Shown here piece by piece: positions 1 through 64,000 of a stretch of DNA of 64,000 bases. The notes beneath the pieces are model-generated. The model saw only the letters and a list, made by a program, of their open reading frames with translations, was not told the DNA's origin and ran no database searches. The stretch's first letter is position 1. Every line of letters starts with the position of its first letter. The DNA comes from a virus (taxonomy: Duplodnaviria > Caudoviricetes), in IMG/VR virus record IMGVR_UViG_3300032038_000036, positions 1 to 64,000 of that record; one strand, given 5' to 3'. The position numbers and the translations under genes are program-made.

Positions 1-739
1 GCGTATTATTAAAATATTGTTCATGTTTTTCTTTGAAACTTGTACCAGTTAGTTTTTCATATGCTGCATTTAATTCTTTATACTTTTTAGAAGCAATTAA
101 TCTATCACGTTTTGCTGCATATATATTACCTAACAAAATATTTGATAAACGTTCTTGTCTTATCAATTTTTCAGCAATATTTGTTTTATCTGATAAGTAT
201 TTAAAATCTTCCTCATATATATGTAATGACCCAACATTCCAATATAAATGCCCGGGAAGAATATCTTTATCTAATTCTGTTATAAGACGATTAACAATTT
301 TTGTAAATACTCCACATTGCCATAAAGAATCCATTGTGTATTCACATACATTATTAGACCTCATATATACAATATAATCAACTCTTTTTTGTTTTTTACG
401 ATAAATTACTTGCATTCCTATTGTACAGATTTTATCTCCATTATGATATTTTTCTGGACATAACATTCCAATATAAGCTTGTCTTGTATCTGGGTCTTCT
501 TTAATTGCTTCAACAACTTTATCTATTTGGTCTCCTAATATAGGATCATAATTATCTATATACCACTGTTCATCTGTAACATGATGATCATGGTAAACTA
601 TATATCCTGTATTAGATTCAAAATTTGCATTTATAAGTTCAATAAAGCTTTGATTTGTTTTTGTATCAAACTTAAAATCTTTGCTATTATACTTTTCCTT
701 TAATAATTTCTTTATTTCCTTTTCACTTAATACTTTCAT
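1..739 (-). CDS. Thymidylate-synthase-fold enzyme, dCMP/dUMP hydroxymethylase-like (3' end runs off window)
   Basis: Not in ORF track; manual translation from ATG at 739: MKVLSEKEIK...EDPDTRQAYI...GDKICTIGMQ...VYMRSNNVCEYTMD...WNVGSLHIYE (TS-family R-Q-A, catalytic Cys, MRSN and SLHIY motifs). Confidence 0.8.
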   Translation of the reverse strand, partial: MKVLSEKEIKKLLKEKYNSKDFKFDTKTNQSFIELINANFESNTGYIVYHDHHVTDEQWYIDNYDPILGDQIDKVVEAIKEDPDTRQAYIGMLCPEKYHNGDKICTIGMQVIYRKKQKRVDYIVYMRSNNVCEYTMDSLWQCGVFTKIVNRLITELDKDILPGHLYWNVGSLHIYEEDFKYLSDKTNIAEKLIRQERLSNILLGNIYAAKRDRLIASKKYKELNAAYEKLTGTSFKEKHEQYFNNT

Positions 740-992
740 AACTTGGTGGTGTCCATACATTTTTATATCCTTCTTCATCTTTTCCATCCCATTCAACCAT
801 TTCTGCAACTTCATCATCAGGTTTCATAAACTTTTCTGCCCATTCTTTAGTATCATACCAAACAATTGGCCTTGCTCCAAATTTGCCAATATATCTATTT
901 ATAAATTTCCATTCACCATCTTCAAATATTTGGTTTGTATATTGTCTTTTATAAAAAGAATATTCGTTATCCCTATATACTAATCTTCTCAT
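723..992 (-). CDS. hypothetical protein
   Basis: ORF in tightly packed minus-strand operon. Confidence 0.6.
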   Translation of the reverse strand: MRRLVYRDNEYSFYKRQYTNQIFEDGEWKFINRYIGKFGARPIVWYDTKEWAEKFMKPDDEVAEMVEWDGKDEEGYKNVWTPPSYESIK

Positions 993-1139
993 TTCATTTC
1001 ATCCCAATTTATTTCTATCTCTTGAAAATTACTATGTCCGTCTTCATTATAAAGAGCAGTAATTCCATAAATATTTACATTGATTTCAAATATTTGTTTA
1101 TCCCCAATTCTTTGACGAATTTGCTCTTCTATTGATGGG

Positions 1140-1460
1140 TCAAGATACACGTTTATCATAATCAGTTTTATTATCTTTATTTTTACCTACATGATATCCA
1201 TCACAAAACAAGCATTTATAATATGAAAAATGAGTATTATATTTTTCACTCATTTTTTCTGCCGACTTACGAGCAGTCTCAACAGTATTATACATTACTT
1301 TAAGTTTGCCTGTATGTTGGTTTATGTGACTGTTTAATGAAAAAGCTCCCCAAGCATTTCTTGTTATAAAGAAATTTGTTATAACTCTTCTTCGTTTAAC
1401 TTGGTCAATAAACCATATCTTAAAGTTTCTCCATTTTATTTTATCTAAATTTAATATCAT
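1140..1460 (-). CDS. hypothetical protein with C-terminal YKCxxCxGYHVG zinc-ribbon-like motif
   Basis: ORF translation; overlapping start/stop with neighbours. Confidence 0.65.
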   Translation of the reverse strand: MILNLDKIKWRNFKIWFIDQVKRRRVITNFFITRNAWGAFSLNSHINQHTGKLKVMYNTVETARKSAEKMSEKYNTHFSYYKCLFCDGYHVGKNKDNKTDYDKRVS

Positions 1461-2348
1461 TTGTATGCCTTTCTTAATTCTTCTATTTCTAATTCCATTT
1501 GTTTGAACTCAAATGAATTATCTTGATCCCAATAAAACTTATGAATAAACAATTTACTTTTCTTTTCAAAGTTTTCAGTATAATTACAATATGAAATAAC
1601 CATCGTACACTTTTGGTCTTTTCTTGTTTCAATTTCATATCGTACATTCATATCAACTTCTCCTAAATACTTCAATTGTAATTCTTGAAGTTTCTTTAAT
1701 GTTTCTTCTTTACTTAATTTCATTCTACAATTTCAGTTTCATATATTTCCCAGTTTCTATCCGGAAATTGTTCCTTTGCATCTTCCATTACCTTTTCAGC
1801 AGAATCATATCTAAGATATGTTACATTATCGTAATCGTACCAGCCACACCATTCAGGAGCTCCCCAACAGTCATGCCCATATTCTCCATAATGTATTTTA
1901 TATGCTATCATTATTCTTCTTTGAAATTTTTATAAAAGTCTTCCCTTGTTCTTGCAAAATATTCTCCATCTGGATTATGATATTCTGTCTTATATAAAAT
2001 AAGTCCACGTCTCCATGTTCCATTATCTTTGAACATAAAATTATCTGTTAATAATGAATATGGATTTCCTGTTTTTGTGTGTATATATCTTTTCATAATT
2101 TTATTGATACATTATAATTATCCGGTTCTTCTTTAATCCAAACTTTACCAATAATACCACCTCTATTGATAATATTTAAAATATCATTTTTAAATCTTTC
2201 TTCATCATCATATTCTTCCACAAAATTCCAACAACCTATTTTCCAAGGTTCTTCAATACAATTCCAAAATTCACAATTATTATTAAATTTATTATGAATA
2301 TCCTGGTCTTCAAGCCACCATTTTTCAATACAATATATCTTCTTCATA

Positions 2349-3485
2349 TTACTTCTTTATGTAATCTTCTATATTTGGATATTTATTTTTAATTTCATTA
2401 TATTTTTGAATATCAATTTGGTCTTCATCAATATAATATCTTACTAAAAATTCAATCATTAATGGCCATGCAACTTCTTTTGCTGATGGACGAGGTGCAC
2501 CAGTTGTTCCTAATGCTCTTAAATTAAAGAAATGACACCAATCAGATGCAAATGCAGTATGTACTGAACAAGTCTTTGTATCAAGAGGAAGTATTAAGCT
2601 ACCTTTCTGTGCAGTCCAATTCTTTTCTCCAAATTGAGTTGTATTCATCATATAAGCATATTCACATGCCATATTAGCAAATAACCAGTAATCAACTTGC
2701 TCCATCGCTGGATAATCAGTGCCTTTAGATATCATATCACACATATCCTTAAATGACATGTGATCACGATTACTATGTATTATTTCTTTTTCGTCATCAG
2801 TAAACCAGATTGGTTCAATAATATTTAATTCAGCTCCAAATTTTTCTTTTGAATAATTACAATAACGAGTTGATTCTTCACCTATTGATTGAACACGGTG
2901 TCTATTAATATCTCGAGCAACAGCAAGATGGTATGTAAATCTTACAGTATATCGTTTTTCATGTTCTTCAGATGGTTCGGTCATCCACTGTAAAACTGAA
3001 TCTTTTAATGATTCTTTTTCAATATGAAAATTGTTAAGCCAATATTTAGAAAGTAATTTATCTCTATTTTCATAAATCACTCTCCAATTTGTTGTAATAA
3101 AATAGAAATGGGCAGATGCTTGTGTTTGCATTCCGTAGCCTTTAATTTCAACATCAACTGTTTCATTGATGGTCTTTTCTTTAACTACTGAATACTTATT
3201 TCGTGAAAAGAAGCTTACAATATCATGTTTCCACATATATTGTGGATCACTTATTGGTGTTCCTAACGGTATTGTTAAATAAACTGTTCCATGTTCAAGC
3301 ATTGCACCATGTTCTGCTTCTTCAAGCATTTTGACAAACTTTTCATATGATGTATCAGTTATCTTATCTTCAGATTTATAACAAGTTCGTCCACAAAGTT
3401 CGATATGCTTAAACATATCTTCAAGTAATGTTTCTTTATTATATTGTTGTTCTAATATTTCAAATTTTGGGGTTATTATATTCAT
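2349..3485 (-). CDS. thyX: FAD-dependent thymidylate synthase
   Basis: IELCGRTCYKSE, HGAMLEH, RHRxxSxxEESTRYCNY ThyX signature. Confidence 0.93.
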   Translation of the reverse strand: MNIITPKFEILEQQYNKETLLEDMFKHIELCGRTCYKSEDKITDTSYEKFVKMLEEAEHGAMLEHGTVYLTIPLGTPISDPQYMWKHDIVSFFSRNKYSVVKEKTINETVDVEIKGYGMQTQASAHFYFITTNWRVIYENRDKLLSKYWLNNFHIEKESLKDSVLQWMTEPSEEHEKRYTVRFTYHLAVARDINRHRVQSIGEESTRYCNYSKEKFGAELNIIEPIWFTDDEKEIIHSNRDHMSFKDMCDMISKGTDYPAMEQVDYWLFANMACEYAYMMNTTQFGEKNWTAQKGSLILPLDTKTCSVHTAFASDWCHFFNLRALGTTGAPRPSAKEVAWPLMIEFLVRYYIDEDQIDIQKYNEIKNKYPNIEDYIKK

Positions 3486-3929
3486 TAACTGAACTTATAT
3501 TTTTGTGCTCTCATAATAAACCAAAACTTTTTAGATTCATTTAATTTTGGTTTTATAGGTTGGAATTTCCACCATTCATTAAGATCATACCATACAACAC
3601 TAGATTGTAGAACATCTTCGATTATGATTGTTCTACCACCTAATGTGTATCGTTTGTTCTTATATATATTGAATGGATTAATCATTAAGCGAATTCCAAT
3701 GAATTTCTGTAATCATCTTCATACTTACTATGTTTTAATTCATAAGCAAAAGATGCATTAAATGCAAACTTCCACCAATTAACAGTAATGAAATGAGATT
3801 CACCTTCTGTTACAATTGTTTGTAAATATACTTGACGAAATAAATCTTGATGTCTAATTACTACGTCATTACCTTCAAATGTATAAACTTTATACCTATC
3901 AATTAATGGAAAAATCATATTAAATTATT

Positions 3930-4301
3930 TTAATCGTTAAACTTATATTTACTTAAAATTTTTGTTTCCTTTTCAACTAAATTTTTTGCTCGTTCTATTC
4001 TACGTTCTCTATAACCTATAAGTCCTTTAAGCCATTGTTCAGCAGCTTCTTTACATGAAAAATAAACTCCTTCATGTGAACTTGCACCATCATGCCAAGT
4101 ACAATATACCTTTACTGGTTCTTTACCATTTACACAATAAATTAATAAATATTTATATGTGTGTTTATTTTCCCACCCACGATATTTTTGTACTTCTTCT
4201 TTAATATCCCAATCTGTTCTTTCAACTGTTCGTGGTTTCATTGTACAGTGATCATAATAATAAATTATATCACCAGGTTGTAAATCTTTAAATTGTTTCA
4301 T
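3930..4301 (-). CDS. hypothetical protein
   Basis: ORF abutting neighbours. Confidence 0.65.
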   Translation of the reverse strand: MKQFKDLQPGDIIYYYDHCTMKPRTVERTDWDIKEEVQKYRGWENKHTYKYLLIYCVNGKEPVKVYCTWHDGASSHEGVYFSCKEAAEQWLKGLIGYRERRIERAKNLVEKETKILSKYKFND

Positions 4302-5215
4302 TAGAATATATCTGCTAAATTTTCTTCTTGTGTTTGCACTTCTTGTTGTACTTTCTCTTCTTTCTTTTCCTCTTTCTTTTGAGATTCTAGAATCATATGT
4401 TTTTCAATTGCAAATTTATAGAAAACATTCATCATATTTTCATCATAAGGCATTGCTCCTTGATGTATTTGATAATTCATGTTAACCTCAGGAATAATAT
4501 GATCCGGTAAATTTACAATCATTACAACTATATCTTCAGGTTTTGTATCTTCAGGTACATATCCTGACTTAATTAATGCTTGCTTATAAAAATATAATTG
4601 CAATGTATAACGATACCAATTCAATTGAGGATATTTAAACATAGGACCTAACATTTTCTTTGTCCATTTTGTTGCAACTTTATCAATTGTTCCTGATGAC
4701 TTCCAATCAATTAATATATACTTACCTGTACGTTTATTTCTAAATAAAGCATCAAAACGTCCATATACATACATATCTTCTTTTGTCATCGGATCTTTAA
4801 CCTTAAGATAAAGATACTTTTCTCTATCAATAAATTCAGTATCTCCTGACTTACTTAATACAGAATAGAAATTATCAAAAGCATCACAATGAGCTTTAAG
4901 TCTTTCATCAAAATCATATCCATTATCAAGTTTGAATAATCGTAGATCATTTTCATTACCTGTTAATATACATCCAATATAATCATCAAGTAACGATCCA
5001 TAATGAGTTGATGTTGCACCTTTTGCTGACCATGCATCACGAATCTGTTCAGCTGTCATATGATAATATTCTGACTCAGGATTATCAAAATATTTTGCAG
5101 ATGTATTTTCAGATACAGTTTCAGCATCAAATGGTGTTTCTAACATATCAAGTAAATTTGAAATACTTACTTTTCTTAAATTTTTATCTACATCTAAATT
5201 TGAAAAATCTATCAT
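4301..5215 (-). CDS. PD-(D/E)XK (RecB/Cas4-like) exonuclease
   Basis: GRFDALF...LIDWKS...YTLQLYFY motifs. Confidence 0.8.
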   Translation of the reverse strand: MIDFSNLDVDKNLRKVSISNLLDMLETPFDAETVSENTSAKYFDNPESEYYHMTAEQIRDAWSAKGATSTHYGSLLDDYIGCILTGNENDLRLFKLDNGYDFDERLKAHCDAFDNFYSVLSKSGDTEFIDREKYLYLKVKDPMTKEDMYVYGRFDALFRNKRTGKYILIDWKSSGTIDKVATKWTKKMLGPMFKYPQLNWYRYTLQLYFYKQALIKSGYVPEDTKPEDIVVMIVNLPDHIIPEVNMNYQIHQGAMPYDENMMNVFYKFAIEKHMILESQKKEEKKEEKVQQEVQTQEENLADIF

Positions 5216-5298
5216 ATAAACCTCATATAAATATATTACAATATAGAATTTTTGAAATAAAAATTAAAATATTAAAGGATGTTAAAATCTTAATTATA

Positions 5299-5337
5299 TT
5301 TGAATTTTAAAATATATTTTCTATATTATATTTGTAA
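5299..5337 (+). promoter_or_regulatory. phage promoter motif TTTGAA-N16-CTATATTAWWWTTGTAA
   Basis: one of 14 fixed-length copies. Confidence 0.75.
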
Positions 5338-5504
5338 ATAATTAATGAATATGAAAGGTTTAATTACTCCACTGTTTGAAAATTGGTTTAAAAAGATTGA
5401 CAATACGATGGTTCTTTACTGTGTAGTCAATATGTTTGAGGCTTTTTTCTGGTGTTTTGTGGTTGCTTTCATTGTTTCAGGTGAATTTCTAAAATATATT
5501 TAAT

Positions 5505-5915
5505 ATGAGATTTGGAAAAAAGAAAACAGAAGCTATTGAAGAGTTAAAGAAGAAATATGTCTCACATGGCATGTGGTCAACAGGTTATCAGCTTGATGAC
5601 ATTACTAAAGGTATTGCAGAAGCACTTGGAAAAACTATAGTTCATATTAATGTTCCTTATTCAAATTTCAATTGCCATGGTGAAGCAGTTAAAGTAGCAA
5701 AAGATGTAAAAGGACTAATGCCATTTTCAACTGCTCGAGTTTCTTTTGATGAAGTTACAACATTGTTTTATGGAGATAATCATATCACTCGTGGCAATTA
5801 TCTTCCTTTCTTAGCAGATGTTGATTGTTTCTATATTAAGAATATTGATACGACAGGAAATCTTTGGGTTACTGTTGATTTGAAGAAAGGTCCAAGTTGG
5901 AGATCTTATCTTTAA
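5505..5915 (+). CDS. hypothetical protein
   Basis: ORF downstream of promoter motif. Confidence 0.65.
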   Translation: MRFGKKKTEAIEELKKKYVSHGMWSTGYQLDDITKGIAEALGKTIVHINVPYSNFNCHGEAVKVAKDVKGLMPFSTARVSFDEVTTLFYGDNHITRGNYLPFLADVDCFYIKNIDTTGNLWVTVDLKKGPSWRSYL

Positions 5916-5929
5916 ATTTTCATAATATA

Positions 5930-5968
5930 TTTGAAATTTAAAAATTAAATACTATATTATATTTGTAA
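5930..5968 (+). promoter_or_regulatory. phage promoter motif
   Basis: 39-nt motif copy. Confidence 0.75.
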
Positions 5969-5991
5969 TTATTAATTAAACAATAAAAAAT

Positions 5992-6309
5992 ATGATAAAC
6001 GAAATTTGGAAACCCATTTCTAAGGATTTGTATTACATGGATTCACTTATTGGTGATTATGAAGTTTCAAATAAGGGACGTATTCGTAATGCAAAGACAG
6101 GTAAGTTTATTCATCCATTTAAGACACAGGACAAGAAACGTTTGAAGTGGACAAATCACAAGACACTTAAAACTTGGAACAGTACACTGCAGTTCTTGGT
6201 TGACCACACTGTTTATCAGACATTTGTTGGTGACTGTTATGGAAAGGTAATTTATCATCGTGATGGTGATAATTTCAATAATGCAGTTGATAACCTTTAT
6301 ATTAAGTAA
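5992..6309 (+). CDS. NUMOD4/HNH homing-endonuclease-like protein (degenerate)
   Basis: EIWKPI...YEVSNKGRIRN (NUMOD4) and VIYHRDGDNFNNAVDNL (HNH-like). Confidence 0.75.
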   Translation: MINEIWKPISKDLYYMDSLIGDYEVSNKGRIRNAKTGKFIHPFKTQDKKRLKWTNHKTLKTWNSTLQFLVDHTVYQTFVGDCYGKVIYHRDGDNFNNAVDNLYIK

Positions 6310-6652
6310 TATGACTAATCAAGATATAATTAATGTATGTGAATCTGCCCGTTACCATCTCATTTGTATATCAACTGAGATGGATAATTTTATTAAAAAC
6401 AATTATTCAGATGGCAACAGTGAGGGTAAATTTTATAAAGTTTATCGGGAAGGTAATGATGCAAAATACGGTCATTATATGATTAATCCTCATACAATGA
6501 AACGTCGTAGTTCAACATTTGATGAGTTCTATGGTGGTGGCATTGTAGATTAATTTCATATTCTATTTAAATATTTTTTTGTGAATACTATATAATAACT
6601 GATAATATTAAATAACATATATAATAAGTTAAACATTTTAAAATTGTAAGAA

Positions 6653-7072
6653 ATGGTTACACATTATAATCCAAATCCTACTTGTAAATTTTTCAAGTCA
6701 GGTAAACCAAAAAATTGGTATATTGATGATTCTGCGGTTCGTGCAATTGCAAAGGTATTTGATACAACTTGGGAAACTGCGTATGATATGTTATGTAAAG
6801 CAGGTTTAGCTTTGCACGATATACCAACTTCAAAGCAAGCAATTAATTATATTCTTGAAAAGAATGGTTTTGAATTTGTTACTTTAGGTAAGCCAAAGAA
6901 AGGTGAGTCTCGTCCATCAGTTAAAGAATTTACTGAGGAACTTGGAGCAAATAGCCCAATGTATGTATTGAACTTGGCTGATTATTTTGTAACAGTAATC
7001 AACGGGGAGATCTTTGATGTTTCAGAGGATTGTTTGAAACCTTCTGTTTATTCATATTGGGTAAAGAAATAA
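6653..7072 (+). CDS. phage hypothetical protein (YNPNP...VRAIAK)
   Basis: ORF translation. Confidence 0.6.
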   Translation: MVTHYNPNPTCKFFKSGKPKNWYIDDSAVRAIAKVFDTTWETAYDMLCKAGLALHDIPTSKQAINYILEKNGFEFVTLGKPKKGESRPSVKEFTEELGANSPMYVLNLADYFVTVINGEIFDVSEDCLKPSVYSYWVKK

Positions 7073-7160
7073 TTAAATTAGATTTCAGAAAAGTTCTATA
7101 TTAATATAATTTACATCAGAATGTAAATGAATGATGTATAAAAAATATATATAGAACTCC

Positions 7161-7688
7161 ATGAAAGAAACTTTAGTTATTAATTTAATAGGTGGTCCTT
7201 GCAGTGGCAAGTCGACTGTTGCAGCTGAATTATTTGCAAGACTCAAAAAAATGGGTATAAAAACAGAACTTGTTTCTGAATATATTAAAGATAGAATTTA
7301 TGAAGAAAACAAGACAATGCCGAATAATCAGATTGCAATATTTGGAATGGAACATTATAATATTTCCAACAAGTTAGGAAAAGTTGAAGTAATAGTTCAT
7401 GATGGATCATTTATTAATAACATCCTATATAAAAAAGAAGATAACCAAGAATTTGATAATTTAATTGTAAGTGAATATCATAAATTCAATAATTTAGATT
7501 TCTTTATTAAAAGAGGTAATATTGAATTTGAAGACTACGGACGAATACATAATTATGAGCAATCACTTGAATTAGATGAAAAAATAAAACAATTGTATAA
7601 CAATTGTGGAGCTAACTTTATTGAGGTTGAATCTCGAGATGCAGTAGATAAAATTATTCCAATTGTTTTAAAAAAGTTAAACAAATGA
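7161..7688 (+). CDS. P-loop nucleotide kinase (NadR/AAA_28-like)
   Basis: VINLIGGPCSGKST Walker A; VSEYIK; HDGS. Confidence 0.8.
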   Translation: MKETLVINLIGGPCSGKSTVAAELFARLKKMGIKTELVSEYIKDRIYEENKTMPNNQIAIFGMEHYNISNKLGKVEVIVHDGSFINNILYKKEDNQEFDNLIVSEYHKFNNLDFFIKRGNIEFEDYGRIHNYEQSLELDEKIKQLYNNCGANFIEVESRDAVDKIIPIVLKKLNK

Positions 7689-7853
7689 TTTGTACAAGAA
7701 TAAACGATAAAAACTTAACAAGATACAATTATAAGTTTATTCCTGAAACTGATAAGGTTGAAGTATCTAATAAAGATTTTTATGATGTAATATCTTATGA
7801 TGATTGGAGAAAAGAATATTACATTGTTGATAAATGGGGAAGTGTAGAATAAA

Positions 7854-8387
7854 ATGAAAAAAGAAAAAATAAATGGACTTGAACACGGATATACTGATGA
7901 GGAAATACAAAACATCAGAGAAAATTTCCGTAAAGCATTTGGTGTTCCTTATGGATTGATGTATGGACACGTAAAGGAATTATGCTCCAAGAAAGAGTCC
8001 GTTATGAAAAAATTCATTAAGGTAGGCGATAATTTTTATCATTTCATGTTCAAGAAACAAGCAAATGATTTGGGTCTTAAAGAAGGATATGTAAAGATAT
8101 TGATAACTTATCGTCGTGCTGATGTAATATTTTTCACTTATCCTGATTCTATTAATCCAAGAAAGGAATATCATTTTGATTTAGGATCTGAGTTCTGCGA
8201 AAAATTGATTCCTTTTAAAATTCATTATGATAGACTATCAATAAAATCAAAGAATAGATTCTTAGTTCAATTAGATTTTTCTCCAAGACTTGCGGGTAAA
8301 CATATTGAAGTATTTGATGAGAATAACATTAGATTGCCTGATATTGTAATTGGAGATGATGGCAAAGAAATAAAAGACGATATATAA
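7854..8387 (+). CDS. hypothetical protein
   Basis: ORF; shares KIxITYxRxxxxFxxxPD segment with 17755..18237. Confidence 0.65.
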   Translation: MKKEKINGLEHGYTDEEIQNIRENFRKAFGVPYGLMYGHVKELCSKKESVMKKFIKVGDNFYHFMFKKQANDLGLKEGYVKILITYRRADVIFFTYPDSINPRKEYHFDLGSEFCEKLIPFKIHYDRLSIKSKNRFLVQLDFSPRLAGKHIEVFDENNIRLPDIVIGDDGKEIKDDI

Positions 8388-8546
8388 AATGGCTACAGGA
8401 AATACTTTAATGGTCCGCGATATGTTAGGAAGAACATATTTTTCCAACAATAATAATGGTGGAGGGCTTGAGCCGAAACCCTGGTGGATTATTGCATTCC
8501 TAATTGGCTTTATAATATTTGAATATATTAAGTGGACATTCTTTAG

Positions 8547-9092
8547 ATGAGAAATTTTGAATTTTTTCCGTTTGTTGTAGATAAGCACAACAATGTTTGG
8601 AAGTACGTAAAAGCTAAAGATCATTTCATCAAGGTAACTCCGTGGGAACCTGGTGAAGATCGTCGAGTTAATCGTTTTGAAATTGAAAAGCTTATCATTA
8701 AAAATGAATTAACTCAAATGAAAAACAAACCAGCAGTTCATGAAATTATCAATAGTCGCTGGGATAATATTTATTATGAATGGGAGTACATGGGTGTTAA
8801 ATATACAGTAGAAGACTGTAAACATTCATTACCAATTGGAAGAGCACCAGTTCACCCATTTGAACATAAATATAAAGATGCAAGTGGTAAAGAACATACA
8901 TGGATTGAAAAAGGTTGGCGTATTGGTTTTAACAATGGTAAAATTGTGTGGGTTAATTATTATCATTATGCTCCAAGAATTGTAATATCACCATTTGAAA
9001 ATATTGATAAAGAACCACATGATAATTTCAGTTGGACAACTGATAAACATGTAAGACCAATTTATTCGCATAAAATAGGAGATTTAATTTAA
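8547..9092 (+). CDS. hypothetical protein
   Basis: ORF. Confidence 0.65.
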   Translation: MRNFEFFPFVVDKHNNVWKYVKAKDHFIKVTPWEPGEDRRVNRFEIEKLIIKNELTQMKNKPAVHEIINSRWDNIYYEWEYMGVKYTVEDCKHSLPIGRAPVHPFEHKYKDASGKEHTWIEKGWRIGFNNGKIVWVNYYHYAPRIVISPFENIDKEPHDNFSWTTDKHVRPIYSHKIGDLI

Positions 9093-9118
9093 ACATTAAC
9101 TTTTAATATAAATAATTT

Positions 9119-9553
9119 ATGGAAAAGATTACTCGTGCAAATCTGCTTAAGCAACTTGATGCAGTAAATGAGAAAATTACAAGTCTCGAGTCAAAGGTTT
9201 ACAATTATGCAACAAACAAGGCATGGCCTGGATGTTTAGTTATTAACAAGATTGAAAATGTTAAGCAACTTATTTCAACTTGGGAGACTATTCATACTGC
9301 AACAAAGACAAGCCATGATGCAATTGCTGCACTTGGATTGGATAAGTTAGGACTTGTAAATGAAAATGATGAGAAGTTCAATGGATTTACTCTTAAGGAG
9401 TGGGAAGATGACTTGAAGCTTTGTGCACAAAAGTTTGCTGATGCAGTAACACTTGAGAACCTTAGAAAGGCTAAGAAGATTCTTGAAAAGAACATGAGTG
9501 AGGATGATAAGTTTGCTGCAGATATGAATGCTGTTGCAGATCTTATTAAGTAA
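9119..9553 (+). CDS. hypothetical coiled-coil protein
   Basis: ORF followed by terminator. Confidence 0.7.
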   Translation: MEKITRANLLKQLDAVNEKITSLESKVYNYATNKAWPGCLVINKIENVKQLISTWETIHTATKTSHDAIAALGLDKLGLVNENDEKFNGFTLKEWEDDLKLCAQKFADAVTLENLRKAKKILEKNMSEDDKFAADMNAVADLIK

Positions 9554-9571
9554 ACAATTATTAATTTAATA

Positions 9572-9600
9572 GGTGCTAACATATGTTAGCACCATTTTCT
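9572..9600 (+). terminator. intrinsic terminator
   Basis: GGTGCTAAC atat GTTAGCACC plus T tract. Confidence 0.75.
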
Positions 9601-10318
9601 TTTATTATGAACGACAGATATATAATTAAGTGTATTGCCATTAAGAATATTAAGTCAGACAAACTTAATGAAGAATGGATGATTACTGAAGGCAATGAAT
9701 ATTGGTATAATCCTGAAGCATCAACATTTAGTTGTGTACATGATTATGATTTAGTTAAGAAATTTTTTCCATATAAGCAATTTCCAAGTTCAATTATTCC
9801 TGTTACAAAAATTCAGAATAATGCAAAAATATTCAAGAAACTTGCAACAGCAAAAGATCACACAAAAATAGTTGAAAATACTGGATATTTCAAATGTGAA
9901 ATTTATAGAGTTATAACAACTATAGAGAAATTATAATGAAAGAAATAATTAAGAGAAAATTAATAAGAATACGTCATTATAAGTATCATAATAAACCTAT
10001 CAATTTCAAAAATGGTAAACCTTGTGTATGGGAAACTGCATGGGATGACACATATTTACAAACATTTTATTATAATGATAACAATGAATTAATTGTTGAA
10101 CATGATTTGGATTATACAAAAGCAGCAATGTTTGAACATGACAATGATGTAATGAAATATAATGGAGTTAATTATGATATTGATGATATTGTAAAATTGC
10201 TTGAAAATAATTTAAAACCCAAAAAAGATTATTATATTAAAGCAGTAAATTGTGAAACTAAAATAGGATAAAAATCATATATTATTTATTTCATTTAATT
10301 CATAAAAATTAAATTATA

Positions 10319-10357
10319 TTTGAAATTTTGATTAAAGATACTATATTATATTTGTAA
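10319..10357 (+). promoter_or_regulatory. phage promoter motif
   Basis: 39-nt motif copy upstream of ligA operon. Confidence 0.75.
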
Positions 10358-10546
10358 TCAAAATAAAATAAATATGACAGCAAAAGACATCAAACTTATC
10401 GAGAAAGCAAAAAATGATTTTTGGGAAAACATCAAGCCCGAAGAGGCCGACACTGAAGAGACTCGTGAAATTCTCGATGAAATTCGTGCTGATGGCTACC
10501 ACATGGAGGAAGCAATTTATGGAATGATTTAATTATACAATACAAT

Positions 10547-12439
10547 ATGACAAAGAAAGAAAAGCTTGAACTTTATTACAGAGCTAAGGAAGCTTATTAT
10601 AATGGTCAGGAAATTATGACTGACTTTGAATTTGATGCACTTGAAAAGGAACTTGGACTTGAGAATAAGGCTCAGATCGGTGCTCGTCATAATCCTTCTT
10701 ATACAGTTGTTCATCCTTTCATTATGGGTTCACTTTCAAAAGTACAAATTCATAAGGATAAGGAAGGTAACATTGATTGGAAGAAATATTTTACTGAGGC
10801 TGCAAAATATTTTGGTCGCCATGAGGTTATCGTAACTCCTAAGTTTGACGGTTGTTCATTCGAATGTGAGTGCAAAGATGGTAAGATGCTTCAGATTTCA
10901 TCTCGTGGCGATGGTGAAACTGGTAAGGATTTGACAAAGATCCTTTGTGATTTCATTCCTAAGTCGCTTATTGAAATGAGTGGGTGGAATGTTTTCCGTG
11001 GAGAGGTTCTTGTCAGCAAAAAGGTTTATGAAGAGAAATATGCTGAGCAGTTTACAAATCCTCGTTCATTTGTATCGGGAGTTCTGAACCGCGATTATTC
11101 AGAAGATCCTGAATATCTTGCAATGAGAAATGATTTGTCAATTGTTATTTATGATTGGCGTCAAATCAGTAACGGTATTGTTAAGGACCGTGAGTGGACT
11201 AAACTTAATGTCCTGATGTCTGAAGCTGATTATCATTTGGGTGTTACTCCACAATTCTTCAAGACTCGTTATATTTTGAATGAAAATGACTTTGCTGATG
11301 TATATGCAGAGTTTGCTGAATACCGTCACAATTGCCCATTTGCTTTGGATGGCATTGTTATTAAGCCAACTGAAGATTTCCGAATTAATAATACAACTGA
11401 ACATCGTCCATCTGACTGTGTTGCAATTAAGTTCATTCCAATGCTTGAAGAGACTGAGGTTGTAAACATTACATGGAATCTTGGAAAAACTGGAGAATAT
11501 ACTCCAATTATTTGGGTTAACCCAGTCAATATGGATGGTCGAGATGTTCAGAAATGTTCTGGTCACAATTATGGATATCTAAAGTCAAAGGGTGTAACAA
11601 TTGGCTCAAAGGTTATTATGTCGCTTGCTGGTGATATTATTCCTTTCCTTTATAAGGTTACTCAGACAAATGATGGAGAAATTCCAATGCCTGAGGGAGA
11701 AACTCTTATTGATGATATTCATTTGATGGCTGTTCTTAATGAAAAGGATCATGCAAAACTAAAGTTTATCTATTCAGCAAATAGTTTGAATATTCCTAAT
11801 ATTGGTGGTGAAACTGCTAAGAAGATTTTTGATTATATTTCTTCAGTAGATCCGACAACTGCTGATTTCTTCGATGAGGCTGAGCCAACATTGAAATACA
11901 ATATTTTGGAATGTACTCCTGAGGAGATTTATTTTGGTGCAGGAGCTGGTAAGAATGGTTCAAATGCAAAGAAAGCTTTTGAGGAAGTTCTGAAGCAGTT
12001 GAGTTTGACCGATATTATCAAATCTTGTTCATTCAAACTCTGTGGTTCAAAGGTTGCTGAACAGTGCGCTAGTTATATTCTTACTGGAGATGCTGATTTT
12101 GAACACCTTGCAACAGAAGGTTATCAGTGGGTAAAGAACGAAAATTCAAATGAGCGTAAGGAGATTAATGAAATTTTGAATAAGATCGGAATGACAATTG
12201 ATGACTTCAAAGTTGTTCACGAAGCAATTAAGAAAACTACTTCAAATCAGATTCCTGTTATCCTAACAGGTGAGCCTAATGATTATAAGTCAAAGGGTGA
12301 GTTCCTTGCTTGTCACCCTGAATATCGTCAGACAGGTTCTTGGAAGGAGGTACAAATTGTATTTACAAATTCGCTCGAGTCAAATACTGGTAAGATGAAA
12401 AAGGCTCGTGAGAAGGGAATTGAACTTCGTTTATATTAA
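10547..12439 (+). CDS. ligA: NAD-dependent DNA ligase
   Basis: AYYNG..MTDxEFD, MGSLSK, KFDG adenylation motif, SRGDG, RGE, NPR, DGIVIK, AGDIIP, C-terminal BRCT-like SNTGKMKKAREKGI. Confidence 0.95.
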   Translation: MTKKEKLELYYRAKEAYYNGQEIMTDFEFDALEKELGLENKAQIGARHNPSYTVVHPFIMGSLSKVQIHKDKEGNIDWKKYFTEAAKYFGRHEVIVTPKFDGCSFECECKDGKMLQISSRGDGETGKDLTKILCDFIPKSLIEMSGWNVFRGEVLVSKKVYEEKYAEQFTNPRSFVSGVLNRDYSEDPEYLAMRNDLSIVIYDWRQISNGIVKDREWTKLNVLMSEADYHLGVTPQFFKTRYILNENDFADVYAEFAEYRHNCPFALDGIVIKPTEDFRINNTTEHRPSDCVAIKFIPMLEETEVVNITWNLGKTGEYTPIIWVNPVNMDGRDVQKCSGHNYGYLKSKGVTIGSKVIMSLAGDIIPFLYKVTQTNDGEIPMPEGETLIDDIHLMAVLNEKDHAKLKFIYSANSLNIPNIGGETAKKIFDYISSVDPTTADFFDEAEPTLKYNILECTPEEIYFGAGAGKNGSNAKKAFEEVLKQLSLTDIIKSCSFKLCGSKVAEQCASYILTGDADFEHLATEGYQWVKNENSNERKEINEILNKIGMTIDDFKVVHEAIKKTTSNQIPVILTGEPNDYKSKGEFLACHPEYRQTGSWKEVQIVFTNSLESNTGKMKKAREKGIELRLY

Positions 12440-12873
12440 TAAAATGAGAGAAGCAATATTTAAAACAAAAATGTCACGTGAAGAACTTCACGAATATTGG
12501 AAAAACTGGGCAAATGTATTTATTCCTGAGAATACTTGGGATAATGTATATTTGTTAAACTCAAATATTTATATATCTGTTTGTAAAATGGATAAGACCA
12601 TTATACGAGTTTATGGTCATAATCATATTCAACTTGGAATATTTGAACCAGATAATGGTTGTATTTGGGGAGATCATGGGATTTATGCATATTATCCAAC
12701 ATTGACATTTTACAATAACTTGAATAGAGTTGGTTGCAATTATGATGTTGGAAAACCTAATAATACACGAGTTGAAATGACTAAACAAGGAATGATTATC
12801 AACGAAGAGAATTTGTTAAAGGCAATTCGTGATAGCTTTGATTATATTAAAATTTTCGAAGATAAAGAATAAT

Positions 12874-13161
12874 ATGAAAAAGATTTTATTTATTTTAAGT
12901 TTAATTTTATTTATTGGGTGTGGTGAAGTTTCAAATGAACCTGTTCAAAAGAAAAATAATCAACCAGGGATTGAATTAATTGACACAACATGTGTTCAAT
13001 ATGATGTTCATATTGGTAATAATGATGTTGACGTTCGAGTAATTCCTGTTACTAAAAATGGTGAAACACACGATTATGTTGTTGCAACAGCAATTTTATA
13101 TAAAGCTGGTGGTATTTCAATTGAACATTGGGCGGGTTGTAATTGTTTTAAAAATAGATAA
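12874..13161 (+). CDS. predicted lipoprotein
   Basis: MKKILFILSLILFIG-C signal peptide II from ATG at 12874. Confidence 0.6.
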   Translation: MKKILFILSLILFIGCGEVSNEPVQKKNNQPGIELIDTTCVQYDVHIGNNDVDVRVIPVTKNGETHDYVVATAILYKAGGISIEHWAGCNCFKNR

Positions 13162-13600
13162 TAATGGATTACAAAAAGGTACATGATTCATATTTGGATC
13201 TTGTAAATAATCATATAGATGAATTAATTAATACTTGTAAGAATAATCATCAAGTAGTTCATCATAATATGAGAGAAAGTTTGATTTATAATTTAATGAC
13301 TCTTGTGTCTAATCATAAATATACAAAAGATTTATCTGAACTTGAAATGATTGGATTATTACTTGCTGGGTATTGTTATTATATGAATTTTGAAATTAAT
13401 GAATAATGAAATACATTTATGATTGATTTAATTAAGGAACATAAAGAACTATTTAAAAATCAATTATTAGATTATATTAATGATTCAATTGATACAACAA
13501 GAAAACAATTGAAGTCAAGTGTTGAAAGTTGCGATATAAATTATTTCAATGGATCATTAGATACTCTTGCTGAATTAAAAAATTATATTAAAGAAATGTA

Positions 13601-13996
13601 ATGAAAGATTTTACACATAAAGATTGTTGTATCAATTGTGAGAATTTTTGTTTTTGGGACGGTGACTATTGTTGCTTTCCCAATTTCAAGATTCATCAAT
13701 ATAATATAACATATTATCCTGAGTTTGATAGTAAACCTAATAAGGGTTATTTTTCAGATAATAGAATGTTTAGAGATATTGATAATACAATGGTTTTAGG
13801 TAAAGATTGTGAAGATTATCACAAATGGGGAACTTATATGTATGTTCCTGATTGTCCTAATGAATATCTCGAAGAATATAAACGATTTAAGGAATGGGAC
13901 AAATTATGTCATCAACTTGAACAACATGTTTCAGATCCATCAGGATATTATGAGAAAATAACAAAACCAATTTATTTCAACAAATACACAAGATAA
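13601..13996 (+). CDS. Cys-rich hypothetical protein
   Basis: CCINCENFCFWDGDYCC. Confidence 0.6.
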   Translation: MKDFTHKDCCINCENFCFWDGDYCCFPNFKIHQYNITYYPEFDSKPNKGYFSDNRMFRDIDNTMVLGKDCEDYHKWGTYMYVPDCPNEYLEEYKRFKEWDKLCHQLEQHVSDPSGYYEKITKPIYFNKYTR

Positions 13997-14197
13997 TATG
14001 AAAATAACATATAAAGTCGAAGGTGTTATTGAAATGACACTTGATAAAGAAGATTCAATTGAATATAATAATTCATCAGATAAAGATGCATTTGTTAAAC
14101 AATATTTTATAAATGCATTAGATGGATGTTCATCTGCTGGTGAAAATGAATTAGATTTTAATGTTAATTTTAACGGACTCCGTATTAAAGAAATAAT

Positions 14198-14857
14198 ATG
14201 ATAACATTAAGAAAAAGATTATCGGTTCATGATAGAGTAGGAAAAGTTACTGTTATTGATATGCTTAACGATCCTGCTGGTAATAATATTCCATATTATC
14301 TTATAAAAGTATTTGGAAAAAATAGATATTTATATATATGTCAGCAATGTGAATCATTAAATCAATATTGGGTCGTCGTTGATGAAGACAGAGCAGATTA
14401 TTGGATTTATAAATCATTTTTGGATATTAGAGATGATTATAAAACTTTTGCAATGTTTACAAAACGAGACAGAAGTTCATTCAAATATTGGTTTGCTCAT
14501 TGGTGCGGATTTCAATTAACTGCTCTTAATCTTGGTATTTGGAAACCTAAGTATTTATTACATGATATTGAAAAACCATGGCTTAAATTGTTATGGAGAG
14601 GTGATTATAAAAGAGTACAAAAATGGCATCGTACACACAATAGACATCATCTTGAATACGGATTAGAACATGGTTGGGATGCTATTGACTGGGAAGCATT
14701 AATGATTGATTGGGAATGCTGTGGCTTGTCAAAACAAGAAGCACAACTTGATGCTCGTGAAACTCTTGAATATGAGATTCAGAGAGAAAAATGGAAACCT
14801 TATGCAAATGAAATTTCATCTCATTTGGAAAAGTATTTGAATTTATATAATATGTAA
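14198..14857 (+). CDS. HD-like metal-binding protein
   Basis: LLHDIEK...HRTHNRHH...MIDWE. Confidence 0.6.
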   Translation: MITLRKRLSVHDRVGKVTVIDMLNDPAGNNIPYYLIKVFGKNRYLYICQQCESLNQYWVVVDEDRADYWIYKSFLDIRDDYKTFAMFTKRDRSSFKYWFAHWCGFQLTALNLGIWKPKYLLHDIEKPWLKLLWRGDYKRVQKWHRTHNRHHLEYGLEHGWDAIDWEALMIDWECCGLSKQEAQLDARETLEYEIQREKWKPYANEISSHLEKYLNLYNM

Positions 14858-15051
14858 TTATGGTTAAGATACTTCCTTGGATAACATTATGCAGTAAATG
14901 TAATGTACGTCTTGAATATAATAAAGAAGATGTATTTGATGAAGATCACACATATTCTATAGATGGTATAAATATAAAACACAATATATGTCATTATATT
15001 ATTTGTCCTAATTGTGGAGATAAAGTATATATTGATTAATTTTATATTATA

Positions 15052-15090
15052 TTTGAATTTTACAATATAAATACTATATTAATATTGTAA
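15052..15090 (+). promoter_or_regulatory. phage promoter motif
   Basis: 39-nt motif copy. Confidence 0.75.
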
Positions 15091-16817
15091 TTAAACAAAT
15101 AGATATGCTTACAATAATTGGACTTATAATTTTAGGATTAATTATTTTTGTAGGAGCGGGAATATTCGGGTGGATTCTTGAATTACTTGGATATGTATTT
15201 GAGTTCCTATGGGAAGGTTTTACTAAAAGTTTAGGCTGTCTATTTTGGGTATTCATTATTTTTTGTATATTAGTAGTTTTGTGTTGTTAAATGGAAAAGG
15301 TTGCATTTTTGAAATTGAAGAACAGTTCATTACAGGATTATGATAAAATTTGTATTGAAGATGTTCATAGTATGATTCCCGTAGTTGATAAAAAAGGTAA
15401 AGCACACCTTTTGATTAATTTCTATGATTGGGAATATTGCATGGATGCATCAACGTTTTGTGATGAAATTGAAGAAGTTATTATTGAGGAATATGAAGAC
15501 AAATCTAAGTAAACAAACAAAATACTTTAGAAGAATTTATAATCATGAATTATTGAAATTTGAATTAGAAGAAATTCCTTTAAATCGTGATAATTGGTAT
15601 TATGTTCAACTTGATGCATCAGTTAGAACAGTGTTTCTTAAATATAATTGTCCTCTTCCAAAGTATGGAATTATTGAAGAATTGACACATTATACAATTA
15701 TCAATTTAGTTAGAGATAATGTTAAAAGTGAAAAGGATTTGTTGCATTGGTATAAAAATCGAAGTAACATTCAATCTGATTTAGATATACAAGCAAAATG
15801 TAATTCAAATGATATTGAGGAAAATGAAAATTGGATAAAGTACGAATTTAAAATTATATAATATGAATAAGTCAAAAGCAATTTCAGAGATTTTTAATGT
15901 TGTTTTAACAAAGGGTATTGAAACATCAAAGAGTGATATCTTAGGAGAAGATATTGATGATAAAGTATACACCAAACGTATCAATATCAATAAAGATTAT
16001 GAGTTCAAGAATGGTGTTGACATGGTTGAAGTTGTAAGTGTTTCATTGACTTGTGAAAATGAAAATATGACTGGTGCAGCTCCTCGTAAAATTCGTATTA
16101 ACATGAAGAATAGAAACGGTTCTTGGGTTAATATTTTCTTGCATGAAGCACCAAATGAATTGATTGATTTTATTTATAAAAATATTTGTTAATCATTAAT
16201 GCCTAAAAACAAATATAAGAATATTTGGTTTGATGAACATCCTGTAATAAATTATGCTACATTTGAGGCATTTCCAATGATAGTTTTCGGACATAAATGT
16301 ATTTCTGAGGATTATCAAGATGGAGAAATATGGAGTGACGAAGAATATTGGGGTAGTATATTATATGATTTTGATGATGATAAATATTATCAAGCCCCAT
16401 GTTATATACAATCTGAAAAGGGATGGGAAGATTTAATTAATAGATGGAAACAAGATCATAAAGATCCATCTGATGGTAATATATCTGAAGATTTTGATTC
16501 TGAAGCCGATATTGAAGCAATCAATTTCTATAAGGAATATTTGAAAACTGATAAGAAACAAGATATAGAAGATTATTATAAAAAAGTATATGCAAACAAA
16601 GAATGAATTTATACAGGACTTCAAACAGCAAATAATTGATGGTGTACGTCGCAATATGCCAAAAGATTATCGCAATTCACAAGCATATGCTGAACAAAGT
16701 TTTGAAACAAAATTTAATCAAGCAGTAAATCATAGTTCGTTTGATTGGGTATTGGAAGAAGTACTTGAACAGTATTACAATCAATTAAGTGAATATGAAA
16801 ATATTTTAGGATATTAA

Positions 16818-17552
16818 ATGAAGAGAATTGTAATTGGAGACCCACATGGACGTTGGGGATTTGTTAAGCAAATATATGATAAAGAGCAACCAGATGAGGT
16901 AATTATATTGGGAGATTATTTTGATTCTTTCGATATTGATGTTTATACACAGAGAGAATCATACGAACATATAATTGAACTTCGTAAGGAACATCTTAAG
17001 AAATATCATCGTGGATTTGTAATGCTTATTGGTAATCATGATATGCATTATATGGATGAGAAATTTGGAAGATGCTCAGGTTGGAATGCTTTATCTGCTT
17101 CAGTTGCAGGATATCCACTTTGCCGCGACTGGGATAGAGAAATACTTCAAATGTGTTATATTGATGAAGTAAACAAAACAATATATTCACATGCTGGTGT
17201 TTCAATGAATTGGTTTACAAAGTGGTGTACTTCATTAGGAAATATCAATACATTAGAAACAAAAGCATTTGCATTTACATATAGAGATGGTGGAGATGCT
17301 TACGGTAGTTCAACATACAGTTCTCCACTTTGGTTACGTCCTGAAGGATTACAAAATTCAATGTATGTTGATAATGATGGTATAGTATGGAATCAGATAT
17401 TTGGGCATACTCAAGTTGATGCACCATTTCATTGGAAAATAAATGATGCTGACTTTTATGGAATTGACTGTATTTGGAAACATTATCTTGTTGAAGAGTT
17501 AGATAATAATCGTAAAGTAACAAAAAGATATTTAGGAGATGTAATGTCATGA
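16818..17552 (+). CDS. calcineurin-like metallophosphoesterase
   Basis: GDPHG, GDYFD, GNHD, HAG, GHT motifs. Confidence 0.92.
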   Translation: MKRIVIGDPHGRWGFVKQIYDKEQPDEVIILGDYFDSFDIDVYTQRESYEHIIELRKEHLKKYHRGFVMLIGNHDMHYMDEKFGRCSGWNALSASVAGYPLCRDWDREILQMCYIDEVNKTIYSHAGVSMNWFTKWCTSLGNINTLETKAFAFTYRDGGDAYGSSTYSSPLWLRPEGLQNSMYVDNDGIVWNQIFGHTQVDAPFHWKINDADFYGIDCIWKHYLVEELDNNRKVTKRYLGDVMS

Positions 17553-17754
17553 AAGTAGAATTAAAACAAATTATTGACCAGCTTACTGAAGCATGTGGTC
17601 TTAGTGATGGATATAAAGTTTCAGCATTAATTGATGATGAAAATGATAATAAAATTGTCGGGTGGACAATTGTAAAGGTATATGAAGACGGTCGTATTGA
17701 ACCTATTGATGATATCAAGTTTAATAATATTGATGAATTAATTAATGCATATCT

Positions 17755-18237
17755 ATGAAAATTAAAAAGTCAAGATTCTCTACAATGATAAGTGATTTAT
17801 ATGGTAGAGATAATTATGAAAGAGCTCTTAAAGTAGGGAGAGAATATTGGTGGGACTGGCCTTGGGATACTCCAGTTGGTCGAAAACATGGAGCTGGATG
17901 GCATAAGATAAGAATAACATATACTCGTTCACATTGTATGTTTTACATCTTTCCAGATTATCCCGATGTTCCTGAGCAATTTTGTGGATTTGGTAGTTTC
18001 TTAGCATCATCATTAGTTCTTGCAGATTTAAATCCTATTATGGATTTGCCTGATATTATGAAAGATGGAATTGATATTGCAGAACAAATGTATTGTTTTG
18101 ATGACACAAGAACAATTATTCATAATTGGGATAATTCAAGAGAAGGTGAAATTGATGAGAAAAATCTTGTAGATAAAAAACCAGAAATTGTATTTACAAT
18201 AATGGCAAGTAATATGAAACAAAAAAGCGAAGCATAA
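17755..18237 (+). CDS. hypothetical protein
   Basis: ORF; partial similarity to 7854..8387. Confidence 0.65.
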   Translation: MKIKKSRFSTMISDLYGRDNYERALKVGREYWWDWPWDTPVGRKHGAGWHKIRITYTRSHCMFYIFPDYPDVPEQFCGFGSFLASSLVLADLNPIMDLPDIMKDGIDIAEQMYCFDDTRTIIHNWDNSREGEIDEKNLVDKKPEIVFTIMASNMKQKSEA

Positions 18238-18249
18238 GCTTCGCTTTTT
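18222..18249. terminator. bidirectional terminator
   Basis: AAAAAGCGAAGC ataa GCTTCGCTTTTT between convergent genes. Confidence 0.85.
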
Positions 18250-18254
18250 CTATG

Positions 18255-18551
18255 TTAAAATTTTGGAACATTAATCTTAGGCATACTCATATTCGGCATG
18301 TTGTGCTTAATTGAGTTCATCATTGAATTAGGATTCATACCCTTCATCATTTGTGCCTGTTGCTTTTCTTGATTTTCGTTCTCTTTTTCTTGTTGTTTTT
18401 GAATTGCTTTTATTTCTTCAAGATATATTTCATATTGATAATACGGCATCTGATTAATCTCAGAAGGTTGAATATGATAATCTTTACAAATATATAAAAA
18501 GTTCTTCATCATCTGCTCAGTATCAATTCTGAACGGAGCATAAACTAACAA
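18255..18551 (-). CDS. putative baseplate hub/tail assembly catalyst (T4 gp51-like); start uncertain
   Basis: SEINQMPYYQYEIYLEEI motif directly after gp26-like gene. Confidence 0.5.
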   Translation of the reverse strand: MLVYAPFRIDTEQMMKNFLYICKDYHIQPSEINQMPYYQYEIYLEEIKAIQKQQEKENENQEKQQAQMMKGMNPNSMMNSIKHNMPNMSMPKINVPKF

Positions 18552-18600
18552 TAAATAAGAATCATAAATATCCTGTTCAGCTTTAGATAAAATAGAATAT

Positions 18601-19719
18601 TTATTTCTTTCCGAACTTCTTGAACTTTGACTCGTAAGAGAAGAGTTCTTTGATTGAGTTAGGAAATCGTATGTTAGATGTTACCTCCTCTCCGCAAATA
18701 GGACAATTTATAATTAACTTATTTGATGGAGTTACAATAATGTTACGAATAACATCATCCATAAATGAGAACATCTCTTCATCCCAACTCTTATATTTCA
18801 AGTTAAGCTCTCTAATTTGACGTGCTGCAATAGTTGCATCTTTTGAAAGTTTTGGAGTCATCCATGCAACAAAACGTAAGAATGTTTGGTCAATCTTGAA
18901 ATTACGATTTTCTTGAAGACGAGCAATAAGCCATGCTTTAATTGCTGCATCCTTTTCAAGTGTAGGAATATACAATTGAATTGGTTCTTCTCCTTCAATA
19001 CCAAATTCTGATGGGTCGATATACCAACATCTATTCTCACGATCGTAATACTTCATTACTTCTTCATCAGGGAAGTCATACATTAATGATTGTGAATTTA
19101 ATTCAAATTCAATTTCATTATCACATTCTGGACAATAATCAGTATACTTAATCTTTCGCTCACCATTACGGAATGTATATTCACGGGTAAGACATAAGAA
19201 GAAGAATCTATCCCAGTCTGACAAGTTACCCCAAGGAATTGGTTTACCACCAGGACCTACAATTGCAACACAACTCTTGATAACTTCATTGAAAACTTCA
19301 TCTACTGAATTTGGATTTTCATCATCAATATTTGACCAGTTACGAATTGCTTCAACAGTTGCAGGACGAATACGGAATGACCAATCTTCAGGATAATATG
19401 TTGCTCTCTTACCTAAAAGTGCAATATCAACTGGTAACCATCCTTCACGATATTCAGCATTTTTGATAATGTTTTCACCAATACGTGAAAGACCTTTCTT
19501 TTCAATCATTTCTTGGTCTGACTCTTTGTCAGCAAATGGATTATCACCTGGCTTATGATTTAATTTTGTTCCAAGATATCTTGCTGCTTCTGATTTAGGT
19601 TGTTCTTCAACTGAAGCAGCTTCCTCTTGTGGAGCTTCTTTTTGTGGTGTTTCTTCTGGAGCTTCAGGAATTTGCTCTGCTAATACCTTCTCCATTAATT
19701 CTTCATCACTTACACTCAT
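18601..19719 (-). CDS. putative baseplate hub assembly chaperone (T4 gp26-like)
   Basis: RIRPATV, DRFFFL..TRE, two CxxC motifs (CPEC, CPIC), C-terminal RFP. Confidence 0.55.
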   Translation of the reverse strand: MSVSDEELMEKVLAEQIPEAPEETPQKEAPQEEAASVEEQPKSEAARYLGTKLNHKPGDNPFADKESDQEMIEKKGLSRIGENIIKNAEYREGWLPVDIALLGKRATYYPEDWSFRIRPATVEAIRNWSNIDDENPNSVDEVFNEVIKSCVAIVGPGGKPIPWGNLSDWDRFFFLCLTREYTFRNGERKIKYTDYCPECDNEIEFELNSQSLMYDFPDEEVMKYYDRENRCWYIDPSEFGIEGEEPIQLYIPTLEKDAAIKAWLIARLQENRNFKIDQTFLRFVAWMTPKLSKDATIAARQIRELNLKYKSWDEEMFSFMDDVIRNIIVTPSNKLIINCPICGEEVTSNIRFPNSIKELFSYESKFKKFGKK

Positions 19720-19862
19720 GTTAAATAAACTCTATATATTTTTTGTATTGTTTCCGATTATATAAAAATATAACTATATATAGAAAAAATAGATTCTTTT
19801 AACAAATATTAATAAAAAAATACATAAATTATATTTATTTTCTTATTATTTTTTATATAATA

Positions 19863-19901
19863 TTTGAATTATAAACAAAAATAACTATATTATAATTGTA
19901 A
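19863..19901 (+). promoter_or_regulatory. phage promoter motif
   Basis: 39-nt motif copy. Confidence 0.75.
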
Positions 19902-19906
19902 TTAAT

Positions 19907-20263
19907 TTGGTAATGATTATGAATAAGAAAATGAGTAATTTTGATTTGAAAGTTAAGTTTGACACCGCGTTTGATAAAATCTTTTTCTCAAAAGAGTTTA
20001 TAAATGCAATGGTAAAGAAATTCGGAATTTGTCCAAACGGAATGACTTTCGATACTCGTTATGATGATGATGTTTCGGAGATTTATTTCGTTCTTGTTTC
20101 AAAAAGTTATGGATATGAATATTCTGGAGAGAGGGTTGTTGGAGACTATTCGTTGAATAAGTTTGAGTTCTCAAAAGAGATGTTCGATTTTGCAATTGAT
20201 TATTTGACAATGAATGATCGTGAGACTTGGGCCGAGATTGTCAATTACGAGTTTGGATATTGA
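19907..20263 (+). CDS. hypothetical early protein
   Basis: single ORF between promoter motif and terminator. Confidence 0.7.
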   Translation: MVMIMNKKMSNFDLKVKFDTAFDKIFFSKEFINAMVKKFGICPNGMTFDTRYDDDVSEIYFVLVSKSYGYEYSGERVVGDYSLNKFEFSKEMFDFAIDYLTMNDRETWAEIVNYEFGY

Positions 20264-20295
20264 AATTAATATTAAATTAAAAACTTACATATAGC

Positions 20296-20321
20296 AAAGG
20301 GTTGTCGTGAGACAACCCTTT
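20296..20321. terminator. bidirectional terminator
   Basis: AAAGGGTTGTC gtga GACAACCCTTT between convergent genes. Confidence 0.85.
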
Positions 20322-20323
20322 GT

Positions 20324-21163
20324 TTATTGTTCAAAACTTTCGTTTAACTTTTTACTAATCAATTTACTCTTTCTTATTTTTTCTGCTTCTTGTTTATCAT
20401 CCCAGTCAGGATCTAATGGCATTTGCTCTTTTAAGAAGTCATCAACAAATTCTTTATCAAATATAAATTTGCCTTCTTCATCTTTTTTAACTTTCAATAC
20501 TTCGTCTTTTTTGAACTTATCTGAAAGCATACGCTTATATCCTGCAGAGAATGCTATCCAAGCCATATCAATACCTTCTGTTATGATTGGATATTTATTT
20601 GAAAGAATTTCAGTAATACATTTATATGCACCTTTATGTCCAGCTTCTAAAACTTTTTCAGGTACTCTTCTTTGTCTATGTTGATTACCTTGTTTTGCAG
20701 TTTCAATATTACAGCATACCCAAACTAATGTAATATTATATCCACAAGGTTTTGCATATTTGATAACCTCTAAAACGTCTTCAGGATCATCAGATACCAT
20801 ATCCCATAATATATTAGGTAAGTTCTTTGTATCTGTATTTCTTTGGTCCCAGAAAAGTTTACGTTGTTTTCCCTTCCATCCATGATTTTTAACAGCAGCA
20901 TGTAACTTGAATGTATCTTCTGCTTTACTCAAATCATAATCATACTTGTCATCAATTTTACCAGCCTTTTGTAATTTGATATACATCTTTTTCATTTCAT
21001 CAACATCAACAGACTTAAATGAACCAAGTATCTTGTTGTCTTTAATAAAACCTTTACCACTTCCTGGGCCACCAGCAAGTATTACACATTGTCCGTAATT
21101 TGATTTTGCACTACCAAAATTAACTGCTTTCTTTTCAAGTATAAAACTTCTTATATCTTTCAT
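20324..21163 (-). CDS. P-loop kinase (zeta-toxin/AAA_33-like)
   Basis: VILAGGPGSGKG Walker A; VDVDE; RRVPE lid. Confidence 0.75.
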   Translation of the reverse strand: MKDIRSFILEKKAVNFGSAKSNYGQCVILAGGPGSGKGFIKDNKILGSFKSVDVDEMKKMYIKLQKAGKIDDKYDYDLSKAEDTFKLHAAVKNHGWKGKQRKLFWDQRNTDTKNLPNILWDMVSDDPEDVLEVIKYAKPCGYNITLVWVCCNIETAKQGNQHRQRRVPEKVLEAGHKGAYKCITEILSNKYPIITEGIDMAWIAFSAGYKRMLSDKFKKDEVLKVKKDEEGKFIFDKEFVDDFLKEQMPLDPDWDDKQEAEKIRKSKLISKKLNESFEQ

Positions 21164-21266
21164 TATAAATCAAATATATTCATTTATTGAAAATATACAT
21201 ATTCAAATGTATTTATTAAAAATAATAAAAACTTTCGATACTTTAAGATAATTTTTTCATATATTA

Positions 21267-21304
21267 TTTAATTTTTTAAGATATGTTCTATATTAATATT
21301 GTAA
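21267..21304 (+). promoter_or_regulatory. phage promoter motif (variant)
   Basis: 38-nt variant. Confidence 0.65.
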
Positions 21305-22292
21305 TAAAATTGAATAATATGGCAAAGAAAAAAGTTAAGTGGTACGAAGTTCGTTATTTTGATAACGGTGTATGGCATCAGGAAATGAGCCCCGGTCGTA
21401 GAGAAATGCGCGAGTTACACAAGCATTATCCTGGTTCTTTTTTCCGCGAGTATTATCTTTAACAAATTAAATTATATGAAATACGATTTTGCTGTAGAAA
21501 AACAATTTGAAAAGTTTGTAAAAAATACAACCTGTGGTACAGTATTAACTGACGCTCGACTTAAAATTATTAAAAAATATTTTCAATATTGTTATGAAGC
21601 TGGACATGCTCAGGGATATGCGGATAGAATTTATGATGAAAATGAAGAGGATTCTGATTTAAATAATTCAGATAATGTTTCTGAGTATTATGATAATGGT
21701 TATGATACTCGTACTGCTGAGAAATGGATGGATGATTTATCAAATGGATTAAACGATTAATATGAGTACATTATTTGAAACTTTTTACGATAGTTTTTGT
21801 CATGAACTGCATCTCGGAGATCCTGTGTTCATTAAAGTTAAAGGGCACTTTATTTTCGGAGCTGTAGTAAAGTTTGACTATGATAAAAGTGGTAATCAGA
21901 AGTTTACTGTTGTTCCTTCTGCAAAATATAAGGGAGCAGGAATTGATGATTTGAAGCGTTCATATAAAGTTTCAGATAGGAATATATTTTTAGCAACTAT
22001 TAAGAAGAAAGAAAATGAATAGAAAAGAATACAAATTTAATTCGGCACAGGAAGCTCTTGATTGGCTTCGTTCAAATGATGGTTATCTTCTTGATGAATA
22101 TGGTAATAAATATTTCATTGATAATGACAATGAAAAATTAGGTAAAGAACTTTGGGGTATGAATGATGAGGGTGTTTGGGAAATATACGATATTGTATAT
22201 TATACTGATGAAGAGTTTCTTGAATATCATGCAGATGATTTTTCAGATTTAGATGGTTGGTTGCATATTTAATGAATATTTTTCATATAATA

Positions 22293-22331
22293 TTTGAAAT
22301 TTTGAAGATAAGTACTATATTATAATTGTAA
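22293..22331 (+). promoter_or_regulatory. phage promoter motif
   Basis: 39-nt motif copy. Confidence 0.75.
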
Positions 22332-22349
22332 TCAAAATAAATAAACAAT

Positions 22350-22973
22350 ATGAAGAATTTGACAATTCATTTCAAGAACGCTTCTGCAATGTGCCTCTAT
22401 TCAATGGAAATGGAAGGACAGATTTCGGATGGCAAGTACGAGAACTCCCGTCCATTTAATCATTGGAAGTGGATTGGAGATGTTGAAACAGCAATTGTTG
22501 ATGGCACAATGGGAATTGCTGCTGTTGCCCATAATTCTCGTTTTTGGGGAGAAGCTAGTTCAAAGAAATATAATCTTCGTGAGTGGAGTGGTTACATTAA
22601 TAAGTGGCGCAAGAAGAATGATTCTGATTACCTCTGGGCAACTCGAATCATTGCTTTCGGTAAGTTCGGTCGCATTTATTCTGATTTGACTTGGGAGAAA
22701 CTTCAGTCACTTGGAGAGGTTCGAATCTTCCTCGAGGATCTTCAGGGTTTGATTGAAAAGGGTGAGACTAATCCTGAGAAGTTGTTCAATACAATTACTG
22801 ATTTTAGAACTTATTCATGGCGCGAGAAATATTATGAACAGTGCAATGAATTTATCACTCTTGATTTTGTAAAGAAGTTCCTTGAGTTGAAATATGATTT
22901 GAAGGAAGTCAAGGAGGACGTCAACTCAATGGAAATGTCAATCAATAAGGATATTAATTTTTGGAAATTCTAA
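22350..22973 (+). CDS. hypothetical early protein
   Basis: first ORF after promoter motif. Confidence 0.7.
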   Translation: MKNLTIHFKNASAMCLYSMEMEGQISDGKYENSRPFNHWKWIGDVETAIVDGTMGIAAVAHNSRFWGEASSKKYNLREWSGYINKWRKKNDSDYLWATRIIAFGKFGRIYSDLTWEKLQSLGEVRIFLEDLQGLIEKGETNPEKLFNTITDFRTYSWREKYYEQCNEFITLDFVKKFLELKYDLKEVKEDVNSMEMSINKDINFWKF

Positions 22974-22974
22974 T

Positions 22975-23457
22975 ATGCATAATAATAATAGTAAAAAGAT
23001 AACACCGTTATCAAAATTTCCAACAGAGGTAATTTTACATTTCTATCGTAAAAATAGACTTTGTTATACTGACCATTATAAATACGTTGAAAATTATAAT
23101 CATAAAACCAACAAGAGAGAATTTTGGATTCCTTTTTATGGACCATTTGAAAAAGATGGAGTAATATATAATCATGTATGCTTAGGATATACAAAATCAA
23201 CAGGTGAGGAATGCCATAAAAAGTTTACAACTGTTAAAAGCAAACAGGATGCTCACTGGGATGAGGATGGATATTATTATGGATATAATGAATGGCAATT
23301 TGGGGATGAAATAAATTTTAGATTTGAAGGATTATATTGGGAAGGTAGAATTCAGGATATTAAAAATGAACTTAATAAACGTGAGCATGTAGGTATCTTT
23401 AATAATAAAGATTATCGAAAGTGGTTGATTAAGTATAGAAAAGCTAAAAAATGTTAA
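22975..23457 (+). CDS. hypothetical protein
   Basis: ORF. Confidence 0.6.
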   Translation: MHNNNSKKITPLSKFPTEVILHFYRKNRLCYTDHYKYVENYNHKTNKREFWIPFYGPFEKDGVIYNHVCLGYTKSTGEECHKKFTTVKSKQDAHWDEDGYYYGYNEWQFGDEINFRFEGLYWEGRIQDIKNELNKREHVGIFNNKDYRKWLIKYRKAKKC

Positions 23458-23496
23458 GACAGAATCTGTAAACACCATATCTTTTTATTAAACATT

Positions 23497-23524
23497 AAAA
23501 AAGGAGGAACATATGTTCCTCCTT
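23497..23524. terminator. terminator between convergent genes
   Basis: AAGGAGGAAC atat GTTCCTCCTT. Confidence 0.8.
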
Positions 23525-23544
23525 AATTTATATAATTACAATTG

Positions 23545-24843
23545 TTATGGCATTACTAATTCTTCATTAAATGCTCCTTCTGTCCATGTTGATGAAGCTC
23601 CAGTTGTCCATGTTTTGAATCCTGCATATGCATCTGCTAATGATTTGTATTCTTTACACCATCTAAATCCAAGTGGTACACAAATCTTTTGTGGAGCTTT
23701 ACCCATTACTGCTGTTAATTCATATGATGTAACTTCGCCTGCAGCATCTGTTTTTGAAACAATAATAGGAATATCAATTAATGAATTATAAGTATTTGCT
23801 GCAACAAAGAAATATTCTGGAACTGATTTAAGCCCGGTATTAACCATCTTACCCATTACTTGACCAACATTAACACCAGCAACTGATACATCTAATGTTC
23901 CACCTGCAGCTAATAAAGTAATTTCAGTTTTTCCGCTTTCAAATATCTTTGCGTAGAAAACAACATCATTAAAATCAAAATCCCCTACATTACCTAAATC
24001 TTCACAAATAATCATTCCTTCTTCTTTAACTTTATCTGGAGGTGTTTGTCCGTTACCTGGGACAATCTTTATAATCCAATCATTGTATATATAATCTCTG
24101 AAGTCCTCTTCATTTGCATTTGCAGGTGCTTGTCTCCATGCTTCATGGTCAAGTCCTACATAATAATTACCATCAATTTCTTCCATTCTCCAGTGATCAT
24201 ATATACGCTCACCACCACTCTGAGAAGTCTTGAAACTCCATTGTGAAGTAGAAGAATTAAACATTAACATACAACCCTGCTCAGTGTTTCCACTATATTT
24301 TCCACCATTGAAATTGTTTACTTCATCGTCATAAGATGTATAAATATTTATATAATTACCTCTTTCTTGTGACCATAAATACTCTGTTACTTCATGACCT
24401 GCAGGGTCTTTACATGCAAGCTGATTCATTTTCTCACCATTAGGTCCACAATAAACTTGCTGTACAAAGAAGTTTGTCCAATTAACTAAATCTGTATAAC
24501 TTTCTTTACCTTTTTGATTAAATACTGCTAATACCTTTGCTCTTTCTTCAGTTGTAATATCTGCTGGCTTTGGGTAATCTTTATATCTTCCATCCCAATC
24601 GTTAGTTCCCCATTGGTTAGAATTAGGTTGTGCAGAACGTGTTATTGCTCTTGCACTAGAAGTCGGATTTGAAAATCCCCAAGTTTGTGATGGAGAAATT
24701 GTACCGAAAGTTTTCTCAAATGCAGCAGCATACTGCATTTCTTTTACTTGTTGTGGAGTATATGATTCTATATCCTTAGTGCAAGATATAAAACCAAATC
24801 CCATAACAATTACAAAAACTAATGTAAAGATTAACTTTTTCAT
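23545..24843 (-). CDS. Bacteroidota-type surface lipoprotein (LruC/DUF4842-like C-terminus)
   Basis: MKKLIFTLVFVIVMGFGFIS-C lipobox; EDLGNVGDFDFNDVVF; YNDWIIKI. Confidence 0.7.
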   Translation of the reverse strand: MKKLIFTLVFVIVMGFGFISCTKDIESYTPQQVKEMQYAAAFEKTFGTISPSQTWGFSNPTSSARAITRSAQPNSNQWGTNDWDGRYKDYPKPADITTEERAKVLAVFNQKGKESYTDLVNWTNFFVQQVYCGPNGEKMNQLACKDPAGHEVTEYLWSQERGNYINIYTSYDDEVNNFNGGKYSGNTEQGCMLMFNSSTSQWSFKTSQSGGERIYDHWRMEEIDGNYYVGLDHEAWRQAPANANEEDFRDYIYNDWIIKIVPGNGQTPPDKVKEEGMIICEDLGNVGDFDFNDVVFYAKIFESGKTEITLLAAGGTLDVSVAGVNVGQVMGKMVNTGLKSVPEYFFVAANTYNSLIDIPIIVSKTDAAGEVTSYELTAVMGKAPQKICVPLGFRWCKEYKSLADAYAGFKTWTTGASSTWTEGAFNEELVMP

Positions 24844-24890
24844 GTTACTTTATTAAATTAATTTAAGTTAAAATTTGATTAAAAATAAAA

Positions 24891-26594
24891 TTAAAATTCT
24901 TGTTCATATTTTGAAGCCTGAACTATAACAGGCTCACCTTTCTTTTGTGAAGCAGATATAATTTTCTTCTTTTCAAGTTTAACACGGATCTTATGACTGA
25001 ACATATCATCACCCATTTCTGCATGATTTATTATAAATATTGTTTTGTCATCTCCCATGTTTTCTTGTAAAAGAGATATCATTATATTTCTTGCATTAAC
25101 ATCCATGTTACTAAATAATTCATCTAAGAAGAGAATATTTAAATCAACATTTGCAATAATATTTTGAAGAATACCAAATATAATTGCAAGGTCAAGAGAT
25201 TTTCTCTGTCCTGTACTTAAATTGTTATAAGAAATTTCTTTATCCCACCCATCAACATAAATATGAGCCTTAAATTCTTGGTCATATTCAATCTTGTAGT
25301 TTTGTTCAAGTTTATTAATAAAGAATTGAATTGAACGATTAATATGAGGTATCAATGTCTCAAGAAGATTATATCGAAGTGTCTTGCTAAATAATTCATT
25401 CATTTCATTCCATTCAGCAATTTCTAAATCACACTTATCAAGTTGTTCTTTAATCTTCTTAATCTTTTCCTCAAGTTCCTTAATTAATACATCATAATTA
25501 TCATTCAGTAATTGAACTGAATCATTATAAGATTTAAGCTCAGCATCAATATTTACAATCTTCTGCTTTAGCTCTGTCATATTGTTTTTACAAGTTTCAA
25601 TATCATTATAATATTTCTTGTCAATATTAATCTTATCTAATTCATATTCTTTTTTCTTCTTATCCCATTCTTTGTAAATTTCAATGTAATTATCATATTT
25701 TTGTTTATATTCATCAATATGTGATTGGTCAATTTTTTGTCCACAAGTAGGACAAATACCAGTCTTAAATGTATTATAATGACTTTTTGCTTGTTGACCT
25801 AATGTCTTTGCTTCAGTCATCTTATCTTGGCATTCTTTAATCTTTGTATCTACTTCTTGTTTTTCAGTAAAGATTTTATTTTCAAAACCTTCTTTCTTTG
25901 TCTTTTCAACGATACCTTGCTCAATATATTCTGCTCTCTTTTTATTAAGAGCATCAACATCAATTGTTTGTGTTAATTCTTTTGTTTGTGATATCTGCTT
26001 TTGTTTAAGATGTTCAATTTGTTCAAGATTTTCATCATATACTGATTGTAATCTTATTGCCTCATTTTCTTGTCCTTTACGTTCAATTTTTACTTCATCA
26101 TTATATTCAGAAAATAATTTAAATCCAAATATATCATCAAGAAATTGTTTAGTTTCACCAACACCCATAGAAGCAAGGCTATTGAATGCATTAAAAGAAA
26201 TAATACACATCTTTGTTACTGCAAGCTTTGGTATGTCAAATATTTCTTCTTCGAGAATAGCTTGTGTATCTTTTTTATTTGATGCTGATAATGTTTTACC
26301 ATTAATTTCAACAATAAGTGGTTCACGAATATTTCTTACAATATGAACTTCCTTATCTTTTGATGTTAAATTAATTTCCACCTCACATGCTTTACAGTTC
26401 CAAGCAACAAGACCTGGATTTGTCTGTCCTTTTACATTACCATAAAGGCCCCATATAAGTGCTTCACCTATAGAGGTCTTTCCTGACCCAATTGGGCCTG
26501 ACAACTTGATAAGACCTTTCATCTTATCAAAATCAAAATAATGAGAACCGTAAAGAGATTTAAAATCAGATATCTTTATGTTATGTATTGTCAT
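24891..26594 (-). CDS. SbcC/Rad50/gp46-like SMC ATPase
   Basis: GPIGSGKT Walker A, CPTCGQ zinc hook, LSTGQ signature, FLDE Walker B, INH H-loop. Confidence 0.93.
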   Translation of the reverse strand: MTIHNIKISDFKSLYGSHYFDFDKMKGLIKLSGPIGSGKTSIGEALIWGLYGNVKGQTNPGLVAWNCKACEVEINLTSKDKEVHIVRNIREPLIVEINGKTLSASNKKDTQAILEEEIFDIPKLAVTKMCIISFNAFNSLASMGVGETKQFLDDIFGFKLFSEYNDEVKIERKGQENEAIRLQSVYDENLEQIEHLKQKQISQTKELTQTIDVDALNKKRAEYIEQGIVEKTKKEGFENKIFTEKQEVDTKIKECQDKMTEAKTLGQQAKSHYNTFKTGICPTCGQKIDQSHIDEYKQKYDNYIEIYKEWDKKKKEYELDKINIDKKYYNDIETCKNNMTELKQKIVNIDAELKSYNDSVQLLNDNYDVLIKELEEKIKKIKEQLDKCDLEIAEWNEMNELFSKTLRYNLLETLIPHINRSIQFFINKLEQNYKIEYDQEFKAHIYVDGWDKEISYNNLSTGQRKSLDLAIIFGILQNIIANVDLNILFLDELFSNMDVNARNIMISLLQENMGDDKTIFIINHAEMGDDMFSHKIRVKLEKKKIISASQKKGEPVIVQASKYEQEF

Positions 26595-27616
26595 TATTGT
26601 TCTTGTAATTTTTGTTTAATTAAATTGTACTTATCATCCAAATGTTGAGGAATATTCTTTTCAATATAAGTTTCAATATTTGTATTGAATCCTTCTGCTT
26701 TCAATGTTTCAGTATTTGTATCATCATCAATAATATGAAGTCTTATATTTGCATTAATATATGTTGTCTTTATTTCTTTAAGATATTCAACATATTTTGC
26801 TTTGTTGATATTATTTGATGATATACATAATTGAACATATGAATTATTAAAATATTCTTCTTTTAATTCAAAAATCTGTTCATTGTATGCTCTTTTGAAT
26901 TGTGGTGTAGTTTCATTTTTAATTTTATCTACAATTTTATAATCTTCCAATATATACAAATATCTGTCTTGATTAACATCATTAAATGTCAATGCAACAG
27001 CAGCCCCTATATTATGTAAATTACAAAGAGCATCTTCCACAATAAAATGTATATGACCTGAATAAATAGGTGTACCTTTGAAAGAAGCTATTCTTGCTCC
27101 AGGCCATGATGTCAAATCTGTATGACAAAAGATTGCTTTTACTTCATTACCAAAATCATAACCATATAAAAGTTCATCAATATGATCTGTATTTTCGGTC
27201 CAATACCATGGAAGCATTAAACAACCATCTTCGGTTATAAAAGGATCACTGTTTACAATTGTAAGATTTTTATGTACTGATAAAAATTCTGGAGTAAACA
27301 ACATATTATATAAATTATATTCAGCAAACTCTTCAAGTGGAGAATAATAATCGTGGTTACCAGCAATCATAAAAAAATGTACGTCTGGAAATTGAGTTAA
27401 CATTTGACGTACTTTCTTTTGAAGTTCAATTCCTACTTGTTGATTAATTGAATATCTTATATCATAAATATCTCCTAAAAATATAACTCTTTTAATGTCT
27501 TTGTTTTGTATTGTTTCAAAAATTTGTTTATCAAAAAATTCCAATTGAGACTCTAACCATGTTAAGGAATTGTTTTTAATTCCTATATGTAAGTCTCCTA
27601 CGACTAATGTTCTCAC
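26594..27616 (-). CDS. SbcD/Mre11/gp47-like nuclease
   Basis: GDLHIG, LGDIYD, GNHD, SGHIH; adjacent to SMC ATPase. Confidence 0.93.
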   Translation of the reverse strand: MRTLVVGDLHIGIKNNSLTWLESQLEFFDKQIFETIQNKDIKRVIFLGDIYDIRYSINQQVGIELQKKVRQMLTQFPDVHFFMIAGNHDYYSPLEEFAEYNLYNMLFTPEFLSVHKNLTIVNSDPFITEDGCLMLPWYWTENTDHIDELLYGYDFGNEVKAIFCHTDLTSWPGARIASFKGTPIYSGHIHFIVEDALCNLHNIGAAVALTFNDVNQDRYLYILEDYKIVDKIKNETTPQFKRAYNEQIFELKEEYFNNSYVQLCISSNNINKAKYVEYLKEIKTTYINANIRLHIIDDDTNTETLKAEGFNTNIETYIEKNIPQHLDDKYNLIKQKLQEQ

Positions 27617-27731
27617 TATTCATAAAAGATATTTTTATTACTTAATGAGATTATTTGTATAAAAATAGTTAATGTTATTCAATTCTTTTAAAAAATTCTG
27701 ATTTAAATTCATAGATATTTTTTATATATAA

Positions 27732-27770
27732 TTTGAATTTTTTAAGATATGTTCTATATTATATTTGTAA
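27732..27770 (+). promoter_or_regulatory. phage promoter motif
   Basis: 39-nt motif copy. Confidence 0.75.
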
Positions 27771-30527
27771 TCAAAATAAATTTAATATGAGTTGGCATTT
27801 AATTACAATGATTGTTTTTTCCGTTCTGTATCTTGGATGGAAGGTTTATGTATACTCTACAAGTATTGAGTTCAACTATTGGACCAAGAAATATGTTGAA
27901 CATACAAAGTGGGAGTGGTTTTGGATTAATACCCGCCGTCGTATCAAAGAATGGAAGTTTATAATTAAAGGCTACTGGGGATGGTACAAATTTAAGCATG
28001 TTTGGCCAATTGTTATTGCTTGGTTAATTTATGGTGGAATCTTTATTTGGTAATCATGGAAAAATATCGTATTAAGACTTCAGATAATACTTGGGCAGCA
28101 TTTATTGTTCCTTTGTTTGCATTTTCAGTAATGAATGGTGACTCTGTTGATTATGAACTTCAAGTTCGTAAAGGATTTTGGATTTTCGGACATTGGGAGA
28201 CAATTCATAAGACGCATTCTTTGGAAGATATTTATATTCATTTGATGAATGATTTTTATAATGTAAAAATTCCTTCTCATTTTGAATGTAAGTACAATAA
28301 GAAGCATAAGTGGTTTGATAGATATTGCACATTATGTTTAAGAAAAAATGGAAATTCATATTGTGCTGGTTATGCTACTGACAATGGAAGATATGAAGAA
28401 TATTGTGTAAGTTATGTTTCTTTTGAAGATGCTCTTTTACAATTAAATAAGAAATTACAAAATTTGAATTACAAACATGATGTTGAATATAAGTTCGTAA
28501 AACCATGTTCAACATTTGGAGATACATTTTAATAATTATTAAATTATGGAAGCTAAAAAGAATGTTATTGAAATTGTAAAGAAAGCTACAAATCAGTTTG
28601 AATATGATGAACATTATTATTTTACTGAAGTTGTAGTTGTTGAAGGAAAAACAAGTATTCGTTCAACAGGAGATATTTGGAAGGCTACTCGTTTCAATAA
28701 TATAACAGCAAAAGATGCTGAGGCATGGTGTAATTTTATTAAAGCACATTTCGGTAAGCATTATGAAATAAATATTAAAACTATTTCATTAACATATGAT
28801 CTTTAATATGGAAGCAAAAGAATTTAGAAACGTATTGTTATTTATGTGTAATCGTTGGTGTAAAGGCGAAAGCAACATAATTTTCAATGGAAGTGATTTT
28901 GACCCAGATAATTGGGAATATTCATTAGGATGGCATATTTGGAATAAATGGATAAACTTTTGTGAAACTCATAATGGATCACTTGATTGTATTGCTGCAT
29001 TTATTCTTGAAGGATTAGATAATGATTGTCTTCAAAAATTAATTAATAGATCACAAGAATATTACAGCAAATAATGAATTATGTTACAGATGAACAAACA
29101 ACAAATTATTTATCAGTTAGAAAGATTACTTGATAAATTGAATGATTGTAAAATAAAAGGTCCAAAAAGTTATTCTCCTTATTTTACTGAAGCAGAACGT
29201 CAAGCATTAGATTATGCAATTAAATTTATGAGGGATGAGAAAAATGATGCATCCAATATTTATAAAATAAAGGATGATTATAATAAAAAATTACAAAGCG
29301 AAATACAAGCGCATTGTGATCATACTTGGGGAGAAGAACATTGGACTTGGAGTTGTGGTGGATATCGTAAATGCACTAAATGTGGAAAGATTGAAGATTT
29401 TTATGAACGTGATTAAATATGAGTACTATATATAAGATTGCAAAGAAGATACAAAGGGTAATTGATAATTTAATTTATTTCTTTGAAAAATGAGTGGATT
29501 AGGAGCAGAAAAAATTATGCAGGAATTAGAAAGTGAATTTACTAAAAACTTTCGAAAAAAGATTGATGAATATTATAAGAAGTCAATTGAAGATTTCCAA
29601 AAAAGCGTAGCAGAATATGGTTTAAGAGAATCATTTACTGCTATTAATTGGGGTGACTGGGAAACTGAAAAAATGCTAGCAAAAGCAGTTAAAGAAAAAC
29701 TTACTGAAGATGGATATTATGTTACTATTCATAGGGAACATTATATAACGATACATTTAGATAGACCTAAATCAAATATATCTTTATGGAAACGATTTAT
29801 AAATAAGTTTAAATAATATGTTAGTATGGGAAGTACTTTTTGGAGAAAAATGTCCAAATAAATGTGAATACAAAGCAAAAAGAGATATTTGTAATAAATG
29901 CAAATATAAACAAGATATATATTGGAATTATGTTATTTGTAAAAATATATGAAAACTTGGAATGATATAAAACTTAATGATTACATATATGTATTAGTAT
30001 ATCATAAAAATGGCTATATTGAAATTAGACGATGTAAAGTTATAAATATAAAAGATTTAACAGATGAATGTATTAAAATAACTTTTAATCATCCTTTGAA
30101 TAAAGATTTAAGTTTTTTAAAATCAGAAAATCATGAATTTCTACTTATTAAAGATATGAGTGTATCTGAAAATGATTGGCAAATTAAAAAACATAAATAT
30201 TTATTAATAACAGAATTTAATGAAAATATAATTAAAGAATTTGAAACAATACATGGAATATAAGAAAGAAGAATTATCAAAAAAACTATTAAGCAGATGT
30301 CAAGTCTGTGTTAATGGTGGTCAAAACAAATTTCCTGATTGTTTAGATTTTGACCCTACAAAAAATTGTTATTACTTTGATGATATAAATGATGATGATC
30401 CTCGAGAAGAAAATTATGATTGTGAGGCATATATGCATGTTGATGATTATAATGAATTGAGAAATTCAATTAAAAAATAATTCATATAATGCAATTTTAG
30501 AAAATTAGCATAATTTTTCTAATATTA

Positions 30528-30565
30528 TTTAATTTTTTGAAAACTGTACTATATTATATTTGTAA
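30528..30565 (+). promoter_or_regulatory. phage promoter motif (variant)
   Basis: 38-nt variant. Confidence 0.65.
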
Positions 30566-30580
30566 TCAAACAGATATTAT

Positions 30581-30886
30581 ATGAAGTATACAGTTTTACA
30601 AATTCCGTTTCCACGTACTGAGGCAGAGGAAAAGATTTTCTGTAAATATGCTTATCGGTCGTTAGATAGTATTGATTATGTTCATCCTGAGTATTACGAG
30701 AAGACATATGAAGGAAATATTGAGACTGATAAGACTGATGAATATGAAATTCTTGAAGAGATTTTTACTTTACTGAATGTTAATCATCCTGAAGATTATA
30801 AAGGACACAGTCTCTCAGTTAGTGATATTGTTGTGTTGAACGGCAAAAAATATTATTGTGATTCTTACGGTTGGGTAGAAAATTAA
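30581..30886 (+). CDS. YodL-like domain protein
   Basis: LEEIFTLLN..HPEDYKGHSLSVSDIVVL...YYCDSYGW. Confidence 0.8.
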   Translation: MKYTVLQIPFPRTEAEEKIFCKYAYRSLDSIDYVHPEYYEKTYEGNIETDKTDEYEILEEIFTLLNVNHPEDYKGHSLSVSDIVVLNGKKYYCDSYGWVEN

Positions 30887-31323
30887 ATATTTGAATTATG
30901 TACGCACTTATAAGACGTGAAATGCTAGTTGGAATATTTTCAACAAAAGAACATATGCGGATTGTCATTGAGCAGATCATTAAGGATGAAAAGGAAACAA
31001 ATGGTACTCCAGTAGGCAATATGAGTTTCCGATATATTAAGTTCAAGCCTAATTGTCCGTGGTTTGAAGGTGCTGATGATATGGAAGCTGGAAAGGCGTT
31101 GTTTACGCTTTCAACTATGCATACTGAAAGATTTCCAAATAAAGTAGAAACTGATTGGTCAACTGGTAAAATTATTAAGTTATGAATATAGAATTAGCAA
31201 ATACACCAACATCAGAAATTCTTGAAGAACTTATTCGTAGAGATAAAAATGGTGATAGTGATTTTCATTTGATGAGTGAGTCTGTTACAAGTTATACTTT
31301 TAAGTTTTGGAAATTTCGTTGAT

Positions 31324-31956
31324 ATGTATCATTTTGTAAAGATCCGTTTTTGTAGAGAAAACAAATCATATTGGTATTTGAAACCAGAATGTAAACAAGA
31401 TATTGAAGATCATTTCAATATAATTGTAAATAAAGATATTGCAATGGGTACTTATGAGCGAGTAAATAATGAATATATTTATAAATCATCAGACGGATCT
31501 ATTAAACGTAATTACCTTAAAAGTTATGAAAGTAATTGGGCTGCATCAGTACAATGGATTAACAATATTTTTGGAGAAGATTGGAATTTTACTGCGCTGA
31601 AACTTCGAAGTAAAACATATGATAATCGTATTGAAGATTTTGAAAAAGGACGCAATATGTATTTATCAAATGGTCTTCCAATTTTTATTTGGCCTATTAA
31701 AAATGATGGTTATTGTGAAATAATTGAAGAGAAATTTGAAAATGAATTGATATATCCAATTGAAGAACATAAACATTTTGCTGATGTAGTATATAATTGT
31801 GATAGATGCTCAAAATGGACAGCAAAAATCGGTAATAGAGAAATTAAAGACAAAGATGGAAATAATTGGTGGTACACAAAACATGAAGCCGAAATTGCTG
31901 CAAGATGGTTTTGTAATTATCTTGAATATAGAATAAGAAATGATTATGAAGATTAA
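31324..31956 (+). CDS. hypothetical protein
   Basis: ORF; likely ATG at 31324 just after upstream TGA. Confidence 0.6.
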   Translation: MYHFVKIRFCRENKSYWYLKPECKQDIEDHFNIIVNKDIAMGTYERVNNEYIYKSSDGSIKRNYLKSYESNWAASVQWINNIFGEDWNFTALKLRSKTYDNRIEDFEKGRNMYLSNGLPIFIWPIKNDGYCEIIEEKFENELIYPIEEHKHFADVVYNCDRCSKWTAKIGNREIKDKDGNNWWYTKHEAEIAARWFCNYLEYRIRNDYED

Positions 31957-31965
31957 TATAAATAC

Positions 31966-32110
31966 AGTCAGCCAGGGAGACTATAAAATCTGTACTGATG
32001 AGACCTGGACGAAATATCCCCGATACGATCCAAATTGATATTTTAAGTACAGAGTCAGCCAGGGAGACTATAAAAACTTATCTGAAGAGACCTGGACGAA
32101 ACTTGATTCT
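31966..32110 (+). ncRNA. tandem hammerhead-ribozyme-like repeats (2 copies, 87-nt period)
   Basis: AGTCAGCCAGGGAGACTATAAAA-N-CTGA(T/A)GAGACCTGGACGAAA twice; CUGANGA and GAAA cores; CCAGG/CCTGG loop-loop pseudoknot. Confidence 0.75.
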
Positions 32111-32112
32111 TT

Positions 32113-32147
32113 AAATGCATTTGCTTGTGAAAGTAGATGCATTTTTT
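32113..32147 (+). terminator. terminator after hammerhead pair
   Basis: AAATGCATTTGCTT gtga AAGTAGATGCATTT plus T tract. Confidence 0.75.
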
Positions 32148-32178
32148 ATATAAAAAAAACATAATTTTTCTAATAATA

Positions 32179-32217
32179 TTTGAATTTTTAATAAAGATTA
32201 CTATATTATATTTGTAA
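32179..32217 (+). promoter_or_regulatory. phage promoter motif
   Basis: 39-nt motif copy. Confidence 0.75.
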
Positions 32218-32237
32218 TCAATAAATAATTAAAGAAT

Positions 32238-32813
32238 ATGAATACAGAGAATACAGCTACACCGCGTCAAAGATGGGCATTGTTTTGCATTACTAAGAAA
32301 GACTATCGTAATGAAATTCTTTCAAAGGAAGAGGCCGCTCGTTTGATTAAGGAGCTTGGAACTCCTGATTACAAGAAGAAGTCAAACAAGAGCCTTTCCG
32401 CTGAGCTCCTTGATTATCTGAAGGAACATTTTGATGAGATGTTTGCTGGAGCTGTTAAGTCGCTTTCAGTCAAATCAATTCTTGAGGATGATGACCACGT
32501 TCCTGCTGACAAAAAGAAGCGTTATGCATTCATTGGTTTCGGCTGTGCAATTACATATTTCAAGTACCGCAAGAACAACAAGCGAGCTGAGGAAATTAAC
32601 AAAGCTCAGTCAAAGTTCCGTTTCGGTGAGATTGAGAAAATGTTCTTGAGTAAGTTTACTGCTAAGGAGCGTAACTATTACAAGAATATCGGTTGTCCAC
32701 TTGAGGCAATTTGGACTCAGGACCAGAACATGCAGCTGTCCTACTATCATACTGTTCGTGAGTTTGCAAAGTCAAAGGGAATTGAGATGGAAGTTGTTTC
32801 TCGTCTTGATTAA
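32238..32813 (+). CDS. hypothetical early protein
   Basis: first ORF after promoter motif; G/C-ending codons enriched. Confidence 0.75.
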   Translation: MNTENTATPRQRWALFCITKKDYRNEILSKEEAARLIKELGTPDYKKKSNKSLSAELLDYLKEHFDEMFAGAVKSLSVKSILEDDDHVPADKKKRYAFIGFGCAITYFKYRKNNKRAEEINKAQSKFRFGEIEKMFLSKFTAKERNYYKNIGCPLEAIWTQDQNMQLSYYHTVREFAKSKGIEMEVVSRLD

Positions 32814-34929
32814 TCAATTATTAATTATATAAACTATGACAAAGAAAAAGTTCCTTAAGTATTACAATTGCCAAATGGAAGGCAAGTATAATATGATAAT
32901 GCAAATGAGTGAGGTACTTGTTGAGACTGGTTTGAATTATCATGATTATATTGATATTATAAAGAACTATAATAAGTATTACAACAAATATATTAATAAC
33001 TGATATGTATAGCACATTTAATTTACAGATAGATGAATTGAAGGTAACTGAGTTTTATCCTTATCCTTCTGTTGTTTTATATACACTTGGAATGTATGAT
33101 GAGATATGGAGCCCAGGAACTGGAGATAAAAAGATAAAGAATTTGTTTGATAAGGTTCTTGAGAAGGCAAACAAAGATCATAATGCAAATTTCATGGATA
33201 ACAAAATTGCATTTAAGGTTGTTCATATTCCTACTGGTTGTCAGTTCTATATTGGCTATAAGGACGGTATTTATCGTTTTGGTTTTGGAGTTAAACAAGA
33301 GTATGACCGTAAAATAATTCTTTAATATGTTATCAAAAACAAATTCAGTAAAATGCGGACCGTATGTATTTCAGCCGACAAAGTATGATGAAAACGGTGA
33401 TCTTTATTGTATGATTGTCAAGCGGCATACATATAAGAAATTTGTAAATGATAAATGTAAGTTAACTGGTTTGTATCATTTTGATACAGATTCATTTGAT
33501 ATTATTTATACTACTCCTGATTTTCTTAATCATGATCATACAAAGATGTTAAGGTGGTTTTTGAAACAATATGACTGGAATGGAAACAACATTAAATTTA
33601 ATTCATAGTAATTTATATTACACAGTATTGATGCCTGCATTGGTGTCAATATTGTGTGTTGTTACAAATCGTTTAAATGGACGTACTGAAGATGCTTGTC
33701 CAACATGGAAAGATAAATTGAATATGTTTGGTATTTATTTTGTTTGTTGGTTTATCAATATGTTTTTTATTTGGTTTTTAATGTTAGCAAATGAAACTTG
33801 GCTTGCAGAACATTGGGGTGTAAAATTATAAATAATATATTGGTATTTACTATATTGTAATAAATATATTGTTACAATGTATGTTAGCAAAACCATTAAA
33901 TACAGAATATATTGATAATGAAGTTAAGAAATATTTAAAAGATAATTTAAAAATAGAAGTTGAATATAGTTCTCCTATAGGTTTAAGTGATGGCAAAATA
34001 AAAGTAATTCTTAAACTTGAAGGAGAAATTATAGATTCTAATGAACAGAAAATATTTAAAACATTCTTTTGATTATGCGTGAATTTTTTGAACTTGTAAA
34101 TGAGTATCCTTGGACTACATTCTTTTTGGTTTGTGGTCTTTGTTGGATATTAGGGGCAATGGGTGAAGCAATACATGGACCAAAGAAAACAATAATTATT
34201 AATACTGATAAAAAAGAAAAGGAAGAATATGAAGTTTGAACGTACTTGTGTCTGTACTGAAGACTATGAAATTGAAGATTTGATATTTCATAAAGGAAGA
34301 GAATATCAAGTAGATATTTTCCCACTCTATTATCAAGTATATCAAAATGGAGGATGGGATGATTATATTTATATGCAAGAAGAAGATTTTGATAAAAACT
34401 TTAAACTTATTGACTAATGATTAACGATATTGAAGTATTAAATGAAATTATAGAGATTCGTAAAAAGACAGAATTTCTAAAACATCCTTTGATTAATGAT
34501 TTTTGTGGCTCACATTTTTGGGGTGATATTGACGAACGATTAGAAAAAATTGAAAAGGATATTGAAAACAACTTAAAACTATTTGGCATTATTAAAGATG
34601 AATAAGGAATATGTAGATAATGATGTATTCAGATTTAGAATATCATTAAAAAGTGAATTAGAATTAGATGATATAACTGTTTATACAAAACCATTTCCTG
34701 ATTTACCATTATTAGGAAAAGAGGCTTCTGAAGAAGATTGGTATAAAGAATACAATAAACAAGAAGATTTAGTTCAAGAGAAATATTTTACACAACAGAA
34801 AATTGATGAATTAAAACTTAAGTTAATTCAAAAAATACAAGAATGCAAAAACCCATTTAATATTTGTTGTGTAGATAGAGATGGTGGTTATAATGTAACT
34901 GAAGACCAACTTTTTAATTTAGATTAACT

Positions 34930-35496
34930 ATGGAACACGCAGTTTGTTTTTTATATAAAATTGGAGAAGATGTTTGGTATATTCATAAAACAAAACAAAC
35001 ACCTAAGCATGGTCATATTAGTGAAATAAAGATTCATATAACAAATATGGGTCCAAGTGATTATATGAGTCCTACAATTGAATATCTTATATGTGGTAAT
35101 TGGTATAAAGAAAACGAATTATGGGATAATAAAGAAAATTTCAAAGCTTGGTATAATAACAAGTTTTGTCGTACACAAGAATTAAAATTTGAAAATGATA
35201 ATGCAATTTGGTTTGAAAATGCTAAAGTTGATGATGAAATAAAAGTTAAAGTTTTGTCATTAATTGAAAGAACAAATAATGGGCATCCTTGGAAAAAAAT
35301 GCAAATTGTAGAAATATTTTATTTCAATAAAGAAGGAAAACCAAGATTTAGATATGTTCCATTAGATGATATTATGTTTATTGCTGAACCAAGTTCAATT
35401 ACAGAAAACAAATATGAGTTAATGAAAAAATACGGACAATATTATGTAGAAGATGCAATATATAATTTTGTCAATTATGATGGAATTAAATTTTAA
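34930..35496 (+). CDS. hypothetical protein
   Basis: ORF. Confidence 0.6.
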   Translation: MEHAVCFLYKIGEDVWYIHKTKQTPKHGHISEIKIHITNMGPSDYMSPTIEYLICGNWYKENELWDNKENFKAWYNNKFCRTQELKFENDNAIWFENAKVDDEIKVKVLSLIERTNNGHPWKKMQIVEIFYFNKEGKPRFRYVPLDDIMFIAEPSSITENKYELMKKYGQYYVEDAIYNFVNYDGIKF

Positions 35497-35547
35497 AATT
35501 TAACACATATTAACTATATTACAGATACAAAATTATTAACAGGTTTT

Positions 35548-36117
35548 ATGAGTGAATCATTAGTAGCAATTAATGTTATTTCAAATGATAAAATTATAAA
35601 TAAAAACGGTACTCCAATATTATTTTATTGGGATGGACAACAAGATATATATGAAGCTTTGGAAACTAATCCAGACTTTATTGATTATTTGATGCATACA
35701 GTTATTAATAAAGATAAATATACTGATGCATGGTTTTCATTTTTTAAGTATTATCTTGATAGTGAAGGTAAAGAACATTATCAAGAAGATAAATTGAACA
35801 TTCAAGATTTTTTGAAACTTAAAAATATGAAACCTTCTGACAGCCTCTTTTATAAAGAATATCTATTAAATCATTTCTTATATCTTTATAAAAGTGCATA
35901 TCATGAGGAATATAAAGAGGATATATCAATTATGGGGATTGATGATGCTGTACTTGATATATATGATAAAATTCAAGAGAAATATCCTAAACGTGTAATT
36001 AAGAGTACCGTAATCAATTATATTAGAAGTGAACTTCAAAAGACAGATAATATTTCAATTGAAAATAGTGATTGGATAATTTTCCAATTAGAAAATCTGT
36101 TAAATGAAAGAGAATAA
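35548..36117 (+). CDS. hypothetical protein
   Basis: ORF. Confidence 0.6.
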   Translation: MSESLVAINVISNDKIINKNGTPILFYWDGQQDIYEALETNPDFIDYLMHTVINKDKYTDAWFSFFKYYLDSEGKEHYQEDKLNIQDFLKLKNMKPSDSLFYKEYLLNHFLYLYKSAYHEEYKEDISIMGIDDAVLDIYDKIQEKYPKRVIKSTVINYIRSELQKTDNISIENSDWIIFQLENLLNERE

Positions 36118-36135
36118 AATTATAAAACTTAATAT

Positions 36136-36717
36136 ATGAATTACGAGTTAGATTTAGCAATTAATTACCAGACATTTGATAATTTTAAGCAGAAAGCAGC
36201 ATTGATTTTGCAAGGTTTATTCGCTGGTGGACGAATGATTGATTATGCAAAATTTTCAACATATGCAATGATTACTCCACTTAATGAAAGAAACAATAAG
36301 ATTACTGTTGAAGAGCAAGATCGTTTTAATAGAGCAAAGACTAATTGTTTGATTTATGATCTTACTTACAACAAATGGAATCCTGGGAAGTATAATAAAT
36401 TATTTATATACTATTCTATAACATCTCGAGATACAGGTTGGTATGGGTATGTATTATATAATACTGAAACAGGAAAAACATTTAATAAGTATTGTATAGA
36501 TTATTCAGATGATAAACTTTATCAATATATTTATAGAAATCTTATTGATTTAATAAATGATAAAAAATGGGAATACTTTAGTTGTAGATTTGATGCATTA
36601 AAGAAAAATGATTTTAAAAATGTAAAGACTATCAAGGATTATAATGAAATGAAAAAATATTATGAAGATTTTATAAAACTTCCATTTAATCCTTTGCAGA
36701 AATTTACTGAAGATTAA
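36136..36717 (+). CDS. hypothetical protein
   Basis: ORF. Confidence 0.6.
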   Translation: MNYELDLAINYQTFDNFKQKAALILQGLFAGGRMIDYAKFSTYAMITPLNERNNKITVEEQDRFNRAKTNCLIYDLTYNKWNPGKYNKLFIYYSITSRDTGWYGYVLYNTETGKTFNKYCIDYSDDKLYQYIYRNLIDLINDKKWEYFSCRFDALKKNDFKNVKTIKDYNEMKKYYEDFIKLPFNPLQKFTED

Positions 36718-36981
36718 AATATATTTTTAAACAAAACATGGCAGAAGAAACAGCAGCTGGAGCAGGTGGAGCAACTGAAATTGACTTAACTGAAACCAAT
36801 CAGAAACTTGATGAAATTGTTAAAGCATTAGCTGGAGATCCTAAAAATTTGGTTAAAGAAATTGCAATAAAATTATATGCAAATTCAGAATTTGATAGGT
36901 CAGGCAAATCTGCCGCACAATTAGCTGATGCTGCAATTGAACGTGCAAAGATATTAGTAGCAAAATTAGGTTAATAATATT

Positions 36982-37572
36982 ATGAAAAAACTTTACATTT
37001 TTTTAATTGTCTTAATGATGATGTTTTCATTAAGTAGTTGTGAAACATATACTTATGCAACAACACAAGATGATATATATGTTGAAACTGAAGTAGATGT
37101 AGTTCGTTCAAACGTATCATTTGATGTTATAATACAATATGGTACTCCTTATTATAGAGATGATGTATTGTTATATTATCTTTATAGAGATATTTATTAC
37201 TATCCATTCTATTATAACAATTATTGGTATGTAAGAGCATATCGAAGACCATTTACTCATTTTAATACAAGGCCTTATTTTAGACCACATAGATATGATT
37301 ATAGATTCAGCCCAGGACATTATAGAGGATTTGATAGACCAAATAGACCTATACCTCATTATCGTCATAATCCAAATATGCGTCGTCCTGATTATCCTCC
37401 AAGACAACCTCGTCCTGATGTAGGTAATCGTAGACCTAATCAACCAAGAATTAATGGAAATCGTCCACAAAGACCACCACAAATACGTCCTAATACAAGA
37501 ACAAATCAGCCAAGAATTGATAGAAATCAAAATAATCGTAGTAGAAGCGGAAATTTTGGTGGAAGACGATAA
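36982..37572 (+). CDS. lipoprotein with Tyr-rich core and Arg/Pro/Asn-rich tail
   Basis: MKKLYIFLIVLMMMFSLSS-C lipobox; low-complexity tail ending FGGRR. Confidence 0.7.
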   Translation: MKKLYIFLIVLMMMFSLSSCETYTYATTQDDIYVETEVDVVRSNVSFDVIIQYGTPYYRDDVLLYYLYRDIYYYPFYYNNYWYVRAYRRPFTHFNTRPYFRPHRYDYRFSPGHYRGFDRPNRPIPHYRHNPNMRRPDYPPRQPRPDVGNRRPNQPRINGNRPQRPPQIRPNTRTNQPRIDRNQNNRSRSGNFGGRR

Positions 37573-37673
37573 AAAATTTTTATTATTTATTGAATATAAT
37601 TTAGTTGTGAACTATTTTATTATTCGTTTAACAAATTAATTTTTTTATTAACTTAAATATAACATAACGTAAA

Positions 37674-37868
37674 ATGAAAAAGACAATTTTTGCTTTAATT
37701 TTTGCAATGATGTTAGGTTTCTCAGTTTCATCTTGTAATGGATGTGGAGCTGGAACAGCAACAGATGCAGATAGCACAAAAGTTGATACTGTACTTGTAG
37801 ATAGCACAGCAGTAGACTCAGTTGTTGCAGACACAATTGCAGTAGATACTACAGTAGTTGCTGAGTAA
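37674..37868 (+). CDS. small lipoprotein with repeated D-(S/T)-x sequons
   Basis: MKKTIFALIFAMMLGFSVSS-C; DST DTV DST DSV DTI DTT; followed by terminator. Confidence 0.75.
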   Translation: MKKTIFALIFAMMLGFSVSSCNGCGAGTATDADSTKVDTVLVDSTAVDSVVADTIAVDTTVVAE

Positions 37869-37893
37869 ATTTGAAAACTCAAATGTAGTATAG

Positions 37894-37918
37894 GCAGGTA
37901 GAGATACCTGCATTTTTT
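37894..37918 (+). terminator. intrinsic terminator
   Basis: GCAGGTA gaga TACCTGC plus T tract. Confidence 0.8.
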
Positions 37919-37930
37919 ATCTTAATAAAA

Positions 37931-37969
37931 TTTGAATATTATTTATTTTTTACTATATTATATTTGTAA
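37931..37969 (+). promoter_or_regulatory. phage promoter motif
   Basis: 39-nt motif copy. Confidence 0.75.
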
Positions 37970-38637
37970 TCAATAAATAATTTAAATATGGACAAACAAG
38001 ATTGGAAACATTTCAAAAAATCATTCAAAGAGGATTGGTTTGGTTGGTTGCTCCAATTTTTTATGATTGCAATGCTTTTTGGTTTGCTTGGATATTTAGT
38101 TTATTCAAGATTTACAAATCCACAACCTGTTAATATAAATGAAGAAGATGTTGAATTAATAATGTCAAGTACTGTTTTTTAATATGAAGAAGATTCCATA
38201 CAATTGTTATATTGACCGCAAAGGTTATGTAATGCCAAAGAGCGCAGTAATCAAACTTACTCCAGATCTTATTGAATGGCTTAGTACTGATGATGCTGTT
38301 CGTTTTCTTTTTACAGATAAACCAAATTCTTTAAAGTTAAATAAAGAGTGGCTTACTGTAGGAATTAGTCATTCTTGGGTTGGAAATATTTATGCATATG
38401 CTGCTGATGAATCAAAAGAAGTAATTGATAAATATTTTATTGATAATCCTTATGTTAAAATTTTTGATGAAAATGACGAGGCATTTATAAAATATATGAA
38501 GTGGGTTGCAAAACTTGGTCCTTGGTTTACAAAACAGAGATTCAAGAAAGATTAATAAATGTTAAATTTAAATAGTAAATTTGTTTTATTATATAAGATA
38601 GGTTTACTATTTTTATTTAAATATATACTTACATAAT

Positions 38638-39705
38638 ATGCCTAAAAGTAAATTAACATTAATTGTTGATGGAAATTGGCTTTTGATGAGTAGACTTTCG
38701 GTATTAAATAATCGTTATGTTGATGAATTTGAATTAAATCAAGAACTTAAGTTAATGCTTATCAAATCTATAAATGTCGTTCTTCGTACATTTACAGATA
38801 TTGACAATGTGATTTTTGTTGCTGATGGCGGTTCTTGGAGAAATTCAATTGAAATACCAGATTATTTATATAAAGAGAAAACGTCAGAGGACCAATCAGT
38901 TGAATATAAAGGAAACAGAGTAAAATCATCAGACATCAACTGGGATTTATTATTTGAATCTTATGGAGATTTTATAACAACATTACAAAGTTGCGGTATT
39001 ACAGCTTGTCAAGAACAAGGAGTTGAAGGAGATGATTGGTGTTATCATTGGTCAACATATCTTAATTCACAAGGAACAAATTGTATTATTTGGACAAAGG
39101 ATAATGACTTAAAACAATTAGTAAACATTGACTCAAATAAATGCTTTACTGTTTGGTGGAATAGTTCAAATGGTTTATTTGTTAAAGATTTTCCTGAAGA
39201 AGAATTTAATTTCTTATTTAATACAGAGTTCAATATCAATGAAGATATTTTGAATAATCTTATTCATAAGTCAGGAGAAGTACATAAAATCAATCCATCA
39301 GAAATTATAGTTGATAAGATTATAAGAGGAGATGCTGGAGATAATATTTATCCAATAATATTAAGAAAGGCAAAGACTAATTCAACACGATCATTTAAGG
39401 TTGCAACAAAAGATATTGATTATTCATTAGATTATAAAGATGATAATGCTGTAAATAATTATATTCACAATCTTGTAAATTCAAAAAATTATGCAGGAAG
39501 AATAAATAAAACTGAGCAAGAGATTATCAGTCATTTTAAGTATAATAGAAAACTTGTTGCTCTTGAAAAAGAATCATATCCACAAGAAATATTGGATATA
39601 TTTGAAAAATATCATGATTATAACATAAGTAAAGATACATCAATTGCTGAAAGTCAATTACAAGCCAAAAGTAATAAATTGAATGGTATTTTAGATATAA
39701 TTTAA
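38638..39705 (+). CDS. T4 RNase H / 5'-3' exonuclease (FEN-like)
   Basis: LIVDGN, ADGGSWR, YKGNR, EGDD, DNDLKQL, GDAGDNI. Confidence 0.9.
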   Translation: MPKSKLTLIVDGNWLLMSRLSVLNNRYVDEFELNQELKLMLIKSINVVLRTFTDIDNVIFVADGGSWRNSIEIPDYLYKEKTSEDQSVEYKGNRVKSSDINWDLLFESYGDFITTLQSCGITACQEQGVEGDDWCYHWSTYLNSQGTNCIIWTKDNDLKQLVNIDSNKCFTVWWNSSNGLFVKDFPEEEFNFLFNTEFNINEDILNNLIHKSGEVHKINPSEIIVDKIIRGDAGDNIYPIILRKAKTNSTRSFKVATKDIDYSLDYKDDNAVNNYIHNLVNSKNYAGRINKTEQEIISHFKYNRKLVALEKESYPQEILDIFEKYHDYNISKDTSIAESQLQAKSNKLNGILDII

Positions 39706-39734
39706 TTGTTAATGAATATTAAAATATTAACACA

Positions 39735-39770
39735 ATAATAGCTAGGAAATAACATCCTAGCTATTGTTAT
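39735..39770. terminator. terminator between convergent genes
   Basis: AATAGCTAGGA aataaca TCCTAGCTATT. Confidence 0.7.
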
Positions 39771-40086
39771 TTATTCCTCTAGCACGGTAAAATAATAAAA
39801 TAATAAAATTATATTATTCAGAAAAATAGACCGTGATATAGGAATGATTTACTGCTTCATTCCGTAGATTACATTAATAAATTCATCCCCAATTGTTTCT
39901 TGAATGTATTCCTTAGCAGCTGCAAGGTTCAAGCTTTCATTTACATTAGGAGACCAAATATACAATATATCATCTTCTTCAGAATATTCACTATTAATAT
40001 GATAGTTTTCTTTTATGTATTGTTGTGCCTTTGATATATTGTCATTTAATCCTAAAAATGTCTCTACAAGAATTTTTTCATTTTCC

Positions 40087-40701
40087 TTACTCATCAATTG
40101 TATCTTCAATATTTTTGTGCAATTTTTCTTTAAGAATATCTGTTAATTCTAAAGCTAATGCTTCAACATTTACATATTTTTTGATGATATAAGCAGAAAT
40201 GTCTTCAAATTTTACATCAAGAAATTCAACTAATGTATTGATTTGAGCTTCAGGAAAATCATCCCATTTTACATCTACTTCAATTTTAGGTACTGATGTT
40301 AATTTATCAAATACCTTTTTTATTATTTGCTCATTATTGATAGGTGCTGCTGTTGCTTGTGGAACTAATGGGTCAACTCCAAATTCTTTTTCATATTCTG
40401 CAATTGCTGCAGCATCATCATTTGTTGGTTCTGCTTTCCCAACAACCTTTCCTGACTCATCATATATATCATCAGAAACTTGTATATAATCTCGTGAAAA
40501 GATTTCCATTGGAAGCTGACCTTTATCTGTTATGATAATCATATTATCACCATCTTGTACAGTTTGATTGATACGAATTTTCTGACCTGTTTGTCTATGC
40601 ATCCATATACCTTCAATACCCATACCACTACCATCAGCACCTGGTTCAAATTCACGTCCTTGCACCTTACCTTCAAAAGGTGTTGGTTGATATTCTGCCA
40701 T
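40087..40701 (-). CDS. hypothetical protein
   Basis: ORF. Confidence 0.7.
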   Translation of the reverse strand: MAEYQPTPFEGKVQGREFEPGADGSGMGIEGIWMHRQTGQKIRINQTVQDGDNMIIITDKGQLPMEIFSRDYIQVSDDIYDESGKVVGKAEPTNDDAAAIAEYEKEFGVDPLVPQATAAPINNEQIIKKVFDKLTSVPKIEVDVKWDDFPEAQINTLVEFLDVKFEDISAYIIKKYVNVEALALELTDILKEKLHKNIEDTIDE

Positions 40702-40778
40702 CTTTATATTAATCTTATATGTTTATAATTAAAAATAGATAATATTAAATTTTTAATTCAAACATTTGTTAAATTTTA

Positions 40779-41312
40779 TTAATTATTTTCTTCTAATAAA
40801 TACTTTCTTTTTTCTTCATCACCAAATATATATTCAAGAATAGTATTATGAATATCTATTTCATTCTCTAAAAAATATAAATAATTAATTGTAGTAATGA
40901 ATGTATTAAAATAATTAATTTCAATTAAATCTGAATTAGATATTGCTTTGTTATTTTTTGTATCAATCCAAACAACTAATATATCATACTTTTTAAATAT
41001 GATTTCAGGAATTGAATTAAATTCTTCTACTGTTAAATAACAGACGTCATTATTATAAAAATCATCAATCGTTATTCCATTTGAAATATACTTATTTGTT
41101 TTTATATATAACAATGCATTGTTTTTATATGATAGATTAACAGTATTTACATCAAGATAATAAATGTAATTTTCATTTACTTCATCTTTATATTCTGTAT
41201 CTGTTGTAAATCGTGGAATAATTGATAATTCATCATTTATTCTAACAATATCTTTTGCAACATTTAATGCTTTTTCTTTATCTAAGCATACTATAAAAGT
41301 TTTTAAATTCAT
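40779..41312 (-). CDS. degenerate guanylate-kinase-like protein
   Basis: IPRFTT...Y.Y...GIT pattern but no intact P-loop. Confidence 0.45.
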   Translation of the reverse strand: MNLKTFIVCLDKEKALNVAKDIVRINDELSIIPRFTTDTEYKDEVNENYIYYLDVNTVNLSYKNNALLYIKTNKYISNGITIDDFYNNDVCYLTVEEFNSIPEIIFKKYDILVVWIDTKNNKAISNSDLIEINYFNTFITTINYLYFLENEIDIHNTILEYIFGDEEKRKYLLEENN

Positions 41313-41334
41313 TCGTTATTACTTAATTATTTTG

Positions 41335-44300
41335 TTAATTAATTGAGAGAGTTATAAAGTATTTATTAGTATCACGAGATTCATCAAATGCAGTATAATA
41401 CATTACTGTCAAATTAAGTCCCGGATATACAATGTTATTATTTATAACATGTGAACCTTGTATTAAATCATTCTTAAATAATATATGGGTTCTATTTAAG
41501 TTTTGTGTTCCATATTTTGTATTTATATAATACATCTTTTCATTAAATTGTGGATTTTCAATTACTCGTCCATTTTCATCATATAAGATATTTTTAATAT
41601 TATAAATATTTAAAGATATCATATCTTCAGCATTAGGCAATGTAATATTAAAATATGTTTTGAATAAATTATATAAAGATAACTTATAACTTGAAATACC
41701 TGTTATTTCATTAAGTTCTATTGAATTTACTAACATATTTTCTGCTGTAAATAATGAAGATGTATAAGCAGCACTACACATTCCTATTAATGGAATTGTC
41801 ATAATATTATATGTAACTCCATTAACAATTGGTTGGAATAAAATACTTTGTTTTGATATTATTTGCTTTGATGCATTTAATATAATATTATTAAAGTCAA
41901 TTGATACAGTATCGTGTGTACTAAATTTTGTTTTTTCAAGTTCATCAACAAGTGTTTCAGTACCCACATTGATATTTGTATTTGTTGAACCAATATGTAA
42001 TGTTCCTTTATTTTGTTCATCATATGATGTACCTAAATATGCGTTATAAATTTTACCATTTTGGTCAAGTGATACAATATTTAATCTGTTAAGTACATTA
42101 AAGTTTCTATTAAATACTTCTCCAAAATCTAATGATGGAACATTTTCATTAAATACAAATTCATTATAATTATATTTTGATTTTTCAACTTGTTCAATTT
42201 GTATTTGATGTTCAACTATATTTTCTGTTTCTGCATATTGTTTTTCAATTGTCTGTATTAATGATTCAACATTTTGTATTTGTGCACCATCAACATATAC
42301 TTTAGATTTTCTTTCACTTCCAATTAATGTACCAATGTTTCTTAACTCTTTAATAATTTCTGTTTTAGATGTTGAAACAGTAGACTGTGATTTGTAATAT
42401 TTAGGATAAAGTGAATTTGTTGTTCTAATGTTTCCTAATGATGGTAAATACTTATTTGTTTGTGAATGTGTTATATGATTATTGTTTAATGTAACTGTAT
42501 CGTTATATTGTATAATACCATTAAGATCATTTAAGTATTGTCCTATATTATCATTAACTGCTGAATATTCTTCAGATTGTTTATTCTTAATGATCATCCA
42601 ATTGTTTTCATTAATAGCTAATCTTTCTTGACTTAATTGTGTAATGATTGCTTTCAATAAAATTAAATCTTGGTCATTTAAGTTTTCAACTGTTTCATCA
42701 TTTGTTGCATTAATAAGATTTACTGTTGAACCTAATGCTAATGCATAATCTGAATCTATTTGATTAATACATTGGAACTCATATTCATCATCAGATACTT
42801 CAGCAACACGCCACATTGTTAATATATAAGATCCCTTATAATATGTCTTATATAATGTATCTGATAAACATTCAAGATCTGATATACTTAATATAATACT
42901 ATTTCTAAAATATTCAAAGTTGTTTTTATTTATAGTAGGAATATAAGCACAACATTGAATTTTTATTGTGTATGTATTTTCAAATAAAGCAGGATGAACA
43001 TTAAAGAATTTCTGTTCAAATTTTGCACCTTTTATTTTTTCATAATTTGATACTGCATTAAGCAAATAATAACTACTTTTTTCATCACAAGCTTTATCTC
43101 TATTATATATAAGAATAATATTAGGATTGCCTGCATCTTTACCAACAGCTCTTATAGTAGTATTTTTATCATTAATACTCCAGTTATTTTCAGCATTAAT
43201 ATAAGGCATTGTAAAGATATCTTTGATTATAACAGAATTAATAAGTTTTTCATTATTTCTATTATAATTAATTTCAAAATTGTATGTTTTTACTTTACCT
43301 ATATCATTATCATAATCAAATATAAGATTAGTATTTTCTTCCCAGAAATGATTGCTTGTATTTGTTGTTTTTAAGTTAACATAATTTATATATGTATTAG
43401 TTGAGTAATAAATATACATACTATCGTTACTATTACATATATAATGGAATTGATAATTAATTGGAATATATAAGAATGTTTCTTTTGAAAAATCTGGTTT
43501 ATCATCATTAGATTTTACACAAGCCTTTTCATACAATTTTGATAATATTCGTTTGATAAATCCTGCACGTGTTTCAAGATAATACTTTTCATTATAATAA
43601 CTAAAAATATTATAATAAAGATTATTACAGTCTTCATTTAACTGATATATATCTTCATTTAAATTAATTCCATATTCTGCCTTAAAATTAGCTACAATAT
43701 TTTCAAATTCAGTTGAATTTATTGAAAAGAACTCATTATTGTTTGAATTATATACAAGTTCAATTGTTCCTTTATCATATAATGAATTTGGTAAATAATT
43801 CAATATTAATGATATTGGAGAATTTGATGAAAAATGATATGAATCAACATCGTTATAACTTAATAATTCGTTTATATCATTATATTCTGCTCTTATTAAT
43901 GAAAATGGAATTTCATTTGTACTTTTGTAATTACTAAACTTAAATGAAGATAAGAAACTATTATAATACTTGTTATCTAATTCTTTAAGTGTTTTAGCAT
44001 TAAACATATAAAATTTCATTTCATATTCATCAGATAATGCACTATTTGAATATCCATTACTTTTATATGTTTTATTTGTTATCATCATCAAATGAAACCA
44101 GTCCCCGTTATCATCTGAATTATCATAATAAATCTTTGCACCAAATTTTAATAAATTAGAATTAATATCAAACTTATAGTAATATAAAATAGAATTTAAA
44201 TCATCGTCATCATTAGTACCCATCATTTTACCAACGAGCATAAATGTAAGATCTTTACCATCGTTTATACAAATACTATTCTTTCCATATTTTTCAATGC

Positions 44301-44667
44301 CACCTAAAATAATATCAAAACTTAAATCATTAGGAAAATATAATACATCATTAATATCTAAACTTTCAGATAATGGATTGTAATTATATACTTCTCCAGT
44401 TTCTTCATCATATGTACAAGTACCAAATACTGCAACATATTTGTCAGAATCAACTGCTTTTCTATATTGTATATATCCTAATGTTGGTGTTCCATAATAT
44501 GAAGTAGATTCTCCAATTATATCACCAAATGTAAAATGTTGATATGATATACCATCACCTTTTATACCTATACGTTGTCCTAAATTTGCTAAGGCTTGTA
44601 TAAGATATTCTTCAACATATTTATCATATTCTATTGGATTCTGTAATAAATTTACACTTTTTATCAT
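41335..44667 (-). CDS. large Asn-rich hypothetical, probably virion protein
   Basis: 1110-aa uninterrupted ORF. Confidence 0.7.
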   Translation of the reverse strand: MIKSVNLLQNPIEYDKYVEEYLIQALANLGQRIGIKGDGISYQHFTFGDIIGESTSYYGTPTLGYIQYRKAVDSDKYVAVFGTCTYDEETGEVYNYNPLSESLDINDVLYFPNDLSFDIILGGIEKYGKNSICINDGKDLTFMLVGKMMGTNDDDDLNSILYYYKFDINSNLLKFGAKIYYDNSDDNGDWFHLMMITNKTYKSNGYSNSALSDEYEMKFYMFNAKTLKELDNKYYNSFLSSFKFSNYKSTNEIPFSLIRAEYNDINELLSYNDVDSYHFSSNSPISLILNYLPNSLYDKGTIELVYNSNNNEFFSINSTEFENIVANFKAEYGINLNEDIYQLNEDCNNLYYNIFSYYNEKYYLETRAGFIKRILSKLYEKACVKSNDDKPDFSKETFLYIPINYQFHYICNSNDSMYIYYSTNTYINYVNLKTTNTSNHFWEENTNLIFDYDNDIGKVKTYNFEINYNRNNEKLINSVIIKDIFTMPYINAENNWSINDKNTTIRAVGKDAGNPNIILIYNRDKACDEKSSYYLLNAVSNYEKIKGAKFEQKFFNVHPALFENTYTIKIQCCAYIPTINKNNFEYFRNSIILSISDLECLSDTLYKTYYKGSYILTMWRVAEVSDDEYEFQCINQIDSDYALALGSTVNLINATNDETVENLNDQDLILLKAIITQLSQERLAINENNWMIIKNKQSEEYSAVNDNIGQYLNDLNGIIQYNDTVTLNNNHITHSQTNKYLPSLGNIRTTNSLYPKYYKSQSTVSTSKTEIIKELRNIGTLIGSERKSKVYVDGAQIQNVESLIQTIEKQYAETENIVEHQIQIEQVEKSKYNYNEFVFNENVPSLDFGEVFNRNFNVLNRLNIVSLDQNGKIYNAYLGTSYDEQNKGTLHIGSTNTNINVGTETLVDELEKTKFSTHDTVSIDFNNIILNASKQIISKQSILFQPIVNGVTYNIMTIPLIGMCSAAYTSSLFTAENMLVNSIELNEITGISSYKLSLYNLFKTYFNITLPNAEDMISLNIYNIKNILYDENGRVIENPQFNEKMYYINTKYGTQNLNRTHILFKNDLIQGSHVINNNIVYPGLNLTVMYYTAFDESRDTNKYFITLSIN

Positions 44668-44669
44668 TT

Positions 44670-47600
44670 TTATATTAACTTAAATTTGTATGAAACTTTG
44701 TAAAGTTTTTCGTTTTTGTTTGCTCTAAGTTTAATAGGTTCAATAGTCATATTACTATCATACTTATTAAATAAAAATAAAATAATATTGTTATATTCTA
44801 ATCCTAAATCATTAAAATATTCTAATAATATTTTCTTTTTTTCTTCAGTCATTTTATCTCTATTTTCTTTATATTCAGAAATTTCATCATAAGTATAAAC
44901 CTTATTATCTTCAATAAATATTTCTTCAGGTAAATTGTAAACTACATTATCATTAAAATGTTTATATTCATATTGTGATAATATTGTAGGTTGTTCTATT
45001 TCTGAGTTCTTCATAAAACTTTCTGTTGTTTTTGAATAACTACCATTATAATATTTAATTCCATTATATCTATAAATGTTAATATTATCTTTAGTAAGAA
45101 CATTATATTTCTTTATATAAATATCATTATTTGTGTTATCAATAAATTGTAATTCCCAATTATCTTGAATAACATGTTTCTTAACTAATAATGGTGTTAT
45201 ATAATTAAAATATCTTAAAAGTTTAATTTTCTTTGATTTTGACATTTTAATAATATTATCATATAATATTCCATCATCAGACATTAATTTATATTGTTTC
45301 TTTATATTATCGTCATTAGTTAATGATGACATATATTCAACATTTATTTCTGCTTCATAAGGATATATAATTGTATTTGCATTTTTTGCAAATTCATTAA
45401 ATACATTTAATCTCAAGAATGGTTCTAATAAATAGAATATTTTACTAAAGAAACTATTAAATCTTTCATCAGTTATTTTAATATCATCAATTGCATCAAA
45501 TTTAACATTTAAGTTAAATTCATTAAGAACATTGAATGAATTGTTTGTATTATCAATATCAATATTTATATAATAGAAAGCATATTTCTTTCCATTATAT
45601 TCATATGTATAAATTTTGTATTTATCGTCATATTGTAATTTATCTCCAATAAGTAAATCATATTTCATATCAAGTATAGTACTTAATGAATATAATATAA
45701 TACCTCTGTTATTTATAAGCTTATAATACAATTCATTATAATATGATTTAACGTAATCAATAATGATATCTATTCTTTTTTCATAATTATCTTTATTGAT
45801 GTCTTCAACATATATTTCATTATTTAAACAATAATCATTCCATTTATCTTTGAATATTACAGCATCATTATAATTATATGATTCTATATTTACAATTTCA
45901 TTAATCCAACTTATTGAAAATGTATTATCACGCAAATGTTCAATGAATAATTCCTTATTATTCATTAATATATTAATTGTTAAATTATCTAGATTAAAAT
46001 TACTTATTGATACACTAAAATTTTTATCTATATAGAATAACGATGTTAATTCATTTTTAATATCATTAAAGAATGGTAGTAATTCATTATTATATTTTGT
46101 AATTAATGTATTAATGATATCTAATGTATTATCTAAATGTTCATCATTTAATAATCTGATACCATTTAACATTGGAGCAGACATATTTAATTCATTAATT
46201 ATATTATCAATATGATCTAATGTATTATAAACATTTAATGTATTCAAGTATACATAAATATCATATTGCTTTACAATTGTATCATATATATCTTTTAATT
46301 TGTTATAATATATACCTCCTTCAGATAATCTTGAATCATTAAGACCATTAATTTGTCCTTCTACTAAAATTTCAAAAGTATCTTTATAGTCATTATTAAA
46401 TTGAACAACATTTATATTATCTCTATGATTAATAAAATTATCAAGCAATAATTTTTCTAACGAAATATTTTCAATGTTTTCATCAAATATAAAATAATTG
46501 AAGTTAAAATGACTTGCAAGTAACTCTTTTAATTCAATAAATGTTTCTTCTAAATTATTATGATCATTATATAATTTCTCAATATCATCAATAATAGAAT
46601 AAATGTTTTTATCATTGTTTATTAATAATGATCTAAATGTGTCATCAACATCAATTTCTTTAAAATACTTATTACTTGAAACTATGTATTTATTGTTTAT
46701 ACTTATTTTATTACTATTTATCATTTGTTGAATAAGATTTAAATCATATTCATTAAAATATATATTAGTAAATAATGGAGTTAAATAATCATCAGTTTCT
46801 TTGTATGTGTATTTTTCATTATTTATTAAATCATTATTCGATATAATTGGCCACATACTTAAGTTTTCGAGTGTAGCTTTATCATTAATAAATAAGTATA
46901 AGAAATAATTATGATCTATAAGTTTTCTTAAATTACTATCAAGTAATATCATATCTTTATAAATACATAAATCAAGTTCAATATTCCAAGATATATTTAT
47001 ATCATATCCTGTTAAATTAACATTAAATACAAACTTATTATTAACAGACTTCATATCTGATAATGAATTTGTTAACCAATCTAAAACAACTCCATTATCT
47101 TTTGAATTATGCAAATATATAAAATATTCAAAGAAATCGTTAAGACATGATAAATATTTATTTTCTAATAACTTCTTTTGTTTTTTATCTTCAGCATCAA
47201 CATATTGTTTATATTTACGACGTCCATCATCTCCTAATTCAATGAATTTTTTATAAAGATATTCATATAACGTAATATATCTATCTTTAATATTTATTTT
47301 GTTCTTTTCAATATACCAACAACGTTCTTTGACATAAATAATGTCTAATAAATTATTATTTATGATTATTGAATTATAGTCGGCATCTGAATCCTTAAGT
47401 TTTCTATAAAATTCAATTAAATGATCTTTACTTAATATATTACTGTAGAATTTTTTATAAACAAATGTGGTATTAATTTTATCATTTGGATATTCTTTAT
47501 TATATAATTTAATATATTCTTCAATATTATATGGATCTACATATATATTTTTTTCATTTACCTCATTCTTTATAAAATAATCTTTAATATCAATGCCATT

Positions 47601-50189
47601 ATTGTTTCCTAATACTTCAAATCTGTATGATTGAATATTAGACAAATAGTTTATTAAGAATAATAAATTATGTCCTTTTATTGTATCTGATGGATGAATA
47701 TCTATGGATGCAATATTTGCATTTTTATTATATTTACCTATCATTTCTAATAAAAGAGTTCTAAATTGATTATATGCATAATGAGATTTTAAATCATTGA
47801 ATATGTTTTTACCTAATTGCTGCAATAACCAATCATCTAATCTAAGACGTTTAATTTTTCCATTAATATCTAATATATTATCATCAATATTACTAATTGT
47901 GTGCATTGGTGTATTTTCTGCTAAGTAATTGAAATATGTTCTTAACAATTGATTAAGATCACCAAATTTAGACAAATCTTCATTATAATCTTTAAGAATA
48001 TTTATAAGATCATTTTTATGTATAAATCTATCTTTAATAAACATACACATTTTACCATTAATATCTTCATTATAATAAATGGAATTAAAATATTCACTTA
48101 CTTTATATTTATTTGTTGTAAGTTGTGTTGTGTAATATAAAGTATCATACAACCAATAAAATCTTTCAAAATATTCTTGGGTATCATATGTTTTACCAAT
48201 AAGCATAAATTGCTTTACTTTTTCTTCATCATATATGTTTGCATATACTTCTTCAAAGAAATTAATATTATTGTATGCTTCCAATATTTCAAATCCAGTA
48301 ACTTCTTTTTCAACAATTTTATCTGACAATTCTTTGATAGTAAGATAATACTTAAATTGATTTAAGATATCAGTTGTTTTATAGTACATATTTTCTTCAA
48401 TGTAATTTTCTTCAATTATATATGTACCATGTAAATCTTTAATCATGTTTTGGTCAATTTTAACATTATCACTATTGAAATTATTTAAAGATATATCAAT
48501 AATCTTGTTATAATATTCTACATTATTTTCTTTATTATATAATTTCATATTATATGCTTGATTATAATTGTAGAATTTTTGTCCATTTGATAATGTTTCT
48601 GAACTTAATACAATATCTGCTTTAACTAATGCATCATAAAAATTTTGCTCAGTTAAGTAATTTAAATGAGCTCCACAGAATACACCAAATTTATCAATAT
48701 CACCAAGTTCTTTTAAGTTATATAAAATTCCATTAAAATATGTATATCCGTATCTAACATCAGTCCATTTTGAATTTTTGAAGAAATTATTAACAAATGA
48801 TTTATCATTAAAGTTTGGACAATATTCTTCCATATTATACCATGATGAACAATAGTTAGTCATTAACTTATAATATTTATCAATATTGTTTGTATTAGTA
48901 ACAAGTTTATTACCAACATTTTTAACAACTCTATAATATTTATCAATTGATGCTCCTATAGGTAATTTTAAGTTATTATGATCTATTATAACTTTAGGGA
49001 ATAATCCTTTGAACATTGTTGGGAACTCCCCATATTTTTTATTAGGATATTGATTATATGAATAAGCAAAGTTAACATTTGTTATATAAGGATTATTATC
49101 ATCAGATAACATCATCTTAAATTTACAATACATTGGTGTTATCTTATTTGTATATGCATACTTTGTATATTTAGATTCATTGAGAGCAGGGAATCCAACA
49201 TCCATTATATTGATATTCTTACTATCTGCATCTTTACCAATTACAAAATCATATAACCCAGTATATGCATTATATTTTTTGAACTTTGTATATGATGTTG
49301 TATAATTAATATCAAAGTCATACATTTCATATGCGGTATTTCCTTTTGTATAATAATGACCAAATATTTTGAATTTTGCTCCAGTAAAGAATTTACGTTC
49401 ATAACTATTAAATAAATCATTAATATTAAATGAGAAGCTTAATGGGATAATTTGTCTCATTATCATATGATTTCTTTCAAATCCTTTACATATTGTATAA
49501 TCAAAATTATTAATAGTTTTTTGACTTACATATAAGTCACCAAATAAATTATCTTTATATTGTTCAATACCTCCATTATTAATATCAATACCAAAATATG
49601 TAGCTTGTAAAGAATCCTGCAAACAGAATATAACACGTTCATCTATTTGCTTTAAGTATCTTGTTAAATAGTTCTTAAGATAATTACGTTTATTGTCTTT
49701 ATTAATATATACTTTTATTGTTTTTGTTAAATGATCATTAAATACAATGCTTATACAGAAATATTCTGGAAGATCATTAACATTATCAATATATATTGGT
49801 GCATAGAAATTAAACTGACTACCATTTTGACTATATTGGATTCTTTTACAACCAAATTCGTAGTCTTTATTACGAGAGTCATTATTGTAATTATATATTG
49901 AGTTTAAATCTAAAATTGCATAATTATTTTTATTGTATGTATAATTATGCTTGTAAAAAACATCTGAATAATAGTAATGATATCTTGATACATCATATTC
50001 ATACTTACCATCTAATAAATTCAATTCATAATTTTTATTAGCCATGAAATTCTGCAATGGAACCATGTTAGCAAGTCTAACATATGTTGAATATTCATTA
50101 GTACTTTCTTTGTCAATTTCTCTTAATTTACAAGCAATTGTAAAATTGCCAGATAATGTTGGTAAAGTTCTTAATAAAGGTTTGAACAT
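44670..50189 (-). CDS. very large Asn/Tyr/Ile-rich hypothetical, probably virion protein
   Basis: 1839-aa uninterrupted ORF. Confidence 0.7.
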   Translation of the reverse strand: MFKPLLRTLPTLSGNFTIACKLREIDKESTNEYSTYVRLANMVPLQNFMANKNYELNLLDGKYEYDVSRYHYYYSDVFYKHNYTYNKNNYAILDLNSIYNYNNDSRNKDYEFGCKRIQYSQNGSQFNFYAPIYIDNVNDLPEYFCISIVFNDHLTKTIKVYINKDNKRNYLKNYLTRYLKQIDERVIFCLQDSLQATYFGIDINNGGIEQYKDNLFGDLYVSQKTINNFDYTICKGFERNHMIMRQIIPLSFSFNINDLFNSYERKFFTGAKFKIFGHYYTKGNTAYEMYDFDINYTTSYTKFKKYNAYTGLYDFVIGKDADSKNINIMDVGFPALNESKYTKYAYTNKITPMYCKFKMMLSDDNNPYITNVNFAYSYNQYPNKKYGEFPTMFKGLFPKVIIDHNNLKLPIGASIDKYYRVVKNVGNKLVTNTNNIDKYYKLMTNYCSSWYNMEEYCPNFNDKSFVNNFFKNSKWTDVRYGYTYFNGILYNLKELGDIDKFGVFCGAHLNYLTEQNFYDALVKADIVLSSETLSNGQKFYNYNQAYNMKLYNKENNVEYYNKIIDISLNNFNSDNVKIDQNMIKDLHGTYIIEENYIEENMYYKTTDILNQFKYYLTIKELSDKIVEKEVTGFEILEAYNNINFFEEVYANIYDEEKVKQFMLIGKTYDTQEYFERFYWLYDTLYYTTQLTTNKYKVSEYFNSIYYNEDINGKMCMFIKDRFIHKNDLINILKDYNEDLSKFGDLNQLLRTYFNYLAENTPMHTISNIDDNILDINGKIKRLRLDDWLLQQLGKNIFNDLKSHYAYNQFRTLLLEMIGKYNKNANIASIDIHPSDTIKGHNLLFLINYLSNIQSYRFEVLGNNNGIDIKDYFIKNEVNEKNIYVDPYNIEEYIKLYNKEYPNDKINTTFVYKKFYSNILSKDHLIEFYRKLKDSDADYNSIIINNNLLDIIYVKERCWYIEKNKINIKDRYITLYEYLYKKFIELGDDGRRKYKQYVDAEDKKQKKLLENKYLSCLNDFFEYFIYLHNSKDNGVVLDWLTNSLSDMKSVNNKFVFNVNLTGYDINISWNIELDLCIYKDMILLDSNLRKLIDHNYFLYLFINDKATLENLSMWPIISNNDLINNEKYTYKETDDYLTPLFTNIYFNEYDLNLIQQMINSNKISINNKYIVSSNKYFKEIDVDDTFRSLLINNDKNIYSIIDDIEKLYNDHNNLEETFIELKELLASHFNFNYFIFDENIENISLEKLLLDNFINHRDNINVVQFNNDYKDTFEILVEGQINGLNDSRLSEGGIYYNKLKDIYDTIVKQYDIYVYLNTLNVYNTLDHIDNIINELNMSAPMLNGIRLLNDEHLDNTLDIINTLITKYNNELLPFFNDIKNELTSLFYIDKNFSVSISNFNLDNLTINILMNNKELFIEHLRDNTFSISWINEIVNIESYNYNDAVIFKDKWNDYCLNNEIYVEDINKDNYEKRIDIIIDYVKSYYNELYYKLINNRGIILYSLSTILDMKYDLLIGDKLQYDDKYKIYTYEYNGKKYAFYYINIDIDNTNNSFNVLNEFNLNVKFDAIDDIKITDERFNSFFSKIFYLLEPFLRLNVFNEFAKNANTIIYPYEAEINVEYMSSLTNDDNIKKQYKLMSDDGILYDNIIKMSKSKKIKLLRYFNYITPLLVKKHVIQDNWELQFIDNTNNDIYIKKYNVLTKDNINIYRYNGIKYYNGSYSKTTESFMKNSEIEQPTILSQYEYKHFNDNVVYNLPEEIFIEDNKVYTYDEISEYKENRDKMTEEKKKILLEYFNDLGLEYNNIILFLFNKYDSNMTIEPIKLRANKNEKLYKVSYKFKLI

Positions 50190-50349
50190 ATTTCTAAATC
50201 TTACTATATATTATATATAATTAAAAATAACAGCAAATTTTAGTATCAAATGAAAAAAAATTAAGAAAATCTTGAATTTCTTTTGACATTGTACTAATTT
50301 TGTATTATTATAAATTAAATAAACTAATAATTAAGTAAATTTCGGAAAT

Positions 50350-50463
50350 ATGAAACAACTCAGTCAACATATCGTATCTATGATCGGCTCATCAATTTTT
50401 GGTGAACCTTGTGGATTGAGCTTTGAACCTAATGGGATAGTTTCCGGATATACTGAAATATAA
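50350..50463 (+). CDS. leader peptide 1 of tRNA array (37 aa)
   Basis: MKQLSQHIVSMIGSSIFGEPCGLSFEPNGIVSGYTEI; TTCCGGA (50442-50448) complementary to terminator 5' arm. Confidence 0.75.
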   Translation: MKQLSQHIVSMIGSSIFGEPCGLSFEPNGIVSGYTEI

Positions 50464-50498
50464 ATGTTGAGTACATAAGATAGTATCAATATAAAGCA

Positions 50499-50529
50499 GG
50501 ACTCCGGAACGCAAGTTTCGGAGTTTTTT
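50499..50529 (+). terminator. attenuator terminator 1
   Basis: GGACTCCGGAAC gcaa GTTTCGGAGTTT plus T tract. Confidence 0.85.
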
Positions 50530-50578
50530 AGTTTTATAAACAATGAATAAAAAATTTCTAAAAAAAATTCTTAAAAAG

Positions 50579-50617
50579 TTTGAAATAAATCCGGAAGATA
50601 CTATTTTACAATTGTAA
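50579..50617 (+). promoter_or_regulatory. phage promoter motif ahead of tRNA array 1
   Basis: 39-nt motif copy. Confidence 0.65.
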
Positions 50618-50659
50618 TGAAAAACAAATAATATTTAATAACAAATATTATATAAATTT

Positions 50660-50731
50660 GGCCGGTTCATCTAAGGGTCAGGATGACAGGTTTTCAACCT
50701 GTTCATAGGGGTTCGAATCCCCTACCGGCTA
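50660..50731 (+). tRNA. tRNA-Glu(TTC)
   Basis: cloverleaf; acagg tt TTC aa cctgt. Confidence 0.92.
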
Positions 50732-50735
50732 CGAA

Positions 50736-50810
50736 GCTCTGGAAATATCGGTTCGAATCCGACTAAAGCACCTAATAAGGCATGGTAGACTAACGGTAAG
50801 TCAACAGAGT
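50736..50810 (+). ncRNA. circularly permuted tRNA-like RNA (degenerate acceptor)
   Basis: T arm tcgg ttcgaat ccga precedes D arm gact aacggta agtc; ends pair GCTCTG/CAGAGT. Confidence 0.6.
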
Positions 50811-50838
50811 ATTTTTCTCAATTTCTAAAATTGAATTA

Positions 50839-50869
50839 GTTCTTTGACATATTGGTACAACAAAATAAA
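50839..50869 (+). promoter_or_regulatory. boxA-like antitermination element
   Basis: GTTCTTTGACATATTGG...; 29 nt identical to 61240-61268. Confidence 0.6.
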
Positions 50870-50873
50870 CTAA

Positions 50874-50989
50874 AGATTCTATGGGTGCCCATTTGGTGAA
50901 AGTCAAATCTTAGGTGGGCCGGGGGTTCGAATCCCTCACGTTCCGCTGGGAGCGTTGGCAGAGTGGTTTAATGTAGCCCTAAGGAATCT
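50874..50989 (+). ncRNA. circularly permuted tRNA-Ser-like RNA
   Basis: 3' half GGGGGTTCGAATCCCTC-ACGTTCC, 4-nt linker, 5' half GGAGCGT-TGGCAGAGTGGTTTAATG; fully paired acceptor; CTTAGG/CCTAAG and AGATTC/GAATCT closing helices. Confidence 0.8.
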
Positions 50990-50993
50990 ATTT

Positions 50994-51082
50994 GGAGAGT
51001 AATGCTTGATGGTGATAGCGGGTGCCTGCTAAGCATTGCGTCCGGCTAATCACCGGATCTGGTTCGATTCCAGTGCTCTCCG
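50994..51082 (+). tRNA. tRNA-Ser(GCT), 8/4 fold
   Basis: 8-bp acceptor GGAGAGTA/TGCTCTCC, 4-bp T stem, long V arm, G73. Confidence 0.85.
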
Positions 51083-51085
51083 CAA

Positions 51086-51185
51086 GTATTCAAATATATC
51101 CGCTAAGGAGTCAGAAGTTTAAATCTTTCCCTGGGTTTGAATGGCCTGGGTGGCAGAATGTTGAATGATTGCAATATTTGAATAC
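51086..51185 (+). ncRNA. degenerate permuted tRNA-like RNA on 12-bp stem
   Basis: GTATTCAAATAT/ATATTTGAATAC; V arm, T-like arm, CCTGGGT/GCCTGGG acceptor, TGGCAGAATG D-like arm. Confidence 0.55.
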
Positions 51186-51191
51186 ATATTT

Positions 51192-51277
51192 GGAGAATGA
51201 ACTGCGGCGGCCCGCAGGACTGTCTTGAAAACAGCTCGTTCGGTGAAACGGATTGGGATCGACACCTACTTTCTCCG
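51192..51277 (+). tRNA. tRNA-Ser(TGA), 8/4 fold with 6-bp D stem
   Basis: GGAGAATG/CTTTCTCC; CTGCGG cggc CCGCAG; T loop ATCGACA. Confidence 0.75.
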
Positions 51278-51279
51278 CA

Positions 51280-51446
51280 AATTTACTGGTGAAGAATAGA
51301 GATACTTCATAAGTTTGCAAAACTGGTGGAAGCAAGTTCCTTGTCGGTTCGAGTCCGGCCCATGGTCATTATGTACCGCGGTGGTGAAACTGGTAAACAC
51401 GCTGGTCCTTTTATAATTATTCTTTATTCGACAATTCCGTAAATTT
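51280..51446 (+). ncRNA. Y-RNA-like module A carrying permuted tRNA-Leu-like domain
   Basis: AATTTAC-TGG-TGAA-GAATAGAG-ATACTTC ... CTTTATTC-GACAATT-CC-GTAAATT enclosing T arm, CCATGGT/ACCGCGG acceptor, then D arm. Confidence 0.75.
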
Positions 51447-51452
51447 TTTATT

Positions 51453-51524
51453 GGGTCTATGTCTGAGCGGTGTAGGTGGTGGTCTGCAAAACCATTTAGC
51501 CCGGTTCGACTCCGGGTGGGCCCT
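51453..51524 (+). tRNA. tRNA-Cys(GCA)
   Basis: gtggt ct GCA aa accat; U73. Confidence 0.9.
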
Positions 51525-51526
51525 CA

Positions 51527-51666
51527 AATTATCTGGTGTATATAAGAGTTACTTCGATTACTTTTTTAATTAAGTGGTTTTAATGCAATTTTTTCAGAAT
51601 TGATTCCTCGGTTCGAATCCGAGAGAAAGTTTCATAACAATACTTTTATAGCTGTTCCGATAATTA
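51527..51666 (+). ncRNA. Y-RNA-like module B enclosing whole tRNA-like cloverleaf (TTC anticodon, 51560-51631)
   Basis: GAGTTACTTC motif; AATTATC/GATAATT closing stem. Confidence 0.7.
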
Positions 51667-51670
51667 ATTT

Positions 51671-51747
51671 GGGCTGATAGCGTAGGTGGTAGTTTGGCGC
51701 GCTGGACTGAAAATCCAGAGGCGAAGGTTCGACTCCTTCTCGGCCCA
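51671..51747 (+). tRNA. tRNA-Phe(GAA)
   Basis: ctgga ct GAA aa tccag. Confidence 0.9.
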
Positions 51748-51754
51748 CAATAAT

Positions 51755-51827
51755 GGAGGTCTGGCAGATATGGTATATGCGCCGGACTGAAAATCCGGTT
51801 AACCTGGTTCGAGTCCGGGGGCCTCCA
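51755..51827 (+). tRNA. tRNA-Phe(GAA)
   Basis: ccgga ct GAA aa tccgg. Confidence 0.92.
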
Positions 51828-52113
51828 CAATATAAATTGCAACCCAAAATGATATGGAAAATAAGTTGTAATTTATATTATAAAGACTTAGAGTAAATTG
51901 AGCAAAAGTCCCCCAGACGTGTATCTAAGTTTAAATTGTTTAAGCTCAACCGATGTTGAGTAAACTCTGGAAGTAATTATATTAAACAATATGCGCATAT
52001 TCATAATTATTTTCAGTATCTTGAGAGTTATCTTGTCCTTAAGGCGCCAAGAAGTACCTCGCTTACGTGGAATGTAGAGGAAATATTAAGTACAAGGATT
52101 TGGAAAGATTTAT

Positions 52114-52190
52114 CTGGGTGTATGCCGGTAATTGGTGATCCGTCCTCGCTTGGAACGAGGTTTATGCAGGCTCGAGTCCTGTCACCCAGA
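52114..52190 (+). tRNA. tRNA-Pro(TGG)
   Basis: cctcg ct TGG aa cgagg; atypical D arm. Confidence 0.82.
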
Positions 52191-52599
52191 CTCAATTGTA
52201 ATTTTCAAGATATGCGGACAAACGTTAAAGCAGCTGCAAGTCCAGCTCCAGAAATGGTATAGGACTCGGTAAGACCTATGTGGGTCGGTAGCTACGAACC
52301 CCTTAGTGAGACGAGGAAAGTGAGAAGATTACAATTATCTTATATACGGAGATACGTGGTGAGACGCCTAGTAGGGCCCGCGAGGTTCGATAGTTTAAGA
52401 TAGAATACCGTATAACAAATAAATGTTAGGAGATTGCCCACCGAGATTTAAGGTAGCTCCTTAAACAGCTGAATGGGAAACAGGTAAGCTCTGTTATGAT
52501 ATTGAATATCGGCCGTAAAAATATCAACAACTTGAAGAGAAATAGTTAACATTTATTTTTGAAAAATATAATGATAATTTCTATTTATTATTATATAAT

Positions 52600-52673
52600 C
52601 GGGATGTAGTACAGTTGGTTAGTATTCGTGTTTTGGGAACATGAGGTCGCTGGTTCGAGTCCAGTCATCCCGA
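52600..52673 (+). tRNA. tRNA-Pro(TGG)
   Basis: cgtgt tt TGG ga acatg. Confidence 0.92.
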
Positions 52674-52803
52674 CATCTCAACCTTGGCAAATAATCAATT
52701 ATATGTGTGAGAGAGCCATTAAGACGCGATAACTGAGGTAATCACTGAAACACATGCGAGCAATAGAGATAGTTATCTTGAGGTTGTCAATAATTGATTT
52801 TAT

Positions 52804-52877
52804 AGGGAGGTGGCCTAATTGGTTAAGGTTCGTGATTTGGGATCACGAGAGTGCGGGTTCGAGTCCCGTCCTCCCTA
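52804..52877 (+). tRNA. tRNA-Pro(TGG)
   Basis: cgtga tt TGG ga tcacg. Confidence 0.9.
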
Positions 52878-52880
52878 CAA

Positions 52881-52960
52881 ATTGGCTAGTGAAGTGGAGA
52901 GTTACTTCAATGATAATGATTTAAGACTGACTATTTACTTTCTGCGCTTATTCTGCCAAT
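52881..52960 (+). ncRNA. Y-RNA-like module C (no cargo)
   Basis: ATTGGC-TAG-TGAA-GTGGAGAG-TTACTTC ... ACTTTCTGC-GCTTATT-CT-GCCAAT. Confidence 0.7.
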
Positions 52961-52966
52961 AAATTT

Positions 52967-53038
52967 GGCCCTGTCATCTAACGGTCAGGATCTCAGGTTT
53001 TCAACCTGGTCATCGGAGTTCGAGTCTCCGCGGGGCTA
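52967..53038 (+). tRNA. tRNA-Glu(TTC)
   Basis: tcagg tt TTC aa cctgg. Confidence 0.92.
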
Positions 53039-53043
53039 CAAAT

Positions 53044-53120
53044 AATTCCTTGTTGTAGAGTAGAGTTACTTCAAAGAATGTGGTTTTAATAAGATACTTT
53101 ATTCGCTTATTACAGGAATT
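53044..53120 (+). ncRNA. Y-RNA-like module D (no cargo)
   Basis: AATTCCT-TGT-TGTA-GAGTAGAG-TTACTTC ... ACTTTATTC-GCTTATT-AC-AGGAATT. Confidence 0.7.
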
Positions 53121-53123
53121 TAT

Positions 53124-53197
53124 GGGGATATCATACTAACAGGTTAGGTGGCAACCCTTTCAAGGTTGAGATACGGGTTCGAGCCCCGTTATCCCTA
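53124..53197 (+). tRNA. tRNA-Glu(TTC)
   Basis: caacc ct TTC aa ggttg. Confidence 0.88.
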
Positions 53198-53426
53198 CAA
53201 AGTTCACATCCCAGACAGATGGGTAAAGTTAGCATTAGAGATATGGGTTATCCGGAAATTTTATCACATATCACTTGCTGGAGTTGTCATAATCGAGTGC
53301 GCATCAAGAAAGAACTCCCATAGGCTTAAGCTTAAATACATTGGGCGAGATGGAACAGAACTTTATTTATGCACTTACTAAAACGCGAAAAACGGGTTCT
53401 TGAGGTTATCCATAAACCTCAAATAT

Positions 53427-53499
53427 TGGGCTGTCGTCTAACTGGTAAGGATACCGCCCTGATAAGGCGGCGATCTCGGATCATTCCCGAGTGGCCCAA
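53427..53499 (+). tRNA. tRNA-Ile(GAT), atypical T loop
   Basis: ccgcc ct GAT aa ggcgg; T loop ATCATTC. Confidence 0.75.
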
Positions 53500-53505
53500 C
53501 AACAT

Positions 53506-53579
53506 TGGGATATACAGTATAATGGTTAGTACAGCGGACTCTGACTCCGCAGGTTTCGGTTCGAATCCGGATATCCCAA
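53506..53579 (+). tRNA. tRNA-Gln(CTG)
   Basis: gcgga ct CTG ac tccgc; U1-A72. Confidence 0.9.
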
Positions 53580-53664
53580 CGTACCTTTTGGTTGTAGGTG
53601 ACTTTTCAGCATAGGCACAGCGAGCTTCGCGCCGCCGTTTACTAATAATGGAACCTTCATTTAT

Positions 53665-53738
53665 TGGGCTATGCTGTGTAACGGTTAGCACGTCAGCCTT
53701 TGAAGCTGAAGGTCTGAGTTCGAATCTCGGTAGCCCAA
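53665..53738 (+). tRNA. tRNA-Gln(TTG)
   Basis: tcagc ct TTG aa gctga; U1-A72. Confidence 0.9.
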
Positions 53739-53739
53739 C

Positions 53740-53864
53740 AATAAAGGTATAGGTTCGAATCCTATATGGCAGTATTGAAGTCTATATGACTGATGGTTAA
53801 TAGTTCTAGAATGTTAATCTGAAAATGTAAACTCTGTCATTGGTGTAGGAGGTAGCATATTATT
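53740..53864 (+). ncRNA. circularly permuted tRNA-like RNA with about 60-nt linker
   Basis: AATAA-AGGT-ATAGG ttcgaat CCTAT-ATGGCAG ... CTGTCAT-TG-GTGT aggaggta GCAT-A-TTATT; all four stems pair. Confidence 0.8.
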
Positions 53865-53869
53865 TATAT

Positions 53870-53943
53870 TGAGCTGTATTTCAGTTGGTTAGAATGCCAT
53901 CCTGATAAGATGGAGGTCGTAGGTTCAAGTCCTATCAGCTCAA
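53870..53943 (+). tRNA. tRNA-Ile(GAT)
   Basis: ccatc ct GAT aa gatgg. Confidence 0.9.
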
Positions 53944-53947
53944 CTTT

Positions 53948-54173
53948 GGGAATTAGCAAAATGATTCGTATGAAAGTCATTATCTGTAAATATTTGCGTA
54001 AGGCCGCGATTAGGCCGAAAGTTCTCGAGATCAATAATATTTATAATAATGATAAGTAATGACAGAAAGAGAAATTAGTAAGATTAGCTAACTTACGAAA
54101 TTGAATTTGAAGAAGCGAACATACTGCGCTACCCGTGGGTGGGTAGAGGTCCTGTGAAAGTCAGTGGTTCCCG
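53948..54173 (+). ncRNA. large tRNA-like RNA with expanded D domain
   Basis: GGGAATTA/TGGTTCCC terminal stem, CTACCC/GGGTAG arm, AGGTC, CTG tgaaagt CAG T-like loop. Confidence 0.45.
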
Positions 54174-54268
54174 ACCGTATAATGAAGTTTTGAAAATTTC
54201 ATATTTTCAATAACACCGGTCCCATCCTATGCTACTCGAGGTAGGCATGGAACTAGGCCGGTGACCAT

Positions 54269-54341
54269 GGGGATGTCGTATAACGGTTTATTACGATGGT
54301 CTCATAAGCCGTAGAAGGTGGTTCGATTCCACCCATCCCTA
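54269..54341 (+). tRNA. tRNA-Met(CAT) (or lysidine Ile2)
   Basis: atggt ct CAT aa gccgt. Confidence 0.85.
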
Positions 54342-54445
54342 CACATGGAGGTTCACTTGCGCAGGACTAGTTAAACAGTACTTACAATTATATCTTGCAA
54401 AGAAAAACAATCGGATATCTGATAGTGATAAGATACCTCCACCCA

Positions 54446-54588
54446 AATTCCTTGTTGAATTGAAGAGTTACTTCTTAATCCGCCAGAAACTTTGGATTTT
54501 TAGCTTAATTGGTTAGAGCGCGGGCCTGCAAAGCCCGAGGTGATGGTTCAAGCCCATAAATATACTTTTCGAGAATGTTACAGGAATT
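54446..54588 (+). ncRNA. Y-RNA-like module E enclosing tRNA-Cys(GCA)-like cloverleaf with decayed acceptor
   Basis: GAGTTACTTC; AATTCCT/AGGAATT; gctt aattggtta gagc g cgggc ct GCA aa gcccg. Confidence 0.72.
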
Positions 54589-54592
54589 ACTT

Positions 54593-54665
54593 GCGGCTGT
54601 CGTATAACGGTTTATTATACTCGCCTTCCAAGCCAGGGACGTGGGTTCGACTCCCATCAGCCGCT
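54593..54665 (+). tRNA. tRNA-Gly(TCC)
   Basis: ctcgc ct TCC aa gccag. Confidence 0.9.
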
Positions 54666-54787
54666 CGCATTAGTAATGGAGTTTGGTAACGCAGAGTTTT
54701 CTCAAGGTTCTCCACGTTAAATTTAAAAACTGCTTTTAATGTGGGCACCGTTTTATATTCGAGAATATAGTACGGTGCTTATATAAT

Positions 54788-54860
54788 GCATCTGTCGTAT
54801 AACGGTTCAGTACGTTCGCCTTCCAAGCCTAAGACGTGGGTTCGACTCCCATCAGATGCT
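54788..54860 (+). tRNA. tRNA-Gly(TCC)
   Basis: ttcgc ct TCC aa gccta (mismatched stem). Confidence 0.85.
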
Positions 54861-54875
54861 CTATTCTTAATTGAT

Positions 54876-54949
54876 GGCCCTCGGGACAGATTGGTTTAAG
54901 TCGTCGGTCTCTCAAGCCGGAATAACGGGTTCGAATCCCGTGGGGGCTA
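54876..54949 (+). tRNA. tRNA-Glu(CTC)
   Basis: tcggt ct CTC aa gccgg. Confidence 0.88.
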
Positions 54950-54957
54950 CAATAATT

Positions 54958-55089
54958 CGCGGAGTGGTGAAATTTAAAATTAGACTTTATTCGCTGTTGC
55001 TTCGAATGAATGCTGTAGATTAGAGTTACTTCGGTATACACGCTTTTCAGGAAAAAAAGATTATGTTGGTTCGAGTCCAACCTCCGCGA
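54958..55089 (+). ncRNA. tRNA-like gene with permuted Y-like module F inserted in D loop
   Basis: CGCGGAG/CTCCGCG acceptor; GTG AAATT [about 54976-55032 insert ending GAGTTACTTC] GGTATA CAC. Confidence 0.72.
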
Positions 55090-55197
55090 CGACGCAGTTT
55101 CGAAAGACCCATACTCTGGTGTGATGAGATAATATCAAGGAAGCACATACTAGTGGCAAAAAGTAGAGGTTCAAAATGGTGGGAAGCCATTAACAAT

Positions 55198-55272
55198 GCG
55201 GGTGTAGTATAACGGTTATTACATGACATTGCCAATGTCGAGACGTGAGTTCGACTCTCATCATCCGCTCCA
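55198..55272 (+). tRNA. tRNA-Gly(GCC)
   Basis: tgaca tt GCC aa tgtcg; encoded CCA. Confidence 0.92.
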
Positions 55273-55328
55273 TTTTGGAATCATATTGAACAATTGGTGA
55301 ACTTTAGTGTGGTTCCTGTTCACCCCAT

Positions 55329-55401
55329 GCGGTAGTAGCTCAATTGGTAGAATGTCACCTTGCCAAGGTGAAGGTTGCGGGTTCGAGTCCCGTCTACCGC
55401 T
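55329..55401 (+). tRNA. tRNA-Gly(GCC)
   Basis: tcacc tt GCC aa ggtga. Confidence 0.92.
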
Positions 55402-55514
55402 CACAATAAAAATAGTCCAATGCCGATAAAGTTCTTACAGCACGGTATAAAAACATGTATATTTATCTGTAAGTAATATATGCATAGATAGTTTAAGTGG
55501 TTTCTATCATTTAT

Positions 55515-55661
55515 GCGGATGTAGTATAAAGGAAAGTACACCGTTAAAAAGATTTTTATGACCTTTTAACGCTGTTACATCGTAAGATTGTTGTAGTTGA
55601 GAGTTACTTCAAATTATTGCATTCCAAGCCGGGGATGTTGGTTCGAGTCCAACCGTCCGCT
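55515..55661 (+). ncRNA. tRNA-Gly(TCC) interrupted in anticodon stem by permuted Y-like module G
   Basis: GCGGATG/CGTCCGC acceptor; CCG [55544-55618 insert] GC at TCC aa GCCGG. Confidence 0.75.
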
Positions 55662-55937
55662 CAAATTATTTAAGATCTTAAATCCAGTTGTTGTTCCTGT
55701 TCTGGGAGAATATATTCCGGTATATCTCATAAAAACAAAAGCAGGGCCGTGACAATACAGAGGATTCCCTGAGGCCTCTGAAAAAATCCGCTTAGGGCCA
55801 TCTTCATGAGGTTAATGTTGAAATCCCGCCCTCGCAGCTTGAGCAACTATAAGCCTTGATTATAGTAAAAAACATATCGGGACAAGACAGGGAGAATGGT
55901 TGACCTGTCATTTTTATAAATAAATAGGAATTTTGTT

Positions 55938-56261
55938 ATGGAATACACTTACAGTGGATTAGAAAACAGAATTTCTGCGGAACACTTGAAAGCTGGTGAA
56001 GTTGTAAAAGTTACAGGAAAGGGGAATTCGATGACCCCAATATTAAAGTCTAGACAACCTGTAATTTGTATTCCAGTTGATGAAAATACTGTGTTAGCGA
56101 AACGTGACATAGTTTTGTGCAAAGTCAATGGACATTATTACCTTCACCTTATTTGGAGTTTGAAACCAGGAGATAGATTCTTGATTGGGAATAATCATAA
56201 TCATCCAAATGGGGTTATATCAAGAAACAATATCTTTGGTAAAGTGGTAGAAATTCTATGA
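55938..56261 (+). CDS. S24/S26 family peptidase-like protein
   Basis: GNSMTP, DIVLCKV, YYLHLI, IFGKV. Confidence 0.8.
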   Translation: MEYTYSGLENRISAEHLKAGEVVKVTGKGNSMTPILKSRQPVICIPVDENTVLAKRDIVLCKVNGHYYLHLIWSLKPGDRFLIGNNHNHPNGVISRNNIFGKVVEIL

Positions 56262-56306
56262 GTTTCACAAACTCATTATTTTTCCTTAATTCCTTTTTAT
56301 TAACAT

Positions 56307-56381
56307 GGTGTCGTTAACTTAACTGGTGAAAGGCGGTGACTGTGAATCACTGAGATGTCGGTTCGAATCCGATGCGACACA
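56307..56381 (+). tRNA. tRNA-His(GTG)
   Basis: ggtga ct GTG aa tcact; G-1. Confidence 0.88.
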
Positions 56382-56547
56382 CGCGATAAAACTATAATAA
56401 ATTCTAAGTAATGCTGTCGAGGTTAGTCCGAAGGTAACGAAGAAGTGTACACCTGCAACTCAGGAGAGGAAAATTCGCAGAAACATCGGTGAGGGATTTA
56501 TTTACAATTTGAGTTTTTGATAAGTTGTTTAAGAAATTGTTTTATAT

Positions 56548-56631
56548 GGTGGTATTCGTCTAGAGGCCGATGACGCCAGATTGTGGTCCTGGTAGCGAGA
56601 GCTCACGTTGGTTCGAATCCAACATACCACC
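56548..56631 (+). tRNA. tRNA-His(GTG) with long variable arm
   Basis: ccaga tt GTG gt cctgg; G-1:C73; V arm tagcgagagctcac. Confidence 0.85.
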
Positions 56632-56796
56632 CGAATATCTTGAAGGACATACCTGTATATGAACCAGGAGAAGTTACCGTAGGCAACCAATGTGTAGCAT
56701 CATACAATCAAGGCAAAGCATTAGAGTTGTACGGGATAGTGAAATGTAAAGGTATCTATCGAGGCTTATGCTTGTGCCAGTCAAACAAGCATCATT

Positions 56797-56883
56797 GGAG
56801 GTGTGGCAGAGCGGTCGATTGCACCGGTCTTGAAAACCGGAGGCCGTGAGAGCGGCCCGTAGGTTCGAATCCTACCGCCTCCG
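56797..56883 (+). tRNA. tRNA-Ser(TGA)
   Basis: ccggt ct TGA aa accgg; long V arm. Confidence 0.93.
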
Positions 56884-56903
56884 CAATAATATATAGAGAG
56901 AAA

Positions 56904-57224
56904 ATGAAAATCGATGAAAAGAGATTTTTACAAGAAAGCGATAAAACCGGTCGTTTTATTGTAAAATCAAAAATAACAGGAAAGAAATATTTTGTAGAAC
57001 CTATTGGTAATACACATTCTGCAGATTGGGGAGATTTGGATCCTGCAACAAAAAAGATGACTGGATCTTATGGAGAACGATATGAAGGATGTGTACCTGA
57101 AAAAGATTCTCTTATAACTGAAGCAAACGGATTTGAGAAAATTGAATTGCTTGATGCTGGTGTTTCTCCATTATCAGAAATTGATAGAAGAGATAGAGAA
57201 TATCAGAAACAGATGGGTTTATAA
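56904..57224 (+). CDS. hypothetical protein in tRNA array
   Basis: ORF. Confidence 0.7.
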   Translation: MKIDEKRFLQESDKTGRFIVKSKITGKKYFVEPIGNTHSADWGDLDPATKKMTGSYGERYEGCVPEKDSLITEANGFEKIELLDAGVSPLSEIDRRDREYQKQMGL

Positions 57225-57260
57225 TTTTATTTTTAATTACAAATATAATTATATAATAAA

Positions 57261-58376
57261 ATGAAAGACTTATTTGAGTTTTTATCAGATAATATTTATG
57301 AAAAGGATATATTCCTTGAGACAGTAAATATGATTGTTGATGAAACAATTAATGAAAGTTTCCAAGCATCAATATTAACTGAATTAGCAAAGAGAATTAA
57401 AGATGCTGAAAAGGAACATGCTGACCAAGATAAAAAAGAAGAACAAAGATACAAAGAAGAAGGTCGCGGTTATAAGCCAACAAAGACAGCAAAAACTTTC
57501 GCATCTATTTTTGGTCCATTAACAGAAACTCCAAGATGGGGTGACAAGAAAACTGGTATTCGTGGTTTGAAATGGTCAGAAATTAAAGATAGTGATTTCA
57601 AACAATATAAAGGTGATGATAAAGAATTTGTAAAGTTCTTAAAATCAGTTTATGCAAAGAAAGCAATTGCCGATATGATTGTTTGTGCTCCAGGTACTAA
57701 AGATATTGTATGTTTTATTAAAGGATATGCAAAAACTTTAGGAGATGTAAGAGTATATTACTTTGCAACAGAAGGTTGGAAAAAGGGTGTTCAAGAGAAA
57801 ACTGAAAAGAAATACAAATATGATGTACGTTCTTTGAAGGTTAATGAAACACTTGAATTGATTAAAGATTTTGACGTATATGTTCTTGAAGTTACAGAAT
57901 CAATGATTAAAGATTATGATGAACTTCATAAAGATCGTACTGATGCTCAAAAAGGTTCAATTGAAATGGACGAAGCAAGTATGAAAACTTTGCTTAAACA
58001 ACAAAAAGCTCGTTATGATGCAATGGTTAAAGAAATAAAAGCAAAGAAACTTCAAGATGATCCAAATATTTTATTCAATGACATAAAGAAAGCAAATGAT
58101 GATGTTGTTGCTTTGTTCCAAAAGGTAATGTCAAAACCTGAAAATATGGATATGCGTTTTGATTTATCAGATTTAATGAGATATGTTTCTTATGCATATG
58201 AACAATTCTACAAATCAATGAAATCTCTTAGAACTGCTAAACGTAGTGAAGATAGATATGGTAAGGGATATGGGAAATATGATAAAGAACGTTCTGATGA
58301 AGAAATTCGTGATGCAAAAGAATATCTTGAAAAGGTAAACAAAATGGTTAAGGAGATTGAAGACCAATTGAAATAA
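57261..58376 (+). CDS. Lys/Glu-rich hypothetical protein
   Basis: 371-aa ORF. Confidence 0.75.
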   Translation: MKDLFEFLSDNIYEKDIFLETVNMIVDETINESFQASILTELAKRIKDAEKEHADQDKKEEQRYKEEGRGYKPTKTAKTFASIFGPLTETPRWGDKKTGIRGLKWSEIKDSDFKQYKGDDKEFVKFLKSVYAKKAIADMIVCAPGTKDIVCFIKGYAKTLGDVRVYYFATEGWKKGVQEKTEKKYKYDVRSLKVNETLELIKDFDVYVLEVTESMIKDYDELHKDRTDAQKGSIEMDEASMKTLLKQQKARYDAMVKEIKAKKLQDDPNILFNDIKKANDDVVALFQKVMSKPENMDMRFDLSDLMRYVSYAYEQFYKSMKSLRTAKRSEDRYGKGYGKYDKERSDEEIRDAKEYLEKVNKMVKEIEDQLK

Positions 58377-58401
58377 CCTTAAAGATAATACTATTTATAA
58401 T

Positions 58402-58613
58402 TACGGGCAGTCATAGGTTGGTGCACAGGCCTATGAATCGAAGCAGCCTGTTAGCTACGGCAGCAGGGGAAATCGTTCGTTCCGTTCCTTAAGTGCGTGG
58501 TCTGAGGAATCTATAGAAGCGTTAGTTAGAGTTGTTGCACCTTTGTATCTTCGGATATGTGCCACATCCTGTAGAGGGCGAGAAACCTCGTTGAAACTCG
58601 AAAGAGCCACGTG
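58402..58613 (+). ncRNA. unknown structured RNA with pseudoknot
   Basis: GC-rich non-coding; TCATAGGTT/GGCCTATGA hairpin whose loop GGTGCA pairs with TGCACC (58536-58541). Confidence 0.5.
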
Positions 58614-58616
58614 TAT

Positions 58617-58685
58617 CGGGAGTTAGCTCAACGATAGAGCCATGGATTTTACTGTGAGACGGTTGTTTAACTCAATCACTCCCGA
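58617..58685 (+). pseudogene. pseudo-tRNA with 6-nt anticodon loop
   Basis: perfect CGGGAGT/ACTCCCG acceptor, GCTC/GAGC D stem, degenerate D and T loops. Confidence 0.65.
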
Positions 58686-58690
58686 CAAAA

Positions 58691-58751
58691 TTGGTTACGC
58701 AGTAAATGGTACATGTATGCTAGCTATTTGGTTCGATTCCAACGTAACCAA
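58691..58751 (+). ncRNA. tRNA-like RNA lacking a proper anticodon arm
   Basis: TTGGTTACG/CGTAACCAA stem plus TTGG ttcgatt CCAA. Confidence 0.55.
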
Positions 58752-58942
58752 CTAATAATTTGGATGCCTGCATTATCTTTTTTGACGGGTGAAAGCAGAT
58801 GGAAGATAAAAACCAGCTCGGCCATTAAACAACAGAATGTGTCCAAATAAATAATAGGTTGAATAATGACGTAACCTTAATCGTGATGGTCATTCGTGTG
58901 GTTCGGTGCCTAAGACTGCGTTAATGGAACAAGGACACTTAT

Positions 58943-59017
58943 GGGTCGGTGGCGCAAATGGTAAGACGCGCTTGCCTTAGAAGCAAGATCTTGGGGGTTC
59001 GACTCCCCCTCGGCCTA
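58943..59017 (+). tRNA. tRNA-Leu(TAG) lacking long variable arm
   Basis: cttgc ct TAG aa gcaag; V loop atctt. Confidence 0.85.
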
Positions 59018-59146
59018 CGCCTAATAGAATACTTGGGAGACTAAGAAAGGAAACGTAATAAAGATACATAAGGCCTTTGTTGATTTATTACAGACTCATC
59101 GCAAGATTTTCCTGGAGTCGGCAGTGGAATACCAAGAGGCAGATCT

Positions 59147-59222
59147 AGGAGCATAGCTCAGCTGGTTCAGTAGCGTCAGTCTTACAAACTGAAGGTCATG
59201 GGTTCGATCCCCATTGCTCCTA
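59147..59222 (+). tRNA. tRNA-Val(TAC)
   Basis: tcagt ct TAC aa actga. Confidence 0.9.
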
Positions 59223-59469
59223 CGAATACGATACCGCGTTTATGGGTAAGTTTATCCGGTTAAAATAAAACCACCTTATAACTCATTATTCAATGACTTG
59301 GTGATAGGAACTTATCGTTACCTATGAAAAAAGGAAATCATCAAGCTGAAAGAGATAGTATAACGACCTTGTCATGGCAACGTTATACATTTTTAGTAAG
59401 ACCAGTTATGTGGGTATTTGTATGTCGCGAAGTACAAATATTCATTGGTTAGAATAATTGAGTGTTTAT

Positions 59470-59548
59470 GCGGCTGTGGCGCAATTGGTCGACGCAGCGG
59501 TCTAAGAAGCCGTCCTTCGGGGTATGGGTTCGAGTCCCATCAGCCGCA
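59470..59548 (+). tRNA. tRNA-Leu(AAG)
   Basis: gcggt ct AAG aa gccgt. Confidence 0.88.
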
Positions 59549-59696
59549 CAAAGAGATACTAAGAGGTTTACTCAATGATGTATTCAAAGTACAAGGATAT
59601 TAGAGTATGGGATAGCGGGCGCTAACAGTGTGATACAGAACTTCGCACACTTAGTAACAACATAGGCGAGTGTACAGTAACTTATGGCTCTTAAAT

Positions 59697-59784
59697 ACCT
59701 TCTTGGTGGAAATGGTAGACACGCCAGTCTAAGAAACTGGTCCGAAGTAACAGTAGGGTGCGGGTTCAAATCCCGTGGGAGGTA
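59697..59784 (+). tRNA. tRNA-Leu(AAG)
   Basis: ccagt ct AAG aa actgg; long V arm. Confidence 0.88.
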
Positions 59785-59788
59785 CAAA

Positions 59789-59854
59789 TAGAACTTATCC
59801 GGTGAATGCGCGCGGGATGAGAATACTAGGAGGGTTCGACTCCCTCAGTTCTAT
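59789..59854 (+). ncRNA. tRNA-like RNA lacking anticodon arm
   Basis: TAGAACT/AGTTCTA plus GAGGG ttcgact CCCTC. Confidence 0.6.
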
Positions 59855-59886
59855 TTATATAATAAATTAATATAATAGAGAGAAAA

Positions 59887-60135
59887 ATGATTACTCATGA
59901 TTTAAAGACAATTGTAAAAGGTTCTGCCGTTCTTGATTGTGTAAAGGCAGGTGGTATTGCTGTTTATCATATAACAGTAGAAGATGGTACAATTTATTCA
60001 CTTGATATTGATTTGTCTGATAAGCATGATGTTGGAGAAACTGCTACATTTATGTCTCATTATGATAAAGCTTTAATATTGATGAGATGGATAAGACGTG
60101 CAATTGATAATGAAGAATTGTATAAGATAAACTAA
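59887..60135 (+). CDS. hypothetical protein in tRNA array
   Basis: ORF; same upstream AGAGAGAAAA as 56904. Confidence 0.65.
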   Translation: MITHDLKTIVKGSAVLDCVKAGGIAVYHITVEDGTIYSLDIDLSDKHDVGETATFMSHYDKALILMRWIRRAIDNEELYKIN

Positions 60136-60263
60136 TTTGTTGTATCAATATATTTTTATACGAGGATAGGCTTTAATGCCTGCGGCTTGAACCGCTGCTG
60201 TCCGATTTATAACGGCTAACGAGATTTAATCTCCGTGAGAACAAATGGATCCTCGTTTTTAAT

Positions 60264-60342
60264 GGCCCGATGGCGGAATTGGTCTACGCAGCTGTCTCAA
60301 AAGCAGTGCTTCGGCGTCTGGGTTCGAATCCCAGTTGGGCTA
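60264..60342 (+). tRNA. tRNA-Leu(CAA)
   Basis: gctgt ct CAA aa gcagt. Confidence 0.92.
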
Positions 60343-60479
60343 CTCGCAATTGACATTACTTATGTAATTAGAATGATTTGGAGAAAAAAATTTCTAAATC
60401 ATTCATTTTTTGTGAAAATATTTTGTCCATAAGACTATTTTATATTTATTATTAATTAAATTAAAAGAAAATATCGCAA

Positions 60480-60590
60480 ATGCAATTAGTCAATACATAT
60501 AAACAAATATTAGACCAAACATTAGATAATGCTTGGAATAAGGATTATGCGTTAAATTTTGACCACTTGCAGAATGATATGGAAGGATAA
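60480..60590 (+). CDS. leader peptide 2 of tRNA array (36 aa)
   Basis: MQLVNTYKQILDQTLDNAWNKDYALNFDHLQNDMEG; GACCACTTGCAG (60561-60572) complementary to CTGCAAGTGGTT (60618-60629). Confidence 0.78.
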   Translation: MQLVNTYKQILDQTLDNAWNKDYALNFDHLQNDMEG

Positions 60591-60621
60591 TAAGAATATA
60601 ACTATAAAATGATATAGCTGC

Positions 60622-60658
60622 AAGTGGTTAGGTGAAAAACTTAACCACTTATTTTTTT
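60622..60658 (+). terminator. attenuator terminator 2
   Basis: AAGTGGTTAGG tgaaaaa CTTAACCACTT plus A(T)7. Confidence 0.85.
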
Positions 60659-60689
60659 GTAAAAATTTCTAAAATATTTTCATAAATAA

Positions 60690-60728
60690 TTTGAAATTAA
60701 AACAGAAGATACTATATTATAATTGTAA
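60690..60728 (+). promoter_or_regulatory. phage promoter motif ahead of tRNA array 2
   Basis: 39-nt motif copy. Confidence 0.72.
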
Positions 60729-61038
60729 CAAAATTAAATATTATTTAATAACAAATATTATTTGATTTTTAGTTCTTTGAAATATTGAACTCAAGAGAAA
60801 TAAAATCCACTGGGTTATTGAAGAATAGGTTCAATTCCGATTCTATAACGTAGTCAGCCGGTACTCCTAAATAGGCAAAAGGAGCAATAATTCAGTAAAG
60901 GTACAAAGGTACTATATATGAGGGATTGAAAATTTCCATGGGAATTTGAAAATCAGGGTAAAGTGACCCACCACATGTAGAGCAAGGATTCGCACTTAAA
61001 TGAACATTATAGAAGAATAGTACTGGATTTTTATAAAT

Positions 61039-61109
61039 TGGATCATGGTGTAATGGTAACACGCAAGATTTTGGTCCTTGCGTTCTGGGTTCGAGCCCCG
61101 GTGATCCAA
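61039..61109 (+). tRNA. tRNA-Gln(TTG)
   Basis: caaga tt TTG gt ccttg. Confidence 0.9.
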
Positions 61110-61151
61110 CAAATTGATGTAGAAATTTTTTTGAAATTTTTCTTACAAAAG

Positions 61152-61190
61152 TTTGAAATATTGAAATTAAGTTCTATATTAATATTGTAA
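61152..61190 (+). promoter_or_regulatory. phage promoter motif
   Basis: 39-nt motif copy. Confidence 0.72.
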
Positions 61191-61239
61191 TTTTCAAATA
61201 ATATTTAGAAAAATGTTATTTGATTATTTACACTTGAGA

Positions 61240-61268
61240 TCTTTGACATATTGGTACAACAAAATAAA
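61240..61268 (+). promoter_or_regulatory. boxA-like antitermination element
   Basis: TCTTTGACATATTGGTACAACAAAATAAA direct repeat. Confidence 0.6.
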
Positions 61269-61532
61269 TTTAATAAGGATCCTCTGAGATGGGTGCCCTA
61301 AGGTAGAAGCTTGAGGATTGAAATGGATAATGTTTTATGCAACATCAAAAGCAGCTGTTTATTCAGCGGCGCCCGTGGGTATTAATCCCGATGAAAATAT
61401 CGCCTTATTAAAACAAAAAACTGATTTGGAAGAGGAGTGGTGGAAAACCCCTTTCAATGGGATGCCAAGCAACCCAGCGAAATAGTTCAGTAAATATATG
61501 TAGTAATACAAACAGAATTTCCTTATCATTCT

Positions 61533-61605
61533 GGTCTTATAATTTTAATGGTTAGAATACCTGATTAGTAATCAGGATGTTTGAGTTCGAATCTCAATGG
61601 GACCT
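61533..61605 (+). tRNA. tRNA-Thr(AGT)
   Basis: cctga tt AGT aa tcagg. Confidence 0.85.
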
Positions 61606-61747
61606 CAATATGAATGCCTTCGATGTAAATTGGAAGATTATTTAATAAGTTGGAATAACATTCATAATTTAGGCCGAGAGAATACCACAGGAGCAGATTG
61701 AAATAAGTATTAGCTGATGTGGAACAATATTCTTGATGACGCCATTT

Positions 61748-61821
61748 GCTCTGTTAGCTTTAATTGGTAGAGCGCCGCACTTGTAATGCGGATGTTATCG
61801 GTTCGAGTCCGGTACGGAGCT
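61748..61821 (+). tRNA. tRNA-Thr(TGT)
   Basis: ccgca ct TGT aa tgcgg. Confidence 0.93.
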
Positions 61822-61878
61822 CCCGAAAGTACGATAGGTTTCAGGAATTTTCCCATCGTACTAAAAAATTCCAAATTT

Positions 61879-61952
61879 GGGCTTGCATGTACCAAGGCTG
61901 GCGAGGTTCCCTTGCAAGGAACTTGTGGAGAGTTCGATTCTCTTCGGGTCCA
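61879..61952 (+). tRNA. tRNA-Ala(TGC)
   Basis: gttcc ct TGC aa ggaac; G3:U70. Confidence 0.87.
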
Positions 61953-62104
61953 CAAATACAAAACTTCTATAAAGGAAATTTACTTAAGCTGCAGATTTTG
62001 TAAAAAGTATGTTATAGATGCGTCCGTTAGAAGTAATTTGATAGTTCATTTCCCTATGAAGGTTAAGGAGTCGGTAGAAGTAGAATCCGGCGCGGACATT
62101 TTTT

Positions 62105-62176
62105 GCTCCTGTAGCTCAGTGGTAGAGCAGTAGACTGTTAATCTATTGGTCGTGGGTTCAATCCCCTCCGGGAGCG
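62105..62176 (+). tRNA. tRNA-Asn(GTT)
   Basis: gtaga ct GTT aa tctat. Confidence 0.92.
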
Positions 62177-62284
62177 CGAACATGGCGAAACATATCCAGT
62201 AACTATAGGTGAACAGAAAGGTGAACAGCAAATAACCGAGTATGACTGGTGAATTTCACAAATCATGAATGATGCTGCATTCAT

Positions 62285-62410
62285 TTGTTTTTAGTTTAAT
62301 TTGGATAAAACACCCGGATGAAACCGGGAGATGTAAAGAGCTGCTTAATTAGGCCTGATTGCAATGAGGAAACCGGTTAAGTTAGTTGGGTTCGAATCCC
62401 ACAAAATAGC
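62285..62410 (+). ncRNA. tRNA-Phe-like RNA with about 53-nt hairpin insertion in T stem
   Basis: TTGTTTT/AAAATAG, GTTT/AAAC D stem, CCCGG atgaaa CCGGG, GT[insert]GGG ttcgaat CCCAC. Confidence 0.6.
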
Positions 62411-62424
62411 AAATTAATAAAATT

Positions 62425-62498
62425 GGGGATATAGCTATAATGGTCAGAGCGGCGGCCTGTTAAGCCGATGGTTGTGGGTTCGAATCCCTCTGTCCCCG
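62425..62498 (+). tRNA. tRNA-Asn(GTT)
   Basis: gcggc ct GTT aa gccga. Confidence 0.92.
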
Positions 62499-62584
62499 CT
62501 AGTGGTTTGAACTTGAATTAACAAGCGAAAGGATAAAAGCTTTCACACGAATATAAATCCGAAAATGCTAAATTATCCAATGAT

Positions 62585-62673
62585 GGCGCGATGATGGAAT
62601 TGGTAGACATAGCAGACTTAAAATCTGCTGGGCCGTAAGGTCCGTGCGGGTTCGAGTCCCGCTCGCGCTACCA
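62585..62673 (+). tRNA. tRNA-Leu(TAA)
   Basis: gcaga ct TAA aa tctgc; CCA. Confidence 0.93.
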
Positions 62674-62799
62674 ATAATATGAGTGTGGAAATAACTTGTA
62701 ACTCAAGTAGAGAGTTTCCAGTAAATGGGTGGCGAGAAGAGTAAAGAGCTTACAATTTAGCCATATTATTATTTTGGATCACTTAGGTGACAGATATTT

Positions 62800-62874
62800 G
62801 GTCCATTGGTATAACGGTTAGAATATGTGACTGTCGATCACAAGATGAGGGTTCGACTCCCTCATGGACCGCCA
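62800..62874 (+). tRNA. tRNA-Asp(GTC)
   Basis: tgtga ct GTC ga tcaca; CCA. Confidence 0.92.
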
Positions 62875-62895
62875 AATAACTAAGTGATATATTTT

Positions 62896-62969
62896 GGTGG
62901 CGTGGTTTGAATGGTTACAATGCCGGACTGTCAATCCGTGTGGTGGGGGTTCGAATCCCCTCGTCACCG
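62896..62969 (+). tRNA. tRNA-Asp(GTC)
   Basis: ccgga ct GTC aa tccgt. Confidence 0.9.
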
Positions 62970-63010
62970 CAAATAGAAAATAATAACTTATAAATATAAA
63001 TTAAAAACAT

Positions 63011-63037
63011 ATGAAAACAATGAAACGAAAACGTTAG
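63011..63037 (+). CDS. Lys-rich mini leader MKTMKRKR upstream of tRNA-Lys cluster
   Basis: ATG AAA ACA ATG AAA CGA AAA CGT TAG followed by mutually exclusive helices. Confidence 0.45.
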   Translation: MKTMKRKR

Positions 63038-63135
63038 TTGTGTATGTTTCCTGAGAGAAATTGGTATTATGTTTTAACCAAAAGAAGCATGCACATAAAA
63101 TCAAAATCAAAAACAAATGAATTTATTATGTGTAT

Positions 63136-63212
63136 GCCCTCTTAGCTGAGTTGGTTAAAGCTGCGGCCTTTTAAGCCGAGGATCCAGGGTTCGAGTCCCT
63201 GAGGGGGTACCA
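63136..63212 (+). tRNA. tRNA-Lys(TTT)
   Basis: gcggc ct TTT aa gccga; CCA. Confidence 0.92.
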
Positions 63213-63215
63213 TTT

Positions 63216-63290
63216 GCTCTCATGGCGTTAATTGGTTAGCGTACCAGACTTTTAATCTGCGAGGTCAGGGTTCGAATCCCTGTGGGAGCA
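63216..63290 (+). tRNA. tRNA-Lys(TTT)
   Basis: ccaga ct TTT aa tctgc. Confidence 0.92.
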
Positions 63291-63304
63291 CAATTATAAA
63301 TTAT

Positions 63305-63378
63305 GCCTCTGTAGCTGAGCTGGTTAAAGCTGCGGCCTCTTAAGCCGAGGATCGTGGGTTCGAATCCCACCGGAGGTA
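63305..63378 (+). tRNA. tRNA-Lys(CTT)
   Basis: gcggc ct CTT aa gccga. Confidence 0.92.
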
Positions 63379-63404
63379 CACAACGGTTTCATATTGTTTA
63401 ATAT

Positions 63405-63491
63405 GGCTCCGTGGCGAAATTGGTAGTACGCATCAGACTTAAAATCTGAGGTCCAGAAATGGGCGTGTGGGTTCGACTCCCACCGGGGCTA
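63405..63491 (+). tRNA. tRNA-Leu(TAA)
   Basis: tcaga ct TAA aa tctga. Confidence 0.93.
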
Positions 63492-63658
63492 CAAATTAAA
63501 TTTGGATGTGACTGCAGCAATATATATAAAATTCATATTTAAGTGGAAGCTGTCACGGCTGCTTACCTGATATAAAGTAAGTAATAAATGTGTAAATGTT
63601 GACTTGCCTTAAGAAAGCAAATGTCAAATCCACTCGGTGAATTAATATGAATTTCCTT

Positions 63659-63731
63659 GGGGAGGTCGTTTAGTGGTCCAGGACAGTAGGCTTACATCCT
63701 ACCAACCAGAGTTCGATTCTCTGCCGCCCCA
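63659..63731 (+). tRNA. tRNA-Val(TAC) with Glu-like D arm
   Basis: gtagg ct TAC at cctac. Confidence 0.82.
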
Positions 63732-63950
63732 CTCTTGCATGCCGTGCAAAAATTCATGGAGAAGTTAAATGGCTAAAGGTTGTTCTTTGAAGTATTAATG
63801 CGTACGACAATTATGGAGAAGATATTCATGAATCTTATTAGTGATTAGATAAGTTGATAATGGCGTAATTAACCATTTGATGATATTCTTTTTGGTAATA
63901 AGTTTAACACAGCTCCAATACAGTTCTCGATAATCTGGGAAATCGAAGTT

Positions 63951-64000
63951 GGTCCGTTGGTTGAACGGTAACAATGCCGGCTTGTCACGCCGTGTGGTAC
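63951..64000 (+). tRNA. tRNA-Asp(GTC), truncated by window end
   Basis: ccggc tt GTC ac gccgt. Confidence 0.8.

Follow-up and report, generated by a model that had tools for sequence, protein, structure and literature searches.

The head of tRNA array 1 probably carries a ribosome-mediated transcription attenuator of the trp/his/ilv type, which acts on tRNA genes and senses tRNA supply. It lies in the window analysed here (64,000 nt, positions 1–64,000 of the viral record). Published examples of such control were found only for amino-acid operons, and no published account of it for a tRNA array was found, in line with the claim of novelty in the preliminary description of this DNA. How phages control large tRNA sets is, to our knowledge, essentially unknown. 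If the reading is correct, classical attenuation, the oldest known RNA-level control, would be put to a new use and extended from amino-acid supply to tRNA supply, the phage gauging decoding speed codon by codon and answering with the matching tRNA genes.

Elements at the head of tRNA array 1

Leader ORF 1 was located on the plus strand at 50350–50463 from the sequence and the ORF list (37 codons, TAA stop), as previously described; its peptide matched no Pfam or PHROG family. Upstream lies the promoter-like site P1 for the leader transcript (50283–50311, plus strand; TTGACA, 17 nt, TATTAT), which agrees with the consensus at 11 of 12 positions. The extended motif around P1 recurs only once in the 100-kb contig, at 60444 upstream of the second leader, and motifs related to P1 also precede the leader in relatives. 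The intrinsic terminator, formed by regions 3 and 4 (50498–50529, plus strand), begins 35 nt past the ORF 1 stop, the distance given in the preliminary description, and consists of a stem of 13 pairs (50498–50527) followed by a T run; region 3 contains TCCGGAA at 50503–50509.

The terminator is separated from the first tRNA by promoter P2 (50579–50617, plus strand), a member of a general phage promoter family with at least 15 copies on the plus strand of the contig. P2 is conserved at the same place in relatives, and each of the two cassettes has a copy, the second at 60690–60728 (plus strand). The promoter motif at 50579, raised earlier as a caveat, is thus real, and the caveat was both correct and important: with a conserved promoter between each terminator and its tRNAs, the downstream genes do not depend on read-through, so that attenuation would add to array transcription and not gate it. 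An AT-rich inverted repeat downstream of P2 (50628–50651), read straight from the sequence, is a candidate operator; relatives carry comparable repeats, as does the stretch behind the second cassette.

Array 1 (50660–60343, plus strand) holds 29 confident tRNA genes called with ARAGORN, which cover 12 amino acids and 18 anticodon species. It is a natural unit, closed by its own terminator (60371–60404, plus strand) directly before the second cassette. Weaker tRNA-like matches lie in its gaps, so that 'exactly 12' amino acids is true of the confident predictions only.

One metatranscriptome contained an RNA contig, from a close variant, that spanned the leader at a depth of about 50, with about 2 for the neighbouring gene; variant positions put the end of this contig at 50531, which is 2 nt beyond the T run. 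Of four RNA runs, three covered the array without covering the leader. A discrete leader RNA that ends at the terminator would also suit a switch serving the leader transcript itself, in which pairing of regions 1 and 2, covering the start region, shuts off translation, the RNA or peptide acts in trans, and the tRNAs are set by P2 together with a repeat-binding protein. P2 and the inverted repeat are indeed conserved, and the invariance of the leader core at the nucleotide level suggests an RNA function. In Sinorhizobium, rnTrpL and peTrpL are examples of a terminated RNA or a peptide acting in trans. Trans-acting attenuator RNAs are described in two published papers (PMC6614838, PMC7968998). 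Such a switch leaves unexplained, however, why the sensor codons are confined to the array set, why the two leaders partition the codons, and why the antiterminator formed by regions 2 and 3 is conserved. It is decidedly unlikely as the whole account, and it is compatible with attenuation, not exclusive of it.

Codon content and conservation of leader 1

Codons 3–27 of ORF 1, the sensor zone (50356–50430, plus strand), are 25 codons that can all be decoded by array 1. They use the same 12 amino acids as the 29 tRNAs, as had been claimed, and 15 of the 18 anticodon species. The further claim of a match at the level of codons held in part: all four Gly, all three Ile and five Ser codons are present in ORF 1, but GGG, ATA and TCC lie outside codons 3–27, and ATA has no reader among the array-1 tRNAs. 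Compared with proteome usage, the match in composition was significant (p = 1e-5 for amino acids, 2e-5 for codons), and ORF 1 ranked second among 196 small ORFs. Across the whole leader, 30 of 36 codons fell in the array-1 set (p = 2e-5) and 14 of 36 in the array-2 set. In-set runs of at least 25 codons occurred 7 times in 201,452 six-frame positions; a 25-codon run corresponds to about 1e-3 against this null, not 1e-7, and with six-frame positions and small ORFs as nulls, the composition match of the single window reaches only about 1e-2 to 1e-3.

This modest fit against empirical nulls would accord with the view that both small ORFs are ordinary small-protein genes, whose codon match and complementarity play no part in regulating the tRNAs. 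The same view would account for a highly conserved peptide core, for a promoter-like site and a strong terminator belonging to each ORF, and for tRNAs with a promoter of their own. It fits poorly with the absence of both peptides from any known protein family and with the pattern of exchanges in the sensor zone, where residues of unlike chemistry are tolerated (one column, for example, has Glu, Val, Ile and Ser) and the common exchanges to Asp, Thr, Ala, Lys and Tyr are absent.

The cassette, whose presence in related phages had been left to be searched for, was found in 5 viral contigs and, among 45 related metagenome loci, in about 30. ORF 1 was kept in frame at 34–42 codons in 22 distinct relatives, in which the neighbouring protein was only 37–96% identical; its length changes were in-frame indels, the ATG was invariant and the position of the stop fixed, which are indirect signs that the leader may be translated. 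Within the sensor zone, 77 of 80 derived codon states remained in the set decoded by array 1, with an expectation of 69% for single-base neighbours and 56% for BLOSUM-like exchange (p about 1e-9, the sequences being related, so that this and the other binomial and shuffle p-values overstate independence). Out-of-set codons clustered at codon 2, 0–3 codons before region 2 and after region 2; apart from codon 2, these are sites at which a stalled ribosome would sit on the antiterminator. The anticipated co-variation of leader codons with array content was seen for TTA: this codon is used at least twice in the sensor zone by each of the four lineages whose array is headed by tRNA-Leu(UAA), and most others never use it.

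The sensor idea leaves unexplained why the leader core hardly varies even where a synonymous change would keep the decoding tRNA the same. Within ORF 1, a hairpin predicted in the window and most relatives (50386–50408, plus strand) showed almost no change at the nucleotide level, synonymous sites included, and might serve as a polymerase pause signal. Strong conservation of the core, also at positions where synonymous change would make no difference to a codon sensor, and the fixed spacing between region 2 and the stop are features that a nascent-peptide arrest sensor of the TnaC/SecM type would predict; the core around GEPCG would then stall the ribosome when a small molecule or factor calls for it, and the peptide sequence would matter, not the codons. 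Yet the flanking positions vary freely inside the codon set, the peptide, judged by reading, contains no known arrest motif, and leader 2 and the leaders of L028, L034 and L048 have no motif in common with leader 1 while keeping the design or the array match, all of which makes peptide arrest very unlikely.

Alternative pairings in the leader RNA and their proposed action

Region 2, the antiterminator strand within ORF 1 (50440–50448, plus strand; codons 31–33), is complementary to the 5′ arm of the terminator, with TTCCGGA at 50442–50448 facing TCCGGAA at 50503–50509. This complementarity, put forward in the preliminary description, is present, but in the window alone its 7 nt are within chance (p = 0.24 against codon shuffles), and the 7-bp duplex is weaker than the terminator. 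What stood was its conservation: the pairing was found in 21 of 21 aligned relatives with 7–11 bp and 87.7% of cells paired, compared with 21–60% in a slid-partner control, and its covariation score exceeded all 500 shuffles. The key pair was C-G in 8, U-A in 11 and U-G in 2 of the 21 sequences, with no mismatches. In 22 of 24 sequences, exactly 8 nt separate the end of region 2 from the stop codon. The terminator, with its T run, is present in every relative (97.4% of cells of the 3:4 pairing paired, with covariation). The case for an attenuator rests on comparison, here among relatives and below with the second cassette and more distant leader types, not on the window's own 7-nt pairing.

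In the minimum-free-energy fold of the full-length leader RNA (z-score −3.8), the 3:4 terminator stood together with a 1:2 duplex that joins region 1 (50341–50349, plus strand), a 5′-UTR segment adjoining the start codon, to 50440–50448. Of 17 distinct relatives, 13 had an equivalent duplex that beat its shuffles (p ≤ 0.03), with sequences that differed between them. Region 1 is accordingly modelled as an anti-antiterminator that would also occlude the initiation region. It lies upstream of the ORF, unlike its counterpart in trp, so that a lone stalled ribosome would leave it unmasked. Predicted folds with and without ribosome masking behaved as expected of an attenuator, the masked ones being compatible with read-through raised by stalling. 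All the computational checks suggested in the preliminary description, these folds included, favoured the attenuator proposed there.

Regions 1 to 4 could in principle be bound as DNA by a protein of the phage or the host, the motif being present in three to four copies, direct as well as inverted, within 200 bp and covarying in concert. Acceptance of G-U together with the absence of C-A is, however, a signature of RNA, a T run follows regions 3 and 4 in every relative, and the same geometry is built from unrelated sequences at cassette 2, L028 and L044; DNA sites of this kind are highly improbable.

Under the attenuator model, P1 would drive transcription of the 37-codon leader, codons 3–27 of which would be read by the tRNAs of the array that follows. 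If translation ran smoothly to the stop, ribosomes would cover region 2, which ends 8 nt before it, regions 3 and 4 would form the terminator, and a short transcript ending at about 50530 would result. At a slow sensor codon the ribosome would lag, queued ribosomes might keep region 1 covered, and region 2 would join region 3 before region 4 was made, so that the polymerase would read into the tRNA array. Such read-through would add to the transcription that the conserved P2 provides anyway. Plausible triggers are a mismatch in codon usage, host shut-off or a tRNA-cleaving defence. Phage tRNAs act as a counter-defence against anticodon nucleases (PrrC, RloC, PARIS), which would offer a reason for a tRNA supply that responds to tRNA loss; the link to the present leader is speculative, and we know of no regulatory element of this kind in accounts of phage tRNAs and these nucleases.

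The enterobacterial attenuators (ilvGMEDA, thr; trpL, hisL, leuL, pheL) combine a short leader ORF, whose regulatory codons correspond to what the operon supplies, with a terminator and mutually exclusive 1:2, 2:3 and 3:4 pairings; those of thr and ilv each respond to two or more amino acids. The present cassette resembles them in its leader ORF, terminator, exclusive pairings and cognate regulatory codons. It differs in that the regulated genes encode tRNAs and not biosynthetic enzymes, region 1 belongs to the 5′ UTR and region 2 to the ORF, upstream of the stop codon, and a second promoter follows the terminator. Where classical attenuators have runs of one codon, this leader spreads its codons over 12 amino acids and 15 anticodon species, with one to three scattered codons for each tRNA, and the switch may therefore respond only weakly to any one of them. 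The leader showed no sequence relationship to the enterobacterial ones, and no match to the Rfam leader families (Trp, His, Thr, Leu, Phe) was found at the gathering threshold or at E ≤ 10. T-box riboswitches likewise report tRNA status through a terminator/antiterminator switch, but bind uncharged tRNA directly and do not need translation, whereas a conserved in-frame ORF is present here; the Rfam T-box model had no match at E ≤ 10 in 50150–51500. A further comparison is the megaplasmid-borne trn L-array of Anabaena sp. PCC 7120 (PMC8421152; PMC10272220), a long array of accessory tRNA genes that forms an operon induced by translational stress and is transcribed more strongly under impaired translation. 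It is cellular and not phage-borne, and neither paper mentions a leader, attenuator or terminator for it.

Second cassette and distant leader types

Array 2 is headed by a second cassette (60480–60650), which would act likewise for its own tRNAs with a complementary codon set. Its leader ORF 2 (60480–60590, plus strand; 36 codons) is unrelated in sequence to leader 1 and conserved in 3 related phage records. Region 2 of this cassette (60558–60572, plus strand) pairs with 60618–60632, and its terminator consists of a stem and T run (60622–60658, plus strand). The 2:3 duplex measures 15 bp (−23.2 kcal/mol), and 0 of 500 codon shuffles folded as well (p < 0.002). Relatives showed covariation twice, once outside the terminator stem and once at the cost of a His-to-Arg change.

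Leader 2 has 31 of 35 codons in the array-2 set (p = 3e-4) and 11 of 35 in the array-1 set. Leaders and arrays were thus matched reciprocally (Fisher p = 1.5e-4 for the discriminating residues), and the pattern recurs in three related genomes. That two unrelated leaders each fit their own array, that regions 2, 3 and 4 are linked by covariation, with the His-to-Arg substitution as its price in one case of cassette 2, and that the geometry recurs with unrelated sequences argue against ordinary small-protein genes, an explanation which gains from the non-significant 7-nt pairing of the window but is on the whole unlikely.

Since unrelated leaders of the same design occur here, attenuators of this type may belong to a widespread, unpublished class; on balance we lean towards the view that tRNA-rich phages use modular feedback, in which each sub-array has a leader listing its codons and slow decoding raises exactly the block that holds the missing tRNA. 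The codon list of a leader would then predict the content and boundaries of the tRNA block behind it, an annotation rule. Such attenuators would also show directly when a phage needs its tRNAs, and could serve in the laboratory as a ready-made, compact and multiplexed sensor of tRNA availability.

Among other leader types, the ORF-to-terminator geometry was found with unrelated sequences in L028 (p = 0.002), L044 (p = 0.006), L042 (p = 0.01) and L032 (p = 0.03), and no ORF-to-terminator pairing was found in four distant types, L033, L034, L041 and L048. Nine leader types fitted their own arrays better than each other's, with none of 20,000 permutations scoring as high, which bears out the co-variation of leader and array beyond the TTA case. 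The phage carrying both cassettes is a giant rumen phage, and its tRNA genes run on past array 1 to about 69,900 of the contig.

Organization and conservation of the leader cassette ahead of tRNA array 1

The phage contig measures 100.7 kb, with the window spanning its first 64 kb; it is AT-rich, with about 27% GC, and its genes include T4-type baseplate, NAD-ligase, ThyX and SbcC-like genes. It occurs in DNA and RNA sequencing runs from the guts of cattle, sheep and other animals. An uninterrupted run of tRNA genes extends from 50660 to about 69,900, with 61 tRNAs called by ARAGORN at default settings and up to 70 at lower thresholds. The preliminary description had proposed a leader-peptide attenuator at the head of array 1; its observation was confirmed, and the interpretation passed every computational test proposed there. 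The 37-codon leader ORF (leader 1, 50350–50463) is followed by an intrinsic terminator, a 13-pair hairpin at 50498–50527 with a subsequent T run, and TTCCGGA (50442–50448) lies opposite TCCGGAA (50503–50509). The antiterminator complementarity claimed for these 7 nt thus exists, although taken alone it does not exceed chance (p = 0.24). Array 1 comprises 29 tRNAs up to 60343, which cover exactly the same 12 amino acids as leader codons 3–27 (the sensor zone). Its end is not arbitrary, since a terminator (60371–60404) closes the array and a second cassette follows.

Relatives were collected using the divergently transcribed neighbour (1839 residues) as anchor, which yielded 5 viral contigs and 45 metagenome loci at 35–96% identity. 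The same small ORF was located between anchor and first tRNA in about 30 of these loci, so that the cassette, sought in related phages as proposed, was recovered. The ORF relatives comprise 22 distinct sequences of 34–42 codons with an invariant ATG, and every length change is in frame, which speaks against a non-coding sRNA or a tRNA remnant. Searches in other collections were negative: GenBank phages (INPHARED, blastn) matched at the tRNAs only, the leader therefore being absent from deposited phages; an exact terminator search of IMG/VR returned nothing, and an IMG/VR scan with the alignment returned the same five contigs and no others. Neither cassette matched a leader, T-box or other family in Rfam (gathering threshold and E ≤ 10), and the leader 1 and leader 2 peptides have no family in Pfam or PHROGs. 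That the ORFs are ordinary small genes, a reading with which the high conservation of the peptide core would agree, was considered unlikely in view of their pairing with the terminators and their codon content described below.

For the proposed attenuator, four regions were distinguished: region 1 in the 5′-UTR, region 2 inside the ORF, and regions 3 and 4 as 5′ and 3′ arms of the terminator. The terminator is present in all leader 1 relatives, and the stop codon lies constantly 8 nt past region 2 in 22 of 24 sequences. Region 2 is complementary to the terminator 5′ arm in all relatives, over 10–11 bp in many, which surpasses the window's own match. When 21 sequences were aligned with MAFFT, 87.7% of the 2:3 cells paired, compared with 21–60% after the partner had been slid by 1–3 columns. 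At the variable pair, C-G occurs in 8 sequences, U-A in 11 and U-G in 2, with no mismatches, and the covariation score exceeded all 500 shuffles. The 3:4 terminator helix is 97.4% paired and contains three covarying pairs. Using RNAalifold, almost no consensus structure was obtained for the leader alone because region 1 is not positionally homologous, and 1:2 was therefore assessed by duplex energy versus shuffles. This pairing, between the 9–13 nt directly upstream of the ATG and region 2, occurs in the minimum-free-energy fold of the window and was better than shuffles in 13 of 17 distinct relatives despite differing region 1 sequences. A natural 1-nt deletion in leader 1, found in two independent assemblies (L001:5640-5770:- and L012), shifts the frame before region 2 and places the stop codon 18 nt further downstream; 1:2 pairing is absent from this variant.

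Constrained folds of the leader RNA were consistent with a classical attenuator. Without a ribosome, the full-length leader RNA folded into 1:2 and the terminator; nascent RNA still lacking region 4 formed 2:3, and a ribosome on the stop codon prevented 2:3. At equilibrium the terminator always won, hence switching must depend on kinetics, as it does in trp. The pairings 1:2, 2:3 and 3:4 correspond to the alternative structures of a classical attenuator.

A second cassette and further leader types

Cassette 2 (60480–60728) heads tRNA array 2 and consists of ORF, antiterminator and terminator, followed by a general promoter. Its leader (36 codons, 60480–60590) is unrelated to leader 1, and the promoter-like motifs of the two cassettes are related to each other and occur only at these two places in the contig. 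The duplex of 60558–60572 with 60618–60632 comprises 15 bp (−23.2 kcal/mol), was reached by 0 of 500 codon shuffles, and overlaps with its downstream partner the 5′ arm of the terminator (60622–60650). Conservation of cassette 2 in three related phage records included two covariation events: in one, regions 2, 3 and 4 change jointly at the cost of replacing His by Arg; the second falls beyond the terminator stem and therefore supports 2:3 specifically.

More distant loci have leaders of other types. Complementarity between the 3′ end of a leader and its own terminator was seen again in L028 (10 nt, p = 0.002), L044 (11 nt, p = 0.006), L042 (p = 0.01) and L032 (p = 0.03), and no ORF-to-terminator pairing was found in four other types (L033, L034, L041, L048). 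The head-of-array ORFs of L033 (2717-2818:-), L050 and L041, distant leader types devoid of such pairing, end in TAG. A tRNA with CUA anticodon (amber suppressor type) is the last of the array in the phage contig (69819–69892, beyond the window), detected there only at the lower ARAGORN threshold and in two relatives at the default threshold. Were TAG read through, which the suppressor tRNA suggests, the L033 frame would continue into the terminator 5′ arm, amounting to a different coupling of translation and termination.

Codon match between leaders and arrays

With the codon usage of the phage as null, 30 of 36 codons of leader 1 are decodable by array 1 (p = 2e-5), and 14 of 36 are read by array 2. 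Conversely, array 2 reads 31 of 35 codons of leader 2 (p = 3e-4) and array 1 reads 11 of 35. The match is reciprocal, residues that discriminate the arrays being distributed 14:4 versus 4:19 (Fisher p = 1.5e-4). The apparent rarity of the composition varies with the null chosen: of the 196 small ORFs across all contig frames, leader 1 ranked second, and in-set runs of ≥25 codons occurred 7 times in 201,452 six-frame positions. The proposed test of leader codons against array anticodons was thus significant against phage codon usage, and by these empirical nulls the single-window match is worth about 1e-2 to 1e-3, not 1e-7.

At codon level, Leu is encoded by CTC and TTG and Ile by ATC/ATT in the sensor zone of leader 1, with matching tRNAs in array 1; leader 2 uses TTA and ATA, with tRNA-Leu(UAA) and tRNA-Ile(UAU) in array 2. 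Of the 18 anticodon species of array 1, 15 are sampled by leader 1, and leader 2 samples 13 of the 15 in array 2. The codon sampling noted in the preliminary description is present, but the GGG, ATA and TCC codons cited for it fall outside codons 3–27, and ATA has no tRNA in array 1. The leader-array pattern recurs in three related genomes, each scored against its own arrays.

The sensor zones of 20 distinct leader 1 relatives show 80 derived codon states, of which 77 fall within the set, and 49 derived residues, of which 46 do, where 69% (single-base neighbours) and 56% (BLOSUM-like exchange) were expected (p about 1e-9, the states not being fully independent). Chemically dissimilar residues interchange freely, and common exchanges to Asp, Thr, Ala, Lys and Tyr are absent. 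Out-of-set codons cluster at codon 2, after region 2, and in the 0–3 codons preceding region 2, where stalling would place the ribosome over region 2 itself. This substitution pattern argues that the match is maintained by selection. Leader codons also co-vary with array content, as had been anticipated: in all four lineages whose arrays open with tRNA-Leu(UAA), TTA occurs 2–3 times in the sensor zone, against 0 in most others; the leader of L034/L035 is rich in Asn, Asp and Trp, and the array behind it opens with Asn, Asp and Trp tRNAs. For nine leader types, own-array matches exceeded cross matches, and 0 of 20,000 permutations were as high, with relatedness ignored and arrays cut at 3 kb. 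Overall, the cassettes are probably ribosome-mediated attenuators that raise array transcription upon slow decoding of codons that the array reads.

Promoters, leader RNA and related systems

Promoters that share a long conserved core (TTTGAAAT, 12 nt, TACTATATTA...) form a family of 15 or more copies preceding + strand genes (window 5299–61190, contig to 88840), four of them in the tRNA region (50579, 60690, 61152 and, in the contig, 67554). One copy lies downstream of each cassette terminator, at a place conserved in relatives, with an AT-rich inverted repeat behind it. The arrays therefore have a promoter to themselves, possibly with separate regulation. With this arrangement the attenuator could only add transcripts starting at the promoter-like site upstream of the leader and would not be a simple gate. 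As each tRNA is probed by 1–3 scattered leader codons, what the element senses may be the overall pace of decoding and not any one tRNA. Almost no variation occurs in the leader core, synonymous sites included, which points to a further constraint, perhaps the internal hairpin as pause signal or a nascent-peptide effect.

RNA data were available from four rumen and gut metatranscriptomes as contigs, not reads, and carry no starts, strands or levels. In these, cover was strong over the tRNA region and almost absent from the upstream protein gene. The leader was covered in one of the four runs (X16), missing cover in the other three not being evidential. In X16, a close-variant contig spans the leader at a depth of about 50 (neighbouring bin, about 2) and ends, by variant positions, at 50531, 2 nt beyond the T run. 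No contig bridging leader and tRNAs was among the RNA contigs listed. The X16 contig gives a weak hint of a leader RNA with its end at the terminator, and is silent on read-through. A switch serving the leader RNA itself, with which such an end would agree, was considered quite improbable beside the match of the leaders to their arrays.

By mechanism, the attenuator design most resembles the multivalent leaders of ilv and thr; the cassettes have no Rfam relationship to known leaders and T-boxes. Five defining features of leader-peptide attenuators were found, and one, dependence of the regulated genes on read-through, was not. In the published literature, the accessory tRNA operon of Anabaena comes nearest: translational stress induces it, and its control runs via promoter repeats and the repressor TrcR; no leader or attenuator is mentioned in either paper (PMC8421152; PMC10272220). 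A full-text literature search retrieved no description of tRNA genes controlled by a leader peptide.

Within array 1, a 371-codon ORF (57261–58376) belongs to no Pfam family and matches PHROGs only marginally. About 300 nt from the second general promoter to tRNA-Gln (60740–61035) lack an Rfam family at E ≤ 1, are conserved in three related phages and contain a T-arm-like motif. Sub-threshold tRNA-like matches, including a tRNA-Sec-like one at 43.8 bits, occur in array gaps (51191–51277 and others), which suggests that the GC-rich gaps between confident tRNAs hold further unusual or degenerate tRNA-like genes; the gaps with such matches are strongly covered by metatranscriptome contigs.

What the first reader, a model, noticed from the sequence alone, without database searches (positions are those of the whole stretch)
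50736..53864. Five circularly permuted tRNA-like genes with no anticodon loop
Seen: the 3' half (T arm, acceptor 3' strand) precedes the 5' half (acceptor 5' strand, D arm) at 50736-50810, 50874-50989, 51086-51185, 51322-51406 and 53740-53864. In 50874 and 53740 the 7-bp acceptor is fully paired across the halves, and the RNA ends close the anticodon stem. Four lack the Y-like module. Established: permuted tRNA genes are known from red algae and a crenarchaeon, and YrlA has a similar topology. Inference: elbow-preserving, anticodon-less tRNA mimics, e.g. uncleavable decoys or inhibitors of anticodon nucleases, or mimics of anticodon-cut tRNA.
Basis: partly seen in the sequence, partly recalled or inferred. 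Interest (0 to 1): 0.75.

Follow-up and report, generated by a model that had tools for sequence, protein, structure and literature searches.

The report
Phage Y-RNA-like tRNA mimics
Five small RNA genes in a giant gut or rumen phage's tRNA cluster fold like tRNAs with the two halves swapped and no anticodon loop; this is the known shape of bacterial YrlA "Y RNAs", which partner the Ro60 protein that relatives of this phage encode.

Summary
All five loci are real, conserved structured RNAs on the tRNA strand. Their order is T arm, closed acceptor hairpin, D arm, and the two RNA ends pair where the anticodon stem would be.

Compensatory base changes in related phage contigs support the fold:
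- c2: 99.6% of cells paired, and all 7 acceptor pairs covary.
- c5: 90.9% paired. The acceptor is rewritten from ATGGCAG/CTGTCAT to TTCCCTG/CAGGGAA across a 61-nt insert.
- c4: 89% paired.
- c3 and c1 are almost invariant in sequence, so they give few informative changes.

They are not deletion debris and not decodable permuted tRNA genes.

The architecture is the published YrlA architecture (tRNA-mimicking Y RNA). The decisive context:
- Near-complete relatives encode a Ro60 (TROVE+vWA) protein and RtcB.
- In more distant phages the same permuted RNAs sit directly beside the Ro60 gene.
- c4 (full extent 51281-51445) is a complete Y RNA with a bulged terminal stem.
- Most c2 homologs carry the YrlA GNCGAANG motif.

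Caveats: this 35%-complete contig has no Ro60 gene, four elements lack the Ro-type stem, and Rfam's YrlA model does not match.

The anticodon-nuclease decoy idea is untested and has no direct support.

Verdict: a new variant of a known kind. Other notes of this scan cover the Y-like module on the same genome.

The parts
50737..50809 (+). c1: permuted class-I tRNA-like RNA. It has closing stem 50737-50741/50805-50809, a 5-nt variable loop, T arm 50747-50763, an invariant 24-nt stretch in place of the acceptor (50764-50787, at most 3 bp) and D arm 50788-50802. It starts 5 nt after tRNA-Glu.
   Evidence: It is at least 95% identical in L200, L001, L202 and L195, while the neighbouring c2 diverges far more. 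T-stem pair 49-65 is A.C here and G.U in the four relatives.
50874..50989 (+). c2: permuted class-II tRNA-like RNA. H1 is 50874-50879/50984-50989; the internal loop is UAU/UAAG; H2 is 50883-50886/50976-50979. The variable arm 50887-50919 has GGUGAAAG in its loop. T arm 50921-50937; acceptor hairpin 50938-50955 with tetraloop GCUG; D arm 50958-50974. It ends 4 nt before tRNA-Ser(GCT).
   Evidence: The MFE fold is a permuted cloverleaf. There are 9 distinct homologs (L070, L195-L207); 99.6% of cells pair and all 7 acceptor pairs covary. Most homologs have (G/A)ACGAAAG in the variable-arm loop.
51086..51185 (+). c3: permuted tRNA-like RNA with a 12-bp closing stem 51086-51097/51174-51185, a small variable hairpin, T arm 51113-51129 (loop UUUAAAU), acceptor hairpin 51130-51150 and D arm 51153-51172. 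It lies between two class-II (long-variable-arm) tRNA genes: ARAGORN's tRNA-Ser(GCT) 50994-51083 and the sub-threshold tRNA-like 51191-51277.
   Evidence: It is 99% identical in L002 and 88% in L142/L139, against about 74% for the flanks. The outer pair is G-C, G.U or A-U, and the variable hairpin changes from TCC/GGA to TTC/GAA.
51281..51445 (+). c4, full extent: a complete Y-RNA-like gene. The terminal stem is 51281-51286/51439-51444, with bulged U 51287 and GG/CC 51288-51289/51437-51438. The internal loop is UGAA opposite GACAAUU. A 9-bp stem lies at 51294-51302/51421-51429, followed by conserved UACUUC 51303-51308. These enclose the tRNA-Leu-like permuted domain 51322-51406: variable hairpin, T arm 51343-51359, acceptor hairpin 51360-51381 and D arm 51384-51400.
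   Evidence: Terminal stem: 95.3% paired, 7 pairs changed on both sides. tRNA-like domain: 89.2% paired, 8 pairs. Both halves are most similar to the phage's tRNA-Leu genes. Re-permuted, ARAGORN reports a tRNA-shaped gene but with a 2-nt anticodon and no amino-acid assignment.
53740..53864 (+). c5: permuted class-I tRNA-like RNA. It has closing stem 53740-53744/53860-53864, T arm 53749-53765 and acceptor strands 53766-53772 and 53834-53840. The strands are separated by a 61-nt insert of two hairpins (53773-53833; conserved loop UAUAU and CUGAAARUGUAAA). D arm 53843-53858. It starts right after tRNA-Gln and ends 5 nt before tRNA-Ile.
   Evidence: Homologs are in L001, L138 and L142/L139. The acceptor is 100% paired with 4 of 7 pairs changed on both sides; 90.9% of all cells pair. 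Re-permuted with a dummy anticodon loop, ARAGORN calls it a tRNA.

Best explanation
The five loci are genes for YrlA-type Y RNAs, or for their free tRNA-like domains. YrlA RNAs are non-coding RNAs that fold into the tRNA L-shape but are wired in permuted order (T arm, closed acceptor stem-loop, D arm). They have no anticodon loop because the 5' and 3' ends pair where the anticodon stem would be.

Shown:
- The fold and its conservation.
- All five lie on the tRNA strand, abutting tRNA genes.
- Relatives of this phage encode Ro60 and RtcB.

Inferred:
- They are co-transcribed with the tRNA array.
- RNase P and 3' trimming of the neighbouring tRNAs release them, leaving the closing stems as their ends.
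- c4, with its bulged terminal stem, and probably c2, with a CGAA-type loop, bind the phage Ro60 ring. They would gate it or tether it to an effector such as host PNPase, as shown for Deinococcus, Salmonella and Thermus phage phiLo. The likely task is to degrade or check structured RNA (tRNA, rRNA) during infection, alongside RtcB repair of cut tRNAs.
- The forms without a Ro-type stem (c1, c3, c5) present the tRNA L-shape (the canonical elbow nucleotides in c1 and c5, not in c3) to whatever tRNA-binding partner the YrlA tRNA domain normally engages. Whether they touch Ro60 is open.
For: (1) Architecture. [quoted passage not shown]

(2) Selection on the fold.

(3) Ro60 in the clade.
- TROVE hits occur in both near-complete relatives, G008 and G007.
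- The G008 protein is TROVE+vWA, and its best PDB match is Thermus phage phiLo Ro60.
- Homologs at 74-83% identity occur in the contigs that hold orthologs of c2 to c5: the L002, L138 and L070 contigs.

(4) Association.
- The same permuted RNA lies 0.3-1 kb from Ro60 in L020, L049 and L006/L145, and in the Lak-like L187, which has two copies just upstream of the ORF.
- TROVE is present in 4 of 5 contigs with the permuted form and in 0 of 10 control large phage contigs with ordinary tandem tRNAs (Fisher p 0.0037).

(5) c4's terminal-stem module (GUGA..GRGWUACUUC) recurs within 50-500 nt of Ro60 genes in eight or more contigs.

(6) 6 of 9 c2 homologs have the CGAA-containing motif in the unpaired variable-arm loop; only two of them (GACGAAAG in L070 and L196) match GNCGAAN0-1G exactly, the other four reading AACGAAAG.

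(7) RtcB is present in G007, G008 and G002, as in the Salmonella rsr-yrlBA-rtcBA operon (PMC7790460).
Against: - No TROVE gene is on this contig or on the L001 contig. Both are only 35-44% complete. In relatives Ro60 lies about 190 kb from the array, so its absence here is uninformative, but its presence here is not shown.
- The complete Lak-B1 genome has no TROVE gene.
- L083, a complete 295-kb genome with a permuted element, has none either.
- Rfam YrlA scores only 13.5 bits on c2 and 22.7 bits at best in the genome, against a cut-off of 69. That model also misses the RNAs next to Ro60 genes.
- c1, c3 and c5 have neither the module nor a CGAA motif.
- The window's c2 has UGAA, not CGAA. The relaxed motif is no more frequent in the array than chance (22 observed, 18 expected).
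- The paralogs do not share the conserved D and T stem sequences that define bacterial YrlA.
- There are no expression or binding data.
Confidence: 0.6

Rival explanations
1. Ro60-independent decoys or inhibitors. The L-shaped, anticodon-less mimics soak up or block host tRNA-targeting defence enzymes, such as anticodon nucleases or enzymes that modify or cut the acceptor end, and so protect the phage's 61 or more tRNAs.
For: - Canonical elbow nucleotides (G18G19, the T54-A58 type T loop, U8/A14, the 15-48 pair) are intact in c1, c2, c4 and c5.
- Four of five lack the Ro-type stem.
- They sit inside a very large tRNA array, a feature usually linked to translation supply or defence evasion.
- c1's unpaired 'acceptor' stretch is invariant in five contigs, as expected of a recognition site.
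Against: - Known anticodon nucleases recognise the anticodon loop, which is exactly what is missing.
- Nothing in the window or its relatives links these RNAs to a nuclease.
- The same architecture is tied to Ro60 genes elsewhere.
Confidence: 0.12
2. Processing elements of the array. The tRNA-like folds recruit RNase P, RNase Z or modification enzymes to cut or stabilise the polycistronic transcript (tRNA punctuation, as with mascRNA/MALAT1). The released RNAs would have no function of their own.
For: - Every element abuts a tRNA gene within 0-5 nt on at least one side.
- 7-bp acceptor stems make RNase P cleavage plausible. The 7-bp YrlA of M. smegmatis is cut by RNase P (PMC4201824).
- A conserved promoter-like box precedes c2.
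Against: - Flanking tRNAs already supply RNase P and RNase Z sites, so extra punctuation is redundant.
- Strong sequence conservation of loops and of c1's unpaired stretch, together with the conserved insert in c5, suggests a trans-acting product.
Confidence: 0.1
3. Split, chargeable tRNA mimics. RNase P opens the acceptor loop and the 3' end is trimmed and given CCA. The resulting two-piece anticodon-less RNA is aminoacylated by synthetases that ignore the anticodon (SerRS, LeuRS) and is used or sequestered outside normal decoding.
For: - c2 and c3 are class II with long variable arms, and c4 is tRNA-Leu-like in both halves.
- c2's discriminator position is G, as in bacterial tRNA-Ser (from general knowledge of tRNA-Ser, not tested here).
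- M. smegmatis YrlA is cut by RNase P and receives CCA (PMC4201824).
Against: - No CCA is encoded.
- Tetraloop-closed acceptors are poor RNase P substrates according to the YrlA literature.
- There is no evidence for an acceptor of the amino acid. This is pure inference.
Confidence: 0.07
4. True circularly permuted tRNA genes, as in Cyanidioschyzon or Thermofilum. The ends would be ligated, for example by RtcB, and the acceptor opened to give a decoding tRNA.
For: The 3' half precedes the 5' half. The clade encodes RtcB. The re-permuted c5 is called as a tRNA by ARAGORN, and the re-permuted c4 is reported as a tRNA-shaped gene with a 2-nt anticodon and no amino-acid assignment.
Against: - The ends form continuous helices of 5-12 bp that run to within 0-5 nt of the neighbouring tRNAs, so there is no room for a 7-nt anticodon loop. 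I found no bulge-helix-bulge motif by eye; no formal search was run.
- c2's 'anticodon stem' continues through an internal loop into a further 6 bp.
- c1, c2 and c3 are not called even after a loop is added.
Confidence: 0.03
5. Neutral debris: remnants of deletions within tandem duplicated tRNA genes.
For: Tandem duplicates are common in this array (two Pro, four Glu, two Phe and so on). A central piece of a duplicate pair would automatically have complementary acceptor strands.
Against: - Compensatory changes keep every helix intact in diverged contigs.
- c1 and c3 are more conserved than their flanks.
- Only c4 resembles any tRNA of this phage.
Confidence: 0.02

Closest known systems
YrlA (Y RNA-like A; Rfam RF02553), the tRNA-mimicking Y RNA bound by bacterial Ro60/Rsr (Chen et al. 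2014, PMC4201824; crystal structure described in bioRxiv 10.1101/312249)
   Same: - The order is T arm, closed acceptor stem-loop, D arm.
- The 5' and 3' ends form the stem that replaces the anticodon arm, and there is no anticodon loop.
- The tRNA tertiary-contact nucleotides are kept.
- A variable arm starts with YUAY (c2).
- c4 has a long bulged terminal stem.
- Most c2 homologs carry the GNCGAANG motif.
- The genes lie next to tRNA genes.
- Ro60 and RtcB are encoded in the same phage clade.
   Different: - The RNAs are not next to the Ro60 gene. In close relatives it is about 190 kb away, and it is absent from this partial contig.
- There are five or six diverse paralogs that mimic different tRNA classes, rather than one conserved D/T-stem sequence.
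- Four have no Ro-type stem.
- One has a 61-nt insert in the acceptor loop.
- In c2 the CGAA motif sits in the variable-arm loop, not near the 5' end.
- Rfam scores are far below the cut-off.
[quoted passage not shown]
   Same: These are phage-encoded Ro60 proteins with phage-encoded Y-like RNAs. The clade's Ro60 is most similar in the PDB to phiLo Ro60. A CGAA-type motif lies in an unpaired region flanked by the 5'-3' stem.
   Different: The phiLo Yrls lie just upstream of the Ro60 gene and are described as stem-bulge-stem RNAs; no tRNA-like domain is mentioned in the passages I read. Here the RNAs are tRNA-shaped, multiple and embedded in a tRNA array.
Circularly permuted tRNA genes of Cyanidioschyzon merolae and Thermofilum pendens
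   Same: The 3' half (T arm, acceptor 3' strand) precedes the 5' half (acceptor 5' strand, D arm) in the gene.
   Different: Those genes yield normal decoding tRNAs through a circular intermediate, and their termini carry the anticodon-loop sequence. Here the termini form a closed helix with no loop.
Two-piece (permuted) tmRNA genes and other tRNA-like elements (mascRNA, viral TLS)
   Same: They mimic the tRNA acceptor/T-arm, and permuted ssrA genes share the permuted gene order. Weak Rfam tmRNA hits fall on the T arms.
   Different: There is no tag reading frame, no pseudoknots and no free CCA end. The hits score 7-15 bits against a cut-off of 47.

Membership tests
YrlA-type Y RNA | Domain order T stem-loop, acceptor-like stem-loop, D stem-loop, with the RNA's 5' and 3' ends pairing in place of the anticodon arm and no anticodon loop | tested here: met
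   with covariation. In c1 the acceptor stem-loop is reduced to about 3 bp.
YrlA-type Y RNA | Nucleotides for tRNA tertiary contacts (T-loop UUCRANY, D-loop GG, U8/A14, 15-48 pair) | tested here: met
   Read from the sequence. They are present in c1, c2, c4 and c5. They are not met in c3, whose T loop is UUUAAAU and whose D loop has no GG.
YrlA-type Y RNA | Ro60-binding region: a terminal stem with a bulge or internal loop and the GNCGAAN0-1G motif | tested here: inconclusive
   - c4 has a covarying bulged terminal stem with GGUGAAG.
- 6 of 9 c2 homologs have the CGAA-containing motif ((G/A)ACGAAAG; only L070 and L196 match GNCGAAN0-1G exactly), but the window copy has GGUGAAAG.
- c1, c3 and c5 have none.
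- The relaxed U-variant motif is not enriched in the array.
YrlA-type Y RNA | Encoded adjacent to an Ro60 (rsr, TROVE) gene | tested here: not met
   There is no TROVE gene in the 100.7-kb contig. In close relatives Ro60 exists but lies about 190 kb from the array. In G007 it lies between two array blocks, about 3.5 kb from the nearest called tRNA gene. Adjacency is met only in more distant phages: L187, L020, L049 and L006.
YrlA-type Y RNA | Reaches the Rfam RF02553 gathering score (69 bits) | tested here: not met
   The best scores are 22.7 bits at 67242-67341 and 13.5 bits over c2. The model also misses the permuted RNAs that sit beside Ro60 genes, so this test has low power.
YrlA-type Y RNA | Physical binding to Ro60; modification by TruB/DusA | not testable with these tools
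   This needs EMSA or RIP and modification mapping.
Circularly permuted tRNA gene (decoding tRNA) | 3' half upstream of the 5' half, with complementary acceptor strands | tested here: met
Circularly permuted tRNA gene (decoding tRNA) | The termini supply a 7-nt anticodon loop (U33, anticodon, R37) after joining, with a processing motif at the junction | tested here: not met
   The closing helices of 5-12 bp run to within 0-5 nt of the flanking tRNAs. c1, c2 and c3 are not recognised as tRNAs even with an artificial loop.

The most novel reading that the evidence does not exclude
The forms without a Ro-type stem (c1, c3, c5, c6 and perhaps c2) are a separate class of free-standing permuted tRNA mimics. 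They would work without Ro60, for example as elbow or acceptor decoys against host tRNA-targeting defences, or as RNase-P-opened split RNAs that can be charged without an anticodon. In that case the megaphage would run a modular kit: Ro-binding stem alone, tRNA-like domain alone, both fused, and the stem grafted into tRNAs.
Probability: 0.2. Interest if true: 0.8.

Novelty: new variant of a known kind. Interest (0 to 1): 0.5.

Why it matters
Y RNAs and Ro60 are best known from human autoimmunity and from a few bacteria, and what the tRNA-like half of YrlA binds is still unknown. This megaphage clade offers several things at once:
- a Ro60 gene and RtcB;
- a dozen Ro-type stems;
- at least six different tRNA-shaped domains, some detached from the stem.

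All are inside tRNA arrays and have natural sequence variation that defines each helix. That makes a natural dissection set for asking which part binds Ro60 and which part binds the effector, and why a phage carrying 60 or more tRNAs needs RNA surveillance.

It also shows that Rfam's YrlA model misses phage Y RNAs, so their spread in viromes is underestimated. Finally, such elements can confuse tRNA annotation in phage genomes.

Tried and rejected
- **Rfam scans.** At gathering and at E<=10 only weak DUF2693, tmRNA and tRNA-Sec hits overlap the elements. These were rejected as chance or as T-arm matches.
- **blastn against the phage collection.** Only tRNA-level matches were found. Lak-B1 is not syntenic and has no TROVE gene.
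- **Split tRNA with a long intron.** I tested whether a 5' half pairs with the next element's 3' half. The acceptor strands do not pair (for example GGCATGG against ACGTTCC), so this was rejected by inspection.
- **The c5 pattern scan of IMG/VR.** It mostly returned AT-rich chance matches. The L141 hit was not a homolog.
- **The L138 blast hit to c1.** It is just two ordinary tandem tRNAs.
- **The relaxed motif GN[CU]GAAN0-1G as a Ro-site marker.** It is not enriched (22 against 18 expected), so I do not lean on it.
- **ARAGORN on re-permuted constructs.** The re-permuted c5 is called as a tRNA and the re-permuted c4 only as a tRNA-shaped gene with a 2-nt anticodon and no amino-acid assignment; three of the 20 mismatched-half control chimeras were also called (two of them built on c4's 3' half). 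This gives only partial support for a canonical cloverleaf, as expected for c2 (33-nt variable arm), c3 (odd loops) and c1 (no acceptor).
- **Other orphan T arms.** The one at 60825 has a 7/7 partner 160 nt away, an AT-rich match judged to be chance. The one at 67258 appears to belong to a normal-order tRNA with an insert, not to a permuted element; its 5' acceptor partner was only a tentative 6/7 match.

Full report
**Setting**

The window is the first 64 kb of a 100.7-kb viral contig. CheckV puts it at 35% complete. It is about 27% G+C outside the RNA genes. From 50.6 kb onward it is a dense array of tRNA genes on the + strand: 42 in the window and 61 in the contig.

The neighbouring 1839-aa gene and a conserved box, CTTTGACATNTTGGTACAA, retrieved syntenic arrays from about nine large IMG/VR contigs of 39-435 kb. 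This is a Lak-like megaphage lineage. GenBank Lak-B1 is only distantly related.

Yes. A scan for T arms that belong to no called tRNA found one in each of the five loci.

- **c2 (50874-50989).** RNAfold gives a perfect permuted cloverleaf without any constraint. It has two closing helices separated by a UAU/UAAG internal loop, a 33-nt variable arm, a T arm, a 7-bp acceptor hairpin with a tetraloop, and a D arm.
- **c5 (53740-53864).** It has a 7/7 acceptor across a 61-nt insert.
- **c3 (51086-51185).** It has a 12-bp terminal stem and a GU-rich 7/7 acceptor hairpin.
- **c4.** I first misread its acceptor. The real layout is CCATGGT-CATTATGT-ACCGCGG (6/7), followed by a D arm that closely matches the phage's own tRNA-Leu genes (from memory it also resembles E. 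coli tRNA-Leu).
- **c1.** It has closing stem, T arm and D arm, but only a vestigial acceptor.

With a simple descriptor, 7/7 acceptor matches followed by 'TG' and a D arm occur at three orphan T arms. They occur at none of the T arms inside called tRNAs, which serve as the natural control for tandem genes. Shuffled sequence gives 0.8 hits against 35 at the looser 6/7 cut.

**Selection on the fold**

Orthologs were found by blastn, by the descriptor and by pattern scans.

| Element | Sequences | Cells paired | Pairs changed on both sides |
|---|---|---|---|
| c2 | 9 distinct | 99.6% | 11 |
| c5 | 4 | 90.9% | 15 |
| c4 tRNA-like domain | 5 | 89.2% | 8 |

- **c2.** All seven acceptor pairs covary. 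No shuffle out of 500 reached the observed values, and slid registers pair at only 33-58%.
- **c5.** The acceptor changes from ATGGCAG/CTGTCAT to TTCCCTG/CAGGGAA or CGGGGAG while staying 7/7. The first insert hairpin covaries under a constant UAUAU loop.
- **c4.** The C.A mismatch seen here becomes an A-U pair in L002 and L142.
- **c3.** It is 88-99% identical in contigs whose flanks are about 74% identical. Its few changes are compensatory.
- **c1.** It is at least 95% identical in four other contigs, including its unpaired middle. One T-stem pair is A.C here and G.U in the other four.
- **Origin.** Only c4 resembles any tRNA of this phage (Leu, both halves).

A sixth element of the same kind lies just outside the window, at contig 64562-64634. 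It has compensatory changes in L144 and L131.

**What is it?**

The layout is the layout published for YrlA, the tRNA-mimicking subclass of bacterial Y RNAs: T, then a closed acceptor-like stem-loop, then D. The ends pair in place of the anticodon arm, there is no anticodon loop, and the variable arm begins with YUAY. [quoted passage not shown]

Rfam's YrlA model gives only 13.5 bits on c2 and 22.7 bits at best in the contig, so the link had to be tested in other ways.

**The Ro60 link**

A loose IMG/VR pattern for 'T loop, 14-24 nt, class-II D arm' returned mostly tandem tRNAs. It also returned about ten permuted elements in unrelated phage contigs.

- Four of the five such contigs tested encode a TROVE (Ro60) protein. 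None of ten control large phage contigs from the same scan that had ordinary tandem tRNAs does. Fisher p is 0.0037. L020 and L049 are related to each other, so the true independence is somewhat lower.
- In L020, L049 and L006 the RNA lies 0.3-1 kb upstream of the Ro60 gene.
- Within the Lak-like lineage, both near-complete genomes encode Ro60: G008 (376 kb) and G007 (410 kb).
- The G008 protein has TROVE and vWA domains. Its best solved relative is the Ro60 of Thermus phage phiLo.
- tblastn finds homologs at 74-83% identity in the very contigs that carry orthologs of c2 (L070), c3/c4 (L002) and c5 (L138).
- A more distant member, L187 (59% identity), has two permuted tRNA-like RNAs immediately upstream of its Ro60 ORF.
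- RtcB is also encoded in G007, G008 and the L070 contig. This echoes the Salmonella rsr-yrlBA-rtcBA operon (PMC7790460).
- In L002 and G008 the Ro60 gene is about 190 kb from the array. Its absence from this 100-kb fragment is therefore expected and does not argue either way.

**c4 is a complete Y RNA**

Extending c4 in both directions reveals a terminal stem:

- AUUUAC/GUAAAU at 51281-51286 and 51439-51444;
- a bulged U;
- GG/CC;
- an internal loop, UGAA opposite GACAAUU;
- a 9-bp helix at 51294-51302 and 51421-51429;
- a conserved UACUUC.

This stem encloses the tRNA-like domain. RNAfold finds it, although the z-score of the whole 169-nt fold is unremarkable. Across five contigs it is 95% paired, with seven pairs changed on both sides.

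This 'module' (GUGA..GRGWUACUUC) was flagged in other notes of this scan. It recurs within 50-500 nt of Ro60 genes in L186, L187, L188, L189, L192 and L194. It also occurs five to six times in tandem upstream of Ro60 in L020 and L049. That is strong circumstantial evidence that it is the Ro60-binding stem. The window holds seven copies in the array and the contig twelve.

**c2 and the CGAA motif**

In six of nine c2 homologs the unpaired loop of the variable arm reads (G/A)ACGAAAG, which contains the CGAA core of the YrlA motif GNCGAAN0-1G; only L070 and L196 (GACGAAAG) match that motif exactly. The window copy has GGUGAAAG. I do not lean on the U variant, because the relaxed motif is no more common in the array than chance.

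**Mechanism**

Shown:
- the folds and their conservation;
- strand and abutment to tRNA genes;
- Ro60 and RtcB in the clade;
- the association of this RNA design and of the module with Ro60 genes.

Inferred:
- The RNAs are cut out of the array transcript by the enzymes that mature the flanking tRNAs. This would leave the closing stems as termini: c2 ends 4 nt before tRNA-Ser, c3 lies 2 and 5 nt from its neighbours, and c1 and c5 start right after a tRNA.
- c4, and probably c2, load onto the phage Ro60 ring. They would gate it or tether it to an effector such as host PNPase, as shown for Deinococcus, Salmonella and phage phiLo (PMC12135203).
- The stem-less forms present a tRNA L-shape to the still unknown partner of the YrlA tRNA domain.

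I put 0.6 on this overall reading. My confidence is higher (about 0.9) that these are functional YrlA-topology tRNA mimics, and lower that all five touch Ro60.

**Rivals**

- The anticodon-nuclease decoy idea cannot be excluded, but it has no direct support. It also removes the very loop such enzymes recognise.
- True permuted tRNA genes are unlikely. The terminal helices leave no room for an anticodon loop, and c1, c2 and c3 are not called tRNAs even when a loop is supplied.
- Punctuation elements and RNase-P-opened chargeable split RNAs remain minor possibilities. Seven-bp acceptors are what made M. smegmatis YrlA an RNase P substrate.

**Novelty**

Phage Ro60 and Y-like RNAs are published for mycobacteriophages, CcrColossus, phage G and phiLo (PMC4201824, PMC12135203). 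A jumbo-phage survey notes TROVE with 'a tRNA-like partner' in a subset of phages (PMC7824862).

I found no paper that describes any of the following:
- Y RNAs inside megaphage tRNA arrays;
- multi-paralog sets that mimic different tRNA classes;
- detached tRNA-like domains;
- an acceptor-loop insert.

Hence this is a new variant of a known kind, with moderate interest.

Noticed in passing
contig G000 64562-64634 (just beyond the window's end): A sixth permuted tRNA-like element lies right after tRNA-Tyr. It has closing stem CACTG/CAGTG, T arm TGAGG/CCTCA, a short acceptor hairpin and D arm TTTA-GAAATGGT-TAAA. Homologs in L144 (94%) and L131 (73%) show compensatory T-stem and acceptor changes.
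   Followed up: partly
window 51533-51600, 52886-52960, 53044-53120, 54450-54480, 55010-55040, 55590-55620 (and five more in the contig beyond the window, near 66096, 66409, 66585, 67373 and 68997): Twelve copies of the GUGA..GAGWUACUUC stem module lie in the contig's tRNA array, seven of them in the window; some stand alone and some sit inside tRNA-like genes. The same module flanks Ro60 genes in other phages, so it is probably the Ro60-binding stem. Stand-alone copies would be YrlB-like.
   Followed up: partly
window 58617-58690, 58692-58755, 59789-59855, 61879-61950; contig 69819-69890: These are short normal-order tRNA-like elements. A 7/7 acceptor stem and a T arm are present, but only about 35-49 nt lie between the acceptor 5' strand and the T arm. 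That is too short for both a D arm and an anticodon arm.
   Followed up: no
window 54958-55089 and 55515-55661; contig 66029-66165, 66341-66470, 66508-66655: These are normal-order tRNAs with 7/7 acceptors but 105-125 nt between the acceptor strands, which implies large inserts. Several inserts contain the module.
   Followed up: no
window 51191-51277 and 52116-52188: Two class-II-like tRNA genes are missed by ARAGORN. Rfam scores the first as tRNA-Sec at 43.8 bits, below the cut-off of 47, and the second as tRNA at 30.1 bits.
   Followed up: no
window 50841-50859: The conserved box CTTTGACATATTGGTACAA, which overlaps a TTGACA-16-TAAACT promoter-like site, lies just upstream of c2. It is found in nine related contigs, twice in several of them.
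   Followed up: partly
L141:12720-13380 (also L001 and L002, after the same box): Where the window has c2, relatives carry a conserved non-coding stretch of about 650 nt (GGAAGACCTTGTAGTGGCAAACACGTGAT...). It is absent from the window. There is a weak RAGATH-33 hit at 39 bits against a cut-off of 120.
   Followed up: partly
window 31965-32047: A RAGATH-1 hammerhead ribozyme scores just above the Rfam gathering score (57.4 against 56.3 bits).
   Followed up: no
L049:4541-5724 and L020:6955-7857: In cyanophage-like contigs, five to six tandem Y-type modules (GGUGCGNAG..GGGWUACUUC), one permuted tRNA-like RNA and, in L049, a manA RNA motif lie upstream of a Ro60 gene.
   Followed up: partly
window 51840-52100, 52200-52600, 53200-53420, 53945-54265: Several gaps of 200-400 nt inside the array have no tRNA, no convincing ORF and no Rfam hit. 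They may hold further unannotated RNAs.
   Followed up: no

Follow-up and report, generated by a model that had tools for sequence, protein, structure and literature searches.

Codon-matched leader reading frames before two tRNA arrays of a megaphage are likely transcription attenuators

For decades, there has been debate on why phages carry tRNA genes and on how dozens of such genes are controlled. According to recent work, phage tRNAs can rescue infection when host defences target tRNAs (PMC10264068, PMC11555353, PMC12409363). The window analysed here, a 64,000-nucleotide stretch of phage DNA taken as a whole, contains two tRNA arrays on the plus strand, the second running on past its end, and each is preceded by a short open reading frame and a terminator. 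The question raised by this locus is whether the reading frames control the arrays that follow them. We consider it likely, with a probability of about 0.78, that both are leaders of ribosome-mediated (leader-peptide) transcription attenuators, reporting how fast the codons served by the array are decoded. Four elements of this reading are supported by the sequence: the reading frame itself, two mutually exclusive helices, their conservation and covariation, and a codon-to-tRNA match that co-varies across phages.

Architecture and codon content of the two leaders

The region of leader 2 contains the following features:

60371-60404, plus strand: intrinsic terminator closing array 1, a 14-pair stem with a T-run
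60413-60452, plus strand: promoter-like region before leader 2, TTGTCC-N18-TATTAT (9/12)
60480-60590, plus strand: leader 2 reading frame, 36 codons from ATG to TAA, of which codons 2-26 are the sensor codons
60515-60536, plus strand: small hairpin within the leader 2 reading frame, seen in the RNA fold
60558-60572, plus strand: segment 1, the antiterminator 5' strand, in codons 27-31 of the 36
60618-60633, plus strand: segment 2, the shared strand, pairing with segment 1 (antiterminator) or segment 3 (terminator)
60640-60658, plus strand: segment 3, the terminator 3' arm (60640-60650) plus the T-run (60652-60658)
60691-60728, plus strand: consensus phage promoter in the gap between terminator and array 2, TTGAAA-N16-TATATT
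61039-64000, plus strand: the part of tRNA array 2 inside the window; the array runs on to 69794 of the contig

The terminator at 60371-60404 comes just after tRNA-Leu(CAA) (60264-60343) and closes array 1; leader 2 therefore begins a new transcription unit. Near the end of the reading frame, GACCACTTGCAG (60561-60572) is complementary to CTGCAAGTGGTT (60618-60629), one G:U pair included. When folded with RNAfold, the antiterminator is formed by 14 pairs (5' strand 60558-60571), with an energy of -21.2 kcal/mol and a z-score of -4.1, and none of 200 shuffled sequences is as stable. The terminator has its stem at 60622-60650, followed by seven Ts. For the small hairpin inside the reading frame, the alignment shows a C:G to T:A double change in two relatives (L022 and L008); it is possible that this is an RNA polymerase pause hairpin, a function that is inferred only. 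A Shine-Dalgarno sequence is not present at the leaders, and just 4 of the 51 long reading frames of the phage have one.

The equivalent features of leader 1 are:

44670-50189, minus strand: gene adjoining leader 1, divergent from it
50273-50311, plus strand: promoter-like region before leader 1, TTGACA-N17-TATTAT (11/12)
50350-50463, plus strand: leader 1 reading frame, 37 codons, with sensor codons 2-27 and segment 1 (TTCCGGA at 50442-50448) in codons 32-36
50500-50529, plus strand: leader 1 terminator, with 5' arm 50500-50510, 3' arm 50515-50525 and T-run 50524-50529; segment 2 (TCCGGAA, 50503-50509) is inside the 5' arm
50580-50617, plus strand: consensus phage promoter in the gap between the leader 1 terminator and array 1
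50660-60343, plus strand: tRNA array 1, 29 tRNAs with four small protein genes embedded

The two leaders have similar geometries, with 36 and 31 nucleotides between the stop codon and the terminator 5' arm for leaders 1 and 2, respectively. Both terminators have stems of 11-12 base pairs with T-runs, conserved with covariation.

All 25 sensor codons of leader 2 can be decoded by array-2 tRNAs (expected fraction 0.61, binomial p = 4.6e-6), with the GTC at codon 4 requiring U34 superwobble by Val(TAC). For leader 1, 25 of 26 are decodable by array 1 (expected fraction 0.48, p = 1.3e-7), the exception being the Lys at codon 2. The match extends to the choice between synonymous codons: in leader 2, four TTA codons and an ATA correspond to two Leu(TAA) and an Ile(TAT) in array 2; in leader 1, CTC/TTG and ATC/ATT correspond to the Leu(AAG), Leu(CAA) and Ile(GAT) of array 1. 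Codons served by only one of the arrays are distributed 18:1 in leader 1 and 0:21 in leader 2 (Fisher test on [[18,1],[0,21]], p = 1.7e-10). With 27 codons, leader 2 is the longest array-2-decodable run in any of the six frames of the 100-kb contig, the next longest having 20. Non-cognate codons are confined to the last ten codons of the leader, where a stalled ribosome would mask segment 1.

The original prediction, made from the sequence alone, had described most of this for leader 2, and the description held. The ORF listing returns the 36-codon reading frame at 60480-60590, the proposed antiterminator and terminator are both present (the former with 12-14 base pairs, 60558-60572 with 60618-60631), and the layout matches that of leader 1, at 36 versus 37 codons. 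As claimed, 21 of the 25 codons 2-26 encode Q, L, V, N, T, K, D or A, TTA is the only Leu codon among them, used four times, and AAA and AAG are both used. S, P and C are indeed absent from the peptide, as is R, and G, E, F and H, said to be missing from the sensing segment, occur only after codon 26.

Array 1 contains tRNAs for Glu, Ser, Cys, Phe, Pro, Ile(GAT), Gln, Met, Gly, His, Leu(TAG/AAG/CAA) and Val. The whole of array 2 has Gln, Thr (three), Asn (three), Leu(TAA) (two), Asp (four), Lys (five), Val, Tyr, Ile(TAT), Trp (two), Ser(GCT), Met (three), Ala and a further Gln, plus three odd tRNA-like genes. It had been predicted from the unmatched leader codons that the array would continue beyond position 64000 with tRNA-Tyr(GTA), tRNA-Trp(CCA) and a decoder of ATA, and possibly Val(GAC). 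The first is found at 64479-64564, the second twice (65824-65897 and 69569-69641) and the third as Ile(TAT) at 65512-65585; Val(GAC) was not found on the sequence after 64000. A tRNA-Ala claimed to be among the visible array-2 tRNAs is not in the window according to ARAGORN and Rfam, the sole Ala(TGC) being located past its end, at 68643. The absence of tRNA-Arg was confirmed for all 61 tRNAs of the contig. The claim that the two leaders partition the code held in part: the partition is approximate, with Gln(TTG), Ser(GCT), Met(CAT) and Val(TAC) common to both arrays. Taken alone, the fulfilled Tyr, Trp and Ile(ATA) prediction is weak evidence, because a phage with 61 tRNAs is bound to carry these somewhere; the strength of the evidence rests on the partition of the code and its covariation.

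Conservation and modules in other genomes

Both leaders are intact reading frames in five related megaphages (L004, L005/L025, L006, L008 and L022), with peptide identities of 57-92% and all insertions and deletions in frame. Sensor substitutions stay within the codon set of each phage's own array, with exceptions in L025, where TTA and TCA are used in leader 1 but no cognate tRNA was detected in array 1, and in L008, where leader 2 has two ATA codons but no Ile(TAT) was detected. Leader and array co-vary: array 1 of L006 has two Leu(TAA) and an Ile(TAT), and its leader 1 has three TTA codons and an ATA, while G000 has neither these tRNAs in array 1 nor these codons in leader 1. The helices also co-vary. 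In leader 2 of L006, a T-to-C change in the shared strand is matched by A-to-G changes in segment 1 and segment 3 alike; in leader 1 of L008 and L006, a G-to-A change is matched by C-to-T in both partners. The paired fraction is 87-98%, and falls to 17-66% in slid-partner controls. This structural covariation is based on just 5-6 sequences, with one or two lineage events per helix. In the carboxy-terminal part of the leaders, the amino acids vary freely and the pairing to the terminator arm is kept.

Eight further modules with the same logic and different amino-acid sets are present in the more distant genomes G001-G004 and in the published Prevotella phage Lak-A2. In one of them, a leader rich in Arg, Glu, Gln and Cys is followed by an array of two Glu, two Arg, two Gln and a Cys tRNA. 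Nine of the ten modules have own-array z-scores of 2.0-6.3, and 9/10 match their own array best. When leaders and arrays are paired, the diagonal sum is 41.0, versus 0.8 +/- 6.7 for permuted pairings, and none of 200,000 permutations reaches 41.0. For the Lak-type module e, the own-array match is not significant with ARAGORN calls alone. An alternative partner for the terminator 5' arm is located at the end of the reading frame or just past the stop codon in all ten. Lak-A2 (MK250019.1) carries modules e and f, without leaders 1 and 2. The best matches of the NAD-ligase are to the Lak-A2, Lak-B and Lak-C phages, at just 35% identity. These observations suggest that the studied phage is a relative of the Lak-type Prevotella megaphages rather than a member.

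Two other explanations can be judged on these data. A chance reading frame beside an ordinary operon-end terminator might be expected in AT-rich DNA, which yields many short reading frames, and hairpin-plus-T-run sites are not in excess (9 found and 9.2 expected in a terminator scan of the region). But a separate terminator closes array 1 before the leader 2 promoter is reached, leader 1 has a divergently oriented gene as its neighbour, no array-2 codon run in the contig is longer than leader 2, relatives keep the reading frame and the leader-array permutation test also contradicts chance; this explanation can be practically discarded. Alternatively, the reading frames could encode small functional peptides with terminators of their own, the resemblance to the arrays being a by-product of composition. 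Their conservation and the promoter-like site and terminator possessed by each would agree with this. However, unrelated peptides in ten modules each mirror the following tRNA set, the match is at the codon level (TTA versus CTC/TTG, ATA versus ATC/ATT), the terminator-arm pairing persists where the amino acids do not, and there are no Pfam or Rfam matches. We regard functional peptides as highly improbable.

Promoters and the proposed mechanism

The regions before both leaders share the pattern TGAAW..TTTTG.C..ACTAWTTT. A regular expression derived from the two sites matches only those sites in 100 kb, a test that is circular. In L006, near-identical TTGAAW-N17-TAAATT boxes precede both leaders. 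The leader promoters are weak matches; their use is inferred, and start sites are unmapped. The consensus phage promoter motif, TACTATATTATAATTGTAA, occurs 15 times on the plus strand of the window, versus 1.7 expected. The copies at 50580-50617 and 60691-60728 are conserved in all close relatives, a third precedes a protein gene at 84496, and further promoter-like sites are located inside the arrays (61153 and 61243). An attenuator is expected to have no promoter between itself and the genes it regulates, which is not the case in this clade. Since a consensus promoter separates each terminator from its array, only part of the transcription can be under the attenuator's control and, given the in-array sites as well, leader read-through may be a minor share.

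It could be argued that in this clade the leaders are largely decoupled, with the arrays driven by the consensus promoters 3' of the terminators and leader read-through having little effect or interfering with the consensus promoter. The conserved motifs between terminator and array favour this, as does the occurrence of the same motif before protein genes. Against it, purifying and compensatory selection still acts on the sensor codons and on both helices in this clade, in other clades the terminator directly adjoins the first tRNA, and nothing bars a read-through transcript from continuing into the tRNAs. In three modules of those other clades, the T-run is merely 10-24 nucleotides from the first tRNA, so there is no room for another promoter. 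Decoupling therefore appears unlikely, and we favour an attenuator that probably adds an on-demand component to programmed basal expression from the second promoter.

For this attenuator, we propose the following sequence of events, in which translation of the reading frame, promoter use, the direction and size of the response and the physiological trigger are all inferred, there being no transcript or ribosome data. A transcript would start at the weak upstream promoter and be translated at once. A ribosome reaching the stop codon would cover segment 1 (60558-60572) and leave segment 2 free to pair with segment 3, forming the terminator and ending transcription at 60652-60658. A ribosome stalled in codons 2 to about 26, where a charged cognate tRNA is short, would instead leave segment 1 exposed; this would pair with the newly made segment 2, the terminator would not form and the polymerase would enter array 2. 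The tRNAs whose lack had stalled the ribosome are exactly those that array 2 provides, so the loop would be one of negative feedback. Candidate triggers are a codon-usage mismatch with a Prevotella-type host and the loss of tRNAs during infection or defence.

A real attenuator could also sense general translation capacity, that is, ribosome availability or any elongation block, rather than array-specific tRNAs. With its three segments, the design leads to read-through each time that no ribosome arrives at the end of the reading frame, and there is an example of a tRNA array that general translational stress induces, the trn operon of Anabaena (PMC8421152). A general sensor, however, needs neither array-specific codon sets that co-vary with array content across phages nor two different leaders in one genome, and we think it an improbable alternative. 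The attenuator reading of the original prediction is supported, in that it survives the sequence-based tests; regulated read-through remains an inference, without expression data.

Comparison with known systems

No known Rfam leader family (Trp, His, Leu, Thr, Phe and others) matches, the only family found in 50000-72000 being RF00005 (tRNA). A T-box riboswitch was considered and rejected: there is no RF00230 match in 50000-72000 and no Stem I or T-box motif, and there is a conserved reading frame instead. T-box riboswitches likewise couple tRNA status to a choice between terminator and antiterminator upstream of translation-related genes. A T-box, however, needs no translation: it directly binds a single uncharged tRNA by means of a specifier codon and the T-box bulge, whereas the phage module has a reading frame and many codons.

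Multivalent leader-peptide attenuators are known from enterobacterial amino-acid operons, such as ilvGMEDA (Ile/Leu/Val) and thr (Thr/Ile). Like these, the phage modules have a short reading frame with regulatory codons for more than one amino acid, followed by an intrinsic terminator; the antiterminator would be set by the position of the ribosome, and the output would be read-through into the regulated genes. The phage leaders differ in regulating tRNAs, not biosynthetic enzymes, in sampling 12-13 amino acids, mostly one to five times each, versus runs of one to three amino acids, in being phage-borne and, in this clade, in the second promoter that comes after them; they are not related to those attenuators by sequence or in Rfam. 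Their layout has three segments (end of the reading frame, shared strand and terminator 3' arm), unlike that of the classical four-segment attenuators. The trp, his, leu and pheA leaders likewise sense the supply of charged tRNA, with ribosome stalling at hungry codons as the signal, but each responds to a single amino acid. The pheA attenuator is de-repressed 6- to 7-fold by loss of one tRNA-Phe gene (PMC3082878), a precedent for tRNA abundance itself being sensed. In E. coli the feedback acts on amino-acid synthesis; in the phage it would act on tRNA supply itself.

The trn operon of Anabaena sp. PCC 7120 is a cryptic array of 26 tRNAs that translational stress induces (PMC8421152, PMC10272220), and resembles the proposed system in that an accessory array is kept low and turned on when translation is impaired. 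Its control is different, exerted by the protein repressor TrcR, which acts on direct repeats lying over the -10 box and the start site, and the words leader, attenuation and terminator are absent from both papers. The E. coli pheV tRNA-Phe gene reportedly has two tandem promoters, the upstream of which is followed by an attenuator-like region (Caillet, Plumbridge and Springer, Nucleic Acids Res 1985). This layout would be the same as that of the phage modules, but for a single tRNA and a single amino acid, on a bacterial chromosome. No published account of leader-peptide attenuation of tRNA genes was found in the literature searched.

If the proposed reading is true, each leader reports how fast 17-19 different codons are decoded, with feedback on the corresponding tRNA genes, and phage tRNA arrays would be regulated on demand, not simply expressed. 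Classical attenuation would be extended from amino-acid supply to tRNA supply, the sorting of tRNAs into blocks in these genomes would be explained, and the leaders would offer natural and portable sensors of how chosen sets of codons are decoded. In a bolder reading, which we also consider likely, Lak-like giant phages run their accessory tRNA supply as closed feedback loops, in which a leader peptide gates each array and samples, one codon after another, the tRNA species encoded by that array. This would be the first case of tRNA genes controlled by leader-peptide attenuation, and no attenuator known would be more multivalent. The phage could then tell which of the host's tRNAs are failing, be it through codon mismatch, host shut-off or a tRNA-cleaving defence, and replace only those.

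Architecture of the two leader regions

The genome under study (G000) is represented by an IMG/VR virus contig of 100,726 bp, the initial 64 kb of which make up the window, and the following features are found on it:

50350–50463, leader 1
50442–50448, TTCCGGA, antiterminator 5′ strand of leader 1
50503–50509, TCCGGAA, its pairing partner
50500–50525, terminator of leader 1
50660–60343 (+), tRNA array 1
60371–60404, terminator closing array 1
60480–60590, leader 2, an ORF of 36 codons
60558–60572, antiterminator 5′ strand of leader 2 (codons 27–31)
60618–60631, its pairing partner
60622–60650, terminator stem of leader 2, followed by seven Ts (60652–60658)
61039–69794 (+), tRNA array 2

Codons 27–31 of leader 2 (segment 1) and the shared strand downstream (segment 2) form a 14-bp antiterminator helix of -21.2 kcal/mol (z = -4.1), and no shuffled sequence was equally stable. 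As the 3′ strand of this helix is the 5′ arm of the terminator, of which segment 3 is the 3′ arm, the antiterminator and terminator are mutually exclusive. The geometry of leader 1 is the same, with the partner of its antiterminator strand located inside the terminator. As array 1 ends in a terminator of its own, a new unit begins with leader 2, while the leader 1 terminator is not part of an upstream operon, because the neighbouring gene is divergent. The original prediction had described the ORF, the antiterminator and the terminator of leader 2, all of which held, and had interpreted them as a codon-matched attenuator, which is supported with amendments.

Classical ribosome-mediated attenuation, in its three-segment form, is the model with the best support, and we regard it as likely (probability around 0.78) in the absence of experimental proof of regulated read-through. 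A ribosome finishing the ORF would mask segment 1, and the terminator would form. A ribosome stalled in the sensor, the leader codons expected to report decoding (2–26 in leader 2, 2–27 in leader 1), would leave segment 1 free, so that the antiterminator would form and transcription would enter the tRNAs that relieve the stall. Attenuators sense tRNA dosage besides amino acids: when one tRNA-Phe gene is lost, pheA is de-repressed 6- to 7-fold (PMC3082878). A fourth segment, in which the start region pairs with segment 1, was seen in folds and was not adopted; for leader 1 it is not conserved in the relatives.

Within the leader 2 ORF there is also a hairpin (60515–60536, CCAAACATT / AATGCTTGG), which is conserved and in which relatives L022 and L008 carry one compensatory change, C:G being replaced by T:A. 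It could conceivably be a polymerase pause site, although this is conjecture. A hairpin with T-run at 64447–64472, before tRNA-Tyr, lacks a leader ORF and is not a module (a leader ORF plus terminator before an array).

Leader codons and the tRNA arrays

Analysis of the contig with ARAGORN yields 61 tRNA genes between 50660 and 69794, without exception on the + strand and mostly confirmed by Rfam. The Rfam scan of 50000–72000 revealed nothing other than tRNA: no leader family and no T-box. The inventory is incomplete, because Rfam adds three tRNA-like genes absent from the ARAGORN output, at 1249–1318, 2103–2157 and 5819–5889 of L026 (the sequence past 64000; contig position is L026 position plus 64000). 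Three further tRNA-like genes reported by ARAGORN have 2- or 4-nt "anticodons" (L026 120–205, 2949–3022 and 5725–5794, or contig 64120, 66949 and 69725). Large structured gaps between tRNAs, for example 60800–61038 and 61280–61530, are left without explanation. Array 1 contains a 107-residue ORF (55938–56261) with a match to the Peptidase_S24 (LexA/UmuD-like) domain (E = 1.3e-6) and an 82-residue ORF (59887–60135) without a Pfam match. The latter has homologues of 59–100% identity in or beside tRNA arrays of 20 megaphage loci and, in the more distant genome G003, follows the leader terminator and precedes the first tRNA; its product may be a tRNA-related factor.

With standard wobble and U34 reading of four-fold boxes as decoding rules, array 2 can read all 25 codons 2–26 of leader 2, and array 1 can read 25 of the 26 codons 2–27 of leader 1, the exception being Lys at codon 2. 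From phage codon usage, fractions of 0.61 (p = 4.6e-6) and 0.48 (p = 1.3e-7), respectively, would be expected. Codons exclusive to one array are distributed 18:1 in leader 1 and 0:21 in leader 2 (p = 1.7e-10). No run of array-2 codons in any of the six contig frames is longer than that of leader 2 (27); the runner-up has 20. The only longer runs of array-1 codons, at 40344 and 82724, are not leaders: they lie antisense to real genes and lack an ATG start. The match reaches the level of the anticodon, as can be seen for the Leu and Ile codons of both leaders.

Table. Leu and Ile codons of the leaders and corresponding tRNAs
Leader 1, array 1: Leu CTC, TTG; Ile ATC, ATT; tRNAs Leu(AAG), Leu(CAA), Ile(GAT)
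Leader 2, array 2: Leu TTA x4; Ile ATA; tRNAs Leu(TAA) x2, Ile(TAT)

Apart from the Lys at codon 2 of leader 1, non-cognate codons are confined in both leaders to the final ten, where a stalled ribosome would cover segment 1.

The original prediction had placed tRNAs for Tyr, Trp and ATA codons, and possibly Val(GAC), beyond the window. This largely held, with Tyr(GTA) at 64479, Ile(TAT) at 65512 and Trp(CCA) at 65824 and 69569; Val(GAC) is absent from the continuation of array 2. An Ala tRNA, counted among those visible in the window, is found there by neither ARAGORN nor Rfam; Ala(TGC) is located outside, at 68643. Such success alone is weak evidence, because a phage with 61 tRNAs can be expected to have them somewhere in its genome; more is learned from the partition of tRNAs and leader codons than from the mere presence of the predicted tRNAs.

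None of the 61 contig tRNAs is a tRNA-Arg, and Arg codons are present in neither leader. In the more distant genomes G001–G003, Arg tRNAs are located in other arrays, behind leaders with Arg codons. By analogy, another part of the genome is predicted to hold an additional array with Arg tRNAs, preceded by a leader with Arg codons; the contig (G+C about 27%) represents an estimated 35% of the genome (CheckV). Its NAD-dependent DNA ligase most resembles the enzymes of Prevotella Lak megaphages, although the identity along the whole length is 35%, and a Shine-Dalgarno-like motif precedes only four of 51 long ORFs; both observations are in keeping with a host of the Bacteroidota type.

Close relatives and more distant genomes

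IMG/VR contains 20 loci with homologues of the 82-residue array-1 gene, the largest of their contigs measuring 553 kb. Among these loci, five distinct close relatives (L004, L005/L025, L006=L007, L008 and L022/L024) have two arrays in the same layout and contain both leader regions, with a DNA identity of 67–90%. In all five, leaders 1 and 2 are intact as ORFs and all indels are in frame. All amino-acid substitutions in the sensor stay within the codon set of each phage's own array, while the carboxy-terminal parts vary freely. In L006, array 1 contains Leu(TAA) x2 and Ile(TAT) and leader 1 has TTA x3 and ATA; array 1 and leader 1 of G000 have neither. There are two exceptions: L025 leader 1 carries TTA and TCA without a cognate tRNA detected in its array 1, and L008 leader 2 carries ATA x2 with Ile(TAT) not detected. 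ARAGORN is clearly incomplete in the relatives' arrays, which hold many odd tRNA-like genes. L025 leader 1 (L025 1426–1557) is frame-shifted near its end, has 43 codons and reads through segment 1; possibly, this copy is decaying or has been re-tuned.

In leader 2 of L006, a T to C change in the shared strand is compensated by A to G in both segments 1 and 3, and in leader 1 of L008 and L006, a G to A change is compensated by C to T in both partners. Over the four helices, 87–98% of cells are paired, versus 17–66% when the partners are slid by 1–3 columns. Three-way compensation is the expectation for an alternative-pairing switch, but as it rests on only 5–6 sequences, the covariation is suggestive and not statistically strong. 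When the leader 2 alignment was used as a profile, the scan gave no contigs beyond the six already known.

Eight additional ORF-plus-terminator modules are present in the array regions of G001–G004, four genomes that are more distantly related, two of them rated complete (356 and 553 kb). These were located by an RNAfold-based scan and inspection, since a strict terminator-plus-complementarity detector missed true modules and gave false ones overlapping tRNAs. Their peptides share no sequence relationship with leaders 1 and 2, yet each mirrors the tRNAs downstream.

Table. Examples of additional leaders and their arrays
Rich in Arg, Glu, Gln, Cys; array: Glu x2, Arg x2, Gln x2, Cys
Rich in Met, His, Pro, Cys, Gly; array: His, Pro, Arg x2, Cys, Met
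Ile, Thr, Val, Asn, Lys, Ala, Phe, Ser, Trp, Asp; array: exactly those ten

With the sensor fixed as all codons except the first and the last ten, a rule derived from G000, the best match is the own array for nine of ten leaders. The own-array z-scores sum to 41.0, compared with 0.8 +/- 6.7 for permuted pairings (0 of 200,000 permutations as high). An alternative partner for the terminator 5′ arm is located at the ORF end or just after the stop in all ten modules. In three, just 10–24 nt separate the T-run from the first tRNA, which leaves the attenuator as the sole entry to the array. Two modules that match those of G002 exactly or almost exactly are located directly before tRNA arrays in Prevotella phage Lak-A2 (MK250019.1, published, unannotated):

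MK250019.1 30969–31097 (+), module, read as L049
MK250019.1 419136–419023 (-), module, read as L050

The phage T5 tRNA region (L051, AY543070.1 28000–37300) contains many small ORFs, none mirroring neighbouring tRNAs; T5.070, before tRNA-Cys, is Cys-rich but resembles a CxxC zinc ribbon.

Promoters and known systems

Between each G000 terminator and its array, a strong consensus promoter (TTGAAA-N16-TATATT) is present inside a 19-nt motif, TACTATATTATAWTTGTAA, preceded by TTTGAAAT. This terminator-to-array promoter is conserved in all close relatives. The motif occurs in 15 copies versus 1.7 expected, all on the + strand (window 5319–61190), and is also found ahead of protein genes; it likely represents one temporal promoter class of the phage. 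Examples are:

5950, 10339, 22313, 30547, 32199, 37951, 50599 and 60710 (+), 19-nt motif

Upstream of the leaders there is a different, weaker promoter-like region, of which the leader 1 and leader 2 copies are alike. The simplest reading, which is inferred and leaves the relative shares undetermined, is tandem control, in which a programmed promoter at the tRNAs would be combined with an attenuator-gated upstream promoter. Tandem promoters are reported to occur at E. coli pheV (a 1985 report).

The type of switch is already known from the trp, his, leu and pheA leaders and the multivalent thr and ilvGMEDA leaders, while the phage leaders match neither the T-box nor the Rfam leader families. 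In function, the closest counterpart is the trn operon of Anabaena, whose tRNA array is switched on by translational stress; it differs in being controlled by a repressor at the promoter (PMC8421152, PMC10272220). In the full-text literature searched, no earlier account was found of phage tRNA genes being controlled by leader-peptide attenuation. Relative to known leaders, what is new is the target, tRNA genes, and the breadth of sampling, which extends to 12–13 amino acids.
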